Source: Paracoccaceae bacterium
Lineage (GTDB): Bacteria > Pseudomonadota > Alphaproteobacteria > Rhodobacterales > Rhodobacteraceae
Length of the DNA: 64,000 nt
NCBI GenBank assembly: GCA_965214695.1
Contig: CBDCCF010000001.1
Location: 18,838 to 82,837 of the forward strand
Direction: 5' to 3'
In this document: in pieces, positions 1 to 64,000 of the stretch
How the letters are laid out: each line of letters opens with the position of its first letter
Position numbering within the stretch: the stretch's first letter is position 1
Program-made: the position numbers and the translations under genes
The notes under the pieces: generated by a model
Told to the model about the DNA's origin: nothing
The model's database searches: none
What the model saw: the letters and a program-made list of their open reading frames with translations, nothing else

Positions 1-25
1 CATAGATTCGTCCATCGTTCATTGC

Positions 26-475
26 TCACGGCTCGAGAGCGAAGGTTGTGTTCAGCATGATCGCTATTTCAACTTTCGACGGAGAGTTGACCAGAGATCC
101 TGCGCTGGACGGTAAACCATTTTCGAAAACTGCAATGACACGACCGAGCGACATCTCCAGCAGATCTGCCATCCGTGTCGCGCGCTGGCGCGCGTCGTCG
201 AGGGCGGCTTTCATTGCCTCCTGTCCCAGCGTTGCGCAGTCCTCGACCAGGAAGGCGATGCTTGCCTCCTAGATGACTGGACCGCGTCGCACTTTCATTT
301 CATCCAGGAGCGCCTGCAACAGCGAGTTGTGTCTGCGGTTGCCGCCCCGCTCTAAGCGGATGAGACAAGAGATGGCGAACCGAAAGGGGAGTAGAGGTCC
401 TTCATGGATGGATGGGCTTGGGTGGTGATGCTTCCCGTCCTTATGGGGAAATAACGATGCAGTTGTTAAGACCAA
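26..475 (-). pseudogene. SIMPL/DUF541-family remnant, N-terminally truncated, with an in-frame TAG
   Basis: ORFs 269-475 and 26-214 share one frame and are separated only by TAG at 269-271. The joined product (..LLQALLDEMKVRRGPVI*EASIAFLVEDCATLGQEAMKAALDDAR..) aligns by eye to the C-terminal half of the intact paralog at 21402-22154. Confidence 0.55.
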
Positions 476-571
476 TCCTTTGCCGTTCCACCAGGGTTAG
501 AATTCGCATTCGATTGGACAAAACCTCCAGGTACACGCTCGGGATACGCACAGCAGGCTGGCCGGGAGGAA

Positions 572-1561
572 TCACCTGGAAAGATTCACTATTTCTATCT
601 CTACATCACTGTAGAGAACAAGGCTGAGGGACAGATAAATCGTTCCCGAACGGATTTCTGACCGATAGAGATCAAACCCTGCTAGAAACATGAATATATC
701 TGGAATGTCAGGGTACTCTGGGTCGTGAACCAAAATTCCAAATTTATAAATTCCTGGGCTGGAGAACACTCTGTCAGTAACAGAGATCGCTTGCTCGAGA
801 GAAACCCCCGATGCAGGGGTTATTTCTGTCAATACTGTAATTCGATCTCCTGCGAACAGAAACAGTAGATTATCTTCCCAAGAAAAGTCACAGTGATTAT
901 CTGCGATAACGTCAGAAGTTAGATGTATCTCCTTTATGATGCCAAGAGAAGCAAGATCAATTGCTGGTGTGCTTGCGGCACCTACAACTAGTCCTCCCGG
1001 AGGGAAGACAATCAACTTGCCTCCAATACAGTGGAGGGAATCAACTGCCGAAGTCGCTCGTGGCGTATGAGTAGGGCGGGGGCGAGGTGTCGAAGTGGGT
1101 TGAGTGGCTAATCGCACATGCTCCGCGTTGGTTGGGGACACCAACTGGCCAAAGACCCACCCAGCCTGGCCATTGTAGTTGATTTCCCACCAGTCGCCGG
1201 CATGATTCTTGCCAGTAATGGGGTATTGTTGGCCGGGGGAAGCCGTGCCAATGATCGGAAAGTTGGTGCCTGGGCCTTGCCGCACGTTCATGTCATTGTT
1301 AATCTTTACCATTGGTCTGGGTGTCGGCGTCGCTGTAGGAGGGATGGGCGTCGACGGAACTGGCGTGTCGGTTGGCGGCACCTGGATTTGCGTGTCTGAT
1401 TCGCCCGTGGTTTCAGAAACTGTCGAGCCGGCCGGCGTGGAGGTAAAGGTCGGTACCGGCGTGTTGGTGGACCGGGGTGGTTCGACTGACGCATTTCGTG
1501 GGCCACATGCGGAAAATAGCAGGACTACAAGCAAAAAAGTCAACGACGGTAGCAAACGCAT
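572..1561 (-). CDS. secreted lipoprotein with a bacterial SH3 domain and a Pro/Thr-rich linker
   Basis: Long ORF. An internal start gives MRLLPSLTFLLVVLLFSACGP (lipobox). SH3b-like segment NVRQGPGTNFPIIGTASPGQQYPITGKNHAGDWWEINYNGQAGWVF. An alternative start lies at 1582. Confidence 0.7.
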   Translation of the reverse strand: MRLLPSLTFLLVVLLFSACGPRNASVEPPRSTNTPVPTFTSTPAGSTVSETTGESDTQIQVPPTDTPVPSTPIPPTATPTPRPMVKINNDMNVRQGPGTNFPIIGTASPGQQYPITGKNHAGDWWEINYNGQAGWVFGQLVSPTNAEHVRLATQPTSTPRPRPTHTPRATSAVDSLHCIGGKLIVFPPGGLVVGAASTPAIDLASLGIIKEIHLTSDVIADNHCDFSWEDNLLFLFAGDRITVLTEITPASGVSLEQAISVTDRVFSSPGIYKFGILVHDPEYPDIPDIFMFLAGFDLYRSEIRSGTIYLSLSLVLYSDVEIEIVNLSR

Positions 1562-2035
1562 TGTATGAGTCCCTTTGTTCATACGACGATGTGCTGACAT
1601 ACGCTGAACGAGTCGGGTAAACGCGCACGTGAACAGCGGGCTAGCCGAATAGATTCTCGCAAAATAATTCAAGTGCGCTAGCAGCATCCATGTGTCTTTG
1701 AACGCTGCGGCTGCGTCCTCACTGTCGATGGGGGCAGCGTAGTTGCGGTTCGAGTTGAACGGCGGGTCGGGGTAGATACTGACTTCTGGTTTGTCGCTCA
1801 TTGTTTGCCTCTTCAGGGGAAGTCCTGGCTGTCCTCTGTTCCACGGGGTCGGGACATCGTTCAAACCTGACGATTCTTTACCCGGGTAGACGCGAACGCG
1901 CACAGAGGACTAGCCTGGGGGAGGAAGAAGAACAGGTTATGTCTGTGTAGAGTGGTATTCTTCGAAACGTTTCCTGCGGGCTGCGAGCGCCTCAGCCTTA
2001 TAGAGCCACCAACCGGCTGTTCGGAGCGTATGCGT

Positions 2036-2170
2036 TGCCGTGTGCCGCCGCTGTTTCTTGACCATCGTTCTTCCCTTTCACAAGCTTGGCCGTTCGCTCC
2101 ATGGATACACCTTCGCTTGTGGTCCAGTTTTTTGGCCCAAGCTCAAACCACTCCCTCTTTCGTCTGAATC
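2036..2170. repeat. 135-bp dispersed repeat, copy 1 (pairs with 2683-2822)
   Basis: About 85% identical by eye to 2683-2822. Shared core: ttcttgacc.tcgttcttccct..cacaagct.ggc.gttcgctccat.gatacac...gtggtccagttttttggcccaagctcaaaccact.cctctttcgtct.aatccggctgt. Confidence 0.8.
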
Positions 2171-2271
2171 CGGCTGTCTATCGCGGTACAGTCCTGCAAG
2201 TACCTTTGTTGGCAAACCGTTCAGGCCGATAGTACTCCCCGCGCTAAGTTGTCTCCTGAAACCAGGTCATT

Positions 2272-2568
2272 TCAGTCAGGAGTCACACCTTCGTCGCTTA
2301 ACAAGCCGGAAGCGACCTCCCGTCCGGCGGGGGTGAGCCTATGTAAGCCGGGACTCTTGGTAGAAGGATAGCGGACCTTTTCAAGGTGCCCAGCTTCGGC
2401 AAGGTGGGCTCTATACTTGGAAAGCTGGAAGTGTAGTTTGTTCCAGTCTTCATCCCAATTGATCTGGTCGGCAATGAAGTTGGTGATCGAGACATTGTCT
2501 GCCTCGCCATCGAAGGTCTCGTAGGCGACGAGCAGGGTTCTTCTCCAGGTCAGCATCCTTTCTGTCAT
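2272..2568 (-). CDS. hypothetical protein (98 aa from MTERML)
   Basis: ORF with an AGGA-type RBS upstream of the ATG at 2568. No recognisable motif. Confidence 0.4.
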   Translation of the reverse strand: MTERMLTWRRTLLVAYETFDGEADNVSITNFIADQINWDEDWNKLHFQLSKYRAHLAEAGHLEKVRYPSTKSPGLHRLTPAGREVASGLLSDEGVTPD

Positions 2569-2682
2569 TTCCTGCCTACCCCCGGTCTTATGTCTTATGG
2601 TGAACCCAAATCTTGGGTCGCCCGATCTGTTCATAGAGTTCCGCTTCCTGCGCCTCCGGCGCAGCCCGGAACTTACAGGCTG

Positions 2683-2822
2683 CCATGCGCCGCCACCGTT
2701 TCTTGACCGTCGTTCTTCCCTTCCACAAGCTCGGCAGTTCGCTCCATTGATACACGTTAGCCTGTGGTCCAGTTTTTTGGCCCAAGCTCAAACCACTGCC
2801 TCTTTCGTCTAAATCCGGCTGT
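2683..2822. repeat. 135-bp dispersed repeat, copy 2
   Basis: See copy 1. It lies immediately downstream of the stop of 2823-3194. Confidence 0.8.
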
Positions 2823-3194
2823 TTATTCGTCATCCTCCCAAACGAAAGGAAGCTGAGCCGCGTCGCGTCGTTGACGCTGCTGGCGACGGGCGGTCCGCCT
2901 GGAGCCGTCACTCCTGCTGCGGCTGTCATGGTAGCGCTTGTATCCTTCCAGGAACCCTGTCTCCCGACCTATCTCATATCCTCTGTCAAACGCTACGGTT
3001 TCTTTTTCCAACCGTCCAGCATCGTATCCTCGGGCATAGGCCTCCTTCCTCTCCTGTTCGTTTTTCCGAACGAACGCTTCATCTCCTTGAGCAAGGAGTT
3101 CCTCTCTTCCCTTTATGCGCCCTTCCTCAAACCCTACTTGCTTCCCGTCCTCATATCCTCGGGCGTACTCCGGGTGCCTCGTCTTTTTCATCAT
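2823..3194 (-). CDS. hypothetical charged protein with repeated (A/D)RGY(E/D)xG motifs
   Basis: 123-aa ORF with three internal repeats: ARGYEDGK, ARGYDAGR and DRGYEIGR. Confidence 0.45.
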   Translation of the reverse strand: MMKKTRHPEYARGYEDGKQVGFEEGRIKGREELLAQGDEAFVRKNEQERKEAYARGYDAGRLEKETVAFDRGYEIGRETGFLEGYKRYHDSRSRSDGSRRTARRQQRQRRDAAQLPFVWEDDE

Positions 3195-3335
3195 ACGTCT
3201 GCCCTATACAAGGATATCACCCGCCTTGCGCGTAGAATCCAGCCATCGCCGACTGGGTGGCGGAGTTGACGTCGGCGCCGACCACTGCCGCGCAGCGCAT
3301 ACGGGCTCCGTAAATGCTCATGCCCTGGCCCTTGG

Positions 3336-3542
3336 TCATTCCTTCGTGCAATGCGCGGGCAGGGGATGGGTGCGAAGGACGGTGGGTTGACCGTCGGGGC
3401 GTTTGAGCATGCGGCGATCGGCATGGCAGTGGATGCAGATCTCGAGCCATTCGATGTTGTTTTCTTCGTTGATGCGCTCGGTGAACTGTATTTTCTGCCA
3501 GGTGTGGCCGTCGCGCGCCTGATCCGGCTTTCTTTTTGTCAT
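3336..3542 (-). CDS. small hypothetical protein (CIHCH motif)
   Basis: ORF only. It may be the front part of a frameshifted longer gene. Confidence 0.25.
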   Translation of the reverse strand: MTKRKPDQARDGHTWQKIQFTERINEENNIEWLEICIHCHADRRMLKRPDGQPTVLRTHPLPAHCTKE

Positions 3543-3807
3543 GGCGCTATCTGATTCCTATCTCAATGCGTTTCTTTCCTGTCCAATCTCCCTCTACACC
3601 GGGAATGGACCTAAGCAGAGCTAGGAGGTTATGAACACCGCGGGTTGAATATCTCAAAGCTCCACTACTGTCTCATTCCGCTATGCCGCGCCAGCGGGCG
3701 TAAATCACCTCTTAACCGGGGCACCCCGATCAGGTTCTGGATACACGTTTACGGCGCATAAAGACTGAATTGATCTCTCGCTGCCACACATTTCCCCTTA
3801 GTGCGGC

Positions 3808-4722
3808 TCAGGTTCCGTCTTTGCGCCGTCGTCTTATCCAAAGCCGCACCAGCCAGATCAGGGCCGCCAGCGGTATCAGAAAGACAAGAAGAAGCGGCGC
3901 CAGGTAGAGGAGTGCCCAGATCAACGCGGTCAGCAACCCCTGCAGCGTTGCCACCAGTGCCCGCAACGCGTTCCGCACCGGCCCACTTGCGCTCCACGGC
4001 TCCTCCACGATTGGCCGGTAAACGCTGTCGGGGATCAGTTCAACTCTGACGGTCGAGAATTCGATCCTGTTATCGAGCAGATTCTTGCGTCCTTGCAGCG
4101 TCTCAATCTCTTCCCGGATCTGCGTCAAGCTGCGGTGGACGGCCAAAATATCCTCTACCTTGGCATTCGGCTTTTCCCTCACCTCCGTCAGCAGGGCCAG
4201 CAACTCGGTCTCGGTGGCGTGCAGATTGCGGCGACGCGCATCCAAGTCACTGTACTGGTCGGTTACATCCTGCCGATTTATGTTCAGATGGTTTACATCG
4301 GTAGCCAGCGCCTGCATCTGGTCCAGTGCTTCGTTCAAGCTGCCAGACGGCACACGCAGCGTCATTGCGCCGTGCAGGGCTTCCGCTTCGTTGTACATGG
4401 CTTGGGAGAGATCGACATCGGCCATATATCCGCCCAGATCCGAGGTGATCTGCTCGATGCCGGCCAACGCGGTCTCGGTGTTGGCCACAACGAGCGAAAT
4501 GTTGGCGTTGGCGATAGTCTGGCGCGTCTCCGCCTCGCTGTCAGCCGCGCGCTGCTCTGTGTCCGCATCTTCGTACTCGATCGCGGGAGCGCTCTCCGGC
4601 ACCGAGTCAGATAAGACCATGTCGGAGGTCGCAGTGGCGCAGGCCGCGCAGGTCCACGCAAGGAGAATCAGCCATACCGGAACGGTTCGTCGAATTCGAC
4701 CCACCGAGCACGCTCCTTCCAA
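3808..4722 (-). CDS. DUF4349-like membrane-anchored protein
   Basis: N-terminal signal/lipobox (LLAWTCAAC). Central coiled-coil region resembles DUF4349 (TLRVPSGSLNEALDQMQALATDVNHLNINRQDVTDQYSDLDARRRNL..). C-terminal TM helices. Confidence 0.7.
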   Translation of the reverse strand: MEGACSVGRIRRTVPVWLILLAWTCAACATATSDMVLSDSVPESAPAIEYEDADTEQRAADSEAETRQTIANANISLVVANTETALAGIEQITSDLGGYMADVDLSQAMYNEAEALHGAMTLRVPSGSLNEALDQMQALATDVNHLNINRQDVTDQYSDLDARRRNLHATETELLALLTEVREKPNAKVEDILAVHRSLTQIREEIETLQGRKNLLDNRIEFSTVRVELIPDSVYRPIVEEPWSASGPVRNALRALVATLQGLLTALIWALLYLAPLLLVFLIPLAALIWLVRLWIRRRRKDGT

Positions 4723-4987
4723 CTCATATGCCCGTTTCTTCAGCTAAAAGGCTATCTCGGATACAACGTATGAAGTTCCTTCCCGGGTGAGAAATGTAAT
4801 CGCCGTTTCAACTGGCTCAACAGGACAGCTTAAGTCCATGCAGCGTTTGATTTGGACAGCCGTCGCCGTCAACGCCATTGTTGGAACTGCCAAATCTTTC
4901 ATCATCGTCTTGAATCGATTGTGCCTCGCCGCCATGGGGAAGGGACGGCGAGTACACGCTTGCGGGCACAGGGGGTTGGCCGGGGGT

Positions 4988-5212
4988 TCAGGAGCCGATC
5001 CAGTCCATGAACGAAATATACGAAATCGAACTGAACAGGAGAGTCGTAACGAACCAAATCCATGTGAAGGTGCGTGATGTCTCGAGTTCTTCCCTCAGCC
5101 CTTTGATTTCGTTCTGCAGGAGCAGGTTTTTGCGTTGCAGCCGGTCGCTCTCTATCTTGAAGAGTTTTGCGTTCGCTGGATGCTGTTGCGTCAGTTCATC
5201 AATGTCGTGCAT
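4988..5212 (-). CDS. small coiled-coil protein with a C-terminal TM helix
   Basis: ORF from MHDIDELTQQ. Heptad-like segment plus hydrophobic tail. No family assigned. Confidence 0.3.
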   Translation of the reverse strand: MHDIDELTQQHPANAKLFKIESDRLQRKNLLLQNEIKGLREELETSRTFTWIWFVTTLLFSSISYISFMDWIGS

Positions 5213-5794
5213 CTTCGAATCCTTCGTCCAGGCACCGCCCGTTCCTCCAGGAAAATTTTGTCCATTTCCCGGGTGACCTCGTGAGCACATGGGAGCTAGC
5301 CGGTGTTAGGTTCAGTCACAGGTTGAACTTTTTGGCGTCGCATCGTCCTTGCATAATTCTTGCAACGGCGACTCGCTAGCGGACGTTGGCGTTGATGACG
5401 GCGGCTACAAAGAAGATGACTATAATGATAGTGATGGCGGACCTAGCGGTGGATGTTTACGATTAAGGTAATGGCGCCAACGACGGGATAGAATAAGGCA
5501 TCATTAAATTATACATCAGGCGCATGACATCGGCGTGTCATTTTGAGCAACCTCTGTATCAAGGTTGTGTCAATATTTCTATGCCTGGTGGAATGGGGTT
5601 ATTTGGACCATGCTCGCGCTGGACAGGGCTTGCAGCCGGTCACTGCGAAAGGGTGGGGCGCGGTGGTCATTGTGCCGGATCTGGCACGTCCTATCAAGCA
5701 GAATAGAGAAATCAAGACCGGCTAGCAGCAGAACGGCACCGGCGCGCAGCGCCCATGCCCATTACTTTACATGCCTGGCCGCATCTTCCTCTGC

Positions 5795-6760
5795 AGCTCA
5801 GTACCAGTCTACGAAGGGTACCTTCAAGGGACGACCTTATACGTGCATCTCGTTTTGCAACAGGGTCGGACACACTAACGGACCGATCCGTTTCCGTCAA
5901 CAACTCTTGCCCTCTACCTCTGGCAACGCTCTGATCCTAGAGTGTGAGGTACAGTTTCTCTGGATCTACTGCTTTCTCCTCGATGACGAGGCGACCGGTT
6001 CTGCCGAAAACGGTCAGGGCGATCTGTTTCCGTCAACAACTCCGGCCTTCTACCTCTGGCAGCGCCCGGACCCTAGAAAGTCCGGTACAGCGTCTGCGGG
6101 GTGGCGTTATCCTCTTGATGACCAGCGCGATCAAGTGCCCAAAGATGGGCAGTCTGTTTCGTTTTCGTCAACAACTATCCGTTTCTACCTCTGGCAGCGC
6201 CCAGACCCTAGCATTCCTGGTCAAGTGTTCCTGGGGCGACGTCTTTCCCCGGTCCCGGAGCGACCGGGTTTCCAAGAGAATACACAAACAGATAAGGGCA
6301 CCCACAAGAGGTGCCCCTACACGTACGGTTCGTTTCGCAACAGGGTAAAAGATGCGCAAAATGGGCCGATCCGTTTCCGTCAACAACTCTTGACTTCTAC
6401 CTCTGGTAATACCCTGATCCTAGAGTTTCTGGAAAAGCTTCCATGGAGCTCTGTTTTTTCCTCGATGACGAGGCGGCCAGCTTGATCAAAAAAGGGCAGA
6501 TCGATCTGTTTTCGTCAACAACTCTATCCGTTTACCTCTGGAGGTTCCCAGATCCTAGCGTACAGTTACAGCGGCTCCGGGCTGCATTCTGCCTCGCGAT
6601 GACGGGGCGGCCGGTTTTTCCGAAAACGGGCAGATCGATCCGTTTCCGTCAACAACCCGATCCGTTTCCGTCAACAACCCGATCCGTTTCCGTCAACAAC
6701 CCCCCCTTTTTCCGTCAACAACTATCCGTTTCTACCTCTGGTAGCACCCGGACCCTAGGA
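5795..6760 (+). repeat. iteron-like complex repeat array (candidate replication origin or regulatory region)
   Basis: Nine or so copies of the core (C)CGTTT(C)CGTCAACAAC, at 5888, 6024, 6161, 6371, 6506, 6640, 6662, 6684 and 6707. Three of them are 22-bp tandem GATCCGTTTCCGTCAACAACCC units at 6637-6700. The cores sit inside about 135-bp higher-order units that also repeat CTACCTCTGGCA..GACCCTAG and the hairpin TCCTCGATGACGAGGCG. Confidence 0.85.
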
Positions 6761-6844
6761 TAGCTAGGTAAAGCTATCCAGGGGACTGCGCTTTTCCTGG
6801 CGGGCGCAGCCCCTGGAGATGGATAAAGGCATGAGTCCTCATTG

Positions 6845-8410
6845 TCAGTGAAAGAGACGTGACAATGGGACGGCGTCGAACGCTCTGTCGCCGCGAAGGT
6901 TATTCACCTGGGTCTGGGCTTCGATAAAGCGCGCCGACGCCCTTATCCGAACGCCGCCGAAGTTGTGGCCGGGACCTGGTTTGCCTGTGATGATGTCTAC
7001 GATTTCGACTGTGTCACCAGCCCCGGCCTCTGCTGACAAGCGGGGCAACAGGTATTCTCGAGTTTCAAGTTCGACCGTCAACCGCTTCCACAGCTGTGCT
7101 GTTGCGTTCAGCGAACGCCGGTCCGACAGGTCGAAGTGGAAGCCAGAGCGTGCCAGAAGATGGGGGTAGGGTATGAATTCCGACGTCGGCCCCGGGCCGC
7201 CCTTCTTTTGCGGGATCAGCAGCCTTGAACGCCGATCCTTTGCGGGGGAGCCGGCGGCGGCGATGAAGTCCTCGCACCCTGCGATCAGGCGGCCGAATGA
7301 TCCGCTTTTGTCTTGTCGATTCGACTGGTTGGTGAGTACGCCGGTCAGGCGATAGCCTTTGCTTTCCGTCCAACGGTAGGGCCATATCCGCAATCCCCCG
7401 TCCGGCAGCCCGCCTGTTTCGATCTCCAATAATGCCCGCCAGTGTCCCGTCGGTGTACGCAGCCACATGGAAACCCAATGTATAGAGTCCCAAGCCCTTT
7501 CCCGCCATCGTTTTCGTTGATCAGGGCTAATGCCGGTCGGATTGAAGCGCCCGGTCATCATTGCGCCCAATCTATCGACGTGCATCACGATGTCTTCCTG
7601 GATGGCCGAACCGAGCACGAGGAGATAAAGCGCATCGCCTGGAAGCGGGTTGCGGCGGTCGATCTTTGCGTGTTGTTCGATTGCCTGGATCATTGCGAGG
7701 CGCAGGTCGATCGCTTGTTGCGTCCCAGGCAGGGGCAGGAGGGTTCGTTCTTCCCTCTTTAATCTGGCCCGCTGCGGCATGTAATGGAGTTGAGACGCGA
7801 CCGGCTCTCCGTCTACTTCTACAACTACCGCATCGGGCATCTGTTCCCATGTTGCCAGGGCTGCGGTTTTGGCCGGGTGGGGTATGCGGGCCAGATTTGC
7901 CGCGCCGGCGGTATAGACTCTTACTTTTTCCGGATCGGTTGGTCGAGTCAGCCATGCTTCTAGCAGGGCGGCCAGCGGGTGTTTCAGAGCGGGTTTAGTG
8001 CCTACGTTCTGATAGATTACGTGAATTGCTTCAAAGCCTGCGACCAGCAGATCTCGAAATGCGCTCTTATCGCTCTGATATGGGTTATCCACCTTGATAA
8101 TCTGCCACTGTTTTTTCGACATCTTTGTGGCTGCCAGCAGATAATGACAACCCCATTGCATCTGCACAAGCTTCACAGCGGATCTGCCGGCTTCTTTTTC
8201 CAACAGGGTGGAGAGCGCTTCAACATCCAGTTTTTTGAGCAGCGCCTCGGCGCGTGTGGTGAATTCCTGCAGGCCTTTACTCAACCACGGCGCTGGTTCG
8301 GTAATTGCGTTGGCGATGTCCCGCGGCTGCGGCTCGGGCGTACTTTGCGGCAGATCGTGTTTTGTCAGGAGTTGCCCGAACAGGTTGCTCCAACGGTTTT
8401 TAAATTTCAC
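6845..8410 (-). CDS. hypothetical 521-aa protein, last gene of the replication-module operon
   Basis: Long ORF overlapping the upstream ATPase gene by 11 nt. No motif recognised. Confidence 0.7.
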   Translation of the reverse strand: MKFKNRWSNLFGQLLTKHDLPQSTPEPQPRDIANAITEPAPWLSKGLQEFTTRAEALLKKLDVEALSTLLEKEAGRSAVKLVQMQWGCHYLLAATKMSKKQWQIIKVDNPYQSDKSAFRDLLVAGFEAIHVIYQNVGTKPALKHPLAALLEAWLTRPTDPEKVRVYTAGAANLARIPHPAKTAALATWEQMPDAVVVEVDGEPVASQLHYMPQRARLKREERTLLPLPGTQQAIDLRLAMIQAIEQHAKIDRRNPLPGDALYLLVLGSAIQEDIVMHVDRLGAMMTGRFNPTGISPDQRKRWRERAWDSIHWVSMWLRTPTGHWRALLEIETGGLPDGGLRIWPYRWTESKGYRLTGVLTNQSNRQDKSGSFGRLIAGCEDFIAAAGSPAKDRRSRLLIPQKKGGPGPTSEFIPYPHLLARSGFHFDLSDRRSLNATAQLWKRLTVELETREYLLPRLSAEAGAGDTVEIVDIITGKPGPGHNFGGVRIRASARFIEAQTQVNNLRGDRAFDAVPLSRLFH

Positions 8411-9611
8411 TTGTCACCTCTCTGCGCCGGGGATCCTTGTTGTCGCTCTTCCGGTCCGGGGCGGTCGTATTCTGGCTGGCTGGCTTTTCTACTTCGGCGA
8501 AGCGGCCTTCGATGAACCACAGGTAGACGGGCTCGGGGGGCGCGCCTTCGTTGAGTTTGTCCACCTGGAGGATACGTTCGCCGCCCGGGGCGGGGACCAG
8601 CTTGCTCTGCTCGTTACCGTCCTTTACTTTCGCGGTTTCAAGTGTCCAGACGGCCTGGACGCCGTTGCGCCAGTCGGTGCTGCCGGACTGTGCGCTGTCG
8701 CCTTTGGGGGGATGGGAGATGATGAGGACGGCGCAGCTGTGGTCTTCGGCCCACTGGTCGAGGGCGGAGAGGAAGGCTCTGACGAGGGCGCGGTCGTTTT
8801 CATTCTGGACGAAGGCGGCGGCGAGGGGGTCGATGACCAGGAGGCGGGCGTGTGCGGCGGCGGCGTAGTCGAGGAGGGCATTCCCGCCTTCGAGCCAGGA
8901 TCCGGCTGTGCTGGTGTGGGCACCCTGTGCTGCGCCCCAGAGGCCGCCTGAGGGGCGCATGTTCACGTAGTGCAGCTGACCGGTCAGTTGACGGATTCGT
9001 TCTGCCCGGTCTGCGCCCTGACCGCAGACGGCGGCAAGGCGGTTTTGCCAAGCGAGGAGCCTGGTCTCCCAGGCGGCAAAAACGACCGGGCCTGCGGCGA
9101 GAAGTTGGGGCGCTTTGAGGCCGTTCAGAATGGCAGCGCCGCTCTCCGTCTGAATGAAGCGTTCGGCGCCGGTTGCCACGGCCACTGCGAGCTGCAGGGC
9201 GATGCGGCTTTTGCCGGCGCCGCCGGCACCGGTCAGCACGGAGAGGGTGGCGTCCGGCATCCAGTCTTTGACAAGCCAGGAGACCGGGGGCGGGTTCGGG
9301 CTGTGGTCGGTCAGTACGTTGGCCAGGGCCGGGCCGGGGTTGAGAAGCTGCCGGATTTTGGATTTGGCCTTCTGCTGATCTGCATCATTTTGTGAGCGCA
9401 GACCTTCGGCTATGTCTGCACCGGTAGGCGCGGCGGCGCCGGCATATTGACCGGCCGCCAGGGCTGTCTGGAGGATGGCCCTGGCTTTCGGATCGTCATT
9501 GCCGGCCGCCAGGGCTGCCTTAAGCTTGTCGTATGCCGCGGCTACGGGGTCGGGCAGGATGTGTTCGGTTTCGGCTGCGATCTGCGGCCGTCCGTTTTGT
9601 CGTTCATTCAT
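8400..9611 (-). CDS. RecA-fold ATPase, RepA/AAA_25-like (plasmid/phage replicative helicase type)
   Basis: Walker A LTGAGGAGKSRIALQLAVAVATG and Walker B-like LLVIDPLAAAF. Overlaps the primase-like gene by 8 nt. Confidence 0.78.
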   Translation of the reverse strand: MNERQNGRPQIAAETEHILPDPVAAAYDKLKAALAAGNDDPKARAILQTALAAGQYAGAAAPTGADIAEGLRSQNDADQQKAKSKIRQLLNPGPALANVLTDHSPNPPPVSWLVKDWMPDATLSVLTGAGGAGKSRIALQLAVAVATGAERFIQTESGAAILNGLKAPQLLAAGPVVFAAWETRLLAWQNRLAAVCGQGADRAERIRQLTGQLHYVNMRPSGGLWGAAQGAHTSTAGSWLEGGNALLDYAAAAHARLLVIDPLAAAFVQNENDRALVRAFLSALDQWAEDHSCAVLIISHPPKGDSAQSGSTDWRNGVQAVWTLETAKVKDGNEQSKLVPAPGGERILQVDKLNEGAPPEPVYLWFIEGRFAEVEKPASQNTTAPDRKSDNKDPRRREVTSEI

Positions 9612-10719
9612 GCTTTGGTTCCTGTAGTGGTGCTGACGCGGGGTCGTGGCCGGCGGCCAGCCTCTTGATGATTACGCGGTAGCCCTGGTCGGCCCAGCGC
9701 TGCGCTGTTTTGTTCGCTGCCCTGGCGCCGGGTTCGTCGGCGTCGGGCCAAAGGGTGATTGTGTCGAAGTAGCCGGGTTGGATGCGGGCGTAGCTTGTGC
9801 CGGCGCAGACGGCTACGAGGGCGGGTTCGGTTGCGTAGCGGAGGATGCGCAGGCCGTCGGCGAGGCCTTCGCAAATGTGCAGGGCGTTGGCTGCGACATG
9901 GAGCCGGCCGCGCCAGAGGAGGCCGTAGAATGGGCCTGCGCCGTATGTACGTTTGTCGGCGTTGTCCTGCCAGTGTCGGGCTTTGCCGCCGGTTTTGTCG
10001 ATGGCGACGAGCTGTATTTTGCGCGGAGGCGCCGCGGGGTTGTCGAGCGGACGCATTGCCATGACCAGGGCGCCGGCGGCGGTGCTGTCCGGGTGGCCGC
10101 GGGGAAATTTGCGATGGTTGCGGGGGAGCCATCGTATCGATTCGGGCAATGGTTCGGCGGGGGCCCAGAGGCTGCGTTTTGCGATCCACTTTGACGCGGG
10201 ATGTTGGGAGGCGGGCCCCGTCGTGGATGCTTGCGCGGCGGCCCACAGTTCGGCGGCGTAGGCGTTCGTATCTTTGCTCTGGCCCGGTCCTGAGCGGCCC
10301 TGAGCGCCGTTTTCGGCGTTTTTGGGGCTGAGATACCTTTTTGCCCGTTCAGGCCGCCTGAGATTGCCTGAGGCTTGTTGAGCGCCTTGCGGCGGCGCTG
10401 CGTCTGTGCCCGGGGGCGGCTGGCCGGCACGAAAGGCGGCGAAGCAGGCGTCGCAGCGGCAGAGCCAGAGGCCGGTTACCTGCTGGAGGGCGTGGCGGAT
10501 GGCGATTGAATCGCAGTTGCGGCTGTGGCAGTGGACGCGCAGGGGGAACTCGCCGGGGCGGTCGCCGTCCTGGAAGGAGAGGGCGGTCTTGTTGTCACCG
10601 CCGTGGCAGATGGCGGTCGATGTGCGGTACCAGCCACCGGATGTGGTATGGGGGAAGGGCAGCCTGGCCGCTACCTCGGCAGCGGTTGCAATCGGGATAT
10701 GGTTTGTATTTGTGTGCAT
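9604..10719 (-). CDS. Toprim-domain primase-like protein with an N-terminal Cys/His zinc-binding region
   Basis: Zinc-finger-like CHGGDNKTALSF...HCHSRNCD. Toprim motifs ICEGLADGL and WPDADEPGARAA. Confidence 0.72.
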   Translation of the reverse strand: MHTNTNHIPIATAAEVAARLPFPHTTSGGWYRTSTAICHGGDNKTALSFQDGDRPGEFPLRVHCHSRNCDSIAIRHALQQVTGLWLCRCDACFAAFRAGQPPPGTDAAPPQGAQQASGNLRRPERAKRYLSPKNAENGAQGRSGPGQSKDTNAYAAELWAAAQASTTGPASQHPASKWIAKRSLWAPAEPLPESIRWLPRNHRKFPRGHPDSTAAGALVMAMRPLDNPAAPPRKIQLVAIDKTGGKARHWQDNADKRTYGAGPFYGLLWRGRLHVAANALHICEGLADGLRILRYATEPALVAVCAGTSYARIQPGYFDTITLWPDADEPGARAANKTAQRWADQGYRVIIKRLAAGHDPASAPLQEPKHE

Positions 10720-10768
10720 ATATATTACAGTTGCAGGTGAGATCGATAGGGTCTTGTGTGCTGATTTG

Positions 10769-10812
10769 GCCCCGCTCCGGAGGCAGCCGGAACGGGGCTT
10801 TTCTTTTTGTTT
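10769..10812 (+). terminator. intrinsic-terminator-like hairpin plus T-run, oriented on the plus strand
   Basis: GCCCCGCTCCGG-aggcag-CCGGAACGGGGC followed by TTTTCTTTTTGTTT. It lies between the minus-strand RHH and primase genes. Confidence 0.5.
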
Positions 10813-10842
10813 ATGGACAAACGGTGTACAGAGCCCGGGCGG

Positions 10843-11070
10843 CTATTGCTTGGTTTCCTGTTCTTCTACCCGGGCGGCCGCGTGCAGCAGAGCGTCGCGC
10901 ACGAAGTCGGAGAAGCGTTGTTCGCTCGCTTCAGCGGCGGCGATGATGCGGCGTTTGTCACTGGCGGTTACGCCGACCGAGATCTGGGCCGTTTTTCTGA
11001 AGTCGGCGGAATTTCTGACTCTTGGATTCTGTGCGGTCTTCGGATGGGGTGAGTCACTCTTGGTTTGCAT
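10843..11070 (-). CDS. ribbon-helix-helix (CopG/MobC-like) DNA-binding protein
   Basis: 75-aa ORF. The RHH-like segment ISVGVTASDKRRIIAAAEASEQRFSDFVRDALL sits upstream of the primase operon. Confidence 0.55.
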   Translation of the reverse strand: MQTKSDSPHPKTAQNPRVRNSADFRKTAQISVGVTASDKRRIIAAAEASEQRFSDFVRDALLHAAARVEEQETKQ

Positions 11071-11209
11071 GAGCGTTCTCTCTTCAAGGTATCTGCGTGC
11101 GTGGTACGGGGTGCGTGATTGTCTAACTTAAGATCAATAGCATGGATTGGGAAACTGATCAAGTGGGATTTTTGTTTGGTATAGAAGAGAGTTTGTGCTA
11201 TTTCGGGCA

Positions 11210-11368
11210 GGGGATTAACGGCAGGGATTAGGGGATAGGGGTCAGGGGTTAGGGAAAGGGCGAGTCTCAGTGCGGGGATAGCGTATAGGGCGAAGGCAGG
11301 GGCGCCACAAGGGGTCTCCCTACGGGCGGGGGTAGTTCGATTCTGCCTGCGGGCATCCAGCAGTTGTC
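11210..11368 (+). repeat. composite intergenic element: heptamer G-tract repeats, CACAAGG hairpin motif and a tRNA-like T-arm
   Basis: Tandem heptamers GGGATTA GGGGATA GGGGTCA GGGGTTA GGGAAAG (11224-11258), then GGCGCCACAAGGGGTCTCCCTAC. After that comes GGTAG-TTCGATT-CTGCC (canonical T-loop) plus TGCGGGCA. A homologous element lies at 25393-25500. Confidence 0.6.
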
Positions 11369-11405
11369 AGACTTTTGAACAGTCTTTGCCAAATGGAGGC
11401 GGAAC

Positions 11406-11675
11406 CTAGTAGCTGTCAACGAGGTCGGGCTGGAGCTGGAGCGCCTGGTCATAGTCGGTGATGGCGTACTGGTATTGACCGAGGTGGGCCTTAGCAACAC
11501 CCCGATGGACGTAGATGCTGGCTTTGTCAGGCTGGAGTTAGGGGGCCTGGCTATAGTCGTCGACGGCATCCTGGTATTGGCCAAGCTTAACCTTTGCGTG
11601 GCCCCGATAGAGGTAGGCGCGGGCATGGTCGGGCTGCAGGCGGAGACGGAGGGTCTGATTCAGGTCAGCGATGTG
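11406..11675 (-). pseudogene. TPR-repeat gene fragment with an in-frame TAA and no start codon
   Basis: The minus frame reads HIADLNQTLRLRLQPDHARAYLYRGHAKVKLGQYQDAVDDYSQAP*LQPDKASIYVHRGVAKAHLGQYQYAITDYDQALQLQPDLVDSY*. These are two 34-aa TPR units. Confidence 0.6.
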
Positions 11676-12187
11676 TAGAGGGAGGTCCTGACTGATGTGG
11701 GCGCCCGCGTCGTTCGTTCAGACATAAGTGGCGGCCGTGGTACACGTCACGGCAACCGCTACGAACCCACCTCATTTCTTGAGAATGCGCATCATATTCG
11801 GTGTCCCGTGTCGCTGCTGTTTCCTGGCGATTGAAACAGGGCCTGGAGGCAGTTGGTGAACTGTGCCATTAACACTTAAGCGCGTAGAAGCGTGCTGCCG
11901 ACATTGCAAATATAATCATCTGCACATATGTTCATATAGATTGCAATGCAACCCGCAATTGTTCTCAACACAATCAAGAGAGTGTCGTTGCAAAGGAGTC
12001 GTGCTTGGTCGGTGTTGGCATTCCAAAAATCAGCCGACTTTTGGGCATGCGGTCCACAAGAGGACGGTTTGAATGCGTGCCGGGAGGGTGATGGCCACAG
12101 TCTGACCCGGATCCAGGTCAACCGGGTTGGTCAGGCTTAACTTCGTCTCGTTTGAGAGGTGGACGTCAACCCTGACCCTTCGCCCAT

Positions 12188-12847
12188 TCAGTCCGCGTCG
12201 CGCGGAAGATAGTCGGGACTGCCAGGAAACATCCCGTGCGATAGGAACGCAATGGTGGACTTGTCAGTGATGCCAGGAATCTCCGCTGCAAGAGTTATCG
12301 TACCTTCTTCTTGAGAAAACGTCACTTCGATCTCGCTCGACAAGAATTCATGCGAAGTGAATTCTTTGCCATTATGTTCTGCAATGTAGCGACCGCATTT
12401 ATACAAACCTCCTGCAACCATGGGCTCAGCCGGCCAGATCAAGTCGTAGTAAGTGGCTTGAAACCTATAGTCAGGATGACTCATCGGAGTTAGCGGATCT
12501 CCCTCAATGCTGACAAGCACTACCCACTGATTTGCCTCAAGTCTCCAATGTCCGGGATTCTGACTGTAGTGCGCCTCTTCGGGAAGATCGCGAAGGTAGA
12601 AGGTCGCAGTCAGGAGTTCGCCGTTCAATTCAGAACTTACGCCGATTATGTCGCCGGAGCCAAACAAATTCTCGGAAACCTCCCCTTCCACGTTCTGCCC
12701 TGGCGATATGGCGATGTAACCTAGCGGATAGTCGCCGTAAATCGACCGATGATAGGGCCACGGTGGTAGCAATTCGACGCTGTACATCAGGACCACACAC
12801 GCGGCGATCAGCAGCACACAAGCGGCAACCAGCAGCTTTTTCAACAT
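12188..12847 (-). CDS. membrane-anchored hypothetical protein
   Basis: The internal start MLKKLLVAACVLLIAACVVLM gives an N-terminal TM or signal anchor. No family recognised. Confidence 0.55.
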   Translation of the reverse strand: MLKKLLVAACVLLIAACVVLMYSVELLPPWPYHRSIYGDYPLGYIAISPGQNVEGEVSENLFGSGDIIGVSSELNGELLTATFYLRDLPEEAHYSQNPGHWRLEANQWVVLVSIEGDPLTPMSHPDYRFQATYYDLIWPAEPMVAGGLYKCGRYIAEHNGKEFTSHEFLSSEIEVTFSQEEGTITLAAEIPGITDKSTIAFLSHGMFPGSPDYLPRDAD

Positions 12848-12860
12848 CGTTGCTCCCTTC

Positions 12861-13088
12861 CTATTCGAACCACATCCGTAACGATGTTGCGATCGCCCCA
12901 AAGCCGGCCAGGAGCGCCCAGAACGGCATGATGAAGAACAGCACGCTCTGCGCAAAAAGCGGGTTGAAAACCACAATCAGACCAGAGACGATGGTGAAGA
13001 TGCCCATGACCAGACGGCCGAGCGACTTCTTGCCGTTGCGCCCTTCAAAGATCTGAGCCGCCCCTATCAGAAACGCGGCCGGCCCCAT
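12861..13088 (-). CDS. small DUF308/HdeD-like membrane protein
   Basis: 75 aa with 2-3 hydrophobic helices in HdeD style (GIFTIVSGLIVVFNP, ALLAGFGAIATSL). Confidence 0.45.
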   Translation of the reverse strand: MGPAAFLIGAAQIFEGRNGKKSLGRLVMGIFTIVSGLIVVFNPLFAQSVLFFIMPFWALLAGFGAIATSLRMWFE

Positions 13089-13150
13089 GAAATAGGTCAG
13101 CCAAAAGCCGGCGAGCAGCTCCGCTCGCTGCTCACCTGGGCTGCAAGTTA

Positions 13151-16126
13151 CTATTGCTCGAAGTCCTCTGGATACAACGACACGAGGATGTAGCGCTCCA
13201 ATGGCAAGAATGCCGCGGCTGCCGCCTGGATGTCAGCGGCGGTTACGGCCTCTACCTGGCTCTCCACGACCTCAAGGTCGACATAGGCAGCCAGGTCGAC
13301 ATTATCTTTTTCGGTGTAGCGCTCCAAAACGTGCTGCCAGTAACGGTTCTGCTCCAACTGTTCCTCGCGCTGATGTATGATCTGCGCCTTGGCTTTTGCC
13401 AGCAGATCGTCCCTGGGGCCGTCGGTCTGCAGTTCTGCGATCAGTCCGAAAAGGAGTTTCACCAGCTCCTGCGCCCGTTCCGGATCGCTGCCGAAGGAAA
13501 AGGAGATTTCGTAGAGGCCGTCGGGCTCGGGTTTCATCGAGGCCCATACGCTTGATGTGTATACGCCGCTCCGCTTCTCTCGCAACTCTTCCCGCATCAG
13601 GATGTCTAGAACTGTCTCCAACATGCGCAGGCGCAGACGGTTTTTCAGCGTATCTTCGCCGGGACCGGTGAACAGGATCTGGGTGAAGCTCTGCTCCTCC
13701 TGACCGCGGTAGACCGGCAGTTCGACGATTCCCGCCGGCGGATCCGGGGAGACGTCCTGCCAGGTTTCGACGCGATGCAGTGACGGCAGATTGCCCAGGT
13801 AGATCTGCGACCAGTCAACCATCTGCTCGACGTCGAAGTTGCCGACAAAGAGGAATGTGAAGTCGCTGAAGTCGGCGAATCGCTCCTGGTAGATGGAGAA
13901 GGCGCGCTCCGGGTCAAGCGATTCGATCATCTCCAGCGTCGGGACGGCGTGGCGGATCGACTTGCCGTAACGGGCTTCGGTGACGGCATCCATCAACGCG
14001 ACGTAAGGCATGAGTTCACGGTTGCGCAGGCCCTCGGTGGTCTGATCCTTGACGGTGGCAAAGGCGTCCTCGTCTGCGCGGGGCGCGGTGCCGTAGAGAT
14101 AGACCAGCTGGAAAACTGTTTCGACGTGATCTTTGCCGGCCTGACCGTAGAATCCCTCCTCCAACTCATAGATGAACGGGGTGACTCTGACCGACCGCTC
14201 GGCCAGCAGCCGCTGCAGCGCCGCGTAGCTGACGTCGCCGACGCCGCTCTGGTAGATGATGTTGTTGATGAAGTGCGCTTCCGGATAGTCTTCATCGGTG
14301 ACCAGCGAGGAGCCGCCGGGGCTGGTAGCGCTGAACAGCACCTCCTCTTCCTTGAACGCGGTTGGCTTTAGCAGTACCCGCACGCCGTTGGCGAGGGTCA
14401 GGTCGGTGATGTTGTAGGCTTCGTCGGTACGCCGTGAGATGATATCGGCCGGTTGCGGGATGTCGGTCAGGAGGGTTGTGACGGCTTCGATGTCCTGGTA
14501 GGGATCGATCTGTTTGGCCTGTACCGCCTCGATGACGACGGCCAGCTCCTCCTGGCTGGACAAGCTGCCGGCCTCCCGCTGCGGGCCGATGATCAGCACT
14601 GAGCGATTGCCCGTACCCACATATTGATCCGCCAGCCGGTTGACCTCGGCGGGCGTGATCTCCGGCAGCAGCCGCTCTACCAGTCGATACTCGAAGGCAA
14701 TACCGGGGACGGGCTCGTCCTGCAGGAAGTTGCGGCTGTATTCTCTAGCCAGGGTGTGACTGTCCAGGTTTTCGCGGGCATTGAACGGACGCTCGTAGGC
14801 GTTCAACAGTTCAGATCTGGCCCGCTCCAGTTCGGCGGCGGTGAAGCCGTGACGGCGCACCCGTTCTATTTCTGTCAGGGCCGCGCCCAGGCCGGAGAGA
14901 ACCTCGCCCGGGCGCGCATGCACGGCGACATCCTGGGAATAGACATTCCGCACCAGCTGGCCTTCGGTTACGAAAGCGCCCAGAAAGGGGGAATCGGCTT
15001 CTCTGGCGATATCGTTGAGCCGGTAGTTCAGCATCATGTAGAACAGGCGGCCGATGATGGTGTCTCTGTAGGCAGCAAGGGTGCCCGGTTCGCCGACGGG
15101 CAGTTTGTAGTTGATCTGGGCAAATGTCAGCGGCATTTCGGGATCTGTGAAGATCAGATAGCGGGTATCGCTATGATCCGGCACAGAATATGTGAGTCGG
15201 GGCCGGGGACTTTGCGGCGCCGACAACCCGCTGAAGTGCTCGATGATCTTCGTTTCCATGTCGTCCGCATCGATATCGCCCACTACGATCACCGCCATCA
15301 GATCGGGGCGGTACCAGTCACGGTAGAAACGGCGCAACGTTTCCGCCGGCGCGTTGCGGATGATCTCCAGTTCGCCGATCGGACTCCGCTCAGCGTAGCG
15401 GGATTCGCCCAGCAGGAAGGGGATAAGCTGCTTGTTCAGGCGGCCAAAGACGTTTTGGTTCCGCAGGCGTTCCTCTTCGAGGATGACGCCGCGTTCTTTG
15501 TCTACTTCCTCATCGGAGATGGTGGCGCGGCCGGCCCAGTCCTCGGTCACCTGGAATGCGGTGTTGATGATCGCTTCGTCGTCGGTGGGAAACTCCAGGA
15601 AGTAGACCGTCTCTTCGTAGGATGTATAGGCGTTTACATCGCCCCCGAAGGACATACCGATGCTTTCGAAGTAGTCGACCAGCGCCTGTTTGGGGAAGCG
15701 CTCGGTGCCGTTGAACATCATGTGTTCGAGAAAGTGGGCCAACCCGAGTTGGTCGTCATCCTCCTGGACGGAACCGGCGTTGACGACCAGCATCAGGGTG
15801 GCGCGGTTGGCCGGCTCTGTATTGTGACGAATGTAGTAGGTCAATCCGTTATCCAGTTGCGCTTTGCGGATGCTTGGGTCCATGGGCAGGACTGCAGCCA
15901 TGTCCAGCGTTTCGCTTGCGGGGTCCAGGAAGGTTTGCGCCTGTTCGGTCTTCATTGCCAGCGTAGCGGCGGCAGGTTCGATGGGTTGACAGCCGCCGCC
16001 GAGCACTGTAAACAGCAGAAGAATTCCAGCCAGCATCTTCACCTTACTCGCTTTTCGGCCGGGGATTGTTCCGTCGCACCGGTTCTTTGCAGAAGTTGCA
16101 TACTGTGAAGTCACCGTCTTATTCAT
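13151..16126 (-). CDS. M16-family (insulinase/pitrilysin-like) zinc peptidase, double-length (PqqL-like)
   Basis: HFLEHMMFNG (HxxEH) plus a downstream NAYTSYEETVYF glutamate. 991 aa, consistent with two M16 active/inactive pairs. N-terminal lipobox LGGGC. Confidence 0.9.
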   Translation of the reverse strand: MNKTVTSQYATSAKNRCDGTIPGRKASKVKMLAGILLLFTVLGGGCQPIEPAAATLAMKTEQAQTFLDPASETLDMAAVLPMDPSIRKAQLDNGLTYYIRHNTEPANRATLMLVVNAGSVQEDDDQLGLAHFLEHMMFNGTERFPKQALVDYFESIGMSFGGDVNAYTSYEETVYFLEFPTDDEAIINTAFQVTEDWAGRATISDEEVDKERGVILEEERLRNQNVFGRLNKQLIPFLLGESRYAERSPIGELEIIRNAPAETLRRFYRDWYRPDLMAVIVVGDIDADDMETKIIEHFSGLSAPQSPRPRLTYSVPDHSDTRYLIFTDPEMPLTFAQINYKLPVGEPGTLAAYRDTIIGRLFYMMLNYRLNDIAREADSPFLGAFVTEGQLVRNVYSQDVAVHARPGEVLSGLGAALTEIERVRRHGFTAAELERARSELLNAYERPFNARENLDSHTLAREYSRNFLQDEPVPGIAFEYRLVERLLPEITPAEVNRLADQYVGTGNRSVLIIGPQREAGSLSSQEELAVVIEAVQAKQIDPYQDIEAVTTLLTDIPQPADIISRRTDEAYNITDLTLANGVRVLLKPTAFKEEEVLFSATSPGGSSLVTDEDYPEAHFINNIIYQSGVGDVSYAALQRLLAERSVRVTPFIYELEEGFYGQAGKDHVETVFQLVYLYGTAPRADEDAFATVKDQTTEGLRNRELMPYVALMDAVTEARYGKSIRHAVPTLEMIESLDPERAFSIYQERFADFSDFTFLFVGNFDVEQMVDWSQIYLGNLPSLHRVETWQDVSPDPPAGIVELPVYRGQEEQSFTQILFTGPGEDTLKNRLRLRMLETVLDILMREELREKRSGVYTSSVWASMKPEPDGLYEISFSFGSDPERAQELVKLLFGLIAELQTDGPRDDLLAKAKAQIIHQREEQLEQNRYWQHVLERYTEKDNVDLAAYVDLEVVESQVEAVTAADIQAAAAAFLPLERYILVSLYPEDFEQ

Positions 16127-16454
16127 GATCGACTCCTTGAAATAATGCAGGGCCTTCGCTCAGTCTGCGGGAAGGTCGGGATAGAAGTGTTGCGAAGTCG
16201 ACTTCGCAGATGATCGCTGCGCGGGTCTGCGGGAACGGGGCAGTTGGCTTCTTGCGTAGGGCAGCGTGGCATTTCAGGGAAAGCCGAGCATGATAACAAC
16301 AAGCGAGCCATGGGTTTCTCTTTTCGTGACAGGCTCTGCACAGAAGCCACTGTGTGCTCCTACATAATAGTAGGTAATGATTTGTGGTCGATCTGGCACA
16401 GGGCGGGTTGGTATGGGTTCTGCATACGTCCACACAATCTTTGTATATGACGGG

Positions 16455-17000
16455 TCATTCAGAGTATGCGACAAAGAGCAGGAAAAGATTCTTAGTGCAA
16501 CCAATCGATTCAGACTTATCAGCAAACTCTTCGTTAGACGCTCCCTCAATCAGAAACAGGAGTAAGGAGGTAGGGTCATAATCATACTCCTGCTTGCCTA
16601 TCGCCATGATGATGCCAAGGTAGTCTGTAATTGGCTCATAATCCATATATGGTTCAATCCACTCGCCACAGTTGAGTTGAGCTTGGACAAAGAGGGGATA
16701 TAGCTCTTCTTCAAAAGCGACGAGCTCTGATGCCGTCGGGCCTTGCCTTTTGTTCGCCATCATATCGGCCATAAACAGTAGTGAGTGGAGCATTTCCCAA
16801 GCTCTGCAATCTGTGTCAGGAAGAGTGGGAGCAGGGCTACCACCATGCATAACGCAATCGACTGGCTGAATGGTTGCGGTGGGCGTATGGACAGGTTGAG
16901 AAATCGGCGTAGAAGTCAATGCTACCGGCGGGTCCTGCGGTATGGGCACACAGGCGGTAATCAATACCGCGATCCCGACAATCAGAAGTTTCCTCAACAT
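16455..17000 (-). CDS. hypothetical lipoprotein
   Basis: The internal start MLRKLLIVGIAVLITACVP (lipobox) is used. The longer ORF N-terminus looks noncoding. Confidence 0.5.
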   Translation of the reverse strand: MLRKLLIVGIAVLITACVPIPQDPPVALTSTPISQPVHTPTATIQPVDCVMHGGSPAPTLPDTDCRAWEMLHSLLFMADMMANKRQGPTASELVAFEEELYPLFVQAQLNCGEWIEPYMDYEPITDYLGIIMAIGKQEYDYDPTSLLLFLIEGASNEEFADKSESIGCTKNLFLLFVAYSE

Positions 17001-17421
17001 GGTGTTTTCTCCTGTGATCTGTTTGGCTGCCGCGTCATCCGTCAGGGCGAAGCGTTCCCGGACGGCAGTTCCGTCACAAGGTCGGCGAAAAGAAAATTGT
17101 GCAGGAAAGGCGGCCCGGCATCGAAAGCAGGGGCTCGGTTGTGGCAAAAGGACGCCTCAGTAAAGCGGGAAGCCGCTGGCAAAATCAATCGCGACGCCCA
17201 CAATCAGCGCCGTCAGGATAACGACTGACAGTTTGTAGAACCGATCGCAGGTCCGTCATTCCCAGCTGACTCGTTTCGGGAACCACCGGCGTAGCCGGCT
17301 CTTGACTCATTGGGAGTTCTCCTATGGCTGAAATCGAACTCAGTGTCCTGCATCGACTGTCAACTAGCGTTTCACCACGACAGTGATTTGCAGATATATG
17401 CGCCGGATTTCGGACGTTGAT

Positions 17422-17667
17422 TCAGGCGCAGTGGCCGTCTATAAAACGAATGAGCGCACTTATCGACGTACCTGTCGCTGCTATCATTCCGAGGGATGCG
17501 AGTGCGAGCGGATAGAGACGCTGCTTCGCATCAACAGTCCTTCTCGACGAACGGTATTCCTTATACATGGTCACGAATACCCCGACCACGGTACCAAAGG
17601 CAAATGTAGTAAACGTAACCAGGCCTAACTCAACCATAGATAATCTCCTTGCTGATGATCGCATCAA
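17422..17667 (-). CDS. small two-TM membrane protein
   Basis: 81-aa ORF with two hydrophobic helices. Confidence 0.35.
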   Translation of the reverse strand: MMRSSARRLSMVELGLVTFTTFAFGTVVGVFVTMYKEYRSSRRTVDAKQRLYPLALASLGMIAATGTSISALIRFIDGHCA

Positions 17668-17705
17668 AGTCGAACGCCTTTATACGTCAATAGCAAATTG
17701 CTGGA

Positions 17706-19109
17706 CTACCAGTCCGGTCCTGCGGCGGCAATACGCAGCGGCGGGTAGTGGGTGTTGGCGAGGCTGTGGTCCCCGGATTCAGCGACGATACGCCACATGT
17801 TCCGGGTCATGGCCTGGATTCTGTGGGCATGGGCCAGGTCCTGTGCCAGATTGTTCATCTCGAAGGGGTCTGCGGCGAGGTTGTAGAGCTCGTCGTAGTC
17901 GAAGCCGTTGTGGACGAATTTCCAGTCTCCGTCCCACAGGATGCGCTGGGTGAGCGTGTAGCGGCCGCCGTAGTATTCGGCGAAGCCCTGCTGGCAGTCG
18001 GCGGTGTCGTGCGGGCTGGTCAGCACGGGCGCAAAGGAGCCACCGTCGATGTCTTCCAGCGGCTGCGCGCCGGCCAGCTCCAGAAGTGTCTGGCCGACGT
18101 CCTGCAGGCCGACGCGGGCGTCGCTAACCGCCGATTCGGCTACGCCAGGCCCGGCCACGACGAGAGGAATGTTGTATATCTCTTCAAAGGCGCCGATGTT
18201 CTTGCAGTACGACCCGTGCGCGCCGAGAAGTTCGCCGTGATCCGATGTCATCACCACAATCGTATTGTCGAGTTGGCCCGCGCGTTCCACGCGCGCCAGA
18301 AGGCGCCCGAATTGCCGGTCGATCTCGCTGATGGAGGCGTAGTAGCAGGCGGCAGCCTCGCGGTGTTCGCGGTCGGTCCAGTCGCGCCACACCTGCGCGG
18401 CCCGCTTGTAGAGATTGGGCTGGCCGCGCAGGTCGTGGTGGACGTTAGGCTGCAGTGGGATCGAGTCCACATCGTACTGTGCGAAGGCGTCCTGGTGGCA
18501 GTAGAAGGGGTCGTGGGGTTCGGTGAAGCTGACGAAACAGCACCAGGGCGCGCTTTCGGCCAGGGCCGTGTCCAGGTAGGCGAGCGCGGCGTCGGTCTTC
18601 TTGCCCATTCCGCGCTGGCCGGCCGGCAGATCACAGACGCCGTAGAAGCGGTTGGGACGGTAGCCGGACGGGCCGTGCAGATAGCGTTCCAGCGAGAAGC
18701 TGGCGGCGTCCCAGTCGGGGCGATCCGAGAGAGCGCCCTGCTCTTGCCAGCCGAAGCGGGCGAGGTTGTTGGAGCGTTCCACATGCCATTTGCCGAAGTA
18801 GCCGGTGTCGTAGCCGGCTGCGGTCAGCTGATCGGCCCAGTGGAGATAGGGCGTGCGCAGCCTTGCCTGGTCGGCATCGACGGTGTGCTCGACAAAGAGG
18901 ACGCCGTGGTTGTGGGGCAGGAGGCCGGTCATCAGGCTGGCGCGGGCGGGCGAGCAGACGGCGTTGGGCGTGTAGGCGCGGCGGAAGCGGACGCCTCTGG
19001 CGGCCAGCCGGTCCAGGTTGGGGATCTGGCAGGGGTTGTCCGGTTCGAGGACGCGGCCTTGCATCTGGTCGGTCATGAGGAAGAGGATGTTGGGAGAAGA
19101 CATGTGCAT
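17706..19109 (-). CDS. sulfatase (formylglycine-dependent arylsulfatase family)
   Basis: NILFLMTDQ metal-binding start and CSPARASLMTG (CxPxR) formylglycine motif. Start placed at MHMSSPNILF. Confidence 0.9.
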   Translation of the reverse strand: MHMSSPNILFLMTDQMQGRVLEPDNPCQIPNLDRLAARGVRFRRAYTPNAVCSPARASLMTGLLPHNHGVLFVEHTVDADQARLRTPYLHWADQLTAAGYDTGYFGKWHVERSNNLARFGWQEQGALSDRPDWDAASFSLERYLHGPSGYRPNRFYGVCDLPAGQRGMGKKTDAALAYLDTALAESAPWCCFVSFTEPHDPFYCHQDAFAQYDVDSIPLQPNVHHDLRGQPNLYKRAAQVWRDWTDREHREAAACYYASISEIDRQFGRLLARVERAGQLDNTIVVMTSDHGELLGAHGSYCKNIGAFEEIYNIPLVVAGPGVAESAVSDARVGLQDVGQTLLELAGAQPLEDIDGGSFAPVLTSPHDTADCQQGFAEYYGGRYTLTQRILWDGDWKFVHNGFDYDELYNLAADPFEMNNLAQDLAHAHRIQAMTRNMWRIVAESGDHSLANTHYPPLRIAAAGPDW

Positions 19110-19129
19110 GACTCCATTTGGTCTCACCG

Positions 19130-19420
19130 TTATTCGAAGATTCTCAAGAGAAAGAAGGTGAGCCCGGCCAGGGTGATGACCCCAATCTTTATCAGCAACC
19201 ATGCCACGCTGATACTGATGTAGATGACGAGGCAGTTCCAGATCCAGACAGGGAGTGGCAGCGGGTTCATCTGGAAATCGGTGATCAGACTCTTGATCGT
19301 TTGCCGGCTGGGTTGCCGCGATGGTCCGTTGTCGTCGTTATAGCCATCGTCATAGCCTGGAAATAGGGCGGATAAAGGATTCATTTTGGATGTTTCTCCC
19401 TTGCGCTTTGTCAACGACAC
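19130..19420 (-). CDS. small membrane protein
   Basis: ORF with a C-terminal double TM segment, directly upstream of the sulfatase. An alternative start lies at 19384. Confidence 0.35.
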   Translation of the reverse strand: MSLTKRKGETSKMNPLSALFPGYDDGYNDDNGPSRQPSRQTIKSLITDFQMNPLPLPVWIWNCLVIYISISVAWLLIKIGVITLAGLTFFLLRIFE

Positions 19421-19568
19421 GGGACAGTGTTGTCATCAGCCGCGGCGCGAATTGTGCAGGTAGGGTTCATGTTTTGTTCAGGCGAACGCATCCGTCATTG
19501 CATACAGTGCGCAGCGGGCGAAACAGGAGGCGAGGGGGCGATCGGGCCCCCTCCGGTTGTTTGTCTCT

Positions 19569-20327
19569 TTACTGGAACTCGTAGGTGATTTGGAGTTGCA
19601 TCGCCAGCGTGAGCTCGCCGGTGCTGAAGGCACCGGCGGAGTCGGCCATGGCCATATCGGAAAAGCTATTGCTGAAGAATCCGCCGCCGTGCCCGATGAT
19701 TTCGCTGATTTCGGTCGCTTCACCAACGCTTACGCCTATCAGGGCGGCGAGTTCCTCCGCTTTGGCGCGGGCATCGGCGACGGCGATGGCACGGGCCTCA
19801 GACTCGACGGTAGCCGGATTTTCCAGACTGAATCTGACGCTGCCGATGTCATTGGCGCCGGCTTCAATGGCAGCATCGAGAATGTCGCCGATGTTGTCCA
19901 GGTTGCGAATAGTGACGTAGGCGGTGTTGCGGACACGGTACTGCACCTGCTCCTCTGGCAGCAGGCCCTCCGGCCCGTAGCGTTCGGCGGAAATGTCGAA
20001 GTGTCTGGTCTGGATGTCTTTCTCCTCGATGTTCTGAGCAAGCAGGGCGGCCTTAACCGCTTGCATGATCCCGTTGGCTTCTGAGCTGGCCTCTCTCACG
20101 GTTGTGCGAAGAACAACGACGCCGATTCTGGCGGTGGCAACGTCCGGTTCGATGTTGACAACGCCTTCGCCGACAACGGTTACGGACCGTGCGGAAGCGG
20201 CCGTCGTTTCGCTTGCCAGGGCGGCGGGCGTCAAATGGGGGGCAGTGACGAAGTACAGGAGCGTCAGGGTGATTGCAGCGGTTGCAGCCAGGCAGATGGT
20301 TGTCCTGGTCCATTTTCTGGGTTGCAT
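19569..20327 (-). CDS. SIMPL/DUF541 domain protein (BP26/YggE-like periplasmic protein)
   Basis: Signal anchor plus DUF541-like blocks: NIEPDVATARIGV, YRVRNTAYVTIRNLDNIGDILDAAIEAGANDIGSVRFSL, ARAKAEELAALIG. Confidence 0.85.
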   Translation of the reverse strand: MQPRKWTRTTICLAATAAITLTLLYFVTAPHLTPAALASETTAASARSVTVVGEGVVNIEPDVATARIGVVVLRTTVREASSEANGIMQAVKAALLAQNIEEKDIQTRHFDISAERYGPEGLLPEEQVQYRVRNTAYVTIRNLDNIGDILDAAIEAGANDIGSVRFSLENPATVESEARAIAVADARAKAEELAALIGVSVGEATEISEIIGHGGGFFSNSFSDMAMADSAGAFSTGELTLAMQLQITYEFQ

Positions 20328-20579
20328 GCGGATATTCTCCTTGTGTAAATATTTGCCCGACTTGCGTTGCAGAATTACGGGGAGTCAGATTTTCTGTTTG
20401 CCTCCGGGGTACTGCCGGTGGCCTCTGCAACCCGTTTGAACGGCGAAGGAAAGGGCTGCAACTCGCTTACAGTGGCAGATCTTATCAATGAAGCGAGAGC
20501 AGCCCATGATCGAAATCGAGCAGGCTTGTGAGGACGATAATCACGACTGCGGCTTCCTAAGCTGGCCGGCATGGGTTCT

Positions 20580-21221
20580 TCACGCTTCACTATTCTGCCG
20601 GTCTTGTGGCAGATATGCTTTGTAAAAGCCAAAGCGCAATACGGACAATGCAGACCCTATCCAAAAGATGAGGGTGTACTCTACAGGTCCTAAGATTTCA
20701 AACATCCCGCGGGATCCGTATACATCGGGCCCATAGAGACTGAACAGGTAGGCAATGCCGGTGCCGATCGTGCTTGCCATTCCACAAACGAGAATTGAAA
20801 TAATCTGGGGCCGGTACTTCCTCCATTTCTCTCTTCCTTCCTTTTTTGCAGCATCACTCGCCGCTGTCATTTTTAGGAAGAGAAAATACCTTTTCAGGAC
20901 AGGAAAAGGCCGCAGCACACCCATGGAAACGGCAATGACCGGCCACGTGTATACAGCCCACCACACATAGGGGATGTCGCCGAACAGCTTTTCAAAAGAG
21001 ACGCCAATCAGCACGCCTGCCATGAGCAAAATGATGCACGTAAGGAGATGCGGCTGGTATTTCGATGGGACGGCAAAAGAGAGGGCGAGAAGGATGGTGG
21101 GGATGAAAGCAAGCATCATCAGCGGCCCCGACCCTCGAAATCCCCAAATGAAGTAACTCAGCATTACGGCTGCAAGCGCCAGTCCCCAAACTCTGTCCTT
21201 GCCTGTAAGTTTCATCCCCAT
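20580..21221 (-). CDS. polytopic membrane protein, unknown family
   Basis: Start at MGMKLTGKDRVWGLALAAVML. About 6 hydrophobic helices. Confidence 0.55.
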   Translation of the reverse strand: MGMKLTGKDRVWGLALAAVMLSYFIWGFRGSGPLMMLAFIPTILLALSFAVPSKYQPHLLTCIILLMAGVLIGVSFEKLFGDIPYVWWAVYTWPVIAVSMGVLRPFPVLKRYFLFLKMTAASDAAKKEGREKWRKYRPQIISILVCGMASTIGTGIAYLFSLYGPDVYGSRGMFEILGPVEYTLIFWIGSALSVLRFGFYKAYLPQDRQNSEA

Positions 21222-21401
21222 GTTTTCCTCCCCGGTTTTAGAGAGCCACTGGGAGTCATGAAGCGAAATCGCGGTGTGATGCGGCGAGTCGCAGCCGCAG
21301 CCCCAGGCCATGATTTCGCTGACGTCCAACGCGTCAGCACTACTGGACCCGAGCCGCTCCCAGGGGCCGAGTAGCCCCCAGGAGTGCGCCCACCTGCCTC
21401 T

Positions 21402-22154
21402 CTATCTGGCCGGCTCGAGGGCGAAGGTCGCTTTCAACGAGATGGCGACTTCCACTTCGTTGATGTTATTGGTTGCTGCGGAACCCGCATTGCGCAAAAA
21501 ACTGTAGATGCCGGAGGATTCCAGGCTTTCGAGAGCAATGCATCCTCCTGCAGGAGCGGCTACGCCGGACGATGAAATGTCTTCGGAAACGGCCCTGATC
21601 GGGCCCGGCGTCATCTCGAGCAGTCCGGCCATGCGCGCGGCGCGTGTGCGGGCGTCGTTGAGCGCGGCCTGCATGGCCTCTTCCTCAAGCGCGGCACAGT
21701 CCTCTACCATGAAGCTAAAACTGGCTGCCTGAATGTTGGGGCCTCGTCTGCCTTCCATCCCGTCCAGCACGGCCTGCAGCATTGTGCGCAGACCGGCAAC
21801 GTCGGAGTAGATGAAGCTGATTTCTCCTGCCGGACTGTTGGAGCCGTAGGAGTAGTCCGTGCTCAAGGCATTTATCTCGATGGTCTCTTCGTCAACGCCG
21901 TTCTTGACCAGGAGGTCCTGTACGTCCTCCAGGTCGGCTGGTTGGACGAAAACCAGTTTGGGCCCGCCCGGTCCGTAGGTTGGTTCTTCGTTGATGTAGA
22001 GGTCGACGCGCACACTGTCGGGGGGCGATGATGCGGCGCCGTGCCCCAGCGCAGTCATGGTTGCGCCTTCCTCTACAGCCGATGCGCCGTAACCGATTGC
22101 GGGGACAACCAGGAGCGCGAGCAGGCATAACATGACAATCACTTTGGTTTTCAC
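21402..22154 (-). CDS. divergent SIMPL/DUF541-like secreted protein
   Basis: Signal peptide MKTKVIVMLCLLALLVVPA. The C-terminal half (AMQAALNDARTRAARMAGLLEM...VAISLKATFALE) matches the DUF541 pattern and the remnant at 26-475. Confidence 0.72.
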   Translation of the reverse strand: MKTKVIVMLCLLALLVVPAIGYGASAVEEGATMTALGHGAASSPPDSVRVDLYINEEPTYGPGGPKLVFVQPADLEDVQDLLVKNGVDEETIEINALSTDYSYGSNSPAGEISFIYSDVAGLRTMLQAVLDGMEGRRGPNIQAASFSFMVEDCAALEEEAMQAALNDARTRAARMAGLLEMTPGPIRAVSEDISSSGVAAPAGGCIALESLESSGIYSFLRNAGSAATNNINEVEVAISLKATFALEPAR

Positions 22155-22198
22155 TCTCTGTCTCCTTTGCGAATGTACTGCTCGGTTGACAACGTCGA

Positions 22199-22690
22199 TC
22201 AGGATATTGTATCCACGCTTTGTCTGATTTCCCCGTAGTAATTTCCAATCACTCTCGCGAGTGCGATTAAACCTGCTATGGCCACCGGAATCAGACAGGC
22301 GAGAAGAAGCCGACCCTCACAGTAGAACTCATTCACATAATAGGCATCCCCCTCGCAATCGACCCTAACCAAGACCACTACTTCACTGATCAGAACTATG
22401 ATCATAGGAAGCAGAAGCAAGGTTCCGATCCGCGCATGTGAAACCTGCCTTGTCACCAAAAGGATAGCCATCGCCAACAGTGCCAGAAGCGCCAGGCCAA
22501 GCGCAAAAAAGTTATACACTGCGCAGGCAAGCTCGTTTTCCAGATAGGCCATGCCCTCACAATTGACTTGCGCAAGACTCATCTTCAGCGCGAACAAAGC
22601 CGCTGTAAGGCCTGCCGTGAATAGCACATATAAGGGCAACCATTTGGGATTTTTTTTCGTGTGCATAGGGGGCCTTCCTCCCCAGTCCAT
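22199..22690 (-). CDS. membrane protein with repeated CEG motifs
   Basis: 163-aa ORF with 4 TM helices and two NCEG/DCEG plus YxxNE(L/F)xC repeats. Confidence 0.5.
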   Translation of the reverse strand: MDWGGRPPMHTKKNPKWLPLYVLFTAGLTAALFALKMSLAQVNCEGMAYLENELACAVYNFFALGLALLALLAMAILLVTRQVSHARIGTLLLLPMIIVLISEVVVLVRVDCEGDAYYVNEFYCEGRLLLACLIPVAIAGLIALARVIGNYYGEIRQSVDTIS

Positions 22691-22766
22691 AATTTTCCAG
22701 GGCCTACGTTCTTAAGTTCACAGCCCCTTTCGGGGTAGTGTTCATGTGTGCCAGGGTGAGGGATTG

Positions 22767-23129
22767 TCAACATAATGCAAGACCACGCTCAATGAGCGGA
22801 CCCAAATCGATTTTGACTGATGACTCTAGTGGATCTGTTCGCCGAACTGGTTCGATGTCTGCAGTTCTAGCGAATTGCGGTGCATGCACACCATTCACAG
22901 AGTAAGTTACTCCTTCCAGAGGATCATGAAGAGTTATAGCGCCTTTGACACATTGAGAAAACGGGAAACCGCGGCGGTCAACGCATTGACAATGCAGGTA
23001 GCCTTTTTCGATTGTCAATGGCCACTCCTCGCCCATATCCTCACTGTAAATGGTCCTGGTTCCTCCGGTATTTGGCTCACATCCAGAAATTATGAGCACA
23101 AGAAACAGCAGGAAAAGAACACGTTTCAT
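22767..23129 (-). CDS. DUF2511 (YebY-like) lipoprotein
   Basis: Start [19 protein letters not shown]. The body resembles E. coli YebY: [10 protein letters not shown]...YSVNG.A...DIEPV..DP......[14 protein letters not shown] at the C-terminus. Confidence 0.62.
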
Positions 23130-23169
23130 CTGTTTCCCTCCGGTCAATAGCACAGGCTGTCTCTGGCAG

Positions 23170-23872
23170 GTCAGCGCACGCGCTGCGCGAGACAAAGTTG
23201 GGCTGTGAACTCAAGTGTACCGGTCCCGTTTTGCCGGTATAGAACAGGCCGGCGACATTGAATCCGAGCAGTTTCGCCAGTTCGTCAGTTTTGGCGCGGG
23301 CCAGCGCTTGCGTGCGTTTCGGATTCAAGCGCAGCCGGATCAGGCAGGCTGAAGTCGACGCTATATATGTTGTTGGCGCCGGCGTCGATCGCGGCATCCA
23401 GCACGGCGTCGATGCTGTCCAGATCCCGAATCGTAATGAGGAGGGTGTTGTTGGCGTGGTAACGCGTGTGATTTTCATTCAGCAGGCCGTCCGGGCCCAG
23501 GCGTTCGGCAAAGATGTTGAGGTGACTGATGCGGATGTCCGATTCGTCAATGTTCTGGGCGACGAGCGCGGCCCATACATCTGTCATTACGGCTTGGGCG
23601 GCTGAAGTGGCTTCCTTCACGGTTGGGCGCAGAATTTCCACCCCTATGGTCGCGGTTGCCACATCCGGTTCGATGCTGACGGTTTCCTTGCCCGCGGAAG
23701 TCACAGCTTGCGAGCCTGTCGAGGCCGGGGACTCTGTGCCGGTCGATGTCAGGAAGGCTGCGTCTGCCAACACGGGCGGCGTTCCGGGAAGCAGTACGAA
23801 GAGAGCGGTCAGGGTGAATGCCAGTATCATACCGAGGTCAACTGTCATTCTGATTGGATTGGTGTACGGCAT
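23170..23872 (-). pseudogene. SIMPL/DUF541 paralog disrupted by frameshifts
   Basis: ORF 23285-23872 matches the 19569 paralog up to ..FSLPDPAALESE. Homology then continues in another frame (ORF 23077-23478: RTQALARAKTDELAKLLGFNV..) and again in a third frame (GTLEFTAQL..). Confidence 0.62.
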
Positions 23873-24130
23873 TGCATGCCTCCTTGTCTTGGCCGCTATT
23901 GCCAGATTGTGCCGGCGCGAAAGGCACTATTGCAGTTGTGGGGAACAGTATACGCGCCTTCAACGGGGTCTGGCTCGCTCAAATGTACCGATACCGGCAG
24001 AGCAAATGTACCAAAATCGGTATATAGTTTTACGAAGGCGCGTTGGGTGGAGGAATCAGCGGGCTCAGGAGTTCAGACTGTTGCCTTGTTGGAAGTTATA
24101 GACCTCAAGATAGTAGATCAGTAATGGGAC

Positions 24131-24165
24131 AGATCGGTATGATCTGTCCCATTACGTCTTGAAAA
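24131..24165. promoter_or_regulatory. perfect 15-bp inverted repeat in a divergent intergenic region
   Basis: GTAATGGGACAGATC-ggtat-GATCTGTCCCATTAC, located between the minus-strand SIMPL pseudogene and the plus-strand MmyB-like regulator in an AT-rich spacer. Confidence 0.55.
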
Positions 24166-24507
24166 ATCATATAATTGCAATAATAGGGTTCCGGAGGTCC
24201 TGATTGCCTGCTCTTATGCGGCCAGCGGTTGGGGCTCACCATAGCTCTAACCCAAAACCAGTAGATAAACCCTCATTTTACCCAATCCGCTAAGAAGTGA
24301 TTCGACTGCTAATGTCTGCGGTTACGTGTCGCAATGTCGTACAAAGTCCTGGACGGAGACGGATTGCTCCAATATTGGCATAATACTGACACAAAAAAAG
24401 AAAAAATGACACTCTAATTACATGTGGGCGTGGTAGACTTTAACTTATGGGGATCTGAATGGGAGCTACATTAATTCGAGAGCGCTGGCAACGAGGAGGG
24501 GGAGGGC

Positions 24508-25431
24508 GTGGAGCACAAGGCTTTCGGCCAGATCGTGACCGCGTTGCGCAAGGAGCAGATCGACTTTGCCAGCGGGCACAGTTGGAGTCAGCATCGACTG
24601 GCCGACGAGACAGGGTTGACGGTGCGGATTGTGGGTAAGATCGAAAGGGGGGAGCAGGCGCGGCTGGACAGGGAGATCCTGGAAGGATTGGCGCAGGCCT
24701 TTCAACTCACATCGTTTGAACGCCGGGAGTTCTTTGCCATGGCCAGCGAGGTGACGGACGCGGGGCTCGTGCGCGCCGCTCTAGGCAGCGAAGAGGTTTT
24801 CACGCAGGTCTGGTCATTGTTGGACACCCTGTGCGCGCCGGCGTTCCTCATGGACCCTTTCGCCGATATCATCGGCGTCAACCGCGCTCTGCTCGCGTTT
24901 CACGACTTGAACCTGGCCCAACTCAAAGCTGCCCGGGCAACTGCTGCGGGCGCAAATAACATCGTTTTTCTCCTGGCTCCCGATGGACGCCTGCGGCAGA
25001 TGTTGGGGCGCGGCTGGCGGCCGATCGCCCTCGCCAATGTGCAGCAGTGGCGGGCCATGACTCTGCGTTACCGGCACACGCCCCGCTTCCGGCAGCTTTT
25101 CAGCGCGCTGTCCGCCTATCCCGACTTTCAGAGACTGTGGGAGGACAGCCATGAGGACGGTTACGACGATTACAGCCGTCTGCGCAGCTATTCTTACATG
25201 CACGGCGCGCACGGTCCGGTCGCCTACACGATTTTTACCAACACCAGCCTCAGCGGCTATGGAGAACTGTATCTCTCCACCTTTGTGCCCCAGGACCGCG
25301 TCACAACCGCTCTTTTCCAGGAACTGGCTGGTAAGAGCGGTCAAGCGCTATCTCTTGCTCCGTGGCCGAATCCCAGCCTGGGACAAGGTGCGCGTAACGG
25401 CAGGGGGAAGGGAATAGGGGCTAGGGGCTAG
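24508..25431 (+). CDS. XRE-type HTH transcriptional regulator with an MmyB-like ligand-binding domain
   Basis: GTG start. HTH segment WSQHRLADETGLTVRIVGKIERGEQ, followed by the LTSFERREFFAMA.. linker typical of MmyB-family regulators. Confidence 0.78.
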   Translation: MEHKAFGQIVTALRKEQIDFASGHSWSQHRLADETGLTVRIVGKIERGEQARLDREILEGLAQAFQLTSFERREFFAMASEVTDAGLVRAALGSEEVFTQVWSLLDTLCAPAFLMDPFADIIGVNRALLAFHDLNLAQLKAARATAAGANNIVFLLAPDGRLRQMLGRGWRPIALANVQQWRAMTLRYRHTPRFRQLFSALSAYPDFQRLWEDSHEDGYDDYSRLRSYSYMHGAHGPVAYTIFTNTSLSGYGELYLSTFVPQDRVTTALFQELAGKSGQALSLAPWPNPSLGQGARNGRGKGIGARG

Positions 25432-25500
25432 AGAGTCGTGAGGGACCCCTCGCACCGCACAAGGGGACAGAGGCGGAGCGGGCTTCGTTCAGGTTATCAG
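25393..25500 (+). repeat. second copy of the heptamer G-tract plus CACAAGG composite element
   Basis: TAACGGCAGGGGGAA GGGAATA GGGGCTA GGGGCTA ... CGCACAAGGGGACAGAGGCGGAGCGGGCTTCGTTC. It is collinear with 11210-11368 and fills the gap between the regulator and comM. Confidence 0.55.
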
Positions 25501-27027
25501 TCTCGGTCGATATTGCAGGGCCTCGGCCAGGTGGGGCGTGTCGATTTCCTCTTCCCCGGCGAGGTCGGCGATGGTGCGGGCCAGTTTGAGGACGCGATGG
25601 TAGGCGCGAGCGCTGAGGTCGATCTGGCGCACGGCGGTCTGCATCAGATTCTTGCCGTTCTCTTTCAGTTGACAGTAGCGTCGGACCTCGGCCGGGCCCA
25701 TGTCACCGTTGACGACGATTTGGACTTTGTCCTGTTGGGCGAAACGGGTCTGTTGACGGACGCGGGCCTGTTCTACGCGGCGACGGATGTGGGCGGAAGG
25801 CTCGCCCGTTTCGAGGCCGGAGAGCTTTTGGAAAGGGACGCGGGCTACGTCGACGTGGAGGTCGATGCGGTCGAGGAGGGGGCCGCTGATACGGCCCTGG
25901 TAGCGCTGAACGGTCGACATGGAGCAGGAACAGGGCTTGCGATCGTCGCCGTAGAAGCCGCAGGGACAGGGGTTCATGGCGGCCACGAACATGAAATTGG
26001 CGGGGAAGGAGAGGGTGCCGGCGGCGCGGCTGATGGTTATGACTTTGTCTTCCAAGGGTTGGCGCAGGCTCTCCAGGTTTTTGGAGCCGAACTCGGGCAG
26101 TTCGTCGAGGAAGAGGACGCCGCGGTGGGCGAGGCTGATCTCTCCGGGGCGGGGTATGGCGCCGCCGCCGACAAGGCCGGCGTGGCTGATGGTGTGGTGG
26201 GGGGCGCGGAAAGGACGGGCGCGGATCAGCGGGCCAGCGCCGTCGAGTTCGCCGGCGACTGAGTAGATGCGGGTGACTTCGAGGGACTCGGACAGGGTGG
26301 CTGCCGGCAGAATCGAAGGCAGGGCGCGGGCCATGAGTGTTTTGCCGCTGCCGGGCGGGCCCACGAGACGCACATTGTGGCTGCCTGCGCAGGCGATTTC
26401 AAAGGCGCGTTTGGCATGTTCCTGCCCGCGAATGTCCTGAAAGTCGACGGCGTAGACGACTTCTTCACCGGCTTCGAACGCCGTCGCGTTCTGGGGCGAA
26501 ATCTCTTGCTGGCCGGACAGATGGGCGACGAGATCGCTGAGATGCGCGACGGGGAAGACGTCGATTCCTTCGACGAGCGCGGCTTCGGATGCGTTGGGTT
26601 GGGGTATGAACAGGCGGCGGTAGCCTGCCTTTTGGGCCATTGCCGCCATTGAAAGGGCACCGTTAACTTGACGCACGGAGCCGTCCAGACCCAGTTCACC
26701 GACGACGAGCGCGTCGTCCATTTCGGCCAACAACTGGCGGGTGGCAGCCATGATGCCGAGGGCGATGGGCAGGTCGTAAGCCGGGCCGTCTTTGCGCAGG
26801 TCGGCCGGGGCCAGATTGACGGTCAGGCGATGTTGGGGAAAGAGGAAACCGCTGTTGGCGATTGCGGAACGAACGCGTTCACCGCTTTCGCGCACGGCGG
26901 CGCTGGGCAGGCCGACGACGGTGAGCCGCTCGAGCCCGTTGGTGATATCGACTTCGACTTCGATCTGTTCGGCATCCAATCCTACAATGGCACAACTGCG
27001 CACTTTGGCGAGCATTAACGCCTCCAT
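25489..27027 (-). CDS. comM: YifB/ComM-family Mg-chelatase-like AAA+ ATPase
   Basis: N-terminal Lon-like domain (VRSCAIVGLDAEQIEVEVDI..GLPSAAVRESGERVRSAI), Walker A GPPGSGKT, and C-terminal ChlI-like region. Confidence 0.9.
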   Translation of the reverse strand: MEALMLAKVRSCAIVGLDAEQIEVEVDITNGLERLTVVGLPSAAVRESGERVRSAIANSGFLFPQHRLTVNLAPADLRKDGPAYDLPIALGIMAATRQLLAEMDDALVVGELGLDGSVRQVNGALSMAAMAQKAGYRRLFIPQPNASEAALVEGIDVFPVAHLSDLVAHLSGQQEISPQNATAFEAGEEVVYAVDFQDIRGQEHAKRAFEIACAGSHNVRLVGPPGSGKTLMARALPSILPAATLSESLEVTRIYSVAGELDGAGPLIRARPFRAPHHTISHAGLVGGGAIPRPGEISLAHRGVLFLDELPEFGSKNLESLRQPLEDKVITISRAAGTLSFPANFMFVAAMNPCPCGFYGDDRKPCSCSMSTVQRYQGRISGPLLDRIDLHVDVARVPFQKLSGLETGEPSAHIRRRVEQARVRQQTRFAQQDKVQIVVNGDMGPAEVRRYCQLKENGKNLMQTAVRQIDLSARAYHRVLKLARTIADLAGEEEIDTPHLAEALQYRPRLIT

Positions 27028-27326
27028 TGGGGGATAGCGAGGTGACAGCAGATTTGGCCAGGGGTCGTTGACAGTTCCAGAGGCCCGGCGTTCTTAGTGT
27101 GGCCAGATGCAACCGTCGGGGCAACTACAAGGGCTGCCCAGGGCATACGCATCTTATAGGGAGAGGATTTTTGGGAGACAGTCAGTTCTCCTACCGGCTC
27201 GATTACGTTTGGCGGCAATGCCGATGGGGGCGCTTTCTCTCTGTGCAGGAGGTCGGGAGCCAAGCGGCGCAAGACCAGTTTTGAACAGGATGTCCAAATG
27301 CCGACGGAGCCTGATAACCGGCATAA

Positions 27327-28568
27327 TCAGTGTTCGACCTCGACCCACAGCTCTTCGACGCCCCGCAGCACAATCTGTTCTTTGAACACAGGATCAGAGG
27401 CCAACCGTATCGAAGAGAACCGCGCCAGCAGGCTGGTGAAGGCTATGCGTCCTTCCAGGATCGCAAGCGGAGAGCCGAGGCAGTAGTGAATGCCGCGCCC
27501 GAAGGACAGGTGGCTGACTTCGTCGCGCCCGATATCCAGTTCGTCGGGGTTGGCAAAAACTTGCGGGTCTCGATTTGCAGCCCCCACTATCGCCAGAATC
27601 CGCTGCCCGGCAGCAATCCGTTTGCCCCCGATCTCCACATCGTCGATGGCGTTACGCGAGTCGATCTGTACGGGGCTGTCATACCTGAGCAACTCGTTGA
27701 TGGCCGAATCCAACAGTTCGGGATGATCCCTGAGCCGCTGCAGCTGCGCCGGATTCTTAAGCAGGGCCAACATGCCGTTGCCGATCAGGTTACGCGTCGT
27801 CTCGTTGCCTGCGACCAGCAACAGCATCAGTGTTGACAGCAGTTCCTCGTGCGTCAGTCTGTCCCCCTCTTCCTCAGCAGCCAGCAACGCGCTGATCATG
27901 TCATTCTGGGGCGCCTGCCTCCGCTGCTCGATGATACCCTCGAAATAGTCGAAGAGCTCCTCGGTCGCCTGTTGGACCCGCTCTATCTGTTCGTTGTTGA
28001 GCAGTGGATTGACCGAGAGTGCAATGTCGTCGGACCACTCCCGGAAACGCGCTCGGTCCTCTGCTGGAACGCCCAGCATCTCGGCGATGACAATAACCGG
28101 CAACGGGAATGCAAAATCGCTAATCAGATCAATCCGGCTTTTGCCGGCGACCGCGTCCAGGAGTTCGTCAACAAGTCCTTGGATGCGCGGCCCAAGCTCC
28201 CTTACAGCGCGCGGGGTAAAGGCCTTGGAGACAAGCCCCCTCAACCTGGTGTGATCAGGGGGGTCCAGATCCAGAAATGTTCGATACTGCATGTAATCGT
28301 AGTTGCGCTCCGCGTTCGTAAAGCGCTTGTGGTCAATCAGAACGTCCTGCACATCTTCGTACCGGGTCAACGCCCACGCCTCGATTAACCGCATACGGTG
28401 GACGGGATCCTTCCGGCGCAACTGTTCGTAGGTGCGGTATGGGTCCTCTATGAACGCACTGGAGGTCAAGTCGTAATTGACCCCAGACTCCAGACGTTCC
28501 CACGCCAGCAGAATCCGCTTTACGACCGGTTTCACCACATTGAGCACGATTTTCGACATGTCAGCCAC
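27327..28568 (-). CDS. cytochrome P450
   Basis: I-helix LLVAGNETT, ExxR (NELLRYDSP) and heme loop FGRGIHYCLGSPLA. Confidence 0.9.
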   Translation of the reverse strand: MADMSKIVLNVVKPVVKRILLAWERLESGVNYDLTSSAFIEDPYRTYEQLRRKDPVHRMRLIEAWALTRYEDVQDVLIDHKRFTNAERNYDYMQYRTFLDLDPPDHTRLRGLVSKAFTPRAVRELGPRIQGLVDELLDAVAGKSRIDLISDFAFPLPVIVIAEMLGVPAEDRARFREWSDDIALSVNPLLNNEQIERVQQATEELFDYFEGIIEQRRQAPQNDMISALLAAEEEGDRLTHEELLSTLMLLLVAGNETTRNLIGNGMLALLKNPAQLQRLRDHPELLDSAINELLRYDSPVQIDSRNAIDDVEIGGKRIAAGQRILAIVGAANRDPQVFANPDELDIGRDEVSHLSFGRGIHYCLGSPLAILEGRIAFTSLLARFSSIRLASDPVFKEQIVLRGVEELWVEVEH

Positions 28569-28694
28569 CTTATTTTCCTCGCAGTGGGCATCACAAGCAC
28601 GACAGCCAACTGCAGAATACTCTCCCCTCTCTGGTGCGTCAAGGCTTCAGAAGCCGAGGCGGCCGGGACGGCAGTTTTTAGTGAACTGCCGAGT

Positions 28695-28835
28695 ACGGAG
28701 AACACCTTTTTTATCCGCGGAGGACGCGGAGGGGCGCGGAGAATACCAAAGGCGGAGCGGATTTTCTTTGTGCAGCTGCGCGGGCCGGCCGCATTTTGCT
28801 CCTGCAAACCGCCGTTCGGGCAAACGTCAACGCGC
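28695..28835 (+). repeat. MITE/REP-like element family, copy 1 (short form)
   Basis: Tandem CGCGGAG(R) units, then GATTTTCT(T)TGTGCAGCTGCGC..GCATTTTGCTCCTGCAAA(C/T)CGCCGTTCGG.CA.ACG.CAACG. Same orientation as the other four copies. Confidence 0.8.
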
Positions 28836-29900
28836 TCCCTCATTCCACATGGCGGCGCGACGCATGAATACGGCAGGGTCTTCCCGCCAATTTGCATAGT
28901 CGATGCGCCGGTCATCGGTCAGCCAGTCGATCATGCGGTCGAGGCAGGACGCCAGTTCGGTACTTTCCGCGGCGAGCGCAAAGCCGCCATGTTCGACCCT
29001 TTCATCGAGGGCTGTGACCACGAAGGCGTCGCCACGCGCATAGGCGGCGTCGCGGTTGCCGATTTCTCCTCTGGCAACTGCGTCTATGGTGCCCGCTTCT
29101 AGGGCGTCGAGCAGCTCCAGTTCACCGGTCTGGTCCCCGAGATACACCAGTTGCGGCATGGTATGTGAAGGCGGGTGGAGGCGCTGTCTTCCGGCAAGAA
29201 TGGGAGATTCGCCGGCGGCGGTGATCAGGTAGTCCGGACTGCCATCGGCGACCACTGTGCCGGCGGGCGTGTCAATGCGTACGCCGGCGGCCAGAACACC
29301 ATTCGCATCGACAAGCCCCGTCAGTTCCAGCAGACGGAATTCGCCTGTGGTGCCGGCAAGGGCGCCGACGCGAACGTCGCGGGTCAGGTCGTCATGCGAG
29401 GCAAGGCGCGCGGCGTCTGCGGCGCGCACGAGAAGTGATTGGCGGAAGTTGACGTGCCCCGATGTAAAGGTGACGACTTTCTTGCCGGCGGCATCCCGGG
29501 TACGGGAGTCGAGAATCGTGATGCCGCCTGCGATGATGTCGTATTGCGGCGTGGCTGCTTGCAGCCAGATGTCATCCCAAGCCGCGATCGGGTGGCGGGA
29601 AAAGGAGAGGCCGGCGCCATCGATGGCTTCGAGCGCGGTCAGCAGATCGGCTTCATAGCCAAGATGGGTGTGAAATTCCTTGGAATCCGGATCTTCGCTT
29701 GCGCTGTAACTGACGGGCGCGAAGAAGGCGTAGAAGCCAACGTTGAGAACGCGCGCGTCATCTACGCAGGCCGGCGCCGGGGCACTGGCCGGCGGGGCGG
29801 CAACCTCGAAGGTGCAGGCGGCGGCGAGACAGAGAGAGGATAGCGCGAGTACGGCGGCCCTTGCGAGGGTGGAAGGCGGGGACGAGGCGGTTGCGTTCAT
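28827..29900 (-). CDS. periplasmic solute-binding lipoprotein (family 3 / amino-acid-type SBP-like)
   Basis: Lipobox LCLAAAC. SBP_bac_3-like blocks: LNVGFYAFFAPVSY, YEADLLTALEA, YDIIAGGITI. Confidence 0.7.
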   Translation of the reverse strand: MNATASSPPSTLARAAVLALSSLCLAAACTFEVAAPPASAPAPACVDDARVLNVGFYAFFAPVSYSASEDPDSKEFHTHLGYEADLLTALEAIDGAGLSFSRHPIAAWDDIWLQAATPQYDIIAGGITILDSRTRDAAGKKVVTFTSGHVNFRQSLLVRAADAARLASHDDLTRDVRVGALAGTTGEFRLLELTGLVDANGVLAAGVRIDTPAGTVVADGSPDYLITAAGESPILAGRQRLHPPSHTMPQLVYLGDQTGELELLDALEAGTIDAVARGEIGNRDAAYARGDAFVVTALDERVEHGGFALAAESTELASCLDRMIDWLTDDRRIDYANWREDPAVFMRRAAMWNEGAR

Positions 29901-29946
29901 GGCGTTTTCCTTATGCGCGTTGTGTAGTCAAAGCCGGCAGTTCTGT

Positions 29947-30192
29947 TCAGGTCACGGTCAACTTCCAAGGGCCGCGTTCCGCTGTCCGCTCAACGAATCC
30001 GCGTTCCTCCAGCCGCTTGATGAGGCGGTCTATCGGAATACGATTGTAGCCCCATTCCGGGCCCTGCATGGCCAGGGCGTTACGGATTTCAGCTGCGTGC
30101 AGGGCGTCCGGGTAGGCGATCCTGAGGAGATCGAGAATCGCCTCTTCCCAAGGTGTCGGGCCCTGCTCGGTGGTTTTGCCGGTTGCGGTCAT
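29947..30192 (-). CDS. small winged-helix-like protein
   Basis: 81-aa ORF. The segment LHAAEIRNAL...IDRLIKRLEERGFVER resembles a wHTH recognition helix plus wing. Confidence 0.45.
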   Translation of the reverse strand: MTATGKTTEQGPTPWEEAILDLLRIAYPDALHAAEIRNALAMQGPEWGYNRIPIDRLIKRLEERGFVERTAERGPWKLTVT

Positions 30193-30352
30193 TGCGATTT
30201 CCGCTGGTCATGCCGGATCAGAGGCAACTTTCAGTGTTCTCTGCCGGGCCGTTATCTCAATCGTCTTCCCGTTCTGCGAAGAGGTCTGCAGGCATCCTTA
30301 CAGTCGTCTTTTGAGCCGTGATCTGAACCGGGCAACCGCAGATTCAGCCAAT

Positions 30353-30660
30353 ACGGGGAACCGCGGAGAACACCTTCTTATCCGCGGAGGGCCGCGGAGA
30401 ACTTCTTTTTGTCCGCGAAGTCACGCGAAGGGCCGCGAAGAAGACCAAGGGCGTGTCGGATTTTCTGTGCGCCCCGTTCGCGGATCAGCCGCATTTTGCT
30501 CCTGCAAATCGCCGTTCGGACAGACGGCAACGAGCCCTGGTCACCTGGGCGCGTAGACGCATGGCGCCGGCACTGCATATATGTTTATATGTAAATATAT
30601 ATATACATGACTTAATATAACTTTTAACATTTTTCTTCCAACCACGCGGGTTGCCCTTCC
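30353..30660 (+). repeat. MITE/REP-like element family, copy 2 (long form, left flank of the Cache gene)
   Basis: Collinear with 32036-32345 over about 310 bp, including an AT-rich tail (ATATGTT.AT.TGTAAATATAT...CATGACTTAAT..AACTTTT). Confidence 0.85.
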
Positions 30661-31084
30661 CCGACCGGCAGGCCGCTGTCTTCCGAATCTGCGATTCCGA
30701 CATATGATTTCCGCATCTTTCGGGAAGCGTGTAGTGCAATGGGTCAGACAGAACGCTCCCTAAATCAGAAGGATGAGCTTGCGTCCGAGACTGGACCCCG
30801 GGCCAAGGTGTATAATGGGGCGAATTGCCAAGCCTGTGGAGGGCAGGAGCGATGGGCAAGAGAGGGCGGCTGCGGACGGCGAGCTGCGCTCTCGTTTTTC
30901 CCTTATTTGCGGTCCAGGCAACGGGACCGGTTGTAGAAAGCAGTCATTCCCTTTTTTTCTATCGGAATCACCTCAGTAGACAGCCCGGCAGTGGGATGTG
31001 CGGTTGTTTTTGTGAATTCTACATGTCCTTCCATCCGGGCGAGTGGCTGGGGATCTCAATGAAGTGCGCTAAAGGAGGATCGTC

Positions 31085-32014
31085 ATGCGCAAGGTTTCTT
31101 TTGTGGGCCGGCTGGCAGCGGCGGTGGCGGCGGCCGCGTTTTTTGTTTCCGGCTGCGATCATTATATGCCATCCCATGCAGAGATGGATGGCCGCGCCAC
31201 TATAGCGAGCCAGCAGGTTTCGAAGGCGGACCGTGCGGGCTACACGGTGGCGACGATCGAGAAGGCGTTGCGGCTCTACGACAGCAAAGGGCGAGAGGCG
31301 ACGCTGGCTTATTATAACTCACGGGAGAGCGTAGACGGCGAATGGTATGTCATCATCGCGGACGAGAACAAAGAGATTATCGCCCACCCCAATCCTGACG
31401 TACTGGGAGAAAGCCTGCTCGGCCCTATGGGGGTGGATTTCACCGGCTACCGGCACGGGGAAGCGATAGCGGGCGCGACCGAGGCGGGGAAGTGGGTGGA
31501 CTATATCTTTTTCAATCCTGCCACGGGCAGGGATGAGTACAAGCATACGTGGGCGGTACGGCACGATGGGCTGATTTTCGCCTCCGGCTGGTACCAGGTT
31601 TTGCCGACTCTGGCGCTGGCGGTCACCAAGGCGGAACCTGCCGAATACACGGTTGCGTTTGTTGAGCGGGCGGTGCGGTATTATAAGGCGCACGGGCGAG
31701 AAGAGGCGGTTGCGTTTTTCAGCTCTTCCGAGAGTGTGGACGGCGAGTGGTACGTGTTTATCATCGACGGGAGTGGTCGGGTCATCGCCCATCCCGATCC
31801 GGAGATCATCGGGCGGGATTTGAAGGGAGATCTGGGGGTGGATTCGAGCGGCTATCGTTACGGCGAACTGGTACTGAGCGCGACGGAGGCGGGTTTGTGG
31901 GTCGATTATCTGTCGGCGTCGAATCCTACGAAGGACGGCTCGGAGGAGGAGGTAAAGCATACGTGGGTTGTGCGTTACGATGGCGTGATCATTGGGTCGG
32001 GGTGGTATGAGTAA
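31085..32014 (+). CDS. secreted lipoprotein with two tandem Cache (sCache_2/PDC-like) domains and no output domain
   Basis: Lipobox FFVSGCD. Internal duplication: YTVATIEKALRLYDSKGREATLAYYNSRESVDGEWYVIIADENKEIIAHPNPDVLGESL... versus YTVAFVERAVRYYKAHGREEAVAFFSSSESVDGEWYVFIIDGSGRVIAHPDPEIIGRDL... Each unit ends in ..SGWY. Confidence 0.75.
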   Translation: MRKVSFVGRLAAAVAAAAFFVSGCDHYMPSHAEMDGRATIASQQVSKADRAGYTVATIEKALRLYDSKGREATLAYYNSRESVDGEWYVIIADENKEIIAHPNPDVLGESLLGPMGVDFTGYRHGEAIAGATEAGKWVDYIFFNPATGRDEYKHTWAVRHDGLIFASGWYQVLPTLALAVTKAEPAEYTVAFVERAVRYYKAHGREEAVAFFSSSESVDGEWYVFIIDGSGRVIAHPDPEIIGRDLKGDLGVDSSGYRYGELVLSATEAGLWVDYLSASNPTKDGSEEEVKHTWVVRYDGVIIGSGWYE

Positions 32015-32035
32015 GGGGTAGTTGATCCACGAAGG

Positions 32036-32345
32036 GGCAGGAAGAACACCTTTTTTGTCCACGGAGGGTCACGGAGAACATCTTTTTTGTCCGCGGAGGG
32101 CGCGGAGGGACGCGGAGAACACCGAGGGCGTATCGGGTTTTCTGTGCGCAGCTGCGCAGCCGTTCGCGGATCAGTCGCTTTTTACTCCCGCAAATCGCCG
32201 TTCGGACAGACGGCCACGAGCCCTTGAGACCTGGGCGCGTAGCAGCATGGCGCCGGCACTGCAGATATGTTCATCTGTAAATATATTCATGCATGACTTA
32301 ATGCAACTTTTGGCATCCGCCTTCCAGCCACGCGTGTTGTCCTAC
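32036..32345 (+). repeat. MITE/REP-like element family, copy 3 (long form, right flank of the Cache gene)
   Basis: See 30353-30660. It starts 22 bp after the Cache gene stop. Confidence 0.85.
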
Positions 32346-32580
32346 GGATCGTGGTTGTTGCCCCTGCGTTAACCGGATGCGACGCATGAAGCCGGCGCAG
32401 ACGGCTCTCTCTCAGGATTAGCATTGCGCGTCGCGAAGAAGCGGCGGCGAACTCGCGATGGCCTGTCCATTCCTGTAGTCCAGTTTCCCTTGGCATCCGA
32501 TGCGTGCGGTGACCGGCAGGTAGTTGTCTCGGCCTGTAAGTGCTTTACACGGGTTAAACTTCATACGGAGCTACCAAAAC

Positions 32581-32609
32581 TTGACAAGTATAATGATCAT
32601 GTATACAAT
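32581..32609 (+). promoter_or_regulatory. near-consensus sigma70-type promoter
   Basis: TTGACA (32581-32586), a 17-nt spacer, then TACAAT (32604-32609). It overlaps the palindrome ATGTATACAAT. Confidence 0.5.
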
Positions 32610-32615
32610 TAGTTT

Positions 32616-32814
32616 CTTGAAAGGGATTTGATTCCTCTAATAGCCCCTTATCCTTGGCGGGGAGCCCCAAATTTCCGCTAGGGAGAAACCCGGGCAGCCC
32701 AGGGAAAGAGGCTGTAAATCCATGAAGGCTCCCGTCTGTCTTCATGGTGTATACGATACCGTCGCCCGCCAAGCGACACACAAAAGCCGCCAATTTGGCG
32801 GCTTTTGTGGTTTT
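32616..32814 (+). ncRNA. candidate ~200-nt structured sRNA of unknown family
   Basis: Bounded by the promoter above and an intrinsic terminator. Internal hairpins CCATGAAG..CTTCATGG and GTCGC..GCGAC. No ORF with a plausible start or RBS respects the terminator. Confidence 0.35.
32782..32814 (+). terminator. intrinsic terminator
   Basis: AAAAGCCGCC-aattt-GGCGGCTTTT followed by GTGGTTTT. Confidence 0.6.
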
Positions 32815-32967
32815 CAAGGGTATGGGTATAATAAAATCTATTGTATACATGCCGCCTGGCAAGCGGCGCAACATGGATCGACGGGAACCTCGTGAATCTC
32901 CATAGGACACAATCCCTATACTGTTTGCGTTTTCCTTGCCCCGCGGCCTATTGGTACGGGGGCAGGG

Positions 32968-34047
32968 ATGGACCGCGAGACGACGGCGGTTGGCCGCGGC
33001 CTGCGTTATGTTTTGGTGTCCGCGGCGGATAAGCGGCCGCTGGCGAACAGTTGGAAGCGTTGTATCGCGACTGCTGAAGAGGTTGGCGCGGCGCGCGCTG
33101 ATCCTGCTCAATTGCTCGGGCATGTTCCCTACGCGGCGGGCCTGCTGGTCGTGGATATTGACACCGGCAAGGACCGGCCGGTCTGGTACTGGCGCGAGGC
33201 GGTGCGGGACCATTTGGGTGCGCCCTTGTGTGAGGCGCGGACGGGGTCGGGCGGGCTGCACCTGTATTACCGCTGCGATCAGCCGGTCGGTAACCGCTAT
33301 TGGGAGGGCGGGGAGATTCGCTGTGCGAAGGGATATGCGGTCCTGTGGGATGAAGAAGCGGTGCTGGCGGCGCTTGAGCAGATCGATCTGGTCGAGCCGG
33401 TTGACGTTTCGCAATGGCCGATCCGCCACAAGACGGGGGGACGGCGGCGACGGACGAAAGGCTGGCCGGGCCAGACAGAACGGGTGCGATCGGCGTTGCG
33501 GGTCATCCCATGCCGGGAGGTCAGTTACGATGAGTGGCTGGCGGCCGGCATGGCGCTCCACTGCGGCGAGGCCGACGGCTGCGTTGATGACGGGTTGGGC
33601 CTGTGGCGCGCGTGGTCGGCGACCGATCCGGACCGTTACAGGGTTGGGGAATGCGCGGCAAAGTGGCGGGGTTTCGACGCTGAGGGCGGCCGTACGCTCG
33701 GCACTTTGTTCTGGCTGGCGAAACGGTATGGATGGAGGGGATGCCGGCGGCGCGGGCGGCGGACTGGCAAGAGGAGCAGCCGGCCGCATCCGCTTTTGAA
33801 TGCGCGCCAGGTGGCATTACTCGACATGCTGACCGCCCTTGCCACACCGGGAAAAAGCGGAAGGCTGACCATAACGGTTCTTCACCAGGTGCTGGCCGAT
33901 CATTTCGGCTGCTGCCGCGAGACGATAGTGCGGGATTTCAAACATCTGAAGGCCTGCGGATATGTGCGGACCGTGGGCCAGAGGATCGTTCGGGAGGCTG
34001 GCGGCGGTTTCGTTGTTGCGGAAATGGCGTCGCGAGCGCCTCCCTGA
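32968..34047 (+). CDS. bifunctional primase-polymerase (PrimPol) with a PriCT-2-like domain and a C-terminal HTH-like tail
   Basis: AEP motifs LLVVDIDTGKD (DxD), GGLHLYYR (sGxH) and GEIRCAKGYAVLWD. PriCT-2-like segment YDEWLAAGMALHCGE...WRAWSATDPDRY...KWRGF. Confidence 0.8.
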   Translation: MDRETTAVGRGLRYVLVSAADKRPLANSWKRCIATAEEVGAARADPAQLLGHVPYAAGLLVVDIDTGKDRPVWYWREAVRDHLGAPLCEARTGSGGLHLYYRCDQPVGNRYWEGGEIRCAKGYAVLWDEEAVLAALEQIDLVEPVDVSQWPIRHKTGGRRRRTKGWPGQTERVRSALRVIPCREVSYDEWLAAGMALHCGEADGCVDDGLGLWRAWSATDPDRYRVGECAAKWRGFDAEGGRTLGTLFWLAKRYGWRGCRRRGRRTGKRSSRPHPLLNARQVALLDMLTALATPGKSGRLTITVLHQVLADHFGCCRETIVRDFKHLKACGYVRTVGQRIVREAGGGFVVAEMASRAPP

Positions 34048-34523
34048 CGGTTGTGGTTGGGGGATGGACGGCTGGAATTGCGGGAAAGCGGCAGTCCCGC
34101 GCGGGACCAAACATAAGACCTGAAAAATCGCGGCCGCAAAAAAATGAGCTAGGAATTGACTATCGATGGCAAGGGGCATATTCTTTGATGGTTCTCAAGA
34201 CTATTTGGACTGCGGGCAGGAGAGAGCGGCTTATGGCCTGAACGCGATGGAAGAGGCCGGCGATGGGGTGGAAACGGACAGACTCAAGCCCGGATTCCGG
34301 TTTGGTAGACTATGGCGCATGGCCGACGCGCTGCCGCGTTGAGGTCATCTCGATTTTGATGAGAACGAACTCTTTATCGATGGGCGTTCGTTGGTCGGAG
34401 GGGACCGGCTTGAAGAGGAGGCTGACGGAGGGGCCCGGAACGCGGGCGTCCACCCGGCGGTTGTCACCGGTCGCGTGCGCGGCGGCAGTTTGCGCACAGC
34501 GAGAGTAGTTTGGAGGAGAGAGA

Positions 34524-34835
34524 TTGATGATAGCGGCCGTCTCGGAGCGAGCTTCCGAACTGGAACAACTCTGCGTACTCCATCATGTTAAACGGCTGGA
34601 CATGTTCGGCTCAGCCGCCTCAGGCGACCAGAGAGAGGACACCAACGATTTGGACTTTCTGGTCGAGTTCCAGACGTTACCCGCGGGGGCGTATGCCGAT
34701 GCCTATTTTGGGCTGCTGGAGGCCCTGGAAACGCTGCTCGAAGGTCCTGTTGATCTTATTGTCGACTCGGCGATTCGGAATCCCTTCTTCCGGCAGCGCG
34801 TTGAAGAGACCAGGACATTACTTTATGCGGCTTGA
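34524..34835 (+). CDS. mntA: MntA-type nucleotidyltransferase antitoxin
   Basis: The motif LDMFGSAASGDQREDTNDLDFLVEF is the GSx(n)DxD minimal nucleotidyltransferase signature. Confidence 0.8.
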   Translation: MMIAAVSERASELEQLCVLHHVKRLDMFGSAASGDQREDTNDLDFLVEFQTLPAGAYADAYFGLLEALETLLEGPVDLIVDSAIRNPFFRQRVEETRTLLYAA

Positions 34836-35164
34836 GGTTAAGAAGTACCTGTTTGATATTCGTAGCGCAGCGGACCGGTTGGCTGAGTTTCTGGCCGGAA
34901 AGACATTCGCTGATTATCAACGCGATGCCATGCTGAGAGCGGCTGTAGAGCGCCAATTTGAGATCATTGGCGAGGCGATCTCTCAACTCGCGCGGTTTGA
35001 TGAGGAACTGGCAGCGCGCATCATCCACTTTCGACGCATTGTCGCTTTCCGCAATCCTGATACACGGATACGCCGATGTGGACGACGGGCTGGTGTGGGA
35101 TGTGGTTGAGACGAACTTGCCCCTGCTTCGTCAGGAGGTTGAGAGACTGATAGACGAGGAATGA
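34825..35164 (+). pseudogene. hepT: HepT (DUF86/HEPN) toxin gene, frameshifted inside the RX4HXY motif
   Basis: Frame 1 reads MRLEVKKYLFDIRSAADRL...RRIVAFRNPDTRIRR. Frame 2 continues ..LIHGYADVDDGLVWDVVETNLPLLRQEVERL. The expected ..FRN(I)LIHGY.. is broken near 35055-35062. Confidence 0.7.
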
Positions 35165-35537
35165 CATGCGTCTTTTCGTCAAGATCAGGCTGAAACGGTG
35201 GATCTCGACGCGGACTTGCACTATTGTGGAGTCCATCCGCCTGTTTCGCCGGGCGCGGCTAATTCCGACACTGTGAGCAGTATCAATCCGTCTTTGGCGG
35301 CGGGAATGCCGGTCTCATCCACATCGCGGACTACCTGATTCTGTTCCATAATTTGGGAGACATATAGCTGGCTGGACGGTCAGGCCGCCCGCCGTTCCAC
35401 GGGAAGAGACGTGGCGAGAATCCGAGCCACTGAGTCCTGGGCACGCACACGCAGCATTGCGCACGACAGGCTGGCCTGGACGGGACTACCGGCTGAAGCC
35501 AGCCGACTAATGATGGCGACACATTCGGGTGCGCGAA

Positions 35538-35768
35538 TTACGTTGTTTGGGTCGCTGCGGCGGGAGCCCTTGTCAGTGACAAGGGCTCCCGCCGCGTACT
35601 TGATTGCGGCGCCCCTGCCGGCTTCGCCTGTTGGCGGGCGTGCATATCCTCTGTGCGGTTGCGCCAGAATTCGAGTTCTTCTTCCCTTGACATGCCCTCG
35701 ACGAGACGCCGAACGCGCTCTGCGTCGCGACGTTTCCAGGTCATGAACTCTGGTTCACGGTTCGTCAT
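35538..35768 (-). CDS. small protein downstream of, and overlapping, the PIN-like gene (possible partner)
   Basis: 76-aa ORF overlapping 35755-36225 by 14 nt. Its 3' part is occupied by a 19-bp-arm palindrome, so the real C-terminus is uncertain. Confidence 0.35.
   Translation of the reverse strand: MTNREPEFMTWKRRDAERVRRLVEGMSREEELEFWRNRTEDMHARQQAKPAGAPQSSTRREPLSLTRAPAAATQTT
35557..35595. terminator. perfect 19-bp-arm palindrome (bidirectional terminator-like)
   Basis: GCGGCGGGAGCCCTTGTCA-g-TGACAAGGGCTCCCGCCGC. Confidence 0.4.
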
Positions 35769-36225
35769 GTTGAACCACCTCCAGGGGAGAATGAATTGCT
35801 ATTTGGCCATGGCCTCTGAGGATATTGACTGCGTTATATTTGCGAATCTTGTCAAAGTGAACGATGTCCCTGAAATTCCAGCTCACGATGAGTTCACACC
35901 CAGCGACCGTTGCGATGGCGACGTGCAGCGCATCTGCCAGCGAATTTCTGGAAACGACACCAAGTTCGAGATAGGATGCCTGAAACTCCAGGGTCTCACT
36001 GGTGATTTGCTCAACGCGGGCTGTCTGGTCGTACGCTGCGAAAAGTTCCTGGACGACGTCAGGGGCAGATCTGATCTTTTCTTCGACGACGGGGGAGATC
36101 ACCAGGACAAACTTCCCGGCATCTACTTCTTCAAAGAACCTCCTGCTGGGCGCGAAAAACTCTGCATCAAAAACGCCGCCGAAAACGGGCGTATCAGCGT
36201 AAACTCTTGGTTGCCGATGCTCCAC
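35755..36225 (-). CDS. PIN-domain (VapC-like) protein
   Basis: Acidic residues at PIN-like spacing: VYADTPVFGG, VVEEKI, and DALHVAIATVAGCELIVSWNFRDI. Confidence 0.55.
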   Translation of the reverse strand: MEHRQPRVYADTPVFGGVFDAEFFAPSRRFFEEVDAGKFVLVISPVVEEKIRSAPDVVQELFAAYDQTARVEQITSETLEFQASYLELGVVSRNSLADALHVAIATVAGCELIVSWNFRDIVHFDKIRKYNAVNILRGHGQIAIHSPLEVVQHDEP

Positions 36226-36486
36226 AGTTGCGAAGACCTCTGATAGCGAGCAGACAGTTCATCAAGAATCGTACAAACGATAAACGCTGAGAAAGTTCCT
36301 GGTCAAACGATGAACCGGCAGGTTATGGCGTACAAGCGTGTCATTTGGTCAGACAGCCGCGTTCGTGGTGGTGTCGCCGGCGGCGAGGGTGTTTGTCTCT
36401 GGCGACGGCCATGGTTTTGGTGCGGTCGTGTCTGTCACAGATGGATTGCGTGCTGGGCGGTGCGAACGGGTATGTCCCGCTCCTCG

Positions 36487-36650
36487 GGGGCGGGAAGAAC
36501 TGCGTTTTGTCCGCGGCGGGACGCGGAGAACAGAAAAAGCGCTTGGGGTTCTTTTTGCGTGAATGGGCGGCTTTTGGCCTATTTGCTGCAATTTGTCAGA
36601 GAAAACAGTGATCGGACAGACGTCAACGAGCCCTGGTGTAAAGGCGCTCA
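36487..36650 (+). repeat. MITE/REP-like element family, copy 4 (divergent)
   Basis: TTTGTCCGCGGCGGGACGCGGAGAAC...ATCGGACAGACGTCAACGAGCCCTGG. Confidence 0.7.
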
Positions 36651-36963
36651 TAGCCGCTCTGCTCGCCTTTTTTGGGAGATTTGGGTTCCCAGACGTACAA
36701 ACCCCTGAACGCCCGGTCTGCCGCCTCCATGCTTTGCTGGGGCATTTGTCAATGCCGGGGTAGACGGTCAACAGGGCTATTGTTTTCCAAGGCCTGCGAA
36801 GGGCGCGCACGAGGGCGCCCCTAGCGGCGGTCATGGTCATTCCAGACAGTATGATCTTATGTGTATATATTACTATGTTAATAGATGCCGTGCCTGTATG
36901 ATTGACACTGGCTGGCTGTGACGAGCAGCGGACAGGACCGCGCTTTGCGGCAGGCTGCGGGAT

Positions 36964-37322
36964 TTGCGGGCGATCGGGAGACAGCAGCAGCTGCGGGCCA
37001 ACTTCGAGGCCTACCTGGACGGGTTCTCGCCGAATGTACAGGAGATCCTGGAGAAGTTCAGGTTCCGCAACGAGGTCCGCGGCTGGTGGAGGGCGGCATC
37101 GAGGGCTTTCTATGGCGGGAGGTGCTGCCATATGCGGCGGACGCGTGGTATGTGCCGGGCAGCGTGAAGGTGGGGTACGAGATCAGCTTCACGCTCTATG
37201 TTTGCAGGCCGCAGCCGCTGCGGGTGCCGGAAGAGATCTGGGCCGATATACGGGCGCTGGAGCAGGAGGCGGAGGGGCTGTTGGCGGAGATCCGGGGCGG
37301 CATGAATTGCGTTCGCAATTGA
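36964..37322 (+). pseudogene. hsdM: type I R-M methyltransferase (hsdM) remnant: an N-terminal-region fragment fused out of frame to the C-terminal tail
   Basis: Frame A: LRANFEAYLDGFSPNVQEILEKFRFRNEV. Frame B: FLWREVLPYAADAWYVPGSVKVGYEISFTLYVCRPQPLRVPEEIWADIRALEQEAEGLLAEI, the typical HsdM C-terminus. The catalytic core is absent. Confidence 0.6.
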
Positions 37323-37409
37323 GAACTTGCGCTATACTGTACAGAGTTATCGACATGAGAGGTTCTGGTTTTTGGTGACACATACCATAGCAGATGTTCG
37401 GATATAGAC

Positions 37410-37814
37410 GTGCCGATACCATTTGAACTTACAATTGATCGAGCGCCTGTATCTCAACAGGCTCGTAGAAGGCGGCGTGTAAGGAACTGGACTCAGGAGG
37501 TGCGAAGCGTCGCTGAAAGAGAATGGAAAGATGAAGCGCCCGTTTCCGAAGAACTCATGGTGACGATCACTTATTTCTACGACAGCACGCCCATGGATGT
37601 TGACAACATCCCCAAACCAATACTGGACGCATTGAAGGATCTGATCTTCTTTGATGACGCTCAGATAACGGATTTGCTTTGCCGAAAGAGGGTTCTGAGG
37701 CCCAGTTTTCAGACCCAGAATCTATCACCTGTCTTGCACCGGGCTCTCGGCCTGTCCAGACAGTTTGTTCATATCTTCGTGGAGGATGCGCCGGACCAGG
37801 AGGTGGTATCTTGA
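37410..37814 (+). CDS. RusA-like Holliday-junction resolvase family protein
   Basis: GTG start. Contains the RusA-type motif DVDNIPKPILDALKDLIFFDDAQI. Confidence 0.65.
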   Translation: MPIPFELTIDRAPVSQQARRRRRVRNWTQEVRSVAEREWKDEAPVSEELMVTITYFYDSTPMDVDNIPKPILDALKDLIFFDDAQITDLLCRKRVLRPSFQTQNLSPVLHRALGLSRQFVHIFVEDAPDQEVVS

Positions 37815-38470
37815 TTGAAGACATTGAAATTCTGGAAAAGATATTTATCGCTAAGACAGCGGCCAAGTACCGCAGCCGGGGCTATGAAGTGGAGGAAGAC
37901 TGCCCGTTGGAGTTCCTGCCTGGCTTTCGCTCCGATCTTGTTGCGCGCAAAGATGGCGATGTGAGGGTGATCGAAGTAAAGACCAGGACGTCTCTGGCGT
38001 TGACGAAGAAGTTGAATGAACTGGCCGAAATTTTGTATAGCAAGCCCGGTTGGAGCTATGACCTGCTTCTGGTGGGCGAACCGGAGAAACTGGAGTCGCC
38101 CGAGGGCGCGCAGCCGTTTGCGGAGGCGGAGATCCGGAAACGGCTTACCGAGGCGGAGGCCGTTCTTGAGAAGGGTTCGGGTGAGGCTGCCTATTTGCTG
38201 GTCTGGTCGGCTTGCGAGGCCGCTATTCGCAATTTGATCGGGACCGAAGGGATTGCCATCGCGCGCGTCACGACGGCGTCATACGTCCTCGATATGGCGG
38301 TCATGCACGGCATCATTTCGCGCGAGGACTACGACTATCTGACCGACATGATGAAGTATCGAAACGCCATTGCCCACGGCTTTGATGTCAACGGGTTCAG
38401 CGACGAGAAGGTGACGGAGTTGATCGAGGTCGTTGTGCGGCTGCTGGATTCGGAGCCTGAACTGGTGTAG
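37811..38470 (+). CDS. PD-(D/E)xK nuclease-like N-domain fused to a HEPN-like C-domain
   Basis: The putative TTG start overlaps the RusA-like stop (TTGA). N-domain: FRSDLVARKDGDVRVIEVKTR (D...ExK). C-domain: MKYRNAIAHGF (Rx4H). The start codon is uncertain. Confidence 0.55.
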   Translation: MIEDIEILEKIFIAKTAAKYRSRGYEVEEDCPLEFLPGFRSDLVARKDGDVRVIEVKTRTSLALTKKLNELAEILYSKPGWSYDLLLVGEPEKLESPEGAQPFAEAEIRKRLTEAEAVLEKGSGEAAYLLVWSACEAAIRNLIGTEGIAIARVTTASYVLDMAVMHGIISREDYDYLTDMMKYRNAIAHGFDVNGFSDEKVTELIEVVVRLLDSEPELV

Positions 38471-38504
38471 CGGAAGCGGAAGGATGTCGGCATCGCGGGC
38501 GCTT

Positions 38505-38645
38505 CGTTCGCTTGGCCCGCCGCGAAGTGACGCGGAGAAAACCAAGGACGTATCGGATTTCTTGTGCACAGCTGCGCAACCGTTCGCGGATCAGTGGCAC
38601 TTTTCCCTGCAAATCGCTGTTCAGACAGACGGCAACGGGCCCTAG
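38505..38645 (+). repeat. MITE/REP-like element family, copy 5
   Basis: CGCGAAGTGACGCGGAGAAAACCAAGGACGTATCGGATTTCTTGTGCACAGCTGCGCAACCGTTCGCGGATCAG...CAGACAGACGGCAACGGGCCC. Confidence 0.8.
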
Positions 38646-38960
38646 AAACACTTGATGCGACAATGGCCTTTGGCGGAGGCGGACGTGTCTCTGGCACGAC
38701 GGCTCCATGAGCGGCATCCTGTTCTGCAGGCTCGCGGCCCGTGTCATTTGGCGAGTTGGCTGCGGCGGGGCGTGCGAGAGATCAAGATCTTTGATCAGAT
38801 GCTCGCTGAAGTGAGCAGTTTCTTGTCGTCCTCGTGATGTGGTACTTTTCCCCGGAAATTAGAGATTCGGCTCCGAACGTCGATAGCGCATTCCACTATT
38901 TGAGTGACCCTGATAACGGTCGATTATCAAGCTGTGCGGGGAGATCGTCGGCGGAACCCA

Positions 38961-40823
38961 CTTTCAGTGCTCTCTCTGTAGAGCCGTATGGTGGTTCGTC
39001 GATGCGGGAACCGACGCGTCCCAATCAACGTCCTTTCAGTGCTCTCTCTGTAGAGCCGTATGGTGGTTCCTTTGATTTCACGGCCACGGACGTATCGGAG
39101 CCGGTCTTTCAGTGCTCTCTCTGTAGAGCCGTATGGTGGTTCCTGGAGAGGGAACGGCAGCAAAAGGCATTGATATTTCTTTCAGTGCTCTCTCTGTAGA
39201 GCCGTATGGTGGTTCGCCCCTGACCGCGTGCCAGTCGGCGTCCGGCACCTGCCTTTCAGTGCTCTCTCTGTAGAGCCGTATGGTGGTTCTTGTCGGCGAG
39301 GCGGGCCCGGAAGCCGTCATACCGCTCTTTCAGTGCTCTCTCTGTAGAGCCGTATGGTGGTTCTTTGCGGCGGATTGAAACTCAGATACGAGTTATGTCT
39401 TCTTTCAGTGCTCTCTCTGTAGAGCCGTATGGTGGTTCGGCGTATCGTGATTTTGCTGCGTCTGATTTGTCGGCCTTTCAGTGCTCTCTCTGTAGAGCCG
39501 TATGGTGGTTCAATACTCGCTCGATCCCCAGACGAGAAAGTTTGTCCTTTCAGTGCTCTCTCTGTAGAGCCGTATGGTGGTTCGCCTGCGCCCGCGACGT
39601 ACTGCTTAGAATCAGGCCTTTCAGTGCTCTCTCTGTAGAGCCGTATGGTGGTTCGATGGTTGGCTATGGCGGCGGCTGCCGTTTCGGGCTCTTTCAGTGC
39701 TCTCTCTGTAGAGCCGTATGGTGGTTCCGCCTTCCAACCTGGCTTAGAGTATCTGCCCATTATCCTTTCAGTGCTCTCTCTGTAGAGCCGTATGGTGGTT
39801 CTTTGCATAGAAAAAGCCCCCGGATATGTGATCCGACTTTCAGTGCTCTCTCTGTAGAGCCGTATGGTGGTTCTAGCAGTCGATGGCGGGCTGGTCGTCG
39901 GTGAAGATCTTTCAGTGCTCTCTCTGTAGAGCCGTATGGTGGTTCGCCTGCGCCCGCGACGTACTGCTTAGAATCAGGCCTTTCAGTGCTCTCTCTGTAG
40001 AGCCGTATGGTGGTTCGATGGTTGGCTATGGCGGCGGCTGCCGTTTCGGGCTCTTTCAGTGCTCTCTCTGTAGAGCCGTATGGTGGTTCCGCCTTCCAAC
40101 CTGGCTTAGAGTATCTGCCCATTATCCTTTCAGTGCTCTCTCTGTAGAGCCGTATGGTGGTTCTTTGCATAGAAAAGTGGCCGTAAGTCATCCAGATCTT
40201 TCAGTGCTCCCTCTGTAGAGCCGTATGGTGGTTCAGCCCAACCGTCTCCGATGTACCTTCTCATTTGAACCTTTCAGTGCTCCCTCTGTAGAGCCGTATG
40301 GTGGTTCCTTAGCTGTTCCAGCTTCGACTACCATAAGATAGGGACTTTCAGTGCTCCCTCTGTAGAGCCGTATGGTGGTTCGGCGCCCACAAAGTCAACT
40401 GGAAAGGCTCACTCGCACTTTCAGTGCTCCCTCTGTAGAGCCGTATGGTGGTTCTCGAGTAGGATGATTCCCTCGGGGCCGAAGCTGATGAGCTTTCAGT
40501 GCTCCCTCTGTAGAGCCGTATGGTGGTTCCTCCCGCACCTATAACTACACAATCACGGATTCGCACTTTCAGTGCTCCCTCTGTAGAGCCGTATGGTGGT
40601 TCGAATGGCACGGCCTACGCCGCGACCGAGGCGGTAAACTTTCAGTGCTCCCTCTGTAGAGCCGTATGGTGGTTCGATGAAATCGGCCAGGTTGAAGCGG
40701 TAGATCGTGTTGACTTTCAGTGCTCTCTCTGTAGAGCCGTATGGTGGTTCAGCTGCTCGGCATAGTCGATGTGCTCCTCTGCGGTGCTTTCAGTGCTCTC
40801 TCTGTAGAGCCGTATGGTGGTTC
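38961..40823 (-). CRISPR. CRISPR array: 26 repeats of 37 nt, 25 spacers of 34-38 nt
   Basis: Plus-strand repeat CTTTCAGTGCTCTCTCTGTAGAGCCGTATGGTGGTTC, first at 38961 and last at 40787. The minus-strand reading GAACCACCATACGGCTCTACAGAGAGAGCACTGAAAG has a 5-bp stem (GCUCU/AGAGC) and an 8-nt ACUGAAAG tail. This fits transcription from the cas4 side. Confidence 0.97.
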
Positions 40824-41111
40824 CGCCGGTGTTTTAGTCGTATTTTATGCCATAAATGACCTGCAGGCCTTTTTTGAGGCTTCTCAGGGCCGCCTGCGGC
40901 CTCTGTTTTGCTGGAATCAGGCAATCCGGCAGCTGTTGGAGCGACAGTTTTCGCAATATGGGAATTGCGGAAAAAGTCTACCGGTTTGCGAGGGCTGTTT
41001 TCTGTCATTTTTCTCTGGTCACGCAGCTGTTGCACGGTGAGGTCGCCGCGGAGACGACAGACGCAGCGCAAGATTTGAAACAGTTTGCGAAACAGCATGG
41101 CTATATCATGA
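40824..41111 (-). promoter_or_regulatory. putative CRISPR leader
   Basis: 288-bp noncoding gap between the cas4 stop and the first repeat. It is AT-enriched next to the array (TTTTAGTCGTATTTTATGCCATAAATGA). Confidence 0.55.
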
Positions 41112-41756
41112 CTATAGCATGTCATTGCAGAAGCGGCGGAACTCGCAGTCTACACAGCGGCTGCGCTGTCTGGCTGGAACCGGCGGCATCCGTTCGGCGA
41201 GGACCAAGGTGCGGATTTCGGCCAACTGGCGACGGACATCGTTGCGCAGGCGGGTGGTGACGGGTACGCGGACGGCTTTGCGCGCCGGGGTCAGATACAG
41301 GAAACCATGTTCCACCGGCAGCTGCCATACCTCTTCCAGCAATAGCGCATAGCAGGCTAGCTGCAGCTTGAAGTGGCGTCCAGGCTCCCGCCGGCTCAGC
41401 TTGTAGTCGACCGGGATCAGCCGGTCCTCGCCGTTGACCGTATGTCTGATCACCAGGTCTATCTGTCCGCTTACGCCCAGTTGTCCAGAGGCTAGCGAGA
41501 CATTGAAGTGACGCTCGCCCTCTGTCAGCCCATAGGCGCGTAGCGAACGCCTCCGCTCCAGCTCTTCAGCGCGGTCCTGGGCGCGGATGCCGGCATCCAT
41601 TTTGTAGGTGGTGGGCCGCACCTCCGGCAAACAGTAGTGGTAGTAAGGGATGCGGGGGCAGTAGGCGAACTGTTTGAGGTCGGTTACTTTGAGCAGCCAC
41701 GCGGTATGTTCCGACACTTGCGCGTCCGTGGGCGCAGGAATCTCCGGCATGGTCAA
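41112..41756 (-). CDS. cas4: Cas4 (RecB-like nuclease with a 4-Cys cluster)
   Basis: N-terminal FAYCPR, RecB motif IDLV...VDYKLS, and C-terminal CVDCEFRRFC. Confidence 0.9.
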   Translation of the reverse strand: MTMPEIPAPTDAQVSEHTAWLLKVTDLKQFAYCPRIPYYHYCLPEVRPTTYKMDAGIRAQDRAEELERRRSLRAYGLTEGERHFNVSLASGQLGVSGQIDLVIRHTVNGEDRLIPVDYKLSRREPGRHFKLQLACYALLLEEVWQLPVEHGFLYLTPARKAVRVPVTTRLRNDVRRQLAEIRTLVLAERMPPVPARQRSRCVDCEFRRFCNDML

Positions 41757-42013
41757 TCCTCCTCCATGCCCTGCTCGATGACCAGGCGTTTGCGCCAGTC
41801 CTCCTTGCAGAGGGGGAAGAGGTGCACGCGGGCGGCGGCTTTGCCGATTTTCTGTTCGATCTTCAGCATCAGCTCCTCCTGATGGTTGGCGCCCAGGCGG
41901 CCGAGGAAGGCGCTGTACTGCAGGCGGTCGAGGCCGTAGTCAAGACAGAAGTCGGCGACCTTGGTGCGCACGCGGTCGTCAGGAATGTCATAGAGCAAGA
42001 GGCAACGGATCAT
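41753..42013 (-). CDS. cas2: Cas2
   Basis: 86 aa with LLLYDIPDDRVRTKVADFCLDYGLDRLQYSAFLG. Overlaps the cas4 start by 4 nt. Confidence 0.9.
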   Translation of the reverse strand: MIRCLLLYDIPDDRVRTKVADFCLDYGLDRLQYSAFLGRLGANHQEELMLKIEQKIGKAAARVHLFPLCKEDWRKRLVIEQGMEED

Positions 42014-42035
42014 ATTGCTTTTTCCTAAAGGCCGA

Positions 42036-43088
42036 TTACCAGCTCGAGACGAATGGGCTGTACGCGTCCCGCTCGCCGCGCAGGTAGGCGGCCAGATGGC
42101 GGGCCTGCATCTGCACGATGTTGCGCAGGGGATGGCGCTTGTCCTCGTACCGTTCCTGGGCTTCGAGGCGGGTGAGGACTTTATCGGCCAGAGATCTGCG
42201 GGCCTTTTCGGTGAGGCGGCCGCGGCCGTCCAGTTCGACGGCGGCGCCGCGGTTGAAGAGGGCCAGGACCGTGCGGTCCACGATGGTCTGGCGAAACTCC
42301 TCTACCATGTCGTAGACCAGGGCCGACTTGCCGGGGCGATCGGTATGCAGGAAACCGGCGTAGGGGTCCAGCCCGGCAAGCACGAGGGCCCGTTCAACCT
42401 GGCTGTAGAGGATCCCGTAGCCGTAGTTGAGGGCGCTGTTAAGCGGGTCGCTGGCGCCCTGCGTGCGCCGGCCGGGCCAGTTGACATCGGCCAGGAGGAG
42501 TTTGCCGATGGCCTGCCAGTATTTCTGTGAACCGCGGCCTTCGATGGAGAGGATCTGTCCGCGCACGTCATCGACGGTATAGCTTCTGACAGGGTTTTGG
42601 ATAGATTCGGCGCGCAGCCGGTCCAGTTCGGCGACGTGGTCGAGCACGTCGCCGGCGAGCAGGCGCACTTTCTTGTACAGGTCCGGCTGTTTGGCCTTGC
42701 GGTATTTGGCCATGTATTTGAGCAGGTTGATCTGGTTGCTCAGCTTGCCTTCGGCCACGGCCAGGGCAATGTGCAGACCGCGGCTGTCCTGGCGGGCCTC
42801 GAGCTGGGCCCGGCGGGTTTGCACGGTTGCAGCCAGGCCGGCGCTGTAGAGGCTGCCGACCGGTTTGCCGCGGCGGCTGAGGAAGTGGATAGGCACACCT
42901 TCTTCGGCGCAGGCGGCCACGACGTCGCTGCTGAGGCTTACGCCGCGTCCGGTGATGAGGACGGTTTCGAGGTGCATCAGGGGCGCGTCGCCCCGTTTTT
43001 CGCCCTGGCAGGTGACGCGCAGGCGCCCGCTTTTTTTGGCGACAAAGCTGCCGAACTCGTCTACGATCAGGTGTTGAACGATGGGCAT
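42036..43088 (-). CDS. cas1: Cas1 integrase
   Basis: 350 aa from MPIVQHLIVDEFGSFV. Typical Cas1 blocks: NSALNYGYGILYS, GLDPYAGFLH, LVYDMVEEFR. Confidence 0.92.
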   Translation of the reverse strand: MPIVQHLIVDEFGSFVAKKSGRLRVTCQGEKRGDAPLMHLETVLITGRGVSLSSDVVAACAEEGVPIHFLSRRGKPVGSLYSAGLAATVQTRRAQLEARQDSRGLHIALAVAEGKLSNQINLLKYMAKYRKAKQPDLYKKVRLLAGDVLDHVAELDRLRAESIQNPVRSYTVDDVRGQILSIEGRGSQKYWQAIGKLLLADVNWPGRRTQGASDPLNSALNYGYGILYSQVERALVLAGLDPYAGFLHTDRPGKSALVYDMVEEFRQTIVDRTVLALFNRGAAVELDGRGRLTEKARRSLADKVLTRLEAQERYEDKRHPLRNIVQMQARHLAAYLRGERDAYSPFVSSW

Positions 43089-43100
43089 GGCATCTCCTGG

Positions 43101-43135
43101 GAGTGGATAGTGGGTAGTGAATAGTGGATAGTTGA
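43101..43135. repeat. five tandem heptamers TAGTGRR between cas6 and cas1
   Basis: GAGTGGA TAGTGGG TAGTGAA TAGTGGA TAGTTGA. Confidence 0.75.
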
Positions 43136-43143
43136 CAGAGCAG

Positions 43144-44190
43144 TTATGAACCACTGTAGTTGAATTCGATATGGCCGCAGCCCTTGACGGTATTTTTTCC
43201 TATTTGCACCTGGGCTGCCCAGAGCAGCCAGGGCAGCAGCGGCCGCCAGTCCGGGGCGGCGTAGGTGGCGCGGCCGATGAAGCCGCCCAGTCTTTGCGCT
43301 TGCCGCAGACGGCCGGAGTAGCCGCTGACGTCCCACCAGCGGGTCTCGTCGTTGACCAGCGCGACGGCGTCGGCATGGGGGAAGAGATCGCGTTTGAGCT
43401 GCAACGCTTGTCCGGTCGGGTCGTTGCCTTGCGGCCTGGTGGTCGGTCTGCCGCCGCCGAACTGTGCGCTCAGGTCCAGGATGCGCATGGCGGCGTTTTT
43501 GATGAGCTGGAAGGGTTCGGGCGTGCTGATTTTGCCCTGGCGTTTGATCAGGCGTGTGGGGGTGGTGAAGTTGATCGTCAGCCGGTTGTCGCGGGTTTCG
43601 AGGCGGTCTGCCAGTTGGGCAGCGGCGTCAGCAATGTGTACGTTGTCCACGGGCGCGGTGACGGCCTGCACCATGCGTTCGCCCGGTTTCATGAGGATGG
43701 CGGTAGCGTTTGTCAGCGGGTTGGTGGAAGTGATCGATTCGATGGTGAAGCGGCCGCGGCGGCCGCGTTCGTCCTTGCGGCCGATGCCGCCGGTCCCCAT
43801 GCCCTCTGCGCCGAGGGCCAGGTAGGGCAGGTAATTTAGATGGTCTCCGAAGAGGGTGACGGTAAAGGCGAACGGTTCGCCGGCTGCGTAGCGGGCCCGG
43901 TTGTCGAGGGGTGGGCGGATGGCATAGGGCCGGCGCAGGTCGCCGCCGGCATCCTCATCCTGCGGCATGGACAGCAGCTGGCAGACGGGACAGACTGACG
44001 CGTGCAGTATGCCGTCCTCGTGGTTGTGGGAAGGGTCGCGTCGTTCCGGGCAGAAGGTACGGCGCAGGACGCCGGCGAATGCGCCGCGTACAGCGCTGCC
44101 TTTGAATGGATGCCAGAGGACCGGCTCCTGGGCGCGGCAGTGGAAGGTGAGATGGTGGACGGTGAGGGGGATGTGTGGATGAGAGGTCAT
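43144..44190 (-). CDS. cas6: Cas6-like RAMP endoribonuclease (long form with a Cys-containing insertion)
   Basis: Start MTSHPHIPLTVHHLTFHC. Ferredoxin-like N-terminus with GSAVRGAFAGVL, a CPVCQ insertion, and a C-terminal G-rich loop IGKNTVKGCGHIEF. The position after cas5 also fits. Confidence 0.72.
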   Translation of the reverse strand: MTSHPHIPLTVHHLTFHCRAQEPVLWHPFKGSAVRGAFAGVLRRTFCPERRDPSHNHEDGILHASVCPVCQLLSMPQDEDAGGDLRRPYAIRPPLDNRARYAAGEPFAFTVTLFGDHLNYLPYLALGAEGMGTGGIGRKDERGRRGRFTIESITSTNPLTNATAILMKPGERMVQAVTAPVDNVHIADAAAQLADRLETRDNRLTINFTTPTRLIKRQGKISTPEPFQLIKNAAMRILDLSAQFGGGRPTTRPQGNDPTGQALQLKRDLFPHADAVALVNDETRWWDVSGYSGRLRQAQRLGGFIGRATYAAPDWRPLLPWLLWAAQVQIGKNTVKGCGHIEFNYSGS

Positions 44191-44215
44191 GCGGCGTTCT
44201 TTTCTTTCCGCCTGT

Positions 44216-44950
44216 TCACTGCCTGGTTTGGTCGAACCGCTCATATAGCGTGTAGCCTCTGCTGCTGCGCGCCATGCGGTAGGGGAGGATGACGGGGCGC
44301 AGGATGCGGTGTGTGCCGAGGCGCATAGTTTTACTTGAGTAGATATTGACTTCATCGAAACTGAGGTTTCTTCCGCAGTCGTCCATGACCTGCAACGTGC
44401 CGTCCAGTGGGAAGCTCTCGCTATGCTGTTCATCCTCACCTAAAAGAAGAAAATTCGGAGGCAGTTTCTCACTCTTTTCGAACTGTCCCGTAGCCTGGAC
44501 GAAACCTCCCCGCTTGCCCAGGTAGTGGATATTGGTCGTCCACAGCGCCCAGTCTTCATCTGCCTCATTGGAGGGCTCAAAGGCGATCCGTGTTTCTCCA
44601 TGCCACTGTACATACTCGCGGAAACCGATTGACCGACCCATGATTTGTAAGACACCAGTATCTGGATCGGGCAATACTTGGCCACGGCTTGGTTTCAGGA
44701 TTTTCGTGAACGTATTGTTCACTGCGATCTGATCCGGGCCGTGAATTGCGATCTTGCCATCACGGATGGCAGGCCATAGCCTCGTCCCCGCATCGATCCC
44801 TTCCAGCTGGATCACCGTGTTCAGGAGAGCCATTTTGAAGGAAAATGGCGTAGGAAGCAGAAGGGACTTGCCGCCGGTGGAGGTGGCGGCAGCCGCCTTC
44901 AGTGAGAACATTGTGACCGGCTCATAGGTAGTGATCCACCACATAGGCAC
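44216..44950 (-). CDS. cas5: Cas5-like RAMP subunit
   Basis: 244 aa placed between cas7 and cas6. N-terminal beta-strand plus LLLPTPFSFKMALLN, and a glycine-rich YLGKRGGFVQ. Confidence 0.68.
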   Translation of the reverse strand: MPMWWITTYEPVTMFSLKAAAATSTGGKSLLLPTPFSFKMALLNTVIQLEGIDAGTRLWPAIRDGKIAIHGPDQIAVNNTFTKILKPSRGQVLPDPDTGVLQIMGRSIGFREYVQWHGETRIAFEPSNEADEDWALWTTNIHYLGKRGGFVQATGQFEKSEKLPPNFLLLGEDEQHSESFPLDGTLQVMDDCGRNLSFDEVNIYSSKTMRLGTHRILRPVILPYRMARSSRGYTLYERFDQTRQ

Positions 44951-44952
44951 TC

Positions 44953-45918
44953 CTATCGAGCGAACTCATGTGGCTGGCATTCGGTCAAGAGTTCTTGCAT
45001 CACGTCAGCCAGACTTGAGAGAGACCCAAATTCCTCAACATGCACGCGTCCCTCGTGGATGCGGTTGAGAGAGGCGGAGATATCCTTGGTTTGGTCTATG
45101 AAATTCGGGTTTAGGGGGCTTACCATAGGGGCAGGGGCGGCGCCCGTACTGTAGGTAAGCGTGCCAGTCACGTCGACAATATGGGGATTTTGCGTATTGC
45201 GCATCGCCCCGCTTGGCTGCACAAACGAGTAGAGTAGGCTTTCCAGCAACGCCGCAAGCCGGGCCTGTCGCTCATCGCCGTCCAGCACAACTTTCTGGCT
45301 GATATCGTTGTAGCCGATGCGATGCGCTTCAATATTACAGACGATAGCGTACTGGCCGCTGTTGGCGGGGCGGTGAAAGATGGCCTGCCCCAGATTGGCA
45401 GAGCGTTCATCTTTCTCCGTAGGAATCTCGCGACGATCCGGATCATATTTGACGTGGAAGAATTGATCGGTGGTGACCAGTTCGGGGATGCCTACCGCCC
45501 AGCCAAACTCTACTACACTCTTGCGGGGTACAGAGAGGTTGCCGGCGGTAATCAGATTGCCTTCGATGTCGTCTAGTGTGCAACTAAGCAATCTGTCTAC
45601 GACTTGCACCGGCGTGGGTTTCTCCTTCTTTACCCATTCCTCGAATTCTGGATCTCCCGACATGCGGTTGGCGTCGAAGCGTTGACAGGCGGCGCACAGC
45701 GGCAATCCCCGCTCCTTACTGATACGGTAGAGATGTTCGGCCTGGATATGTTTGAGCATGTCGCCGCTAATGGCGTTGACACTCTCTAGCCGCCCATCGT
45801 GGGACACGATATTGACGATACGGGTCTGGGTCTGATTGCCCTCACCGCCCTCATTATTGAGAGAATGCAGATTCAAAGTGGCTTTGGCGGCGATCGACAG
45901 GTTAAAGATGGTTGTCAT
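44953..45918 (-). CDS. cas7: Cas7 backbone subunit (Csa2/Cst2/DevR/Csc2-like flavour)
   Basis: Motifs LNLHSLNNEGGEGN and AISGDMLKHIQAEH are characteristic of this Cas7 clade. Confidence 0.85.
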   Translation of the reverse strand: MTTIFNLSIAAKATLNLHSLNNEGGEGNQTQTRIVNIVSHDGRLESVNAISGDMLKHIQAEHLYRISKERGLPLCAACQRFDANRMSGDPEFEEWVKKEKPTPVQVVDRLLSCTLDDIEGNLITAGNLSVPRKSVVEFGWAVGIPELVTTDQFFHVKYDPDRREIPTEKDERSANLGQAIFHRPANSGQYAIVCNIEAHRIGYNDISQKVVLDGDERQARLAALLESLLYSFVQPSGAMRNTQNPHIVDVTGTLTYSTGAAPAPMVSPLNPNFIDQTKDISASLNRIHEGRVHVEEFGSLSSLADVMQELLTECQPHEFAR

Positions 45919-45989
45919 GAGGTGTACTCCGTTGACAGTGTTAGGAATTGCCGGTGCAACTTGGAAAGGGTCGAGTATACATCGTGGAC

Positions 45990-47759
45990 TTAAGGTTCCT
46001 GCGTTACAGATTCGTCTGTTTCGCCAGCCTGCTCTGCTCCTTCCTCCGTCTGCTCCCTTGGGTCGCGAGCATAGCCGAAGGCGACCAATAGGTTGCAGAC
46101 GGTTTTCGATCCGTGTTTATCGACCAACTTCACCACGCTCTCGATGTCCTGAGTGGTGATGAGTTTGCGCCGGGCTGCGCCCTTTGTACGTTCGTATACG
46201 CGCATGCTCTCGTCGTTGTAACTTTGCATAAACTCGGAGAGTATTTGGATGAAGTCATCCTCGTATTGGGCTTTACGCATCAAATCCTGTCCCAGACCGT
46301 AGCGGATATCAAATCGGCTTGTGCTTCGTCCTAAATAGAGAGGCACAAGCGTACTCATGCGGATGGCGTAGGCGATGTTACGGAAACCCTCATCCTCAAG
46401 TAAGGGTGCAAGTGCGGGGTTTGTCATTTTAAACAACCTCCTCAAGTATTTCTCGCTGAATGGTTTGACATAGAACCGGCTGCGGTCCAGAGCGCTCGTC
46501 AGGTAGCTGCTGTAACCCGCCAGAAACTCATAAAATGGAGCGAGGTAGTTGCCGGACAGAAAATCACGGTAAAGTTGGAGAAGGGCATAGCCTTCGCTGC
46601 GGTCCTCATCTATGTTGCGGATACGTTCTCTGTGTTCCTGCAGAATCGCCACATACTGGCGTGCGTCCTCAGACGTACGAATGCCCGGCATCCAGTCGGG
46701 CAGGCCCAGAAACGCCAGATTCATCATCGTGTAGGAGTTCGCGCTCAGGAGCTGGTAGGTGGCAACACCCATGCCGTTGACTACGTTGGAGATTCCACCA
46801 TCTCCAAAGATGTCCGGCTCGTCATCTTCGATGCTTTGTTCCAGCAGCGCCTCAGCATAGAGGAGAGAGGCCATGATATCCTGCTTCACCACACCCTCGT
46901 TCCAGAGACGGTCTCGGAAGCGCCGAAAAATCTGCTGATGTCGGGTTATCTCGATCTCATGGGGTGCAAGGATGTAGGTCTTACGCACGCCGGCGTTTAT
47001 CGTAGGCACAGCCGCTTCCCACAGGCCCACGGCCTTCAAAAACTCCAGCAGCCAGAATACATTCTCATTGCCCATTGTCAGCTTGTTGGCCTTGGCGCGG
47101 TTCTGACCTTTGCCCATGTGAGGGTTGAACAGTTGGGAGGCCGTAACCATGTGGCTAAAGCCACCCTTCCCAACTTCCTTCTTCCACCCTTCGGCTATCG
47201 CGTCCCAATCGGCCATGGGTGAAGAAAACAGTTCAAAAACCGTCCGCAGATTGAGGCCGGGAAACTGCGCGTTGGTACGCATCCACTGCTCGGACAGCTT
47301 GTTATGGATTGCCTGAGCCTGCATTCTGTAATCGCCTAAATAGGTGACGACTGTCCAATCAGGTGCTGGTTTGCTGTCTTCCAATGCCTGTTCGATCTCG
47401 TCGTTAGCCAGCTTTTCATTCCGCAGTTGCTTTCTAAGCGCCTGGTACCGGTTGAACTCTTCCCACGTTTCGTCCACGCTGCGGAAAGCGGGCACTGGGG
47501 CCAAATTATCCGGTATTTTGTTCTTTGCACTTACGACAAACCAAATCATTTGCCGTTCCCAACCGTCTGCCAGCCATTCTTCCCGCACCGGCGCGCCCGA
47601 ATCAATGAGAAAATAGCTCCCTCCATCTTTCAGGGTTACTTCCTCCTCTTGCAGATGGGGCTGCATATATTGGTGAAACAGAGTTGCCGCTCCGAACGCG
47701 AGCAGCGTATCGGTGAGCGTGCCAGTGGTTTTCGGCACATAGTAGAATTGCTGATACAT
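45990..47759 (-). CDS. Cas8-like large subunit (family unresolved)
   Basis: 589-aa ORF in the large-subunit position between cas3 and cas7. No HD or cyclase motif seen by eye. Confidence 0.62.
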   Translation of the reverse strand: MYQQFYYVPKTTGTLTDTLLAFGAATLFHQYMQPHLQEEEVTLKDGGSYFLIDSGAPVREEWLADGWERQMIWFVVSAKNKIPDNLAPVPAFRSVDETWEEFNRYQALRKQLRNEKLANDEIEQALEDSKPAPDWTVVTYLGDYRMQAQAIHNKLSEQWMRTNAQFPGLNLRTVFELFSSPMADWDAIAEGWKKEVGKGGFSHMVTASQLFNPHMGKGQNRAKANKLTMGNENVFWLLEFLKAVGLWEAAVPTINAGVRKTYILAPHEIEITRHQQIFRRFRDRLWNEGVVKQDIMASLLYAEALLEQSIEDDEPDIFGDGGISNVVNGMGVATYQLLSANSYTMMNLAFLGLPDWMPGIRTSEDARQYVAILQEHRERIRNIDEDRSEGYALLQLYRDFLSGNYLAPFYEFLAGYSSYLTSALDRSRFYVKPFSEKYLRRLFKMTNPALAPLLEDEGFRNIAYAIRMSTLVPLYLGRSTSRFDIRYGLGQDLMRKAQYEDDFIQILSEFMQSYNDESMRVYERTKGAARRKLITTQDIESVVKLVDKHGSKTVCNLLVAFGYARDPREQTEEGAEQAGETDESVTQEP

Positions 47760-48070
47760 CAGGCCTCCTCGACGGGATCAAAAAGATCAAGTTGTACATG
47801 CTGCGACTCGCCCATATACTGTCCAGATTGAAACTGAACACTATTTACACCGAAAAGCACCCGACATAATTCGTAAAGAGACTTCAAGTCACAGATTGGC
47901 AGTTCCCACATACCGATCTGTTTATGCCATTGCATGTGTGGGAATCGTTCTCTGAAGAACCGAAGATATCGAAAGAAGAGCACTTGGGATGAAACGTTGT
48001 CAAGGCGAAAATAGACATGGCGGGATGAAACAGCTAAAGTTATCTGTGGAATTTTGACTATTGTATTCAT
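47759..48070 (-). CDS. 103-aa hypothetical protein translationally coupled to the large-subunit gene
   Basis: GGAG RBS 6-10 nt upstream of the ATG at 48070. Its stop TGA overlaps the cas8-like ATG (ATGA at 47757-47761). The sequence is AT-richer than its neighbours. Confidence 0.55.
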   Translation of the reverse strand: MNTIVKIPQITLAVSSRHVYFRLDNVSSQVLFFRYLRFFRERFPHMQWHKQIGMWELPICDLKSLYELCRVLFGVNSVQFQSGQYMGESQHVQLDLFDPVEEA

Positions 48071-48274
48071 TCTCTCTCCATACGTCCTGCTTAAGTATAG
48101 TATACGCATATACTAGGGTATGTAAAGAGGCTATCACAGCGCGCCAGATATGCCAAAATGGGAAGAACTTCGATTTAAAACGCACACTTTTCTACGACTC
48201 CCAAGTGAGTACTGAAAGTAGAATATGCGAATACACCCCGACAACGATCCGAAAGAGTGGATACTTCGTCGGGA

Positions 48275-50731
48275 TCACTCCCTCTCCTGAGACAACCCGT
48301 CGCACAGACGCAGAATCCTCACCACATACAGATATAACAGCAGCGATCTGAAATGTCCCGGCTTGATCAGGGATCTGTGCAGCCTGCTGCCTCGGCCAGA
48401 ACTCTTCAACAGCGGCTGCTCTGGCGTCGGCAACTGCGCAGCTCGCAACCCCTGTACCAGAGCTTTACTTGCTTCCGGATGCAGGTCATATTCGGCGTAA
48501 CTCACTGTGCCGGTACTGTGATGGCGAGCGATGGCCGTCAGAACGGCTTGGACCAGAGATTTCTGTTGTCGCCCGATGTGATTTGCTACGATCTGCGCGA
48601 CGGCAACAGCGCTTTCTCCGGCGTGATTCGGGCGCGTTTCCTGTCTGTCAGTGCCTTTCCTGGCCTCTTGATGGGTCTTATTGCCGGGATCGGAGTCGGT
48701 ATGGACTGCCATATAGCTGAGATCGCAGATGGGTGCGCCAATCTTCTCCTGGTAGAGGCGCACCCAGCGTTGCCAGCGTCGATCCAGCTTGCCCAGATCA
48801 TGGCAGGCAATCGCGAGCCGGATCGCCTGGTCGAGCCCATCGACAGGCAGATTCCACAACTCAGTCAGTTTCCGCTGTATATAACTGTAATCATCCTTGA
48901 ACCGATGCTCGTATACGTTCACCACCCGCTCAATGTGCTCGCTGTAGCTTTCCAACTGGTAGCTGTACCCACCGAATCTGTTGCCCCGAAAATCCTCCCC
49001 TTGTTTCGAAACATAGCCGGTGTGTTCACCGGGTGCCTGAATGCGGAACCCCAGTTCTTCATCGTAGGCGCAAAAGGTGCTGTTAATGACAACAACCTTT
49101 GTGCTACTGATCATGCTGGAATCAAGAATGGGATGCCAAGCGTATCGTTCTTCTTGCGTGGCGTCTTCAATATCGGTCTGGCTGGACGACGGAAACTGCA
49201 TGGTCCAAGGTCGATCCTCAAATTCCCCGAGTTCAAGCCTATCAGCCATCTCCTCCAGATTGCGCCAGATAGCGTATACACTGCCCCGGAACAGACTGAA
49301 TCCTTGGGCGGAGAAGGGATTGCCGAGTTTCTCGGGGCAGTTTGCTGCCAGCACAGTGATGCTATCGATGCTGCGAATCAGGTTTCGCCGGTGGCTGGGG
49401 TCGTGCGCCTCCATTGCGTTGTAGATGTCTCGCCAGATAAGGCTCTGCTGTAGGTCCATAGCAGTTAGCAGGTCGCGGTCAGTGTCGGTGTGGACCTCAT
49501 CAATGATTGCCTGTTCGTCCTCGAAATCGAGCTTCTGGTCGGCTCTTCTGCAAAGCCTCTGCCAGGAGGTAGTGCAAAGAGCAGAAGGATAGGGCAGATA
49601 GTCGAGATTCTCCTCTCCCCGAGAATCCCGTGTCGGTACTTGATAAATGTGAACGTGCCCTACTTCGCCGGGGTACCGGGCGCAGCGGCCGGCCCGTTGG
49701 AAGATGGCATTGGCCGGCGCTATCTCGGTGTGCAGACGGTCGCAGGTGATGTCCAGCCCTACTTCCACAACCTGAGTCGCCACAAGAATCAGACTGTTAA
49801 TCGTTCGGTCCTGGGCCTCTTTTCCAAATTCGCGCCGGATCTCTTTCTCTTTCTGACTTCGATGTTCAGGGGTGAAACGGCTGTGGAGCAGGCGGATATC
49901 CGTACCCTTGCGCTTGGCATGATCACGAAGCTCCTCATAGAGCTTCTGCGCACGCCCTACCTGATTGCAGACGACGATGGAGCGGGTCACATCGCCCGTC
50001 CCATGGGCATCCAGGACAGCGTCGGCGCTAACGTTCTCTTCAGTAATATGGTAGTAGCGACGGCGCGCCTGCTTGCCCTCACCCGAGGCAATCTTCAGGT
50101 ACTCCTCTTTGTCAACCGTTACCACTTCAGCGCCGAGCCGTTGTGCCAATTCACCTAACATTGTGTTGGAGAATGTCGCTGTCATGAGTACGAAAGGGAT
50201 GAGCCCCCGCAATTCGGCTAGCAGCTGCAGTGTCGTTACCAGGGCGCCGGATGCATTGCCCCCATCACCGGTCGGAAAGAGGTGAAACTCGTCAAAAATG
50301 AGATAGGATGAAAAAAAGGCGCCCGCGTTCAGATTGGCCCTTCTGGCCGAGAGGGAATAGGGCACAGCCAGCGCGCTGCTGAGACTCTGATCGACAGTAG
50401 CAAAGATCAGATTGCCCAGCAGCTGGGGATCATCGGGGTGCTCGCCGGTCTGGATCTTGACGCGCAACCCCTGCTCAGGACGAAAGCGACGATCATAGCT
50501 TTCCGCAAGTCTGAGATACTCTTCATTGAATTGATTCGCCAGCACGCGCATTGGCACAGAGTAGATACATTTTCGCGGAAGCTGGTCCGGCTCGTCTGAA
50601 AAATACGATTCGATGTAAGGCGCAAGCGCGGCCCGTGTCTTGCCGGCTCCGGTTGGTGCCTGCAAGACGACTGATTTGCCTTGCTGAACGAACGATCTCA
50701 CACGTTGCTGGTAAGGGTACAGAGAAATCAT
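48275..50731 (-). CDS. cas3: Cas3 helicase with a C-terminal HD nuclease domain
   Basis: N-terminal SF2 motifs (QAPTGAGKT, LIFDEFH, QRAGRCAR). HD-type motifs only near the C-terminus (YSEHIE, IACHDLGKLD, HAGES, IARHHS). Confidence 0.9.
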   Translation of the reverse strand: MISLYPYQQRVRSFVQQGKSVVLQAPTGAGKTRAALAPYIESYFSDEPDQLPRKCIYSVPMRVLANQFNEEYLRLAESYDRRFRPEQGLRVKIQTGEHPDDPQLLGNLIFATVDQSLSSALAVPYSLSARRANLNAGAFFSSYLIFDEFHLFPTGDGGNASGALVTTLQLLAELRGLIPFVLMTATFSNTMLGELAQRLGAEVVTVDKEEYLKIASGEGKQARRRYYHITEENVSADAVLDAHGTGDVTRSIVVCNQVGRAQKLYEELRDHAKRKGTDIRLLHSRFTPEHRSQKEKEIRREFGKEAQDRTINSLILVATQVVEVGLDITCDRLHTEIAPANAIFQRAGRCARYPGEVGHVHIYQVPTRDSRGEENLDYLPYPSALCTTSWQRLCRRADQKLDFEDEQAIIDEVHTDTDRDLLTAMDLQQSLIWRDIYNAMEAHDPSHRRNLIRSIDSITVLAANCPEKLGNPFSAQGFSLFRGSVYAIWRNLEEMADRLELGEFEDRPWTMQFPSSSQTDIEDATQEERYAWHPILDSSMISSTKVVVINSTFCAYDEELGFRIQAPGEHTGYVSKQGEDFRGNRFGGYSYQLESYSEHIERVVNVYEHRFKDDYSYIQRKLTELWNLPVDGLDQAIRLAIACHDLGKLDRRWQRWVRLYQEKIGAPICDLSYMAVHTDSDPGNKTHQEARKGTDRQETRPNHAGESAVAVAQIVANHIGRQQKSLVQAVLTAIARHHSTGTVSYAEYDLHPEASKALVQGLRAAQLPTPEQPLLKSSGRGSRLHRSLIKPGHFRSLLLYLYVVRILRLCDGLSQERE

Positions 50732-51771
50732 GGTCCTCCGAAAAAGTCATCAATTGTGGTCTGGTGGGGTTCCGGTGATGTAGAAACATGCCACTCATAC
50801 TGCTCCGCCATCGCCTTCGCTTCCCCCATCAACGTCTCTCGCAACTCAACCGGCTCCAGCACCTCGCAGTCCGCGCCCCAACCGCGAATCCAGGGTAGCA
50901 TCTCCTTGGGTTCGGCGATTTCAGCCTGCCATAGGAGATAGCCGTCCGTTTGCAGCTCCGTTTCCTCTCCTCGCTGCCACGTGCTTTCCTGTACTCTCTG
51001 GGCGACTCGGGGATGAAAGCGCAGAACGACCTCCTGCGGCTCGGCCTCCGTGTACCAGATGCCCCAGGCGTGGCGTAGCAGTTCTGCCGGATCGAATGTG
51101 GCGGGTAACTCATATTCCTCACGCAGGATTTCAGCCGAGCGCAGTCTTTCGACCTTGAAGGTGCGGACCTTGCCGGGCGGTTCGCGCAAACCAAGCACGT
51201 GCGCGGTCTGGCCGACTGCATAGGGTTCGATGAAGTAGGGAGAGAATGTGTAGTCGAAAACGCGTCCATCTCCCATCTGGTGGGACACCCTTACCTTACG
51301 GCCGCTGGCCCAGGCTTTGGTCAGGGTTTCCAGCACTTCGAGGTAGACGGGGTCCCGATAGGAAGCGTCCTCGTCCATCACATCCGCAGACCGCAGCAGG
51401 TGACGGCTGACGTTTTCGTCCAGCCGCTGCAGCGCCATTCCCAGTTTGCGCAGCGCTGAGGCCGCATGGGGATTCTGTTTGTCCGTACGCGTAGCAAGCA
51501 GACGGGTAGCGAGATGGATGGCCATAACCTCGTGCAGGTTAAACGAGGCCTTTGTAAGTTCGGCGGCCCGATCGATTTTCAGTTTGTTGCCGTCCAAGTG
51601 GTCTTCATAGATGCTGGGCGGCAGGTCGTTCTGATCGAAATATTTGGTGATTACCGAGCGGTTAACGCTGATGCGGCGCGCGATTTCGGTGCGCGACAAT
51701 CCTTCAGGATGACTCCAAAGCAGTTTTTCGATCTGGTGGATACGGGCGGCCTTGCCTTCGGCTCGTTTCAT
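50728..51771 (-). CDS. HTH-WYL-domain transcriptional regulator
   Basis: N-terminal wHTH (LSRTEIARRISVNRSVITKYF). WYL-like core (VRVSHQMGDGRVFDYTFSPYFIEPYAVGQTAHVLGL). Its stop overlaps the cas3 ATG by 4 nt. Confidence 0.85.
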   Translation of the reverse strand: MKRAEGKAARIHQIEKLLWSHPEGLSRTEIARRISVNRSVITKYFDQNDLPPSIYEDHLDGNKLKIDRAAELTKASFNLHEVMAIHLATRLLATRTDKQNPHAASALRKLGMALQRLDENVSRHLLRSADVMDEDASYRDPVYLEVLETLTKAWASGRKVRVSHQMGDGRVFDYTFSPYFIEPYAVGQTAHVLGLREPPGKVRTFKVERLRSAEILREEYELPATFDPAELLRHAWGIWYTEAEPQEVVLRFHPRVAQRVQESTWQRGEETELQTDGYLLWQAEIAEPKEMLPWIRGWGADCEVLEPVELRETLMGEAKAMAEQYEWHVSTSPEPHQTTIDDFFGGP

Positions 51772-52089
51772 CGCATCACCTTCTGACAGTCTTGTTGTCG
51801 TTTATCGGCTATAGCACAGAGTGTATCTGGATATGTGCATTGTCAAGTCCTGCAGGCTCTCTGTTGGCATCGCTCTGACAGCCGATGATCACAGTTTAGG
51901 TGACAGTTGTTTCCAGTACGGCAACAAAAAGCAGGAAAGTTTTCCAAATTCAGTCGAAGAGTGCGTGCAAAGTTCTCCAAGCGCCTTTCCTGTCAACAAG
52001 TTTCCGCACTTTCATTGGAATTGTGGTTCAGGTCTAGGGGCCAAGCATAGTTGGGAGTAGAAACAGGAAGTGAGAATAAACGAGTAGGA

Positions 52090-52583
52090 TTACGGACCGC
52101 TGCCGGCGCCGGTTGAGGACGACTTGGCGAAGGGGATTTTGGCGGCGATCGACATGGACAGCTACCGGGTGGAGAAGCAGGCGTGCGGGCGATCCAGCTG
52201 GCGGACGAGGATGCTGAGATCGGGCCGGCGGCGGACACAGGCCGGAAGCGGAGATGGAGTGGTTGTCCCACATTCTGAGGGAGTTCAACGACCGTTTCGG
52301 CAATATCGCGTGGCAGCACCAGGACAAGATCGGGAAGATCATCACCGAGGAGCTGCCGGCGATGGTGGCCGAGGACAGGGCGTATCAGAATGCGAAGGTC
52401 AACTCCGACAGGCAGAACGCGCGCATCGAGCATGACAGGGCGCTGGAGCGGGCGATGACGGGGCTGCTCGCGGACCATACGGAGCTGTTCAAACAGTTCA
52501 GCGACAACGGGTCGTTCCGGCGCTGGTTGCTGGAGAGTTCGTTCAGGGCTACGTATGATCGGGTTGCGGGGGCGGGTGGCTGA
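52090..52583 (+). pseudogene. hsdR: type I restriction enzyme R subunit (hsdR) C-terminal remnant with at least 2 frameshifts
   Basis: Three frames carry consecutive HsdR C-terminal blocks. These are PVEDDLAKGILAAIDMDSYRVEKQA, then VRAIQLADEDAEIGPAADTG, then LSHILREFNDRFGNIAW...YQNAKVNSDRQNARIEHDRALERAMTGLLADHTELFKQFSDNGSFRRWL. There is no N-terminal helicase part. Confidence 0.6.
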
Positions 52584-52861
52584 CGGGGATGGCAATCGTG
52601 CAGGTGTGGCATGTATTCGCATATTGAGATATGTGCATATGGGTATTGCTGCGGACAGGGGTGCGGGCCCGACAGATTGCTTTCAGACACAGCCGGTTCA
52701 CTTCTTTGATTTTCACAGCTCTCAGACAGCTGATGACGAGGGGTTTGTGCTTTTATGGCGGCAGATCACCCGTTGACGATCAGAGCTAGCCGCATCCGTC
52801 CGGATTCCTCTTATTCTTCCCATTTTGTGATCCAAACATCAGGACCCACCATATTTGAAGG

Positions 52862-52951
52862 GATTGTGCGGTTATAGATCGCTATGACACGAACAAGCCC
52901 TACGTGTTTACGCTTGATCCGGGTCACACGGTGCGCTATATCAGCTGGTAG
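52862..52951 (+). pseudogene. decayed copy of a small ORF family (pairs with 53443-53709)
   Basis: The frame reads DCAVIDRYDTNKPYVFTLDPGHTVRYISW*. It has no start codon and a stop lies immediately upstream. Confidence 0.4.
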
Positions 52952-53365
52952 GGAATGCATTGCAGACGACGTGAGAGAGAGAGGTCTGTCTATGGGTGTG
53001 GGCAGGCAGTTCTTAATTTTGCCGTTGTACCCGGTTCTGTCAGGCAGGTTGCTGCGAAGGGGGGAGGGCACTCACAAGGGGTACTCTGTAAAATTTTTGT
53101 GTAGCCATCAAAAGTTCAAAATAATCCTTCTCAAAACATTATGACAAATAGCAGTCCTTTTGGCGACGGGCCTGGAGGAGAAACGGGGCCAAGATCCACG
53201 TGATCCTGGCCCCGTTGCGCGTCTGTTGTTGGGGCGGTGATGTGAAGAGCGGTGCAGGCGCTGAAGCAATGCGCCGATGGCGAGGTCCTGTACGGCGGTG
53301 GCGGCTTCTGTCCGGCCCAGGGGATGATTGCGCTAATGGAGGCAATTTTGTGTGGAATTTGAATA

Positions 53366-53383
53366 TTGACACGATATTGGTAT
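53366..53383 (+). promoter_or_regulatory. pho-box-like direct repeat (7+4+7), copy 1
   Basis: TTGACAC-GATA-TTGGTAT, inside an approximately 80-bp block (53362-53440) duplicated at 57390-57470. Confidence 0.45.
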
Positions 53384-53442
53384 AAGAAAAAAGGTCAATT
53401 TCCATAAAAACCACATATTACTCGTGTATTCTATAGAGACAG

Positions 53443-53709
53443 ATGGCTGGGGATGTCGCCTGCTTGGAATTCCATTACCTCATTGTCGTTTCGATCAGGA
53501 AAATGGTGTCTGACTTTCCATTCGGCGATGCACCGGCCGAAGTGGAGTTCTCCCTCGGCCTCAACAGCGGAACCGGCCAGGAGGTGGTCGTCGATTAACT
53601 CACCTACAGGCGCCTGCTACGGGTCTCGGCGTTCTATGCTGATGCGGCGGACAAACCCTACATTTTCACCGTCGATGGGGAAGGGTGTGCAAGGTACGCG
53701 GCCTGGTAG
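53443..53709 (+). pseudogene. small ORF with an in-frame TAA; the C-terminal part is conserved with 52862-52951
   Basis: MAGDVACLEFHYLIVVSIRKMVSDFPFGDAPAEVEFSLGLNSGTGQEVVVD*LTYRRLLRVSAFYADAADKPYIFTVDGEGCARYAAW*. The TAA is at 53596-53598. Confidence 0.4.
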
Positions 53710-53714
53710 ACGAT

Positions 53715-53780
53715 CCCGGCCAGCCTTCTGTGCGTCTTCGGGCGTCAACTCGGAGCGATCCACCAAGTCAGCACACCGGG
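53715..53780 (+). repeat. 66-bp direct repeat, copy 1
   Basis: CCGGCCAGCCTTCTGTGCGTCTTCGGGCGTCAACTCGGAGCGATCCACCAAGTCAGCACACCGGG. The same sequence with about 5 mismatches lies at 54788-54855. Confidence 0.8.
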
Positions 53781-53980
53781 AACGGGAGGCGGCCGGGTTA
53801 AGGGATGGATGTGGAAAGGAGGTTACAAGTTTTGTCCATATTTTGGTGAAGAATCCCCCAGGCAAGAAGGGGGTATAGTAGGTTGCCTTTTTTGGGTGGT
53901 GATTGCGGAGCTGTTTGGGCTCGGAGGCTGCTGCGCGTTTTGGTCATTCATTCATCATAGACCCTAAAGGATTCCACCTC

Positions 53981-54199
53981 ATGACTACCAAGACTCGGAA
54001 CGTCGTAATCATTATCGCTCTTGTGCTCGTCATATTTTCCCTTATTCTCAGTACTTTTGCCTTACACCTGCCTTCAGAATTTACTTTTTCTTCAAGACGT
54101 CTTTCTGTGCAGAGGGGAACGAAGAGAGACGCGTCATCCGGCTTGCTGGACGCATCGAGCAGCTGGGATCTATCTGGGGAGGGCCAGGATCTGAGCTAG
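53981..54199 (+). CDS. small single-TM protein
   Basis: MTTKTRNVVIIIALVLVIFSLILSTFAL... The call rests on the ORF and hydrophobic helix only. Confidence 0.3.
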   Translation: MTTKTRNVVIIIALVLVIFSLILSTFALHLPSEFTFSSRRLSVQRGTKRDASSGLLDASSSWDLSGEGQDLS

Positions 54200-54312
54200 C
54201 TGGCAAGCTTGGCCCCATTGTCCGGTGGGGCGTTCTGCAGGTCAGGGCAGGCGTCTTGGCTGGAAGGATGAGCGGAACGATCACGTAAGAGTCCTTTATT
54301 GGTGGGGATGTC

Positions 54313-54759
54313 ATGATCCCGGAGGTTACCGTCAGGACTCTTGTCATCGAATCGGGATGGATCTTCCCGGACAGCGAACTGACCAACAACCGAGAGGAGA
54401 CGATCATGCTTCCCATCGAATTGAATGCAGCAGCAAGGAGCGGTTCGGAATTCGCAGATCGCATAATGCTTAATCTGGCGCTCCATGCCATAGCGCAACG
54501 GCATTCCCTGGAGGAGTTCAAGTCATGCATTCGCGTTTGCGCCGACAACGCTGCTGTGTTTCCCGATGAAGTGAGTCTTCACTGGCCTGAAATGCCGGGA
54601 TACAGTCCACGCCATCACGATTTGTTCCGCAGGGCATTCCTTGCATCTTTTGAATATCTTACATCGAACATCATGGATTTCGGGGAAGGGTCGCAGGACC
54701 CGGATCATGAACAGCTTACCCGCATTTTGAGGAAGAGTGGTTTTCATGTGGGGGGGTGA
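54313..54759 (+). CDS. hypothetical 148-aa protein
   Basis: The plus-strand ORF has more protein-like composition than the overlapping minus ORF 54081-54548. No motif recognised. Confidence 0.4.
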   Translation: MIPEVTVRTLVIESGWIFPDSELTNNREETIMLPIELNAAARSGSEFADRIMLNLALHAIAQRHSLEEFKSCIRVCADNAAVFPDEVSLHWPEMPGYSPRHHDLFRRAFLASFEYLTSNIMDFGEGSQDPDHEQLTRILRKSGFHVGG

Positions 54760-54787
54760 GATGTGGGATTCCAACTGAGCCAACCGC

Positions 54788-54855
54788 CCCGGGCCAGCCT
54801 TCTGTGCGTCTTCGGGTGTCAACTCGGAGCGATCCACCAGGTCAGCAGACCGGGG
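54788..54855 (+). repeat. 66-bp direct repeat, copy 2, followed by a CACAAGG hairpin
   Basis: See 53715-53780. GGGCACCCACAAGGGGTGCCCCTAC follows at 54863-54887. Confidence 0.8.
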
Positions 54856-54898
54856 GTGGAGGGCACCCACAAGGGGTGCCCCTACGGGGTGCGTCAGA

Positions 54899-57313
54899 TC
54901 AGGTGGATGATGGCTTTCCCATGCGGTAGCCGACGCGCGGCTCGGTGAAGATGAATTTGGGTTCGTATGCATCGTCACCCAGTTTTTCGCGCAGTCTTTT
55001 GACGACGGTGCGGACCAATCCCGCGTCGCCGGAGTGGCCCTGGTCCCAGACCCGTTGCAGCAGCTGGCCGTGGGTCAACACCATACCGGCGTTGGTCGAG
55101 AGCTCGAAGAGCAGAGCGTATTCGGTCGCGGTGAGCACGACCGGTTGTCCGGCCAGAGCCACGCGGCGTTCAGTATAGTTGATCACCAGGTCTTCCAGGA
55201 CATAGTTTTCGGGCTGCCCGAGGTAGCCGATGCCGGCGCGCTGGCGCAGGACCGACCTGATGCGCGCGGCCAGTTCCGTGGGAGAGAATGGTTTCACCAC
55301 ATAGTCGGCGGCCCCTGTGTCGAAGGCCCTGGCAATGAGATTCTCCTGGCCGTAGGCGGAGAGGAAGATGACGGGCAGTGCACTCTTTTCCAGGATGTTC
55401 CTCATCAGATCGATCCCATCGAACCCCGGCAGCATCATATCCAGCAGGACGAGGTGGGGCCCCTCCTTGGCAATCAGACGGTCGACGTCATCCGGTTCTG
55501 CGGTCACGATGGGGTCATAGCCTGATTTAGAGAGGACATCGCGGATATATCTGAGCGCGTGGGGATCGTCGTCCACGACGAGGATGCGCGTCCGCTCTTG
55601 TGTCTCATTGCCGGGTTCGGCGACGAACGGCGCGGGTTCGCCGGCGGCTGCGGTTTCTTTTTGCCCGGCAATTGGAACTGTAAAGATAAAGCGCGCGCCC
55701 TGGCCGGGACCGTCACTTTCGGCCCAGATGCGGCCTCCGTGCGCCTCGACGATGCCTTTGCAGATTGCGAGACCGAGCCCCGACCCGGTGAGGTCTCCCT
55801 GCCGGTCCTCGCCGTCGACGCGGGAGAATTTTCTGAACAGGAACGGCAGCCGTTCGGCCGGTATGCCTCTGCCCTCGTCGGCGATTGAGACGACAACCTG
55901 AAACTGTTTCAGCACCGCGCGCACGGTGATGGTGGACAGCTCGTTGGAATGCCTGGCCGCATTGGAGAGCAGGTTGCTGAGGACCTGGACGATGCGGCGT
56001 CTGTCGGTCATGACCTGGGGCAGATCCGGGGCAACGTCGATCTGGATGCTGTGTCTGCGGCCTGAGCTCATGAACATGATGCGGGCCTCGTCCACGAGGG
56101 TGACGGTGTCGGACGGCTCCGGGGCGACGGAAAGCGTGCCTGTCTCGATGCGAGCCACATCGAGCAGGTCGCGTATGAGGCTGCGCATGCGGTCGGCCTG
56201 ATCTGAGATGATGCGGTGGAACTGGCGCATTTCGGCCGGATCCAGGGAGGATGCTTCGTCGAGGAGGGTGTTTGCGGAGCCTCTGATTGAGGTCAGCGGG
56301 GTCTGCAGCTCGTGGCTCACCATCCCCATGAATTCGGCGCGCAGCCGTTCCAGCTCCTCGAGCGGCGACATATCCTGCATCGTCACGACAACCGATTCGA
56401 CCGCGCCATCCTGTGCGTGGATCGGCGTGGCGTTAATCAGCGTTTTGACGCTGCGGCCGTCGGGGACCTCCATCACAATTTCTTCAAGGCGAACGATCTC
56501 GCCGGTGCTGAGCGCCTGGGCCAGGGGGAACTCGTCGAGGGCGATCTCACGGCCGTCGGCACGGCGGCAGGTTATCAGTTCGAGGAGCTCCTCCACAGGG
56601 CGGCCGGGCATCTGCAGGCTGCTGACGATTCTTCTGGCCTCTTGATTGAGGGAGACCGGTACCCCTGTTCCTACATCAAACACGACCACACCGACCGGCG
56701 AGGTGTTGATCAGGGTTTCGAGGTCGGTCCTGGCGCGCTGCTCGTCCCGGTAGCGACGGGCGTTAGCGATGACGAGCGCGGCCTGACATGCAAACATGAT
56801 CAGTGTTTCTTCATCTTCGGCGGTGAACTCCTGATCGGCCCCTAACTCGGCCAGAAAGATGTTGCCGACGCGTTTTCCTCCGTGGTGGATAGGCGCCGCC
56901 AGGAAGGAGACTGGAATACTCGCGCCCCCCGGTAGGGGTGGTTCGGGAAGGTTGAAGGCCCTGATGTGGCCGATCAGGTCGGGAAGGCGAAGCGGTTCCG
57001 GGATATTGCCGAGGTGTTCGAAGAGTTTCAGTGCATCGGGCAGTTCCCACAGGCCCTGGGCTTCCTGGGAAGTCATGCCGGAGGAGAGAAAATCGTCGGC
57101 CTGGCCCGTTTCGTCGAGGAGGGTGAGCACGCCGTAGCTGGCGCCGGTGAGAGAGCGGGCGGAGTCGAGGACGCTTTGCAGAACGGCGTCGAATTCGAGG
57201 CTTTCGTTGATGCGCAGGCTGGCCCTGCTCAAGCGGGAAAGGCGGTCCCGCAATGCTTTATTTTCCTGTATGAGTTCGTCGGAGGGCTTCATCTTTGTCT
57301 CCCTATCTGGCAA
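54899..57313 (-). CDS. sensor histidine kinase fused to a complete OmpR/PhoB-type response regulator (GAF-PAS-HisKA-HATPase-REC-wHTH)
   Basis: H-box MVSHELQTPLTSIRG, N/G boxes LSNLLSNAARHS, DEGRGI and GSGLGLAICKGIV. REC: ILVVDDD..LLDMMLPGFDG..VVKPF. wHTH: LTATEYALLFEL...VKRLREKLGD...TEPRVGYRM. Confidence 0.9.
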   Translation of the reverse strand: MPDRETKMKPSDELIQENKALRDRLSRLSRASLRINESLEFDAVLQSVLDSARSLTGASYGVLTLLDETGQADDFLSSGMTSQEAQGLWELPDALKLFEHLGNIPEPLRLPDLIGHIRAFNLPEPPLPGGASIPVSFLAAPIHHGGKRVGNIFLAELGADQEFTAEDEETLIMFACQAALVIANARRYRDEQRARTDLETLINTSPVGVVVFDVGTGVPVSLNQEARRIVSSLQMPGRPVEELLELITCRRADGREIALDEFPLAQALSTGEIVRLEEIVMEVPDGRSVKTLINATPIHAQDGAVESVVVTMQDMSPLEELERLRAEFMGMVSHELQTPLTSIRGSANTLLDEASSLDPAEMRQFHRIISDQADRMRSLIRDLLDVARIETGTLSVAPEPSDTVTLVDEARIMFMSSGRRHSIQIDVAPDLPQVMTDRRRIVQVLSNLLSNAARHSNELSTITVRAVLKQFQVVVSIADEGRGIPAERLPFLFRKFSRVDGEDRQGDLTGSGLGLAICKGIVEAHGGRIWAESDGPGQGARFIFTVPIAGQKETAAAGEPAPFVAEPGNETQERTRILVVDDDPHALRYIRDVLSKSGYDPIVTAEPDDVDRLIAKEGPHLVLLDMMLPGFDGIDLMRNILEKSALPVIFLSAYGQENLIARAFDTGAADYVVKPFSPTELAARIRSVLRQRAGIGYLGQPENYVLEDLVINYTERRVALAGQPVVLTATEYALLFELSTNAGMVLTHGQLLQRVWDQGHSGDAGLVRTVVKRLREKLGDDAYEPKFIFTEPRVGYRMGKPSST

Positions 57314-57393
57314 GAAGGTGCGCCGCTGGATCCGGGTCCTGATTTGGGCCGCGTATGGCGCAGACGGTCCCTATTCTACCATTCGGAGGAAAA

Positions 57394-57411
57394 TTGACAC
57401 AATATTGATAC
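57394..57411 (+). promoter_or_regulatory. pho-box-like direct repeat (7+4+7), copy 2
   Basis: TTGACAC-AATA-TTGATAC, 81 bp upstream of the divergently oriented kinase-regulator fusion gene. Confidence 0.45.
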
Positions 57412-57575
57412 AAAAAAAAGGCACAATTCACATGCAAATGACATTTCGACGCTGTATACTATAAAGTTCGCGGTCTGTGAATGGAGACGGACGCGCTTGT
57501 GGATCATGTTTTCGGCAGCGTCATCGACAACGTTAGCGCCGTCAGGGCAGGGCGGCCCGGAACAGGAGAAGGGCT

Positions 57576-57851
57576 GTGTCGTGGTCGAAGGGGCAGATTC
57601 AGCTTGCTATTGATGCAGTGGGGAAGGCCATGAGTGAACGCAGATTGAAGTTTCCGCCCAAATTGAGGCGGCGTATGTACACCGACAGACAGAAGGCGGA
57701 AGCCTTACAGATTTTGAGTGAGATTAACGATAACCAGCGGGTGTCGGAGAGGACGGGCGTGCCTCGCAGCACCTTGAACCAGTGGCGGATCCGGTACCAG
57801 GCCGATGAAAAGTTCGCGCGGCGAATCGATCTGTTTCTGGCTGAGGGTTAG
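57576..57851 (+). CDS. small HTH protein
   Basis: 91-aa ORF (GTG start, or ATG at MSERRL). The HTH-like segment is QRVSERTGVPRSTLNQWRIRYQ. Confidence 0.45.
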   Translation: MSWSKGQIQLAIDAVGKAMSERRLKFPPKLRRRMYTDRQKAEALQILSEINDNQRVSERTGVPRSTLNQWRIRYQADEKFARRIDLFLAEG

Positions 57852-58282
57852 GGTCTGCCATCTCCATTTTTGGTTGCGAGCCATTTGAGGAAGTGCAGTC
57901 CGATGTGGTTGCCAGCTATCAGCCTGCGAGTGAATATCCGGCAGGTTGTGCGACCGGCCCCGTCACCGGTTGCGTGAGGGAAATCGTTACGGAATGCGCT
58001 CATTGCCGGTAGAGGAGACGAGATGTTGGGCATTCCGGCGGGATACCTCCCGTGGAACGGCGGGCAGGCGGGTACAGGAAGAATCAGACTGATATCAGGT
58101 TTGCAGCGTCAGTGACGGAGAACTCAGTTGGATTTCAGGAAACCTTGTCACTGCCCGATCACGAGATCTGAAAACAGCCAGCGGTGCTTTACTCGAAATG
58201 GTGTCCTACCTGGCCTTGCTGGAGACCCAGGAGCAGAACACTTTGGCTCAGTGAAGGATGTCGTCGTGAACGACCCATCCAA

Positions 58283-58525
58283 ATGAATTTCAGAATTATT
58301 TGCCGCAACTGTAAGGGCCCGGCTCAATTTGATGAAATCGACGGACTTTACGCGCGTATCTGGTGCTCCAGTTGTGGGGTCGAGGTTCGAGGAAAGCGTG
58401 CCGACCGAATGATGCGGTATGAGATTTTTTGTCACGCGCGAAGTCCAGTCATGGACCATGCCCGACCTCATCTGGAACTCATCCCGCCGACCTGGGAATT
58501 TTATCTGTCCAAACTGCAAGAATAG
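58283..58525 (+). CDS. small zinc-ribbon protein
   Basis: MNFRIICRNCKGPAQFDEIDGLYARIWCSSCGVEV has a CxxC...CxxC pattern. It competes with the antisense ORF 58148-58519. Confidence 0.35.
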   Translation: MNFRIICRNCKGPAQFDEIDGLYARIWCSSCGVEVRGKRADRMMRYEIFCHARSPVMDHARPHLELIPPTWEFYLSKLQE

Positions 58526-58696
58526 CCGACTGCCTGGGGATCGTTGACGTCTGTCAGAATAGCGAATTGAGGGAGTAAAGTGCGGCTAGTCTGCAAAGGG
58601 CAGCGCAGTCATGCGAAGCAAATCCAATACGCCTTTGGTGTTCTTCGCGACACCATTCACCACACAAAACCTAACGCAAAAAAGGACACACCACCC

Positions 58697-59299
58697 GTGA
58701 AGCGCATCAACCTCTACTCCCTGATCGTGATCACAATTGTCTTTTCCCTCTTCTGTCTCGCCGCCGTCAACACCAACGCCCAGGAAGCCGACAACGACGA
58801 GAGTCTCGTCACTCGCCTGGGCGAACTCATCGATGAGCTGTTTACCCTTGTCGACAAGCTTGACGAACGCGTAACCGGCATTGAAGACGCAGATCAGCAG
58901 GACGAACTGTGGGATACGATAAATAACCTTGATCTCCTCGTCGGAGATCTCGAGCGGGAAGTGGACTCATTCGGGGATATGTCAGATCGATTGGACGTTC
59001 TCGAAGCTCTCTGGGACGGGCCTGGCCCTGCCTACCTCGAAAACGGGCACTGCATCCTCGCCACATCCGGCGCTGGCGGCCCCCTCCTCACCCTGCAGCA
59101 CCAGACCATTGTCCGCTACATGGCCCAGTTCGACGCCTTGCCCACCGAATACAGCATGTATTCCGTCCAGGGTGACCCTGAAAGCAGTGAAATTCTGATC
59201 TTCTACAAGACCCACGATGAAAAGCCGCTCTACGTGATCGAACGCTGGCACGGTTGTGAATTCCGCGGCAGCAGCGACTGGGTGGCGGCTGAGGGATAA
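58697..59299 (+). CDS. secreted coiled-coil protein, paralog A (C-terminal ERWHxCEF motif)
   Basis: The GTG start gives the signal peptide VKRINLYSLIVITIVFSLFCLAAVNTNA. Shares LD(E/D)RVT(G/A)(I/L)E and (V/I)ERWH(G/N)CEF(R/K)G with 59669-60133. Confidence 0.58.
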   Translation: MKRINLYSLIVITIVFSLFCLAAVNTNAQEADNDESLVTRLGELIDELFTLVDKLDERVTGIEDADQQDELWDTINNLDLLVGDLEREVDSFGDMSDRLDVLEALWDGPGPAYLENGHCILATSGAGGPLLTLQHQTIVRYMAQFDALPTEYSMYSVQGDPESSEILIFYKTHDEKPLYVIERWHGCEFRGSSDWVAAEG

Positions 59300-59668
59300 G
59301 GCATATGCCAAAAAGCGACGCCAGGCCCGCCGCGGCCGCCACCGAGGAGAAATATATTGGCGGCGAAGCAACGGACCTGCTCGTTTTCCAACTGTAGGCA
59401 GTTGATAACAAGCCGGCCCAAATACCTTCGTAGGAAGTACACAAGGATATCAGAGAGATGAAAGAACGAGACCGCTATCGCAGACACAATTGGGAGGTTT
59501 TACGAACGGACCGTCAAGAATCGGGCGGCTATACCGAGGTTGAATACTGCAGCAAGTGCAACGCCAGGCGGGAGGTGCTTTATCCGCCCGGCGTTATCAC
59601 CAGTTCGGATCCAATACCCGTACCCGAGTATTGCCCCGTGCATACGGGGAGAGAGAGAATGTCTTACG

Positions 59669-60133
59669 ATGAAACGCGTCCTGATTCTTATCGCATTGCT
59701 AGCTTTGGTCGCGCCCGCCCTGTTATTCGCTCAGGGCGACATTACGATTGAGGGCCTGAACGACAAGGTGCACGCTTTGGCCACTGATCTGATTATTCTC
59801 GCCAAGGAGCTTCGGAGGCTGGATGACCGGGTGACGGCCTTGGAGGCAGATCGGATCATACCTGCCGGCGAGTTCTGTGTTGTGTCGGCGAACACCGGGA
59901 TGGACGGTCCGACCGGTTTCCAGTTGCGTCCGGAAACGATCGACAGGTATCTGAACAGTTTCGGGGAACTGCCCGAAGGCATAAGCCTGCAGGACGCAAG
60001 AATCTTTCCTGAAAGCGGGATATTGGAGATGCGATATGTTGTCGAGGACTCGATATATGACATTGAGATAGTCGAGAGATGGCACAACTGCGAATTCAAG
60101 GGCGTAGAGTTGAATGACATGGCGGCACCATAA
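59669..60133 (+). CDS. secreted coiled-coil protein, paralog B
   Basis: Signal peptide MKRVLILIALLALVAPALLFA. Shares its motifs with paralog A. Confidence 0.6.
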   Translation: MKRVLILIALLALVAPALLFAQGDITIEGLNDKVHALATDLIILAKELRRLDDRVTALEADRIIPAGEFCVVSANTGMDGPTGFQLRPETIDRYLNSFGELPEGISLQDARIFPESGILEMRYVVEDSIYDIEIVERWHNCEFKGVELNDMAAP

Positions 60134-60331
60134 GTGAGAAAGCGCGACTTAACCCGTAAGGGGCGAAGTTGGGCAAATCTACCGAAATTGGAGTATGGAT
60201 TGTACCGAAACCAGCATATTTAAACGAGACAGACGGGCCCGAAAGAGGATAATCTGTAACTACCTCACAGATCACTGGTGAGATCTCTGTATCATAGTTT
60301 ACAGGGAGGCAAAAGATGACGGAGCTAGCAT

Positions 60332-60808
60332 ATGACCCTCCAAAATTTATTCTCAGAGACCCCGATGAATTCCCGGGTGAAAAAGTGGGCGCAGGTGGCG
60401 GGCCTGGCTTTGGCGCTGCGTGCTTTTATCGTTGTAATGCACGGCTACTTTAGGGACGTCCTGTTCTTTGTGGACATCAGTCTTCTGCTGGTGTTTGGAT
60501 GGCCCTTGCTAAACGTTGCTGTCCTGCTCATTGCGTCATTGCCCGGCACAGACAGAATTTTTCGCATCGCTCGATTTGTGTTGCCCGCACTGGTAATTAA
60601 CGCGGCGTGGAGAATTTATGAGTACTTTGCGATGTATGACGATTGCGAAGTGACAGCAGGCGGACGGCACGAGTTTATTTGCGAGAGCGTGGGCATGCAG
60701 TTCTTTTTTCTGCTTCCGTTTCTGGCATTATGGGTAATTTATGTGGCTTTCCACCTGTACAAGCGCTGGCGATTGTCGCTTGTGAACAAGCCATCATACG
60801 AGGGGTGA
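60332..60808 (+). CDS. polytopic membrane protein
   Basis: 158-aa ORF with about 4 hydrophobic helices. Confidence 0.5.
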   Translation: MTLQNLFSETPMNSRVKKWAQVAGLALALRAFIVVMHGYFRDVLFFVDISLLLVFGWPLLNVAVLLIASLPGTDRIFRIARFVLPALVINAAWRIYEYFAMYDDCEVTAGGRHEFICESVGMQFFFLLPFLALWVIYVAFHLYKRWRLSLVNKPSYEG

Positions 60809-60969
60809 TCTTAGGGCCCCGATCATGAGTCACTATTTCAAAGGGGAATTATATCGAATTCTAGCCAAATGCCCTGATTGACTATGATACTTGCATTTCC
60901 CATATCAAAGATAACACGCCTTCCAGTGGGCAGGCGTTTGTCGTTTATTTGCGTGTTCGTGCACAACCC

Positions 60970-61458
60970 CTAATCTCCATCTCCTTGCCGCATACGCCTT
61001 TGCAGCACATTTGACCAAGTGCCGACTTGGTTGCTGTTTACATCGACTGCACGGGCCTTGTATTCGTACAGAACATCAAACCTTGCAGATTCGTCCACGA
61101 AAACATAAGTGTCGTAGATCGTTTTCCCCACAACAGCTTTCAACAGCCATCTACTCCAAACGTTGCCGGCATATTTGTCATCAAGCCCGCGCCTATACAC
61201 CTCGAAAAACCGAACGTTTTGGAGTTCGCCACTTTCGATTGTTATGAAATTGGCGTCATCTATGTCGTTATCGACAGCCAGGATCGGTCTAGGCGCGTCG
61301 GGGACAGGTGTGGCGGTGGTGTTGAGCACCACCGCGGGAACACTGGTCGGTGTCGGCACCCTCAGTACATTTATTCCCGTCACCACCGAGATCGCCAGCA
61401 CCACCGCCACCGCCACCAACACAACTCCTAAAGGGGTGGGGATTATGTTAGTCTTCAT
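60970..61458 (-). CDS. membrane-anchored extracytoplasmic protein
   Basis: Start MKTNIIPTPLGVVLVAVAVVLAISVV (TM anchor), then a beta-rich domain. No family call. Confidence 0.5.
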   Translation of the reverse strand: MKTNIIPTPLGVVLVAVAVVLAISVVTGINVLRVPTPTSVPAVVLNTTATPVPDAPRPILAVDNDIDDANFITIESGELQNVRFFEVYRRGLDDKYAGNVWSRWLLKAVVGKTIYDTYVFVDESARFDVLYEYKARAVDVNSNQVGTWSNVLQRRMRQGDGD

Positions 61459-61686
61459 GTGCGGAATCACAAAACGGGGGTTGTGCCTCGATCCTGATCC
61501 CACGGTGGCACCGAAACAAGAGTGAGGTCAAAACAGGACAAAAAACTGGGGCCTATATTCCAAAGTGCCATGCAAGAGGGGAAATGATTGACAGACATCG
61601 CACAAAGTGAAGCGGTATTCTCCTTCCCATTTTTTGGCGAAGTACTTGAGGAGCCCATCACCAAAGAAACCACAGGAGACAAAGCC

Positions 61687-62002
61687 ATGTTTAGGAAACC
61701 TCCAATCGCCGGCCTTGCAGTTCTGATTGCCGCGTGTGTACCCAATTCCCACAGATCCGCCAGTGCCTGACCCCACTCCACAAATGCAGGCCAATCTGGA
61801 CGATTTTGCGCCGGTCTTCGCAACGATGGATTTCCCACTTATGGACGATTCCGCCATCCCAGAAGAAGAATATATGAACTTGATTCTTGAACTTCGGGAT
61901 TGCTTAATGCCCGAGGCTACCCCCGAAGAACTGGACCGATGGGGAGATTGCTGCTATGGAGTAGTATCTCGTATTTCTCGTGTTCACCTCATACTATTTT
62001 GA
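61687..62002 (+). pseudogene. possible frameshifted lipoprotein gene
   Basis: The signal/lipobox MFRKPPIAGLAVLIAACVP is in one frame. The body (YPIPTDPPVPDPTPQ...EELDRWGDCCYG) is in the next frame, with the shift near 61735. Confidence 0.35.
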
Positions 62003-62724
62003 AGGCGAGGGCCTGGTCATCGATCATCTGAAGACGGGATTAACCGATTGCCAAGAAAGGGCATGGGACTAACGACGTGTCCCGATCCCGACGGGAACTC
62101 TAATGGCACCTTGGTATATAAGCCCCCAAATAAGGGGGTCGAACCACTCCATCTTTTTCAATTCTATTAACGCCTTGCACAGTTTGGCGATGTCAACCAT
62201 GTCGGGTCTGTGCAGTTTTTCGAGTAATTCACAGAAAAACAACACGACATTGCAAGAGGCCAAGCCTTGCAAAAAGATCTGGCTAAAATTCGATATAATT
62301 TCCTTATTTTGGGGAATTGTTTGGCGTCCACAGTCGGCCGGCGCCGACACTCCAACCGCAACCACGTCTGGTCCATCCTGCCGTCTCCAAGATGGCTGAA
62401 GACGGCGAAATTTACCCGGAATGGTCAGTTTTCAGCTGACTAGAACGGATTTTCCCTCACAGGAGGCCCGTAGAGCGCCGTAAACGGGCAAGGGGTAGCT
62501 ATAGGACCTTGTGTTTCGTAGCGGTCTTCTGACGGCCGCCAGACGCTCTGTTCCGGCGCAGGCCGGTAAGACACCCTTCGACCCTTTGCTCTTCCCGACT
62601 CGGTCGGTGCGTTGTCCGGCTGCGCTTTGTCTGCTGAAATGCAGGCGCTCGAGGATGCGGACGGGCACCGATGGATTCTGTATCCCGGAGTTGGTCAGAA
62701 TGCCCGAGGCAATGTCGCGACTCG

Positions 62725-64000
62725 CTATTGGGCGGGGCCGATTCGCAGGATCATATCGCCTTCGGGTGGGCACTCACCGCGATTGTCGCAGTTGCTGGTC
62801 ATCAGGTAGAGATACCCGTCGGCATCGCTGACGATGGTACGCAGGCGTCCATAGTCATTGCGCAGGTACACCTCATGGTCCAGGATGGTGTAGGGGTCGT
62901 TTTGGTCAAACACCACCCGATGCAGGTGCCGGCCATGCATTGCTCTGCCGGTGAATCTCTCGATGAGCCCGACGGTCGTGAACAGGAAACTGTCGGTCCA
63001 TTCCGGGATCAGGTCGCCGCGATAGAAGGTCGCGCCGGTCGGCGGCACCGAACCCTCCCACGCCAACACCGGGCTGACCAGCCCCTCTTGCGTGTCGCAT
63101 CCCCAGATGCGGGGCCAACCCAGATTGTCGCCGGCGGTCACGACGTCGACCTCGTCAAACCCTGCCAAGTCCGGTCTCCCTAGTTCAGCGCCGGAAGGCC
63201 CGTGGTCCACCATCACGATGTGCTGGTCGTCGAACCAGTCGTAGCCCTGCGTGTTGCGTATGCCGCTGACGAAGATATAGCTGTCCGGGTCCGGGTTGTC
63301 CGGGGGGATACCGCCTTCGAGGTCCATTCTGAGCAGCTTCCCCGCCAGGGTGTCGGGATTTTGCGCTTCAGGGGGGTCATAGGCACCGACGCCTACGTAC
63401 AACATACCGTCCGGCCCCAACCGCATGCGACCGCCTTGATGATGCAGTCCTGCGGGCAGGTCATCGATGATCAGGCGGTCCAACGTTGCCGCGCGTCCGT
63501 CATCGGAGAGCACATAGCGCTCGATTCGGCCGACCGACAGGTCGTCTTCGTTATCTATGTTGTAAAAGATGTAGAACTGGCGATTGGTGTCGAATTCGGG
63601 GTGCAGGAGCAGGCCCAGCAGTCCGCCTTCAGATCCCGCTATCGGGTGGCCGCCCAACGGAGGCAGGATCGACACGCCGAACTCGAGCACCGGTTCGGGG
63701 ACGATTTCGCCGGCCTGAATCAGGCGCACACGGCCAGGCCGCTCGGTAACCAGCAGGTCGCCGGCAGGAAGAATCGCCAATCCCCAGGGAATCTCAAGAC
63801 CGTCAGCTATCACCTCGACGTGCAGCTGCACGTCGCCCGCCCGGCCCGGCTCGCCCTGTATCAACTGGCACGATGCAGATTCAGACGGTGCCTGAGCCGG
63901 CTCAGCGTCGCTAACCATCACGGTCGCTGTTGGTTCCGGCGGAACTATCCCGGTCATCTCCACAGGGACAGTGCAGGCAACCATCAGGAACGCAAAGATA
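62725..64000 (-). CDS. PQQ-dependent sugar (glucose/sorbosone) dehydrogenase-like beta-propeller; N-terminus beyond the window
   Basis: Blocks GLEIPWGLAILPAGDLLVTERPGRVRLI, GGLLGLLLHPEF, GGRMRLGPDGMLYV, GIRNTQGYDW. The frame stays open upstream of the M at 63984 (..IFAFLMVAC, lipobox-like). Confidence 0.82.
   Translation of the reverse strand, partial: IFAFLMVACTVPVEMTGIVPPEPTATVMVSDAEPAQAPSESASCQLIQGEPGRAGDVQLHVEVIADGLEIPWGLAILPAGDLLVTERPGRVRLIQAGEIVPEPVLEFGVSILPPLGGHPIAGSEGGLLGLLLHPEFDTNRQFYIFYNIDNEDDLSVGRIERYVLSDDGRAATLDRLIIDDLPAGLHHQGGRMRLGPDGMLYVGVGAYDPPEAQNPDTLAGKLLRMDLEGGIPPDNPDPDSYIFVSGIRNTQGYDWFDDQHIVMVDHGPSGAELGRPDLAGFDEVDVVTAGDNLGWPRIWGCDTQEGLVSPVLAWEGSVPPTGATFYRGDLIPEWTDSFLFTTVGLIERFTGRAMHGRHLHRVVFDQNDPYTILDHEVYLRNDYGRLRTIVSDADGYLYLMTSNCDNRGECPPEGDMILRIGPAQ

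Follow-up and report, generated by a model that had tools for sequence, protein, structure and literature searches.

A candidate plasmid replication module combining tandem iterons, a RepA-type helicase and a putative initiator of a previously undescribed family

Region 5814-11070 of the window, as the whole 64-kb stretch of DNA analysed here is called, is probably the module by which a circular plasmid of ~110-113 kb, with its own primase, helicase and candidate initiator, is replicated; on the sequence comparisons set out below, this reading is given a probability of about 0.78. The module consists of a minus-strand operon, encoding an RHH protein, a Toprim primase candidate, a RepA-type helicase and a 521-aa protein, and of a field of repeats downstream of it (Table 1). 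The host of the plasmid is most likely an uncultured sponge-associated bacterium of the Caldilineaceae (Chloroflexota).

Table 1. Positions of the elements of the candidate replication module in the window.
Feature	Position	Strand	Remarks
Five dispersed ~135-bp units	5814-6635		Iteron starts at 5888, 6024, 6159, 6371 and 6506
Tandem iterons	6636-6722	minus	22-bp period, 4.0 copies (TRF): three perfect, one degenerate
Palindrome TACC-N3-GGTA (TACCTCTGGTA)	6733-6743		11 nt from tandem array
Double CCTAG box (GACCCTAGGATAGCTAGG)	6749-6768		Origin core
GC-rich hairpin (CCAGGGGACTGCGC / GCGCAGCCCCTGG)	6778-6817		Without U-tail; conserved part of core
521-aa candidate initiator	6845-8410	minus	No Pfam match
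403-aa AAA_25 ATPase	8400-9611	minus	AAA_25 E = 2.6e-28; overlaps initiator gene by 11 nt
371-aa candidate primase	9604-10719	minus	Toprim_3 at 26.6 bits (cut-off 27.2); overlaps helicase gene by 8 nt
Hairpin in RHH-primase intergenic region	10769-10810	plus	U-run after the hairpin on the antisense (+) strand only
75-aa RHH protein	10843-11070	minus	NikA-like RHH at 24 bits, below the cut-off of 27; NikA-like or TacA-like

Repeat field and origin core

The repeat field is built around a 17-mer, CCGTTTCCGTCAACAAC, which occurs nine times with at most two mismatches at 5888-6722, always on the plus strand (five perfect copies, one with one mismatch and three with two), against a mean of 0.20 expected from shuffles, in which 10 copies were never reached; a tenth match at 26718, with three mismatches, is at chance level. 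The initial annotation had reported about nine copies arranged in higher-order units of about 135 bp, and both statements hold, the start-to-start spacings being 136, 135, 212, 135, 134, 22, 22 and 22. The field as a whole is a ~480-bp higher-order duplication (5814-6293 versus 6294-6790), between whose halves lies a leader of ~70 nt containing a hairpin (6292-6320). In each of the dispersed units, one iteron is accompanied by the half palindrome TCTACCTCTGG and by one GAYCCTAG, with spacers that vary in sequence and are kept in length, a layout shared with the related loci L005-L009 and L016-L018. The repeated box of the earlier description was likewise recovered: the field contains six copies of TCTACCTCTGG where 0.6 would be expected, and all six occurrences of CNGAYCCTAG lie inside it against 0.8 expected, while the rest of the 64 kb holds one TCTACCTCTGG match with a single mismatch (8517, minus strand) and no other match to either motif. 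The CCTCG-ATGA-CGAGG hairpin, thought to recur through the units, is present and less general than supposed, with two perfect copies (5978 and 6460) and one degenerate copy (6594). More speculatively, the conservation pattern suggests that the 135-bp units may be degenerate duplicates of the origin core.

This core comprises, in order downstream of the operon, a GC hairpin, a double CCTAG box, the TACC-N3-GGTA palindrome, an 11-nt spacer and three to four tandem 22-bp iterons, the unit of which reads GGTTGTTGACGGAAACGGATCG in gene sense. The three perfect tandem units noted at the outset were confirmed by TRF, which added a fourth, degenerate copy, and the resulting array is proposed as the candidate initiator-binding array of the origin. 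Plasmids that are 99.8-99.9% identical have either four or three iterons in this array, a difference of one 22-bp unit. In the window and in L003, L005, L011 and L012, whose iterons differ, the distance between palindrome and array is exactly 11 nt, and all eight matches to CCTA-N-CCTA in 211.6 kb of sequence (10 loci) fall 32-59 nt from tandem iterons. The core hairpin was detected computationally in nine of ten regions, with arms of 9-19 nt (12-19 nt in seven) and 90-100% complementarity (90% in the window, 95-100% in the other eight); in L012 it was seen by eye only. The arm sequences differ and co-vary between loci, and in L003, L004 and L014 the hairpin is inverted along with the core. 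It could serve as a single-strand priming signal or as a protein site, and may form the end of the rep operon transcript. DnaA boxes (TTATCCACA-like, at most one mismatch) were absent from 5300-6900 and 10700-11400, and no clear AT-rich unwinding element was found beside the iterons, local A+T content being at most 60% inside the field.

The candidate initiator and its operon

Clustering at 50% identity divides the family of the 521-aa protein, which is unannotated, into 389 clusters, and the gene of the window shows a dN/dS of 0.10-0.19. Neither the protein nor profiles of 17 and 123 members gave a sequence match in Pfam, NCBIfam or the PDB, including Rep_3 and RepC. The N-terminal domain (residues ~1-155) is helical and variable and is followed by a beta-rich middle domain, and an AlphaFold model built on 123 sequences (pLDDT 82.8, pTM 0.78) predicts a RepE-like fold over the C-terminal ~250 residues. 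When this model was compared with the PDB by Foldseek, all ten top matches were RepE54 or a Rep-DUE complex, with probabilities of 0.80-0.91 and target-normalised TM scores of 0.47-0.53 over 225-250 columns, at E values of only 0.2-0.4. In one family member, P0051, the position of the N-terminal domain is taken by DnaA domain I (DnaA_N at residues 9-68, E = 2.7e-10).

Family genes and iterons are found together well beyond the window. A tandem array of two to four repeats with a period of 21-22 bp lies 0-130 nt past the stop of the family gene in all ten loci scanned with TRF, and these account for 10 of the 16 arrays of period 20-24 in the 211.6 kb. At least seven distinct iteron sequence types occur, and these change in step with Rep identity over the range from 98% to 24%. 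Primase, AAA_25 protein and ~520-aa protein are conserved as a trio at 34-59% identity; at the lower end of the family, a member with 24% identity (L015) has the array without an adjacent primase, helicase or RHH gene. Because an array follows the homologous gene in ten of ten loci, the repeats are read as origin iterons and the 521-aa protein as the best candidate for the initiator that binds them, a candidacy that is also favoured by the exclusively RepE-type model matches, the relative fused to DnaA_N and the neighbouring RepA-type helicase. The protein is thus most likely a previously undescribed initiator, judging from its sequence relatives and predicted fold. Both the initial suggestion of a novel initiator and the comparison of iterons beside rep genes to an origin layout are strengthened by these observations.

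The only PDB sequence match of the 403-aa ATPase is 1g8y, RSF1010 RepA (E = 5.1e-08), and by this relationship the protein is an RSF1010 RepA-type replicative helicase. The 371-aa protein, which has a Toprim (DnaG-like) domain at its C-terminus and gave no match to RepB, is proposed to be the primase; its gene is conserved upstream of the helicase gene in L003, L004, L005 and L014, and a small gene at the RHH position is found in the same four loci. The RHH protein itself is proposed as a repressor of the rep operon. Of the four overlapping genes described initially, only the last three overlap, the RHH gene being separated from the primase gene by a 123-nt gap, and of the domain calls, Toprim_3 and RHH both score below their Pfam cut-offs. 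The hairpin in the gap, which has a counterpart at the equivalent position in L009 and L005, is a candidate terminator of a putative countertranscript; no sigma-70-like promoter was found. Purifying selection acts on the module genes (dN/dS 0.10-0.36).

With an RHH gene heading the operon, the 1-kb field could instead serve mainly as a partition centromere, to which either the RHH protein, as a ParR/ParG-like factor, or the 521-aa protein would bind to segregate a low-copy plasmid. In partition systems of types Ib and II, RHH proteins bind a centromere made of direct repeats, the unit spacing here is conserved at 134-137 bp despite drift in spacer sequence, and a ParA gene lies just past the repeats in L003. 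However, the window has no ParA, ParM or ParB gene near the field, most relatives have the tandem array only, without a long field, and the repeat common to the whole family is the 21-22-bp tandem array beside the gene of the RepE-like protein, present also in L015, which lacks a neighbouring RHH gene. Partition is considered an unlikely main function of the field, and the reading as a replication origin is preferred.

Plasmid context and remaining alternatives

The window is 99.9% identical to ctg48839c, a contig of 113,324 bp flagged as circular. Two further contigs, ctg35322c (111,262 bp) and ptg001766c (112,452 bp), have the suffix "c", which we take to denote circular contigs in metaMDBG and hifiasm, and scaffold_109 (110,179 bp) and contig_4 (110,686 bp) are of matching size. 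Across five independent assemblies of 110-113 kb, the linearisation points differ by up to ~42 kb relative to shared genes. Circularity is thereby judged from assembler flags, assembled sizes and offsets, ~38 kb of the circle and the closing junction lying outside the sequence read, and a second origin may be present on those ~38 kb. On the strength of the match to the circular-flagged contig and of the five assemblies, the whole window is regarded as plasmid, so that no integrase is needed. The flanks had been described as looking chromosomal in the initial annotation, which this match contradicts, and the missing integrase had been presented as a paradox; the absence holds among the window ORFs tested, but the plasmid context removes the puzzle. 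The cumulative G-C minimum of the window, at ~6.8 kb, is weakly consistent with an origin at this place. Since the positive GC skew extends rightwards from the origin over at least 64 kb, more than half of the circle, a simple bidirectional skew pattern is absent.

The same evidence bears on the possibility that the module belongs to an integrated chromosomal element, such as an ICE remnant or an island of the satellite or PICI-like type, whose integrase has been lost or lies outside the window. In the relatives L001, L003 and L004, a resolvase or tyrosine integrase is found beside the module together with defence-island cargo, the arrangement of primase, helicase and downstream iterons resembles the pri-rep-ori of SaPIs, and the window contains ordinary-looking metabolic genes. 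Yet there is no integrase among the window ORFs tested, no tRNA gene in the window and no flanking direct repeat of at least 11 nt, and the match to a 113-kb contig flagged as circular and the differing start points of the five assemblies of 110-113 kb also speak against integration. Integration of the window sequence is quite improbable, though the module, going by several relatives that adjoin integrases or resolvases, is one that also occurs in integrating elements.

Lowest in probability, and already largely refuted, is the reading in which the field is no protein-binding origin at all and is instead a REP-like dispersed repeat, a transcribed small-RNA array or part of a repeat-protein gene (ORF 5565-6485). 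In its favour, a 291-aa ORF is predicted across the field by gene callers, and local hairpins are followed by T-rich runs in several units. On the other side, the 17-mer and both boxes are restricted to the field within the 64 kb apart from the single mismatched box, there were no Rfam matches and no consensus RNA fold on either strand, the unit lengths include values not divisible by three (136, 134 and 212), and the field of L005 has no called ORF. Outside the window, a metagenome-wide scan recovered the 17-mer at 120 loci and in multiple copies at three of them, two of which encode a 521-aa-type protein (98.7% and 97.7% identity), the third being a 2-kb gene-less fragment of the field; a generic REP is not borne out by this distribution.

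Proposed mechanism and relation to known replicons

In the mechanism envisaged for the plasmid origin, monomers of the 521-aa protein would bind the phased iterons via the RepE-like C-terminal region, taken by analogy with RepE as two winged helices, and neighbouring DNA would be distorted or melted. The variable helical N-terminal domain would recruit the plasmid-encoded RepA-type helicase, and the Toprim primase would then prime, possibly at the extruded hairpin. As DnaA boxes are absent and helicase and primase are plasmid-encoded, replication may need little from host initiation proteins, like that of IncQ plasmids. Expression of the operon would be set by the RHH protein, perhaps with an antisense RNA from the RHH-primase spacer. 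More speculatively, the five 135-bp units could titrate or pair the initiator and so provide copy-number or incompatibility control, comparable to P1 incA and F incC, which are extra iteron clusters outside the minimal origin; the window, too, has iteron clusters beyond the minimal origin.

IncQ plasmids (RSF1010/R1162) encode the RepB' primase, the RepA helicase and the RepC initiator, and their oriV contains 3.5 iterons of 20 bp and the ssiA and ssiB hairpins. The window module likewise encodes three replication proteins in the order primase, helicase, initiator, its helicase is related in sequence to RSF1010 RepA, and it has three to four tandem iterons of ~20-22 bp with a hairpin alongside. 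DnaA boxes are lacking in both, which suggests host-independent initiation. In contrast to IncQ, however, the candidate initiator is not RepC, being 521 aa long with a RepE-like predicted fold and no Pfam or NCBIfam match, the candidate primase is Toprim/DnaG-like rather than RepB', the replicon measures ~112 kb instead of 8-14 kb, and the origin, which directly abuts the initiator gene, includes CCTAG boxes and a palindrome as well as degenerate cores arrayed over 1 kb.

With plasmids of the Rep_3/RepE type (F RepE, R6K pi, pPS10 RepA, RK2 TrfA and P1 RepA), the module shares iterons spaced at about two helical turns and a predicted C-terminal fold matching RepE54 and a Rep-DUE complex. The 521-aa protein nonetheless has no detectable sequence similarity to these initiators and is about twice as long, with its ~155-aa helical N-terminal and beta-rich middle domains, and the window has its own helicase and primase where those plasmids use host DnaA, DnaB and DnaG, without DnaA boxes or obvious AT-rich 13-mers. 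The pri-rep-ori of SaPIs and PICIs also has primase and helicase genes followed immediately by an iteron-containing origin; in SaPIs, however, it is the Rep helicase that recognises the iterons, and the integrated element has an integrase, whereas the window has a separate candidate initiator and its replicon appears to be a plasmid. The small RHH gene upstream of the rep genes and the spacer hairpin with a U-run on the antisense strand recall CopG and antisense RNAII of pMV158/pLS1, although pMV158 is a small rolling-circle plasmid and the antisense RNA of the window, like its promoter, is putative. An iteron replicon with a dedicated IncQ-like helicase and primase would thus be of a kind already known, while the initiator family, if the candidate is read correctly, has not been described before.

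The putative initiator family and its repeats

The 521-aa protein, the putative iteron-binding initiator, has no sequence match in Pfam, PHROG, NCBIfam or the PDB, and PDB profile searches were likewise empty. A word-indexed search returned 18 relatives and a full HMM search of metagenomes 389 family representatives at 50% clustering, almost all of them around 500 aa long and none bearing an informative name in any source. Searches with the region (blastn) and with the 521-aa protein and the helicase (tblastn) gave no match among PLSDB plasmids and GenBank phages, an IMG/VR scan gave no relative, and no description of the family or of the ~110-kb plasmids was found in the literature. The minus-strand operon contains the four genes that the initial annotation described as overlapping, except that the RHH gene does not overlap its neighbour; the Pfam match of this gene falls below threshold. 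The 371-aa protein has a C-terminal DnaG-like Toprim domain, and the sole PDB sequence match of the AAA_25 protein is the RepA helicase of RSF1010. All genes of the module are under purifying selection, the initiator being the most constrained (dN/dS 0.10-0.19).

Contigs (designated L) were fetched for relatives spanning the identity range of the family. The gene order primase, AAA_25 protein, family protein is kept at 34-59% identity, often with a small gene preceding it, and in each of the ten loci scanned with TRF a 21-22-bp unit is repeated 2-4 times in tandem, starting 0-130 nt past the stop codon of the family gene. This extends to L015 (24% identity), where the array is present and the primase and helicase genes are not adjacent, while close relatives (L006-L009, L016-L018) have the array as in the window. 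As a control, 16 arrays with a period of 20-24 occur in the 211.6 kb of the ten loci, ten of which are the iteron arrays following the family gene. The sequence of the repeat unit varies by clade, and copies that are 99.8-99.9% identical can be one tandem iteron apart.

Tandem repeat units following the family gene
Locus	Repeat unit
Window	GGTTGTTGACGGAAACGGATCG
L010	TAGTGACGGAAACGAATCGGGT
L011	TTAGATCACGGAAACGAATCGG
L001 / L012	TTATTTGACG(C/A)GAAGGGATCGG
L004	TACCTTTGCGATCAAACAACCA
L003	GGAGTGCTTTTCTGTAACGCAA
L014	GGGAATTGTCGTCACAGGTCGG
L015	CAAAGACCCTCCACTAAAGAG

An AlphaFold model of the 521-aa protein built on a 123-sequence alignment reaches a pLDDT of 82.8 and a pTM of 0.78. A first run on 17 close sequences had a pLDDT of 58.6, poor enough that the Foldseek hits of that model were taken as a lead only. 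In Foldseek, RepE54 of plasmid F and a Rep-DUE complex account for all ten best PDB matches, which cover ~225-250 columns with probabilities of 0.80-0.91, target-normalised TM-scores of 0.47-0.53 and E-values of only 0.2-0.4, which are sub-significant; a search of viral structures in BFVD returned nothing significant. From the secondary structure of the model, the RepE-like match would lie at roughly residues 230-505. Residues 1-155 form a helical domain that is variable across the family, and in the metagenomic member P0051 (584 aa) this N-terminus is replaced by a DnaA N-terminal domain (residues 9-68, 40.2 bits, E = 2.7e-10), which in DnaA serves helicase loading and oligomerisation.

Two loci show further peculiarities. 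The initiator gene of L005, an 86%-identical relative, is called as two ORFs, reflecting either a broken gene or an assembly error. In L001, a gene with weak DnaD_N/HTH_36 hits has upstream of it another 22-bp tandem array, unrelated to the first (see the table of features), which suggests a second pair of origin and initiator beside the first.

Candidate origin core and repeat field

In the window, L003, L005, L011 and L012, a spacer of exactly 11 nt separates the palindrome TACC-N3-GGTA from the tandem array, and reading of the sequences past the stop codon shows it, with one mismatch or as a half, in L001, L004, L010 and L014. All eight pattern matches to a double CCTAG box in the 211.6 kb sit at one place, 32-59 nt away from the array, and the box is adjoined by a GC-rich hairpin with arms of 9-19 nt and 90-100% complementarity, found computationally in nine of ten regions; the core hairpin of L012 was seen by eye only. 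Since the arm sequences differ between loci yet pair, selection maintains the pairing. None of the core hairpins has a U-tail. In L003, L004 and L014 the whole core is inverted relative to the gene, and the hairpin is therefore more than an operon terminator. Neither DnaA boxes nor an AT-rich element were found, and no direct repeats of at least 11 nt flank the module. The cumulative GC-skew minimum coincides with the origin, a signal given little weight as ambiguous because positive skew runs past 70 kb.

For the repeat field, the initial annotation counted about nine copies of the 17-mer including 22-bp tandem units. The array was reproduced, as was the count of nine, against 0.2 hits in shuffled sequence; the repeats are real and far above chance. 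The starts of successive iterons are spaced by 136, 135, 212, 135 and 134, then 22, 22 and 22 bp, and the field contains a higher-order duplication of ~480 bp. Six aligned units share a conserved block of ~50 bp, GATCYGTTTYCGTCAACAACT-N8-TCTACCTCTGG-N7-C.GAYCCTAG, followed by ~85 bp in which the sequence varies between units but the length hardly does. Two box motifs occur six times each in the field, with one imperfect match elsewhere in the window. The CCTCG-ATGA-CGAGG hairpin said to recur in the units is present, although perfect in only two of them. In public metagenomes the exact 17-mer occurs at 120 loci, 117 of which have a single isolated match, and of the three multi-copy loci two encode the 521-aa protein (98.7% and 97.7% identity), the repeats following shortly after its 3' end, and the third is a 2-kb fragment. 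A generic REP element scattered across genomes had been named in advance as what would speak against an origin, and the 17-mer is thus not of this kind.

Every 135-bp unit has kept a single iteron, a single CCTAG box and the left palindrome half, so that the field is best read, on sequence grounds, as a series of degenerate tandem copies of the origin core. Long fields are specific to certain clades, with 6-8 units in the window clade, units of ~320 bp in L009 and units of ~460 bp holding inverted iteron pairs in L001 and L012; the longest seen, in L005, has three tandem and seven dispersed iterons, the latter spaced 134-137 bp. For the dispersed units, copy control through titration or pairing of initiator molecules is the most plausible role, and a centromere function the main alternative. 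The idea of a small-RNA array was dropped, as RNAalifold found no consensus structure on either strand of 39 aligned units; an Rfam scan of the whole window gave no RNA family. An ORF running across the field was rejected as a gene, the unit lengths of the field not being multiples of three and no ORF being called over the field in L005.

Positions of features in the window and in related loci
Feature	Locus	Position	Strand	Details
ORF across the field, rejected	Window	5565-6485
Repeat field	Window	5814-6790		~135-bp units and tandem iterons
17-mer CCGTTTCCGTCAACAAC	Window	5888-6722	+ throughout	n = 9 at ≤2 mismatches
22-bp-period array	Window	6636-6722		4 copies, 3/4 perfect (TRF)
Origin core	Window	6636-6817
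521-aa protein gene	Window	6845-8410	-
Box motif outside the field	Window	8517		1 mismatch
Part of RHH-primase spacer	Window	10728-10822
Spacer hairpin	Window	10769-10810		Strong; U-run on antisense (+) strand only
G-rich heptamer run GGGATTAGGGGATAGGGGTCAGGGGTTAGGG	Window	11213-11260		Exactly at L008/L009 synteny break upstream of RHH gene
119-aa ORF	Window	11267-11626	-	No family hit
102-bp tandem repeat	Window	11423-11636		2.1 copies, 71% matches; within 119-aa ORF
IS insertion site	Window	~16370		IS absent from window
HepT-like RNase	Window	34585-35109
AHJR-like nuclease with HEPN domain	Window	37679-38470
CRISPR array	Window	38961-40823		26 repeats of 37 nt, CTTTCAGTGCTCTCTCTGTAGAGCCGTATGGTGGTTC; 25 spacers of 34-38 nt
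cas genes	Window	41112-51771	-
IS with DDE_Tnp_1 transposase	L016	1037-1942		In ctg48839c
IS605-type OrfB/TnpB gene	L016/L017	from 21100		~2.7 kb before window start
Split initiator gene	L005	9391-10957		169 + 318 aa
Second 22-bp tandem array	L001	12698-12763		3 copies
Gene downstream of second array	L001	13326-14192		Weak DnaD_N/HTH_36 hits

Plasmid context and cargo

The GTDB relatives are all MAGs, five of six binned as Caldilineaceae, and several apparently derive from marine sponges, judging by their names. The exact 521-aa protein is encoded on ENA contig ctg48839c (113,324 bp), to which the window is 99.93% identical over 16.4 kb. Contigs ctg35322c (111,262 bp), ptg001766c (112,452 bp) and scaffold_109 (110,179 bp), among others, carry another protein of the window, and contig_4 of a GenBank MAG measures 110,686 bp; the suffix c or l that ends contig names from metaMDBG and hifiasm we take to denote circular or linear contigs, a convention that the metaMDBG paper leaves unstated. 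Whatever the naming, the lengths of the five assemblies agree within 3 kb and their start points, placed from shared genes, differ by up to ~42 kb, which is what a circle opened at arbitrary positions, rather than a stretch of chromosome, should give. Judged from the names, lengths and start points of these contigs, the replicon of the module is a plasmid and not a chromosome. The initial annotation's premise of chromosomal flanks, which made the missing integrase a puzzle, does not survive this comparison, absence of an integrase being expected on a plasmid. No integrase lies in the 74 kb covered of the ~112-kb circle, and ARAGORN found no tRNA in the 64-kb window. An indel beside the module in L008 and L009, searched for an integrase, holds only peptidase, kinase and LRR genes. 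The full-length form of a truncated GSDH ORF was found only on an 8.5-kb scaffold.

In other lineages the module adjoins integrases or resolvases, or sits on a 14-kb contig at 178x coverage from the same MAG as L008, and thus serves several kinds of mobile element. This small contig (L010/L013, ENA ctg11705_178x_l, 13,985 bp) carries an initiator paralogue at 59% identity with four perfect 22-bp iterons, together with methyltransferase-HNH genes, a resolvase and a second pair of primase-like and AAA_25 genes, and could represent a further, small plasmid of this family residing alongside the large one.

Besides a CRISPR-Cas system, the window holds genes for toxins, restriction and various enzymes, its defence and toxin cargo including a HepT-like RNase and an AHJR-like nuclease with a HEPN domain; for the ~110-kb plasmids the cargo comprises a CRISPR-Cas system as well as genes for restriction, toxins, sulfatase and peptidase. 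The cas genes adjoining the array encode Cas1, a Cas6-domain protein, Cas7/DevR, Cas3 with a C-terminal HD domain and a WYL/WCX regulator, a content that makes it a plasmid-borne type I system; the spacers matched none of the fetched loci. Accessory content differs from one plasmid copy to another. In the variants L022 and L025, genes for a type ISP restriction enzyme, a UvrD/PD-(D/E)XK protein and a tyrosine integrase occupy a stretch that holds different genes in the window. Near-identical copies are polymorphic for insertion sequences, the DDE_Tnp_1 transposase of ctg48839c (L016) being absent from the window. In L016 and L017 an IS605-type OrfB/TnpB gene lies just beyond the window start, at the point where contig_4 ends as well.

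Proposed replication scheme and its significance

Building on the demonstrated anatomy, protein-repeat co-variation, fold similarity and plasmid context, a scheme may be proposed in which the initiator would bind the phased iterons, its N-terminal domain would load the plasmid's RepA-type helicase, and the Toprim primase would start synthesis, possibly at the hairpin, with the RHH protein repressing the operon. Points that weigh against this scheme or qualify it are the absence of an AT-rich element and of DnaA boxes, the ambiguous GC skew, the sub-significant Foldseek E-values and the ~38 kb of the circle outside the sequence covered. The hairpin in the RHH-primase spacer has counterparts at the same position in L009, where the sequence is nearly identical, and in L005, where it differs. 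It may belong to a countertranscript that controls copy number; with its antisense U-run it is reminiscent of CopG/RNAII control in pMV158. No promoter for such an antisense transcript was found.

The module resembles IncQ in having a dedicated primase, helicase and iteron binder, but only the helicase is homologous. The initiator is alike to RepE-type proteins in predicted fold, yet unlike them in sequence, size and partners, and going by defining sequence features the module belongs to neither family. That the 521-aa family represents a previously unrecognised, widespread replicon class whose 135-bp array is a new copy-counting or pairing scaffold is a tentative reading, to which we assign a probability of about 0.3. 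Such a class would combine a double-length RepE-like initiator, its swappable N-terminal domain loading a dedicated RepA-type helicase, with a Toprim primase and an origin whose four parts (hairpin, double CCTAG box, TACC-N3-GGTA palindrome and iterons) keep a fixed geometry. In the array, ~13 helical turns per 135-bp unit would align all bound initiators along a single face of the DNA, and the array would then differ from a simple incA-like iteron cluster.

Replication modules serve to recognise and classify plasmids. Neither Pfam nor NCBIfam detects the present one, and tblastn against plasmid and phage collections gives no match, yet its initiator family comprises 389 clusters at 50% identity in metagenomes. 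Its recognition lets ~110-kb circular contigs from sponge symbionts be called plasmids. For plasmid biologists, the conserved origin geometry and the degenerate core array offer concrete points at which to test how a RepE-like initiator works together with a helicase and primase of its own. The practical interest lies in the Chloroflexota, for which to our knowledge almost no genetic tools exist: the compact cassette of ~5.5 kb may need few host factors, and is a candidate backbone for the first replicating vectors in this phylum.

Follow-up and report, generated by a model that had tools for sequence, protein, structure and literature searches.

Remnants of a type I restriction-modification operon on both sides of a CRISPR-Cas locus in a contig of uncertain host

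Background

Some type I restriction-modification (R-M) operons carry embedded defence genes, as is the case of PrrC in EcoprrI. TgvAB, described in VPI-2 of Vibrio cholerae, are also defence genes embedded in an operon of this type (PMC11411939). In their 'guilt-by-embedding' survey, Payne et al. 2024 (bioRxiv 10.1101/2024.01.29.577857) dropped any system with a pseudogene and accepted only those with all system genes in the same orientation, and because of these two filters loci like the one described here do not appear in it. Also known are hotspots of defence islands that have anchor genes and whose content is replaced, such as the immigration control region of E. coli (review PMC12707154).

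We have analysed a window of 64,000 nt (positions 18,838-82,837, forward strand, of contig CBDCCF010000001.1, assembly GCA_965214695.1, labelled Paracoccaceae bacterium) in which a CRISPR-Cas locus and a pair of nuclease genes lie between pieces of hsdM and hsdR. Very probably this was one type I R-M operon whose interior was replaced by CRISPR-Cas and the rest of which decayed.

Results and discussion

The contig and its bin

The window belongs to a ~112-kb contig (C2) that is unlike the chromosome of its bin in GC, tetranucleotides and MITEs, and the 16S identity of the bin chromosome to Caldilineaceae is only 74%. Contig and chromosome are mismatched in composition and taxonomy, and the host of C2 is uncertain; the contig was probably mis-binned or is a foreign plasmid. 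Within the genus and family of the bin, neither synteny with the locus nor a Cas8 homologue turned up, since the bin chromosome is that of another phylum. A tblastx comparison of the G006 loci with C2 gave nothing beyond low-scoring noise, and exact-protein look-ups of the RusA-like ORF (see below) and of P0007 gave no match.

Remnants of hsdM and hsdR

The R-M operon family is common in Caldilineaceae and other Chloroflexota, and searches matched more than 570 relatives of its hsdR and hsdM. In one Caldilineaceae MAG (G041), a single locus of ~19.5 kb contains hsdM, a nuclease gene (AHJR-HEPN, see below), hsdS and hsdR, all on the same strand, and a second locus of this kind was found in G046. 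Compared with these, the window retains the following:

36609..36835, + strand, conserved region, probably the 5' flank of the operon (83% DNA identity to G041op 1678-1902, which adjoins intact hsdM on the upstream side)
36836..36927, + strand, AT-rich segment in place of hsdM codons 1 to ~66 (alignment to G041)
36928..37322, + strand, hsdM pseudogene (tblastn and alignments; junction also in L116 and four short-read assemblies)
52099..52583, + strand, hsdR pseudogene, aa ~843-1006 and stop (tblastn and alignment; 92% DNA identity to intact G041 hsdR)

Using the annotated type I system of a Meiothermus plasmid as tblastn query, HsdM aa 89-135 matched at 36955-37095 (E 3e-12) and aa 604-672 at 37095-37301 (E 2e-21), while HsdR aa 843-873 and 889-1006 matched at 52100-52192 and 52224-52577 (E 1.5e-50). 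For all three fragments the matches include genes annotated as type I M or R on one and the same set of plasmids, so that the original prediction of HsdM and HsdR pieces was borne out, even though Pfam and NCBIfam profile searches gave no score, the pieces falling outside the domain models. Intact reference HsdM proteins have 656-674 aa. The remnant starts at ~36928 and has at least three deletions, preserving ~aa 67-74, then (after a 38-nt deletion) aa 88-135 and, past a deletion of ~1.35 kb, aa 604-672 with the stop codon. A junction repeat near 37080, one of the places proposed for checking, is indeed there: against the intact G041 and G046 genes, the large deletion junction (37082..37095, +) falls within the imperfect direct repeat GCTGGtGGAGG / GCTGGaGGAGG. 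In its decay hsdM lost the 5' end and 38 nt, and it lost ~1.35 kb between these 11-nt repeats, as seen in the alignment. The N-terminal-region fragment and the tail ending at 37322 were as predicted, but the out-of-frame fusion exists only in this assembly; it is in frame in five other sequences. Actually, the 1-nt deletion after 37076 is specific to the window and the extra base is present in L116 and in runs X1, X7, X11 and X17. The AT-rich segment is also found in L116 (97% identity). A weak promoter-like site (CAGACA-17-TATATT, 36843-36871) lies within it, and the scan for promoters and terminators around the hsdM stub gave matches no commoner than in shuffled sequences.

The hsdR remnant, predicted as the C-terminal ~160 aa with at least two frameshifts, consists of the last ~164 codons, with its start refined to 52099. 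This junction is sharp, appearing at the same position against every one of ~45 aligned hsdR genes. The stub acquired two frameshifting deletions, seen in the alignment to intact genes as -1 near 52183 and -13 nt near 52215; both are genuine, the sequence being identical in gap-free short-read contigs from other samples.

The N6-adenine methyltransferase domain of HsdM is missing (aa 136-603 deleted, no N6_Mtase match in Pfam), as are the nuclease and SF2 motor domains of HsdR, of which only aa ~843-1006 are left with the two frameshifts. The lack of hsdS and of an hsdR helicase core between the remnants, claimed at the outset, extends to the whole window and genome: tblastn with Meiothermus, G041 and G046 queries found no HsdS, and neither methylase core nor helicase core appeared, the queries including the most similar intact genes. 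Judged by its sequence, the R-M system is dead, without methylase core, HsdS, motor or nuclease. Compared with intact homologues, the stubs have dN/dS values (0.04-0.43) similar to the intact-versus-intact baseline, with too few sites for dating the pseudogenisation.

The nuclease genes

Downstream of the hsdM stub and on the same strand are found:

37410..37814, + strand, RusA-like gene, 134-aa ORF (PF05866, E 7.6e-12, 46.4 bits, cut-off 22.8)
37811..38470, + strand, AHJR-like (PD-(D/E)xK) plus HEPN-like gene, 219 aa (PF18743, E 8e-17, 61.3 bits, cut-off 26.1)
38505..38645, + strand, copy of a MITE/REP-like element (matching copies at ~28.7, 30.4, 32.1, 36.5 and 58.6 kb of the window and in Caldilineaceae loci)
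38855..38953, + strand, intergenic element found behind AHJR-HEPN in intact operons; operon-derived sequence ends with it on this side of the CRISPR block (85% identity to G046op 4907-4999, 79% to the G043 locus)

The RusA-like protein is 100% identical in L116, and in G043 it is located after an hsdM tail. AHJR-HEPN has 91-92% DNA identity to the genes that come after hsdM in G041 (behind an inserted GmrSD gene) and in G046 (directly). Embedded cargo in the sense of Payne et al. 2024 has hsd genes on both sides, shares their strand and belongs to a system free of pseudogenes; the G041 homologue is a clear example, and so is that of G046 apart from a possible hsdM frameshift. Since AHJR-HEPN follows hsdM in intact loci, it is surviving resident cargo and not an incoming gene. 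The original view of a type I operon gutted and refilled with defence cargo is therefore maintained for CRISPR-Cas and not for the nuclease pair. The MITE is absent at the corresponding place in G046.

The HEPN part gave a weak match (best family 23.1 bits, below the cut-off of 28.4), and PADLOC gave no match for the pair. With that weakness, profile and repeat searches agreed with the predicted series of RusA-like/PD-(D/E)xK-HEPN pair, REP element, CRISPR array and minus-strand cas operon. The surviving nuclease genes are intact and, with a dN/dS of 0.13-0.14 for AHJR-HEPN, seem to be under purifying selection and look functional. Metatranscriptome contigs cover the RusA-like gene and extend over 37077-38094, although they are assembled contigs of a slightly different strain and DNA carry-over is possible. 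Apparently the nuclease genes share a transcript with the hsdM stub, which would act as their 5' leader.

The CRISPR-Cas block

Most of the space between the remnants is filled by a block of 13.1 kb, from 38961 to ~52050:

38961..40823, - strand, CRISPR array, 26 repeats of 37 nt and 25 spacers (leader presumed on the cas4 side)
41112..51771, - strand, cas operon (NCBIfam, Pfam and PADLOC matches), made up of the following ten genes
41112-41756, - strand, cas4
41753-42013, - strand, cas2
42036-43154, - strand, cas1
43144-44439, - strand, cas6
44216-44950, - strand, cas5-like
44953-45918, - strand, cas7
45990-47759, - strand, cas8-like
between cas8-like and cas3 in the order of the operon, - strand, 116-aa ORF
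48275-50731, - strand, cas3
50728-51771, - strand, WYL regulator
51772..52098, no strand, region upstream of the WYL gene (travels with the block to ~52043-52057; ~45 nt remain up to the hsdR stub)

The block has what defines a type I system, i.e. cas1, cas2, cas3 and the Cascade genes cas5, cas6, cas7 and cas8 beside an array, and its repeat sequence is found at high depth in sponge metatranscriptomes. The same block is present in L114-L120. In L114/L115, L117, L118, L119 and L120, at least five other contexts with 80-89% identity, it is found without hsd genes. The homology of the region upstream of WYL stops at 51948, 52015, 51999 and 52043 in L114, L117, L119 and L120, respectively. The limits of the block were searched for a mobile-element signature, and they show neither transposon ends nor an integrase nor long homology arms. 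For the spacers, neither the genome nor any fetched locus, the L116 and L114 arrays among them, contained a credible match, and hence there is no sign of hsd self-targeting. CRISPR-Cas does not behave as embedded cargo: it is on the opposite strand, has pseudogenes on both sides and was found between intact hsd genes in none of the 80 hsdR loci checked, so that a one-step replacement and an insertion followed by deletions both fit.

Reality of the arrangement and turnover at the site

A sister replicon (L116/L121, a 114.5-kb contig) is collinear with the window from 27548 to 56794 and carries the same remnants, indicating that the replacement is not very recent. Its left block is 97-100% identical to that of the window and its cas genes 93-97%. 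At the right junction L116 has an IS66 (target site 52050-52057, 8-bp target duplication), which is a later insertion. Both junctions are present in short-read assemblies from four studies, and one 13-kb short-read contig spans 51600-52900 free of gaps.

On the right, the variable site has a conserved neighbour:

54899..57313, - strand, GAF-PAS histidine kinase / response-regulator fusion (Pfam)

The occupants found by this kinase gene vary among relatives: type I R-M, CRISPR-Cas or an Eco57I-like enzyme. Intact hsdR adjoins the kinase homologue in L026 and L028, as the remnant does in the window. L120 has CRISPR-Cas beside the kinase homologue without any hsd remnant, and L014 shares the right flank at 97% with different DNA to the left of hsdR aa 886. 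The locus had been proposed as a snapshot of defence-island turnover, and these other states of the site (L014, L116, L120) agree with it, for an event that is not recent. Synteny of the window with G041 and G046 reaches no farther than ~220 nt upstream of hsdM, and for this reason 'same site' depends on relatives that are more distant (57-58% aa identity) and have the kinase neighbour.

Origin of the arrangement

The ancestral replicon would have carried one operon with hsdM, (RusA)-AHJR-HEPN, further cargo, hsdS, further cargo and hsdR, upstream of the kinase/regulator gene. The CRISPR-Cas module (array, cas4-2-1-6-5-7-8, cas3 and WYL), which circulates as a unit among these bacteria, would then have replaced everything from ~0.5 kb past AHJR-HEPN to hsdR codon 842, probably by recombination with imported DNA. 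That both remnants come from one operon type is indicated by the single G041 locus, which matches each piece at 89-92% (hsdM fragments 89-90%, AHJR-HEPN 91%, hsdR fragment 92%); strand and order, M then R, are those of this intact operon. Derivation from two unrelated type I loci joined by a chance rearrangement, which the comparison already disfavoured, we consider very unlikely. It could appeal to the hsdM pieces being slightly closer to G046 (92-95% over hsdM-AHJR-HEPN) and the hsdR piece much closer to G041 (92% against 78%), as if their histories were partly different, but hsdR alleles are swapped between the otherwise similar G041 and G046 operons (dS 0.67 vs 0.24), which explains the mosaic; besides, the three fragments match the same plasmid loci and the assembly has no other hsd genes. 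Even less credible is an assembly artefact, in which the long-read contig would be a chimera of a CRISPR locus and R-M fragments. The mismatch between contig and bin and the single-base deletions missing from other assemblies might be read in this way, but the same junctions in the independent 114.5-kb contig and in short-read contigs of four studies refute it, limiting the doubt to single-base details.

Somewhat less unlikely, though still improbable, is that CRISPR-Cas is the older occupant by the kinase gene and that no complete R-M operon ever existed here, the hsd scars having arrived later on imported cassettes (the hsdM tail with RusA/AHJR-HEPN, the hsdR tail with something since lost). 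The L120 block beside the kinase homologue without hsdR remnant would fit, and orphan hsdM 3' tails do precede cargo genes in G041, L022, L025, L033, L084 and L089. The higher similarity between window and L116 in the left block than in cas would also fit a later arrival, or gene conversion. However, two independent insertions in the right order and orientation would be required, and the window retains N-terminal hsdM and 220 nt upstream that are missing from cassette scars. Furthermore, homology to the intact operon runs past AHJR-HEPN through the intergenic element up to the array, in G046 to ~8 nt short of the first repeat, which supports the left junction, and intact hsdR is found by the kinase gene in L026 and L028. 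Replacement within a single operon remains our preferred reading. It is conceivable, albeit rather doubtful, that the conserved 3' ends of hsdM and hsdR are portable homology arms that make type I R-M operons integrase-free landing pads, where cassettes up to a whole CRISPR-Cas could be swapped by recombination, leaving orphan hsdM tails and short hsdR stubs as scars. Such tails (aa ~600-672 or ~640-672, with the natural stop) were found in at least eight of the examined loci, 6 of the 11 truncated hsdR copies are stubs that begin at aa 818-886, and one locus has hsdM aa 1-172 fused directly to hsdR aa 875-1000. The sample is biased by the use of the hsdR C-terminus as query to gather the loci, and progressive deletion nibbling would likewise leave mostly short stubs.

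Comparison with known systems

The locus is a well-documented case of the turnover known from defence islands; it is not surprising and implies no new mechanism. Its value is that of an unusually legible record of one defence system displacing another, in which stubs, surviving cargo, intact relatives and later states of the site can be compared. It shows that embedded cargo can outlive its scaffold operon and that, in sponge-associated Caldilineaceae, an entire CRISPR-Cas locus moves in one piece, and surveys that discard pseudogenised systems overlook such loci.

In its full cas set and array the window resembles the type I CRISPR-Cas systems with Cas8a/Cas5a/Csa2-like effectors, a C-terminal-HD Cas3 and WYL, although the subtype is mixed, with I-A-like effector profiles but an I-G-like Cas3. 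G041 and G046 are textbook cases of type I operons with embedded genes, with GmrSD, AHJR-HEPN, AAA_21 ATPase, Schlafen/AlbA and IrrE/HTH + DUF4411 between hsd genes, and the nuclease genes of the window are cargo of the same kind. Unlike in those operons, here the scaffold is dead, and no insert is larger than the CRISPR-Cas locus, which is complete and runs on the opposite strand. As in the E. coli immigration control region, a variable defence locus adjoins a conserved neighbour, in this case the kinase gene, and its occupants differ among relatives, although here the phylum is another one and the locus is on a contig of ~112 kb whose host is uncertain. In the window the order of events can be read because remnants of the previous occupant remain on both sides.

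Two remnants of a type I R-M operon

Translation of 36900-37380 and 52000-52650 gave HsdM-like and HsdR-like peptides in changing frames. Pfam and NCBIfam gave no score for the hsdM/hsdR fragments, because the surviving pieces fall outside the domain models. By tblastn, the three fragments matched genes annotated as 'type I restriction-modification subunit M / class I SAM-dependent DNA methyltransferase' and 'type I restriction endonuclease subunit R', as had been predicted, and the M and R matches of all three were in the same plasmid loci, e.g. that of Meiothermus pMtWR-220 (63-64% amino acid identity). HsdM (674 aa), HsdS and HsdR (1006 aa) of this plasmid were used as queries against the window. 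The features located were:

36955-37095, HsdM aa 89-135 (tblastn, pMtWR-220 HsdM)
37095-37301, HsdM aa 604-672 (tblastn, pMtWR-220 HsdM)
between the remnants, RusA (PF05866)
between the remnants, AHJR-like gene with a weak HEPN match (Pfam)
between the remnants, MITE copy
between the remnants, first repeat at 38961, CRISPR array of 26 repeats
between the remnants, minus strand, operon of WYL, cas3, cas8-like, cas7, cas5-like, cas6, cas1, cas2 and cas4
52100-52192, HsdR aa 843-873 (tblastn, pMtWR-220 HsdR)
52224-52577, HsdR aa 889-1006 (tblastn, pMtWR-220 HsdR)

The original prediction had placed a nuclease pair, a REP element, a CRISPR array and a minus-strand cas operon between the remnants, with neither hsdS nor the hsdR helicase core. 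Both parts held: RusA and AHJR-HEPN, the MITE, the array and the cas genes were all there, and homologue queries detected no other part of a type I system, whether in the window or across the 3.87-Mb assembly. The array contains an internal duplication at 39547-40382 (period 362 nt, 5 units), and seven consecutive repeats, 18-24 (40198-40675), carry a T>C variant at position 13.

Intact relatives

The C-terminal 118 residues of the hsdR stub were searched against one genome per species and gave 572 relatives; among the best 80 of the 572 loci, which were fetched, the top matches were Caldilineaceae MAGs. One of these, G041, holds on its contig C1 (120 kb) an intact operon, with all genes on one strand within ~19.5 kb in the order hsdM, GmrSD gene, orphan hsdM tail, AHJR-HEPN and a paralogue, 439-aa gene, AAA_21 ATPase, hsdS, Schlafen/AlbA gene, HTH gene and hsdR. 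Every window piece has its match there at the DNA level: 36609-36830, upstream of hsdM (83%), the hsdM N-terminal fragment (89%) and tail (90%), AHJR-HEPN (91%) and the hsdR stub (92%). In a second relative, G046, hsdM-AHJR-HEPN is 92-95% identical to the window, and an intergenic element corresponds (85% identity) to 38860-38952, which directly precedes the first CRISPR repeat. On these identities, both stubs and AHJR-HEPN derive from a single type of operon, whose sequence continues unbroken from 36609 to ~38953 and picks up again at 52099. The G046 hsdM (L107, 1533-3493), otherwise intact, changes frame near aa 515, through either a genuine frameshift or a mistake in the assembly.

Decay of hsdM and hsdR

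The 5' end of hsdM (about codons 1-66) has 92 nt of AT-rich DNA in its place, the alignment shows a 38-nt loss, and two imperfect direct repeats, GCTGGTGGAGG and GCTGGAGGAGG, bound a further loss of ~1.35 kb. The fusion is out of frame in the window, as predicted, but in the sister contig (L116) and four independent short-read assemblies, each with one extra base after 37076, the large deletion preserves the reading frame. The out-of-frame state is therefore either a 1-nt deletion private to the window or an error of the long-read consensus. Single bases are absent at 36687, 36738 and 37076 relative to short-read contigs of three or four other studies and may be long-read consensus errors of the source assembly. 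In hsdR, homology to ~45 intact genes begins abruptly at 52099, and the predicted frameshifts (at least two) are deletions of 1 and 13 nt that recur in gap-free contigs of other samples. The 85 nt right after the hsdR stop (52584-52668) recur at L120 19198-19283 (86%), on the far side of the L120 array and not on the WYL side.

Window 27548-56794 is collinear with the sister contig, ENA contig_6149 (114.5 kb; loci L116 and L121). The identity is 97-100% in the left block and 93-97% in most of cas, and falls to 81% in one patch (45324-46823). The hsdM stub and the junctions are the same in the sister contig. Its hsdR stub is also present, and an IS66-family element lies between the WYL upstream region and this stub, at the equivalent of 52050-52057, flanked by an 8-bp target duplication GTTGGAAG. 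This element (reverse complement 16058-17625) has terminal inverted repeats starting GTAA. Both junctions are also spanned by short-read contigs of four studies; an assembly artefact was ruled out by this recurrence, and the architecture is older than these lineages. The window array has no spacers in common with the L116 or L114 arrays, despite 97-100% identical flanks.

Mobility of the CRISPR-Cas block and turnover of the site

The block from 38961 to ~52050 has 80-89% identical copies in at least five other contexts without hsd genes (L114/L115, L117, L118, L119 and L120), always with the array and the WYL gene (plus its upstream region) at opposite ends, which argues that it moves as a unit. 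It was upstream of hsdR in none of the 80 hsdR loci (best 80 of 572), which thus yielded no intermediate whose hsd genes are still intact, and no integrase, transposon ends or long arms were found at its boundaries. The 81% patch covers the 5' part of cas7 and the 3' part of cas8, and GC is 62-65% in the adaptation module (41.5-44.5 kb) versus 52-56% in the effector genes. The two observations combined suggest that the cas operon is a mosaic.

At L026 and L028 an intact hsdR is followed by a homologue (57-58% aa) of the kinase/regulator to the right of the window stub, and at L120 CRISPR-Cas adjoins such a homologue without an hsd stub. At L014 the right flank is 97% identical, hsdR is present from aa 886 only and is preceded by unrelated DNA, and the CRISPR-Cas block is absent from this site in that genome. 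The unrelated DNA includes a minus-strand gene (1762-5973), ~4 kb left of the stub, for an Eco57I-like / N6_Mtase protein of 1403 aa that is probably a type IIG enzyme.

Orphan hsdM 3' tails were found in the G041 operon (6215-6308 and 9880-9993), L022 (4233-4331), L025 (3227-3322), L033 (1259-1462 and 3029-3205), L084 (1463-1672) and L089 (2993-3178), each downstream of an intact hsdM, before cargo genes and with the natural stop codon as its end. They resemble scars left by recombination inside hsdM during the exchange of cassettes. Furthermore, only C-terminal hsdR stubs remain at L014 (from aa 886), L023 (859), L049 (875), L057 (818), L059 (861) and L060 (771), near locus position 10000 or, in L049, near 3000-3380, where hsdM aa 1-172 is joined directly to hsdR aa 875-1000. 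The recurrence of such tails and stubs hints at operon ends acting as recombination anchors, an idea we consider rather doubtful since the C-terminal query biased the sample.

Activity of the remaining genes

AHJR-HEPN has a dN/dS of 0.13-0.14 against G041 and G046 and is under purifying selection; the RusA protein is identical to the L116 copy. Sponge metatranscriptome contigs span 37077-38094. As one of them starts upstream of the hsdM junction, the hsdM stub may serve as the leader of the transcript that carries the nuclease genes. These runs are also rich in the CRISPR repeat, and RNA contigs traverse 51539-52279 as well. This RNA evidence is only suggestive because it consists of assembled contigs from a slightly different strain.

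Host of the contig

The window's contig (112 kb) has a GC content of 57.4% versus 61.9% for the chromosome contig of the bin, and its tetranucleotide correlation with the latter is 0.90 versus at least 0.967 for every chromosomal chunk. The two share no sequence, and the MITEs are found only on the window's contig. The chromosomal 16S is 95-97% identical to the bin's genus and only 74% to the Caldilineaceae genomes with the closest relatives of the window's contig. These mismatches indicate that the contig probably either comes from Caldilineaceae and was mis-binned or is a foreign plasmid, which would account for the lack of hits in searches of the bin's relatives. Its first 2 kb and its last 1 kb, both outside the window, carry copies of one repeat, ~80% identical mutually, and would fit a circular molecule whose assembly was broken in a repeat array.

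Comparison with known systems

Defence genes embedded in type I R-M operons are established, e.g. TgvAB (PMC11411939), and have been surveyed by Payne et al. (bioRxiv 10.1101/2024.01.29.577857); it is likewise established that the content of defence hotspots is replaced (PMC12707154). The locus is no new kind of system, but a clear multi-state example of embedding and hotspot replacement.

Follow-up and report, generated by a model that had tools for sequence, protein, structure and literature searches.

The window, i.e., the whole stretch of 64,000 nucleotides that we analyzed, contains a type I CRISPR-Cas locus that raises the question of which subtype, if any, it belongs to and how its parts would work together. 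A preliminary description made from the letters of the DNA held that these parts fit no one described subtype, and read the locus as a mosaic or intermediate, I-D-like, with the HD nuclease moved to Cas3 and the large subunit shortened. We propose that it represents a conserved lineage of bacterial type I systems, that it is complete and targets DNA, and that it has an I-A-related Cascade, a Cas11 subunit translated from within cas8, and autorepression through a mini-array, a reading to which we assign a probability of roughly 80%. New in this locus are the predicted internal Cas11 start, a mini-array that matches a promoter, and the orf103 cargo family.

Organization and conservation of the locus

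The ten genes, the leader, and the 26-repeat array lie where the preliminary description had placed them (Table 1) and are far beyond chance. The minus-strand order from the WYL regulator to cas4, leader, and array was found as described, with cas5, cas6, cas4, and cas1 as separate genes and cas4 downstream of cas2. The WYL stop overlaps the cas3 ATG (the overlap reads ATGA), and the gap between cas3 and cas8 is AT rich (GC content of 44% versus 57% for the locus). The true start of Cas1 is probably Met23, near position 43088. The repeat length of 37 nt was borne out as well, each array repeat carrying a 5-bp hairpin followed by an 8-nt tail, ACUGAAAG; across 31 related loci with arrays, the stems covary and the repeats share the same (A/U)ACUGAAA(G/C) end.

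Table 1. Features of the CRISPR-Cas locus, with positions in the window
Feature	Position	Strand	Evidence
WYL-domain transcription regulator (HTH-WYL-WCX)	50728..51771	-	Pfam WYL 7e-07, WCX 2e-18; PADLOC WYL 1e-31
cas3, helicase-nuclease, 818 aa	48275..50731	-	Pfam DEAD, Cas3-like_C_2, Cas3_HD
Degenerate mini-array, antisense to cas genes	48182..48269	+	Repeat-like match and sequence reading
Predicted guide target (CCC PAM 48118-48116, then protospacer-like site TAGTATATGCGTATACTA)	48098..48118	-	Psi-spacer match
Sigma-70-like promoter TTTACA-16-TATACT, facing orf103-cas8	48099..48126	-	Promoter-like site score 10/12
orf103, small cargo protein	47759..48070	-	Also a gene call in the ENA source assembly
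Large subunit, Cas8a family, 589 aa, C-terminal Cas11-like domain	45990..47759	-	PADLOC Cas8a (CAS-I-A) 3.9e-64
Internal Shine-Dalgarno GGAGG, 9 nt upstream of Met445 ATG	46437..46441	-	Sequence reading
Predicted Cas11-like small subunit, 145 aa (Cas8 residues 445-589)	45990..46427	-	Internal GGAGG/start; Cas11a profile matches
cas7, Csa2/DevR family, 321 aa	44953..45918	-	Pfam DevR 4e-65
cas5, 244 aa	44216..44950	-	PADLOC Cas5a (CAS-I-A) 2e-57, full length
cas6 endoribonuclease, 348 aa from internal ATG	43144..44190	-	PADLOC Cas6 6e-63; Pfam CRISPR_Cas6 2e-13
cas1 integrase	42036..43154	-	NCBIfam cas1 260 bits; PADLOC best match Cas1b 2e-97
cas2	41753..42013	-	Pfam CRISPR_Cas2 2.5e-16; PADLOC best match Cas2b 3e-31
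cas4 nuclease, encoded after cas2	41112..41756	-	NCBIfam cas4 120.7 bits
Leader, ~290 nt	40824..41111	-	Between cas4 stop and first repeat
CRISPR array, 26 repeats of 37 nt (GAACCACCAUACGGCUCUACAGAGAGAGCACUGAAAG), 25 spacers of 34-38 nt	38961..40823	-	

The order WYL-cas3-cas8-cas7-cas5-cas6-cas1-cas2-cas4 was found again in the related loci that we fetched, recurring across Chloroflexota, Bacillota, Armatimonadota, and others. The full nine-gene order was present in 29 of 80 loci, the remaining loci being truncated versions of it. The WYL gene stands immediately upstream of cas3 in all 53 loci reaching that far, cas3 precedes cas8 in 65 of 66, and cas7-cas5 follow cas8 in 72 of 72; cas6 comes after cas5 in 52 of 58 loci, and the order cas1-cas2-cas4 holds in each of the 43 loci having all three. 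In Bacillota members of the family, cas6 is located upstream. The large-subunit family extends over 206 species genomes and 648 clusters at 50% identity. Since hundreds of genomes share the architecture, the locus is not a recent mosaic, and the idea of a one-off arrangement was not upheld. Rather, the locus is complete and apparently working, and belongs to a conserved, largely undescribed I-A-like lineage that is common in Chloroflexota.

Subtype relationships of the effector genes

Among the PADLOC large-subunit profiles, Cas8a (I-A) alone matched the 589-aa protein, and it was also the sole match of each of ten distant family members (1e-35 to 1e-59). No HD profile matched this protein, in agreement with the earlier reading by eye. 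An AF2 model of it (pLDDT 85.7) retrieved in Foldseek an I-A Cascade chain as best match (7tr6_C, 2.9e-4, with low TM-scores of 0.30 and 0.47), followed by Cas8c; no Cas10d structure was among these fold matches, which, together with the profile result, contradicts the notion of a shortened Cas10d. Cas5 had Cas5a as its sole PADLOC match and found no match in Pfam or NCBIfam. For Cas7, the best PADLOC Cas7 profile reached 5.7e-60, compared with 2e-28 for Cas7a and 2.7e-06 for Cas7b, and the closest PDB sequences were I-A Csa2 (3ps0, 9cp1) and Cas7a (7r21); the generic NCBIfam DevR model scored above its cutoff and the I-A-specific one below (97.6 versus 212.6). The subtype-specific PADLOC names obtained for large subunit, Cas7, and Cas5 are only Cas8a, Cas11a, Cas7a, Cas7b, and Cas5a, next to the generic Cas7, the I-A label of Cas8a and Cas5a being the profile library's own annotation. 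Neither Cas10d nor another effector profile of I-D or I-G was matched; the library does include I-D profiles for Cas3d, Cas1d, Cas2d, and Cas4d.

In Cas3, the HD domain follows the helicase, as had been noted earlier (helicase at residues 5-353, Pfam Cas3_HD at residues 598-739). Among 57 orthologues, none of the catalytic motifs of helicase and HD varies, and H599, H644-D645, H703, H737-H738, and D811 are invariant. The top PADLOC match was Cas3g (1.6e-61), which alone among the profiles aligned colinearly with both helicase and HD, and Cas3a1 scored the same (4.3e-61). Cas3g was likewise the top NCBIfam Cas3 match, yet with a score of 205.8 against a cutoff of 400. The closest solved structure to the helicase is the I-A Cas3' of Pyrococcus furiosus (7r2k/7tr8; 2e-23). 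The layout of this protein corresponds to the I-A genes cas3' and then cas3'' fused into one and is also the I-G layout. Cas1 and Cas2 scored best on the I-B profiles Cas1b and Cas2b.

As judged from these profile matches, the term "I-A-like" describes the Cascade genes only, and Cas3, Cas1, and Cas2 give mixed subtype signals. The claim that the parts fit no one described subtype thus stands insofar as no textbook definition is matched and none of the curated subtype-specific NCBIfam models reaches its cutoff (I-A Cas7; I-G and I-D Cas3; I-B, I-C, I-D, I-G, and MYXAN Cas1), but the large subunit and Cas5 match I-A-labeled profiles only. HMM typing leads to one subtype, I-A, whose reference loci nevertheless lack the Cas3 fusion, the embedded Cas11, and the gene order seen here.

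With the archaeal I-A systems of Sulfolobus, Thermoproteus tenax, and Pyrococcus furiosus, the window shares the Cas8a and Cas5a profiles, the Csa2-type Cas7, the Cas3'-like helicase, and a Cas8 C-terminal domain resembling Cas11a, as well as an 8-nt (A/U)UUGAAAG-like 5' handle and a CC-type PAM, the latter predicted here (PMC4005679). It differs in that cas3' and cas3'' are united in a single gene, helicase then HD, in that a conserved start within cas8 takes the place of a separate csa5/cas11, and in the single colinear block cas3-cas8-cas7-cas5-cas6-cas1-cas2-cas4; its hosts are bacterial, mostly Chloroflexota, its regulator is of the WYL type and not Csa3, and its Cas7 scores below the cutoff of the I-A-specific NCBIfam model. 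Compared by description only, CRISPR-Cas 1 of Microcystis aeruginosa, a cyanobacterial "I-A" system, has the same upstream regulator followed by cas3-cas8a-cas7-cas5, with cas6 upstream as in the Bacillota members of the window's family; that description lacks cas4 and leaves the Cas3 domain order unmentioned (PMC4428289).

Three other subtype readings have to be weighed against this one. The order cas3-large-cas7-cas5-cas6, a 37-nt repeat ending in GAAAG, and a WYL regulator are all known in I-D, where internal Cas11 translation was first shown (10.1101/2020.04.18.045682). An I-D-like mosaic or intermediate, in which Cas3 would have taken over the HD domain of Cas10d and the large subunit would have become shorter, is nevertheless very improbable, given the Cas8a (4e-64) and Cas5a (2e-57) matches, the I-A structures closest to Cas7 and the Cas3 helicase, the lack of any I-D PADLOC match for large subunit, Cas7, or Cas5 and of Cas10d among the fold matches, the I-D Cas3 and Cas1 NCBIfam models below cutoff, and the conservation in hundreds of genomes. 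The predicted PAM, moreover, is CC rich and not GTN, the PAM of I-D. It is unlikely, too, that we are dealing with subtype I-G, or with an I-A/I-G intermediate whose C-terminal-HD Cas3 is of common descent with that of I-G and whose Cascade genes represent an earlier, unfused state. The Cas3g matches point in this direction, with helicase first, C-terminal HD nuclease, and one profile colinear over both (PMC10482374), as do the structural likeness of the I-G large subunit to Cas8a2 and the fact that Cas3 is integral to Cascade in I-A and I-G (PMC9638904, PMC10482374). However, the NCBIfam Cas3g score is far under its cutoff, Cas3a1 matches equally well, and the same layout would arise if neighboring cas3' and cas3'' genes had fused independently; Csb1, Csb2, and Cas8g are without a match at the locus, cas5/cas6 and cas4/cas1 are unfused, and cas8 has a conserved internal start, of which none was found in Cas8g (10.1101/2020.04.18.045682). 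A divergent I-B system would account for the cas8-cas7-cas5 order, the single fused cas3, the predicted internal Cas11 translation (10.1101/2020.04.18.045682; PMC11899642), and the best profiles of Cas1 and Cas2, and the border between I-A and I-B has moved before, Cst1 having formerly been named Cas8a1 (PMC3150331). We consider it improbable, as there is no Cas8b or Cas5b match, Cas7b trails far behind the best Cas7 profile and Cas7a, and Cas1 reaches only 89.5 with the NCBIfam I-B model, whose cutoff is 304; furthermore, the HD domain is N terminal in I-B and C terminal here, and the upstream cas3 and the cas4 after cas2 are unlike I-B.

Predicted Cas11 start within cas8 and the interference complex

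The locus has no separate cas11 gene. Within cas8, the nucleotides of a GGAGG motif are conserved between loci despite differences in the residues they encode (RR, EV, GR, ER), and GGAGG plus an in-frame start leaving 130 to 165 aa occurs in 61 of 78 cas8 genes versus 3.3% of all internal start-type codons. Of 16 Cas8 C-terminal fragments, 15 match the I-A Cas11a profile (best 6e-06) and 3 match the III-B Cas11 profile. The predicted fragment of the window was modeled as a helical bundle (pLDDT 71), whose best match in a fold search was weak (III-A Csm complex chain; E value, 0.93). We therefore predict from the conserved motif and start that a separate Cas11-like subunit of ∼145 aa is translated from within cas8. 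Internal Cas11 translation has been shown in I-B, I-C, and I-D (McBride et al. 2020; 10.1101/2020.04.18.045682), and the window has the same conserved in-frame start and ribosome-binding site ∼145 codons before the gene end, at the boundary of a Cas11-like helical domain. The difference is that the gene is here of the Cas8a type and that the start is predicted from sequence only; I-A has been described with a separate cas11 (csa5), and internal Cas11 is so far unreported for genes of this type (10.1101/2020.04.18.045682).

By analogy with characterized families, the array would be transcribed from the leader, and Cas6 would cut each repeat after the hairpin, leaving the 8-nt tail as the 5' handle of a crRNA that would assemble with Cas5, a Cas7 backbone, and the Cas8a-like large subunit; several copies of the ∼145-aa Cas11-like protein may join this Cascade. 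The complex would then recognize a CCN-like PAM and form an R-loop, with Cas3 unwinding and cutting the displaced strand, and Cas1, Cas2, and Cas4 would add spacers. I-A is known for a CCN PAM and an integral Cas3 (PMC4005679) and I-G for a C-terminal HD and an integral Cas3 (PMC10482374); by analogy to both, Cas3 probably belongs to Cascade permanently and is not recruited later.

Mini-array, its predicted promoter target, and orf103

The gap between cas3 and cas8 contains two degenerate repeats around a short spacer. PsiR1 (48182-48218) ends in ACTGAAAG and retains 8 of 8 handle bases, the Psi-spacer begins at 48219, and PsiR2 (∼48233-48269) keeps the hairpin and has lost the handle; the hairpins formed by the two Psi-repeats are in register with that of the true repeats. 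The same element is present in seven related loci (L002, L015, L052, L054, L060, L066, and L068). In the window, 13 of the 15 non-flipped positions of the Psi-spacer match the target (best score among 200 shuffles, 12), and in seven of the eight loci with the element the agreement is 13 to 15 of 15 (shuffled maximum, 12 to 13); the mini-array of L054 has no convincing target. The PAMs at these seven targets are CCC in five loci, CCG in one, and TCC in one. Mismatches recur at spacer positions 6, 12, and 18 in most pairs, position 4, in the seed, is mismatched in the window and in L002, and position 16 covaries (C:C in the window versus T:T in L002). The targets sit in, or just past, sigma-70-like promoters: in the window the target overlaps the best promoter-like site of the locus, and L066, L068, and L060 have comparable TTGACA-17-TAnnnT sites next to their targets.

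From these matches, we predict that the mini-array acts as a crRNA-like regulator of the CreR/CreA type that represses the promoter of its own Cascade operon. CreR autorepression (Liu et al. 2023; 10.1101/2023.03.10.532045) and mini-arrays aimed at cas8 promoters (Shmakov et al. 2023; PMC10120712) are known, and the element resembles these in its two degenerate repeats with the handle kept in PsiR1 and the hairpin in PsiR2, its partial, PAM-proximal complementarity to the Cascade operon promoter next to a cognate-type PAM, and its position between cas3 and cas8; it differs in that it is often paired with a small cargo gene translationally coupled to cas8. Regulation would thus have two layers. 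One may be the WYL regulator, translationally coupled to cas3; in the other, the divergent mini-array would yield a crRNA-like RNA whose first 16 to 19 nt pair with the orf103-cas8-cas7-cas5-cas6 promoter beside the CCC PAM, so that Cascade carrying this RNA would repress the operon that encodes it and leave it uncut, as in CreR/CreA.

The cargo gene of the window, orf103, has a stop overlapping the cas8 ATG and found no match in Pfam, NCBIfam, PADLOC, or PHROGs. It is a member of a small family of 13 clusters found only between cas3 and cas8, where every copy seen is located; the closest relative locus (L001) is without it. A tentative possibility, compatible with autorepression, is that mini-array and orf103 form a CreTA-like addiction cassette, in which an orf103 toxin would be silenced by Cascade with the crRNA-like RNA, and loss or inhibition of Cascade would kill or arrest the cell. 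The divergent arrangement of crRNA-like gene and small ORF is that of CreTA (10.1101/2023.03.10.532045; PMC9458426), CRISPR-effector-repressed protein toxins have been reported (10.1101/2024.01.05.574328), and orf103 is patchily distributed and, together with the gap, foreign looking (GC content of 43 to 44% versus 57%). On the other hand, orf103 is translationally coupled to cas8, and thus the repressed promoter also drives Cascade. Moreover, L015 has a mini-array and target with no room for an ORF, L068 has no member of the orf103 family, and there is no sign of toxicity of the orf103 protein, which matches no known family.

No protospacers were found for five spacers scanned in IMG/VR or for the whole array blasted against phage records, and hence the PAM rests on the regulatory targets only. 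Their CCC fits CCN and NCC alike, and one locus has TCC; a C-rich, CCN-like Cascade PAM is predicted on this basis. The lack of protospacers would also suit a decaying or inactive locus whose repeat-like gap elements are debris of array recombination, as would an internal spacer duplication and the two repeat variants of the array. We give this reading very little credence. None of the ten ORFs is disrupted, Cas3 has its catalytic motifs, which do not vary within the family, and the repeat variant preserves the hairpin through a G.U pair. Against debris, the gap elements retain handle and hairpin register, and in seven of eight loci they match a promoter beside a CC PAM, with mismatches at every sixth base and one covarying position.

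Composition of the locus and affinities of its genes

An ORF listing together with three HMM libraries confirmed all genes named in the preliminary description on the minus strand, with cas5, cas6, cas4 and cas1 as separate genes as reported there. Having a Cas3 helicase-nuclease, a Cascade of Cas5, Cas7 and a large subunit, an adaptation module and an array, the locus is a type I CRISPR-Cas system. The transcribed repeat, GAACCACCAUACGGCUCUACAGAGAGAGCACUGAAAG, forms a 5-bp hairpin followed by an 8-nt tail (ACUGAAAG), which is the usual product of Cas6; seven copies at 40198-40696 carry the variant A25G, in which the stem is kept as a G.U pair. Spacers 10 to 12 (39547-39814) are exactly the same as spacers 15 to 17 (39909-40176), and the junction of this duplication lies within spacers 9 and 14. 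An Rfam scan of the window matched no family, CRISPR-DR families included, and no protospacers were found for the whole array by blast against 50,697 phage records or for five spacers scanned in IMG/VR.

Features of the CRISPR-Cas locus, in window positions
Feature	Position	Strand	Remarks
WYL regulator	50728-51771	-	stop overlaps cas3 start as ATGA
cas3	48275-50731	-	single 818-aa ORF, helicase and HD
PsiR2	about 48233-48269	+	hairpin kept, handle lost
Psi-spacer	starts 48219	+	TAGAATATGCGAATAC...
PsiR1	48182-48218	+	ends ...ACGACUCCCAAGUGAGUACUGAAAG; hairpin in true-repeat register, 8-nt handle intact
orf103	47759-48070	-	stop overlaps cas8 start
cas8 (large subunit)	45990-47759	-	589 aa
cas7	44953-45918	-	
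cas5	44216-44950	-	
cas6	43144-44190	-	
cas1	42036-43154	-	
cas2	41753-42013	-	
cas4	41112-41756	-	
leader			~290 nt
CRISPR array	38961-40823		26 repeats

For the typing of the effector we used the PADLOC library, which contains cas profiles with subtype labels. The only large-subunit profile matching the 589-aa protein was Cas8a (CAS-I-A, effector_LS; 3.9e-64), and the same profile was again the only match for ten distant relatives, placing the large subunit in the Cas8a family. Cas5 had Cas5a (CAS-I-A) as its sole match (2e-57, full length), while Cas7 matched generic type I profiles as well as Cas7a (2e-28); no I-D or I-G effector profile matched, and the only I-B effector match in PADLOC was Cas7b, at 2.7e-06. 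The nearest PDB sequence to Cas7 was the I-A protein Csa2/Cas7a, and neither the Cas8 profile nor Cas5 had a meaningful match among PDB sequences. An AlphaFold model of the large subunit (pLDDT 85.7, pTM 0.86) had its best PDB fold match in a chain of the I-A Cascade 7tr6 (7tr6_C; E 2.9e-4, probability 1.0), followed by Cas8c from the I-C structure 8dfa. We tentatively take 7tr6_C to be Cas8a, because the second match is a Cas8 and the Cas7a sequence belongs to another entry.

The earlier statement that the parts fit no described subtype holds by curated models. Every subtype-specific NCBIfam model stayed below its cut-off, including the I-A Cas7 model TIGR02583 (97.6 versus 212.6), cas4g_cas1g (171 and 79 versus 560) and all subtype-specific Cas1 models. 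The best matches of Cas1 and Cas2 were Cas1b and Cas2b, with the curated I-B Cas1 model at 89.5 versus a cut-off of 304. No model in Pfam or NCBIfam recognises the large subunit or Cas5.

In Cas3, the HD domain (Pfam Cas3_HD, residues 598-739) lies behind the helicase (residues 5-353), as previously described. The helicase motifs APTGAGKT, DEFH, MTAT and QRAGRCAR and the HD residues H599, H644-D645, H703, H737-H738 and D811 are invariant among 57 full-length orthologues, which are 778-871 aa long. The protein passed the NCBIfam cut-offs of cas3_core (170.6 versus 102.45) and cas3_HD (46.0 versus 43.45), and the models for Cas3g of I-G (205.8 versus 400) and for Cas3 of I-D (TIGR03158, cas3_cyano; 42.1 versus 69.1) remained below theirs. 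Cas3g was the sole PADLOC profile colinear over both helicase and HD; for the helicase alone the Cas3a1 profile scored as well, and the nearest solved protein to this domain in a PDB sequence search was Cas3' of the P. furiosus I-A system (2e-23). One PADLOC profile, PDLC01766 (“Cas3c”), matched the WYL regulator with its positions 1-319 of 1009 (2.5e-144), and Cas3 of the window was absent from its strong matches. WYL-Cas3 fusions or merged gene calls apparently went into this profile, and stand-alone WYL regulators will therefore be labelled as Cas3.

The preliminary description had taken the large subunit for a shortened, I-D-like Cas10d. This reading did not survive the profile and fold searches: Cas8a was the only large-subunit profile to match, no Cas10d structure was among the fold matches, and the I-D proteins Cas10d, Csc1 and Csc2 found no counterpart. 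The HMM libraries gave no HD match in the large subunit, in line with the earlier inspection by eye; the HD sits on Cas3, whereas the Cas3' helicase of I-D lacks one. A C-terminal HD on Cas3 is shared with subtype I-G, of which Cas8g (Csx17), Csb1, the Csb2 (Cas5-Cas6) fusion and the Cas4-Cas1 fusion are all missing, the corresponding genes being separate here. As for I-B, there was no Cas8b match, the HD is N terminal in I-B Cas3 in contrast to its C-terminal position here, and the gene order differs from the cas6-cas8b-cas7-cas5-cas3-cas4-cas1-cas2 of that subtype. All three subtypes fail on their signature effector genes. For full membership in I-A the locus lacks two textbook features, a split Cas3 and a separate Csa5: canonical I-A loci encode cas3' (helicase) and cas3'' (HD) as separate genes along with a separate csa5/cas11 (PMC4005679; 10.1101/2020.04.18.045682), whereas Cas3 is fused in one ORF here, the locus contains no csa5-like gene and a Cas11a-like domain is part of cas8. 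Whereas Cas3 has the I-G layout, the Cascade genes are relatives of those of I-A; by its Cascade genes the locus is I-A-like, and its lineage is already caught, unnamed, by existing I-A profiles. No description of this architecture was found in the literature that was read, among it the written part of the 2025 classification with its supplements; a literature search for the names Cas8a3 to Cas8a8 returned nothing.

Related loci and the internal start of cas8

The idea of a mosaic has to be given up, since the nine-gene order recurs in related loci and the large-subunit family is present in 206 genomes (scan of one genome per species). Most of these are Chloroflexota (Caldilineales, Anaerolineae, Ardenticatenia and Thermoflexia), with other hosts among Bacillota (Desulfothermobacter acidiphilus, Ammonifex thiophilus), Armatimonadota, Poribacteria and more. 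The family had 691 matches, all unnamed or “hypothetical” and many from Caldilineaceae, and its members from an exhaustive profile search fell into 648 clusters at 50% identity. The organism of the window is a Caldilineaceae bacterium, whose closest relatives are 89-91% identical.

Gene-order counts were taken over 80 fetched loci. The order WYL-cas3-cas8-cas7-cas5-cas6-cas1-cas2-cas4 is complete in 29 of them, and the remainder are truncated versions. The WYL gene lies immediately ahead of cas3 in 53/53 loci, cas3 immediately ahead of cas8 in 65/66, cas8 is followed by cas7-cas5 in 72/72, and cas5 by cas6 in 52/58. The unusual position of cas4 behind cas2, already seen in the window, was confirmed there and is the rule in the lineage (cas1-cas2-cas4 in 43/43 loci). 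In the Bacillota members (L024, L027 and L032), cas6 is found upstream of the WYL gene and not behind cas5, resembling the published order of Microcystis “I-A” loci (PMC4428289). Arrays lie downstream in the same orientation in 31 loci; their repeats end in (A/U)ACUGAAA(G/C), and the preceding stems covary. One study typed hot-spring Chloroflexota loci mostly as I-A (PMC9755687), as would be expected if existing tools assign this lineage to I-A. The junction between cas3 and cas8 accepts insertions, as seen from an 8.2-kb insert including a Cas10-like (GGDD) protein in one related locus (L056, about 1753-10001) and an IS200-like Y1 transposase in another (L029, 4753-5589).

An in-frame start preceded by a ribosome-binding site is conserved ahead of the Cas11-like C-terminal domain of cas8. 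In the large subunit, Met445 is shared by at least 90% of relatives, and the sequence leading up to and including its codon reads GAGGAGG-N9-ATG. Over the 80 loci, GGAGG is kept as nucleotides 6-9 nt ahead of an in-frame ATG, GTG or TTG, although the encoded residues differ (LRRLIM, LEVLIM, LGRLIM, ERLIM). Such a combination of GGAGG and a start leaving 130-165 codons occurs in 61/78 cas8 genes, against a background in which GGAGG precedes only 3.3% of all internal start-type codons. The resulting 145-aa fragment is a helical bundle that matches the I-A Cas11a profile in 15/16 family members (best 6e-06) and the III-B Cas11 profile in 3/16; a fold search with the isolated fragment had a weak top match, a 121-residue chain of a III-A Csm complex (E 0.93). 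From the conserved GGAGG and start together with the Cas11a profile matches, we predict that a Cas11-like subunit is translated separately from cas8. Earlier work demonstrated internal translation of Cas11 in I-B, I-C and I-D and reported none in I-G (10.1101/2020.04.18.045682). As a general idea the embedded small subunit is not new, given that Makarova et al. in 2011 noted separately encoded small subunits in only “some systems of I-A” and associated missing small-subunit genes with long Cas8 C termini (PMC3150331); what is new is that a Cas8a-type gene contains a conserved internal start.

A degenerate mini-array between cas3 and cas8

The stretch between cas3 and cas8, previously noted as an AT-rich gap, is the most informative region of the locus. 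When the repeat units of all arrays were blasted against the loci with arrays masked, a repeat-like sequence was found at 48244-48265, on the strand opposite to cas3 and 10 nt past its stop. Two degenerate repeats, PsiR1 and PsiR2, flank a guide, the Psi-spacer; the former keeps the handle and the latter the hairpin, as has been described for creR/creA genes, where the 5' handle is kept in PsiR1 and the 3' hairpin in PsiR2 (10.1101/2023.03.10.532045). The Psi-spacer has a predicted target on the minus strand at 48115-48098, where 13/15 nonflipped positions match and CCC precedes. The locus has its best promoter-like site here, facing orf103-cas8, and the target sits between its -35 (TTTACA) and over its -10 (TATACT).

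Antisense mini-arrays were also found in seven related loci (L002, L015, L052, L054, L060, L066 and L068), and in 7/8 loci a target 90-130 nt away from the mini-array agrees with the leading 18 nt of the spacer at 13-15 of 15 nonflipped positions. Shuffled spacers (200 trials per locus) reached a maximum of 12-13 matches, and the matches were above these controls except that of L002, where one of the 200 shuffles scored within one match of it. Mismatches recur at spacer positions 6, 12 and 18 in most pairs, the positions at which bases are flipped out in type I Cascade. Moreover, spacer position 16 and its target covary between the window (C:C) and L002 (T:T). The targets are flanked by CCC in five loci, CCG in one and TCC in one, and those of L060, L066 and L068 lie just downstream of TTGACA-17-TAnnnT promoters. 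There is, in other words, partial PAM-proximal complementarity to a cas promoter with a PAM, and the mini-array bears the signature of a putative Cascade-guided, crRNA-like repressor of the Cascade operon. Regulators of this kind are known for I-B, I-E, I-F1, I-D and V-A (PMC10120712; 10.1101/2023.03.10.532045). The flanks of the regulatory targets predict a PAM of CC type, which is compatible with CCN in I-A (PMC4005679). In L066 the mini-array and its target (1790-1890; TCC flank) are located upstream of cas3 and not of cas8; a WYL gene was not detected in this locus, whose crRNA-like regulator may take over the role of the WYL protein.

The small orf103 in the gap has a plausible ribosome-binding site (GGAGAG) and was also called by the gene caller of the source assembly; it had no match in PADLOC, NCBIfam, Pfam or PHROGs. 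Its family comprises only 13 clusters of 57-159 aa with a shared motif W-x-LP...L-x-x-L-Y-E-x-C, and the copies seen (window, L002, L004, L006, L007, L009, L054 and L060) all lie between cas3 and cas8. The GC content of orf103 and the gap is 43-44% versus 57% for the locus. A displaced csa5/cas11 was considered and rejected, as most loci lack orf103, the closest relative (L001) among them, and the Cas11a similarity is inside cas8. We regard orf103 as cargo under the predicted repressed promoter, perhaps an accessory factor or a toxin resembling CreT. L015 has the mini-array but lacks the space for this ORF, and L068 showed no member of the family, which argues for autorepression as the core function.

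Proposed mode of operation and flanking genes

Most likely, the system works as a type I-A-like interference machine. In this scheme, crRNAs would be processed by Cas6 and loaded into a Cascade in which Cas8, Cas5 and a Cas7 backbone are joined by several Cas11 copies made at the internal start; targets would be recognized next to a CC-type PAM and degraded by the one-piece helicase-HD Cas3. By analogy with I-A and I-G, Cas3 would probably be a constitutive part of the complex (PMC4005679; PMC10482374), its domain organization having been said to go with Cas3 as a built-in Cascade subunit (PMC10482374). Adaptation would be carried out by Cas1, Cas2 and Cas4, and regulation by the WYL protein (compare sll7009 in I-D; PMC4012209) and the crRNA-like RNA.

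A more far-reaching reading, to which we assign a probability of about 0.3, is that the lineage is a distinct, formally undescribed type I branch linking I-A and I-G through an I-A-type Cascade and a fused helicase-HD Cas3. It would extend internal Cas11 translation to Cas8a-type systems and crRNA-like autorepression to bacterial I-A-type loci, and orf103, possibly a toxin guarding the Cascade genes, would be the first of a new family of CRISPR-repressed cargo. With I-A-type Cascade genes and the I-G layout of Cas3, the lineage is a natural test of the idea put forward in PMC10482374, and it bears on the origin of Cas3 fusions and of embedded Cas11 genes. It also marks an annotation gap, in that Pfam and NCBIfam miss the large subunit and Cas5 of a lineage present in at least 206 species genomes, and public records that carry a name for the large subunit call it “hypothetical protein.” Without any experimental outlay, the targets of the mini-arrays supply a predicted PAM and a testable autoregulation circuit. 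I-A systems have been used for nucleic acid detection and genome editing, and a bacterial, non-hyperthermophile version, having a single Cas3 gene and lacking a separate cas11, may transfer between hosts more simply.

Among the flanking genes, which were checked for a defence island, only one ORF was notable. This 263-aa ORF (37679-38470, plus strand) adjoins the trailer end of the array and contains an AHJR-like PD-(D/E)XK nuclease domain (8e-17), with a sub-threshold match to RiboL-PSP HEPN and no PADLOC match; it may be a defence-related neighbor. Just upstream of the WYL gene, a 109-aa ORF (52254-52583, plus strand) had no match in Pfam or PADLOC and looks by eye like a fragment from the C terminus of a type I restriction R subunit. 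Short tandem repeats outside the CRISPR locus are located at 6636-6722 (22 nt x4), 11423-11636 (102 nt x2.1) and 32026-32107 (32 nt x2.6).
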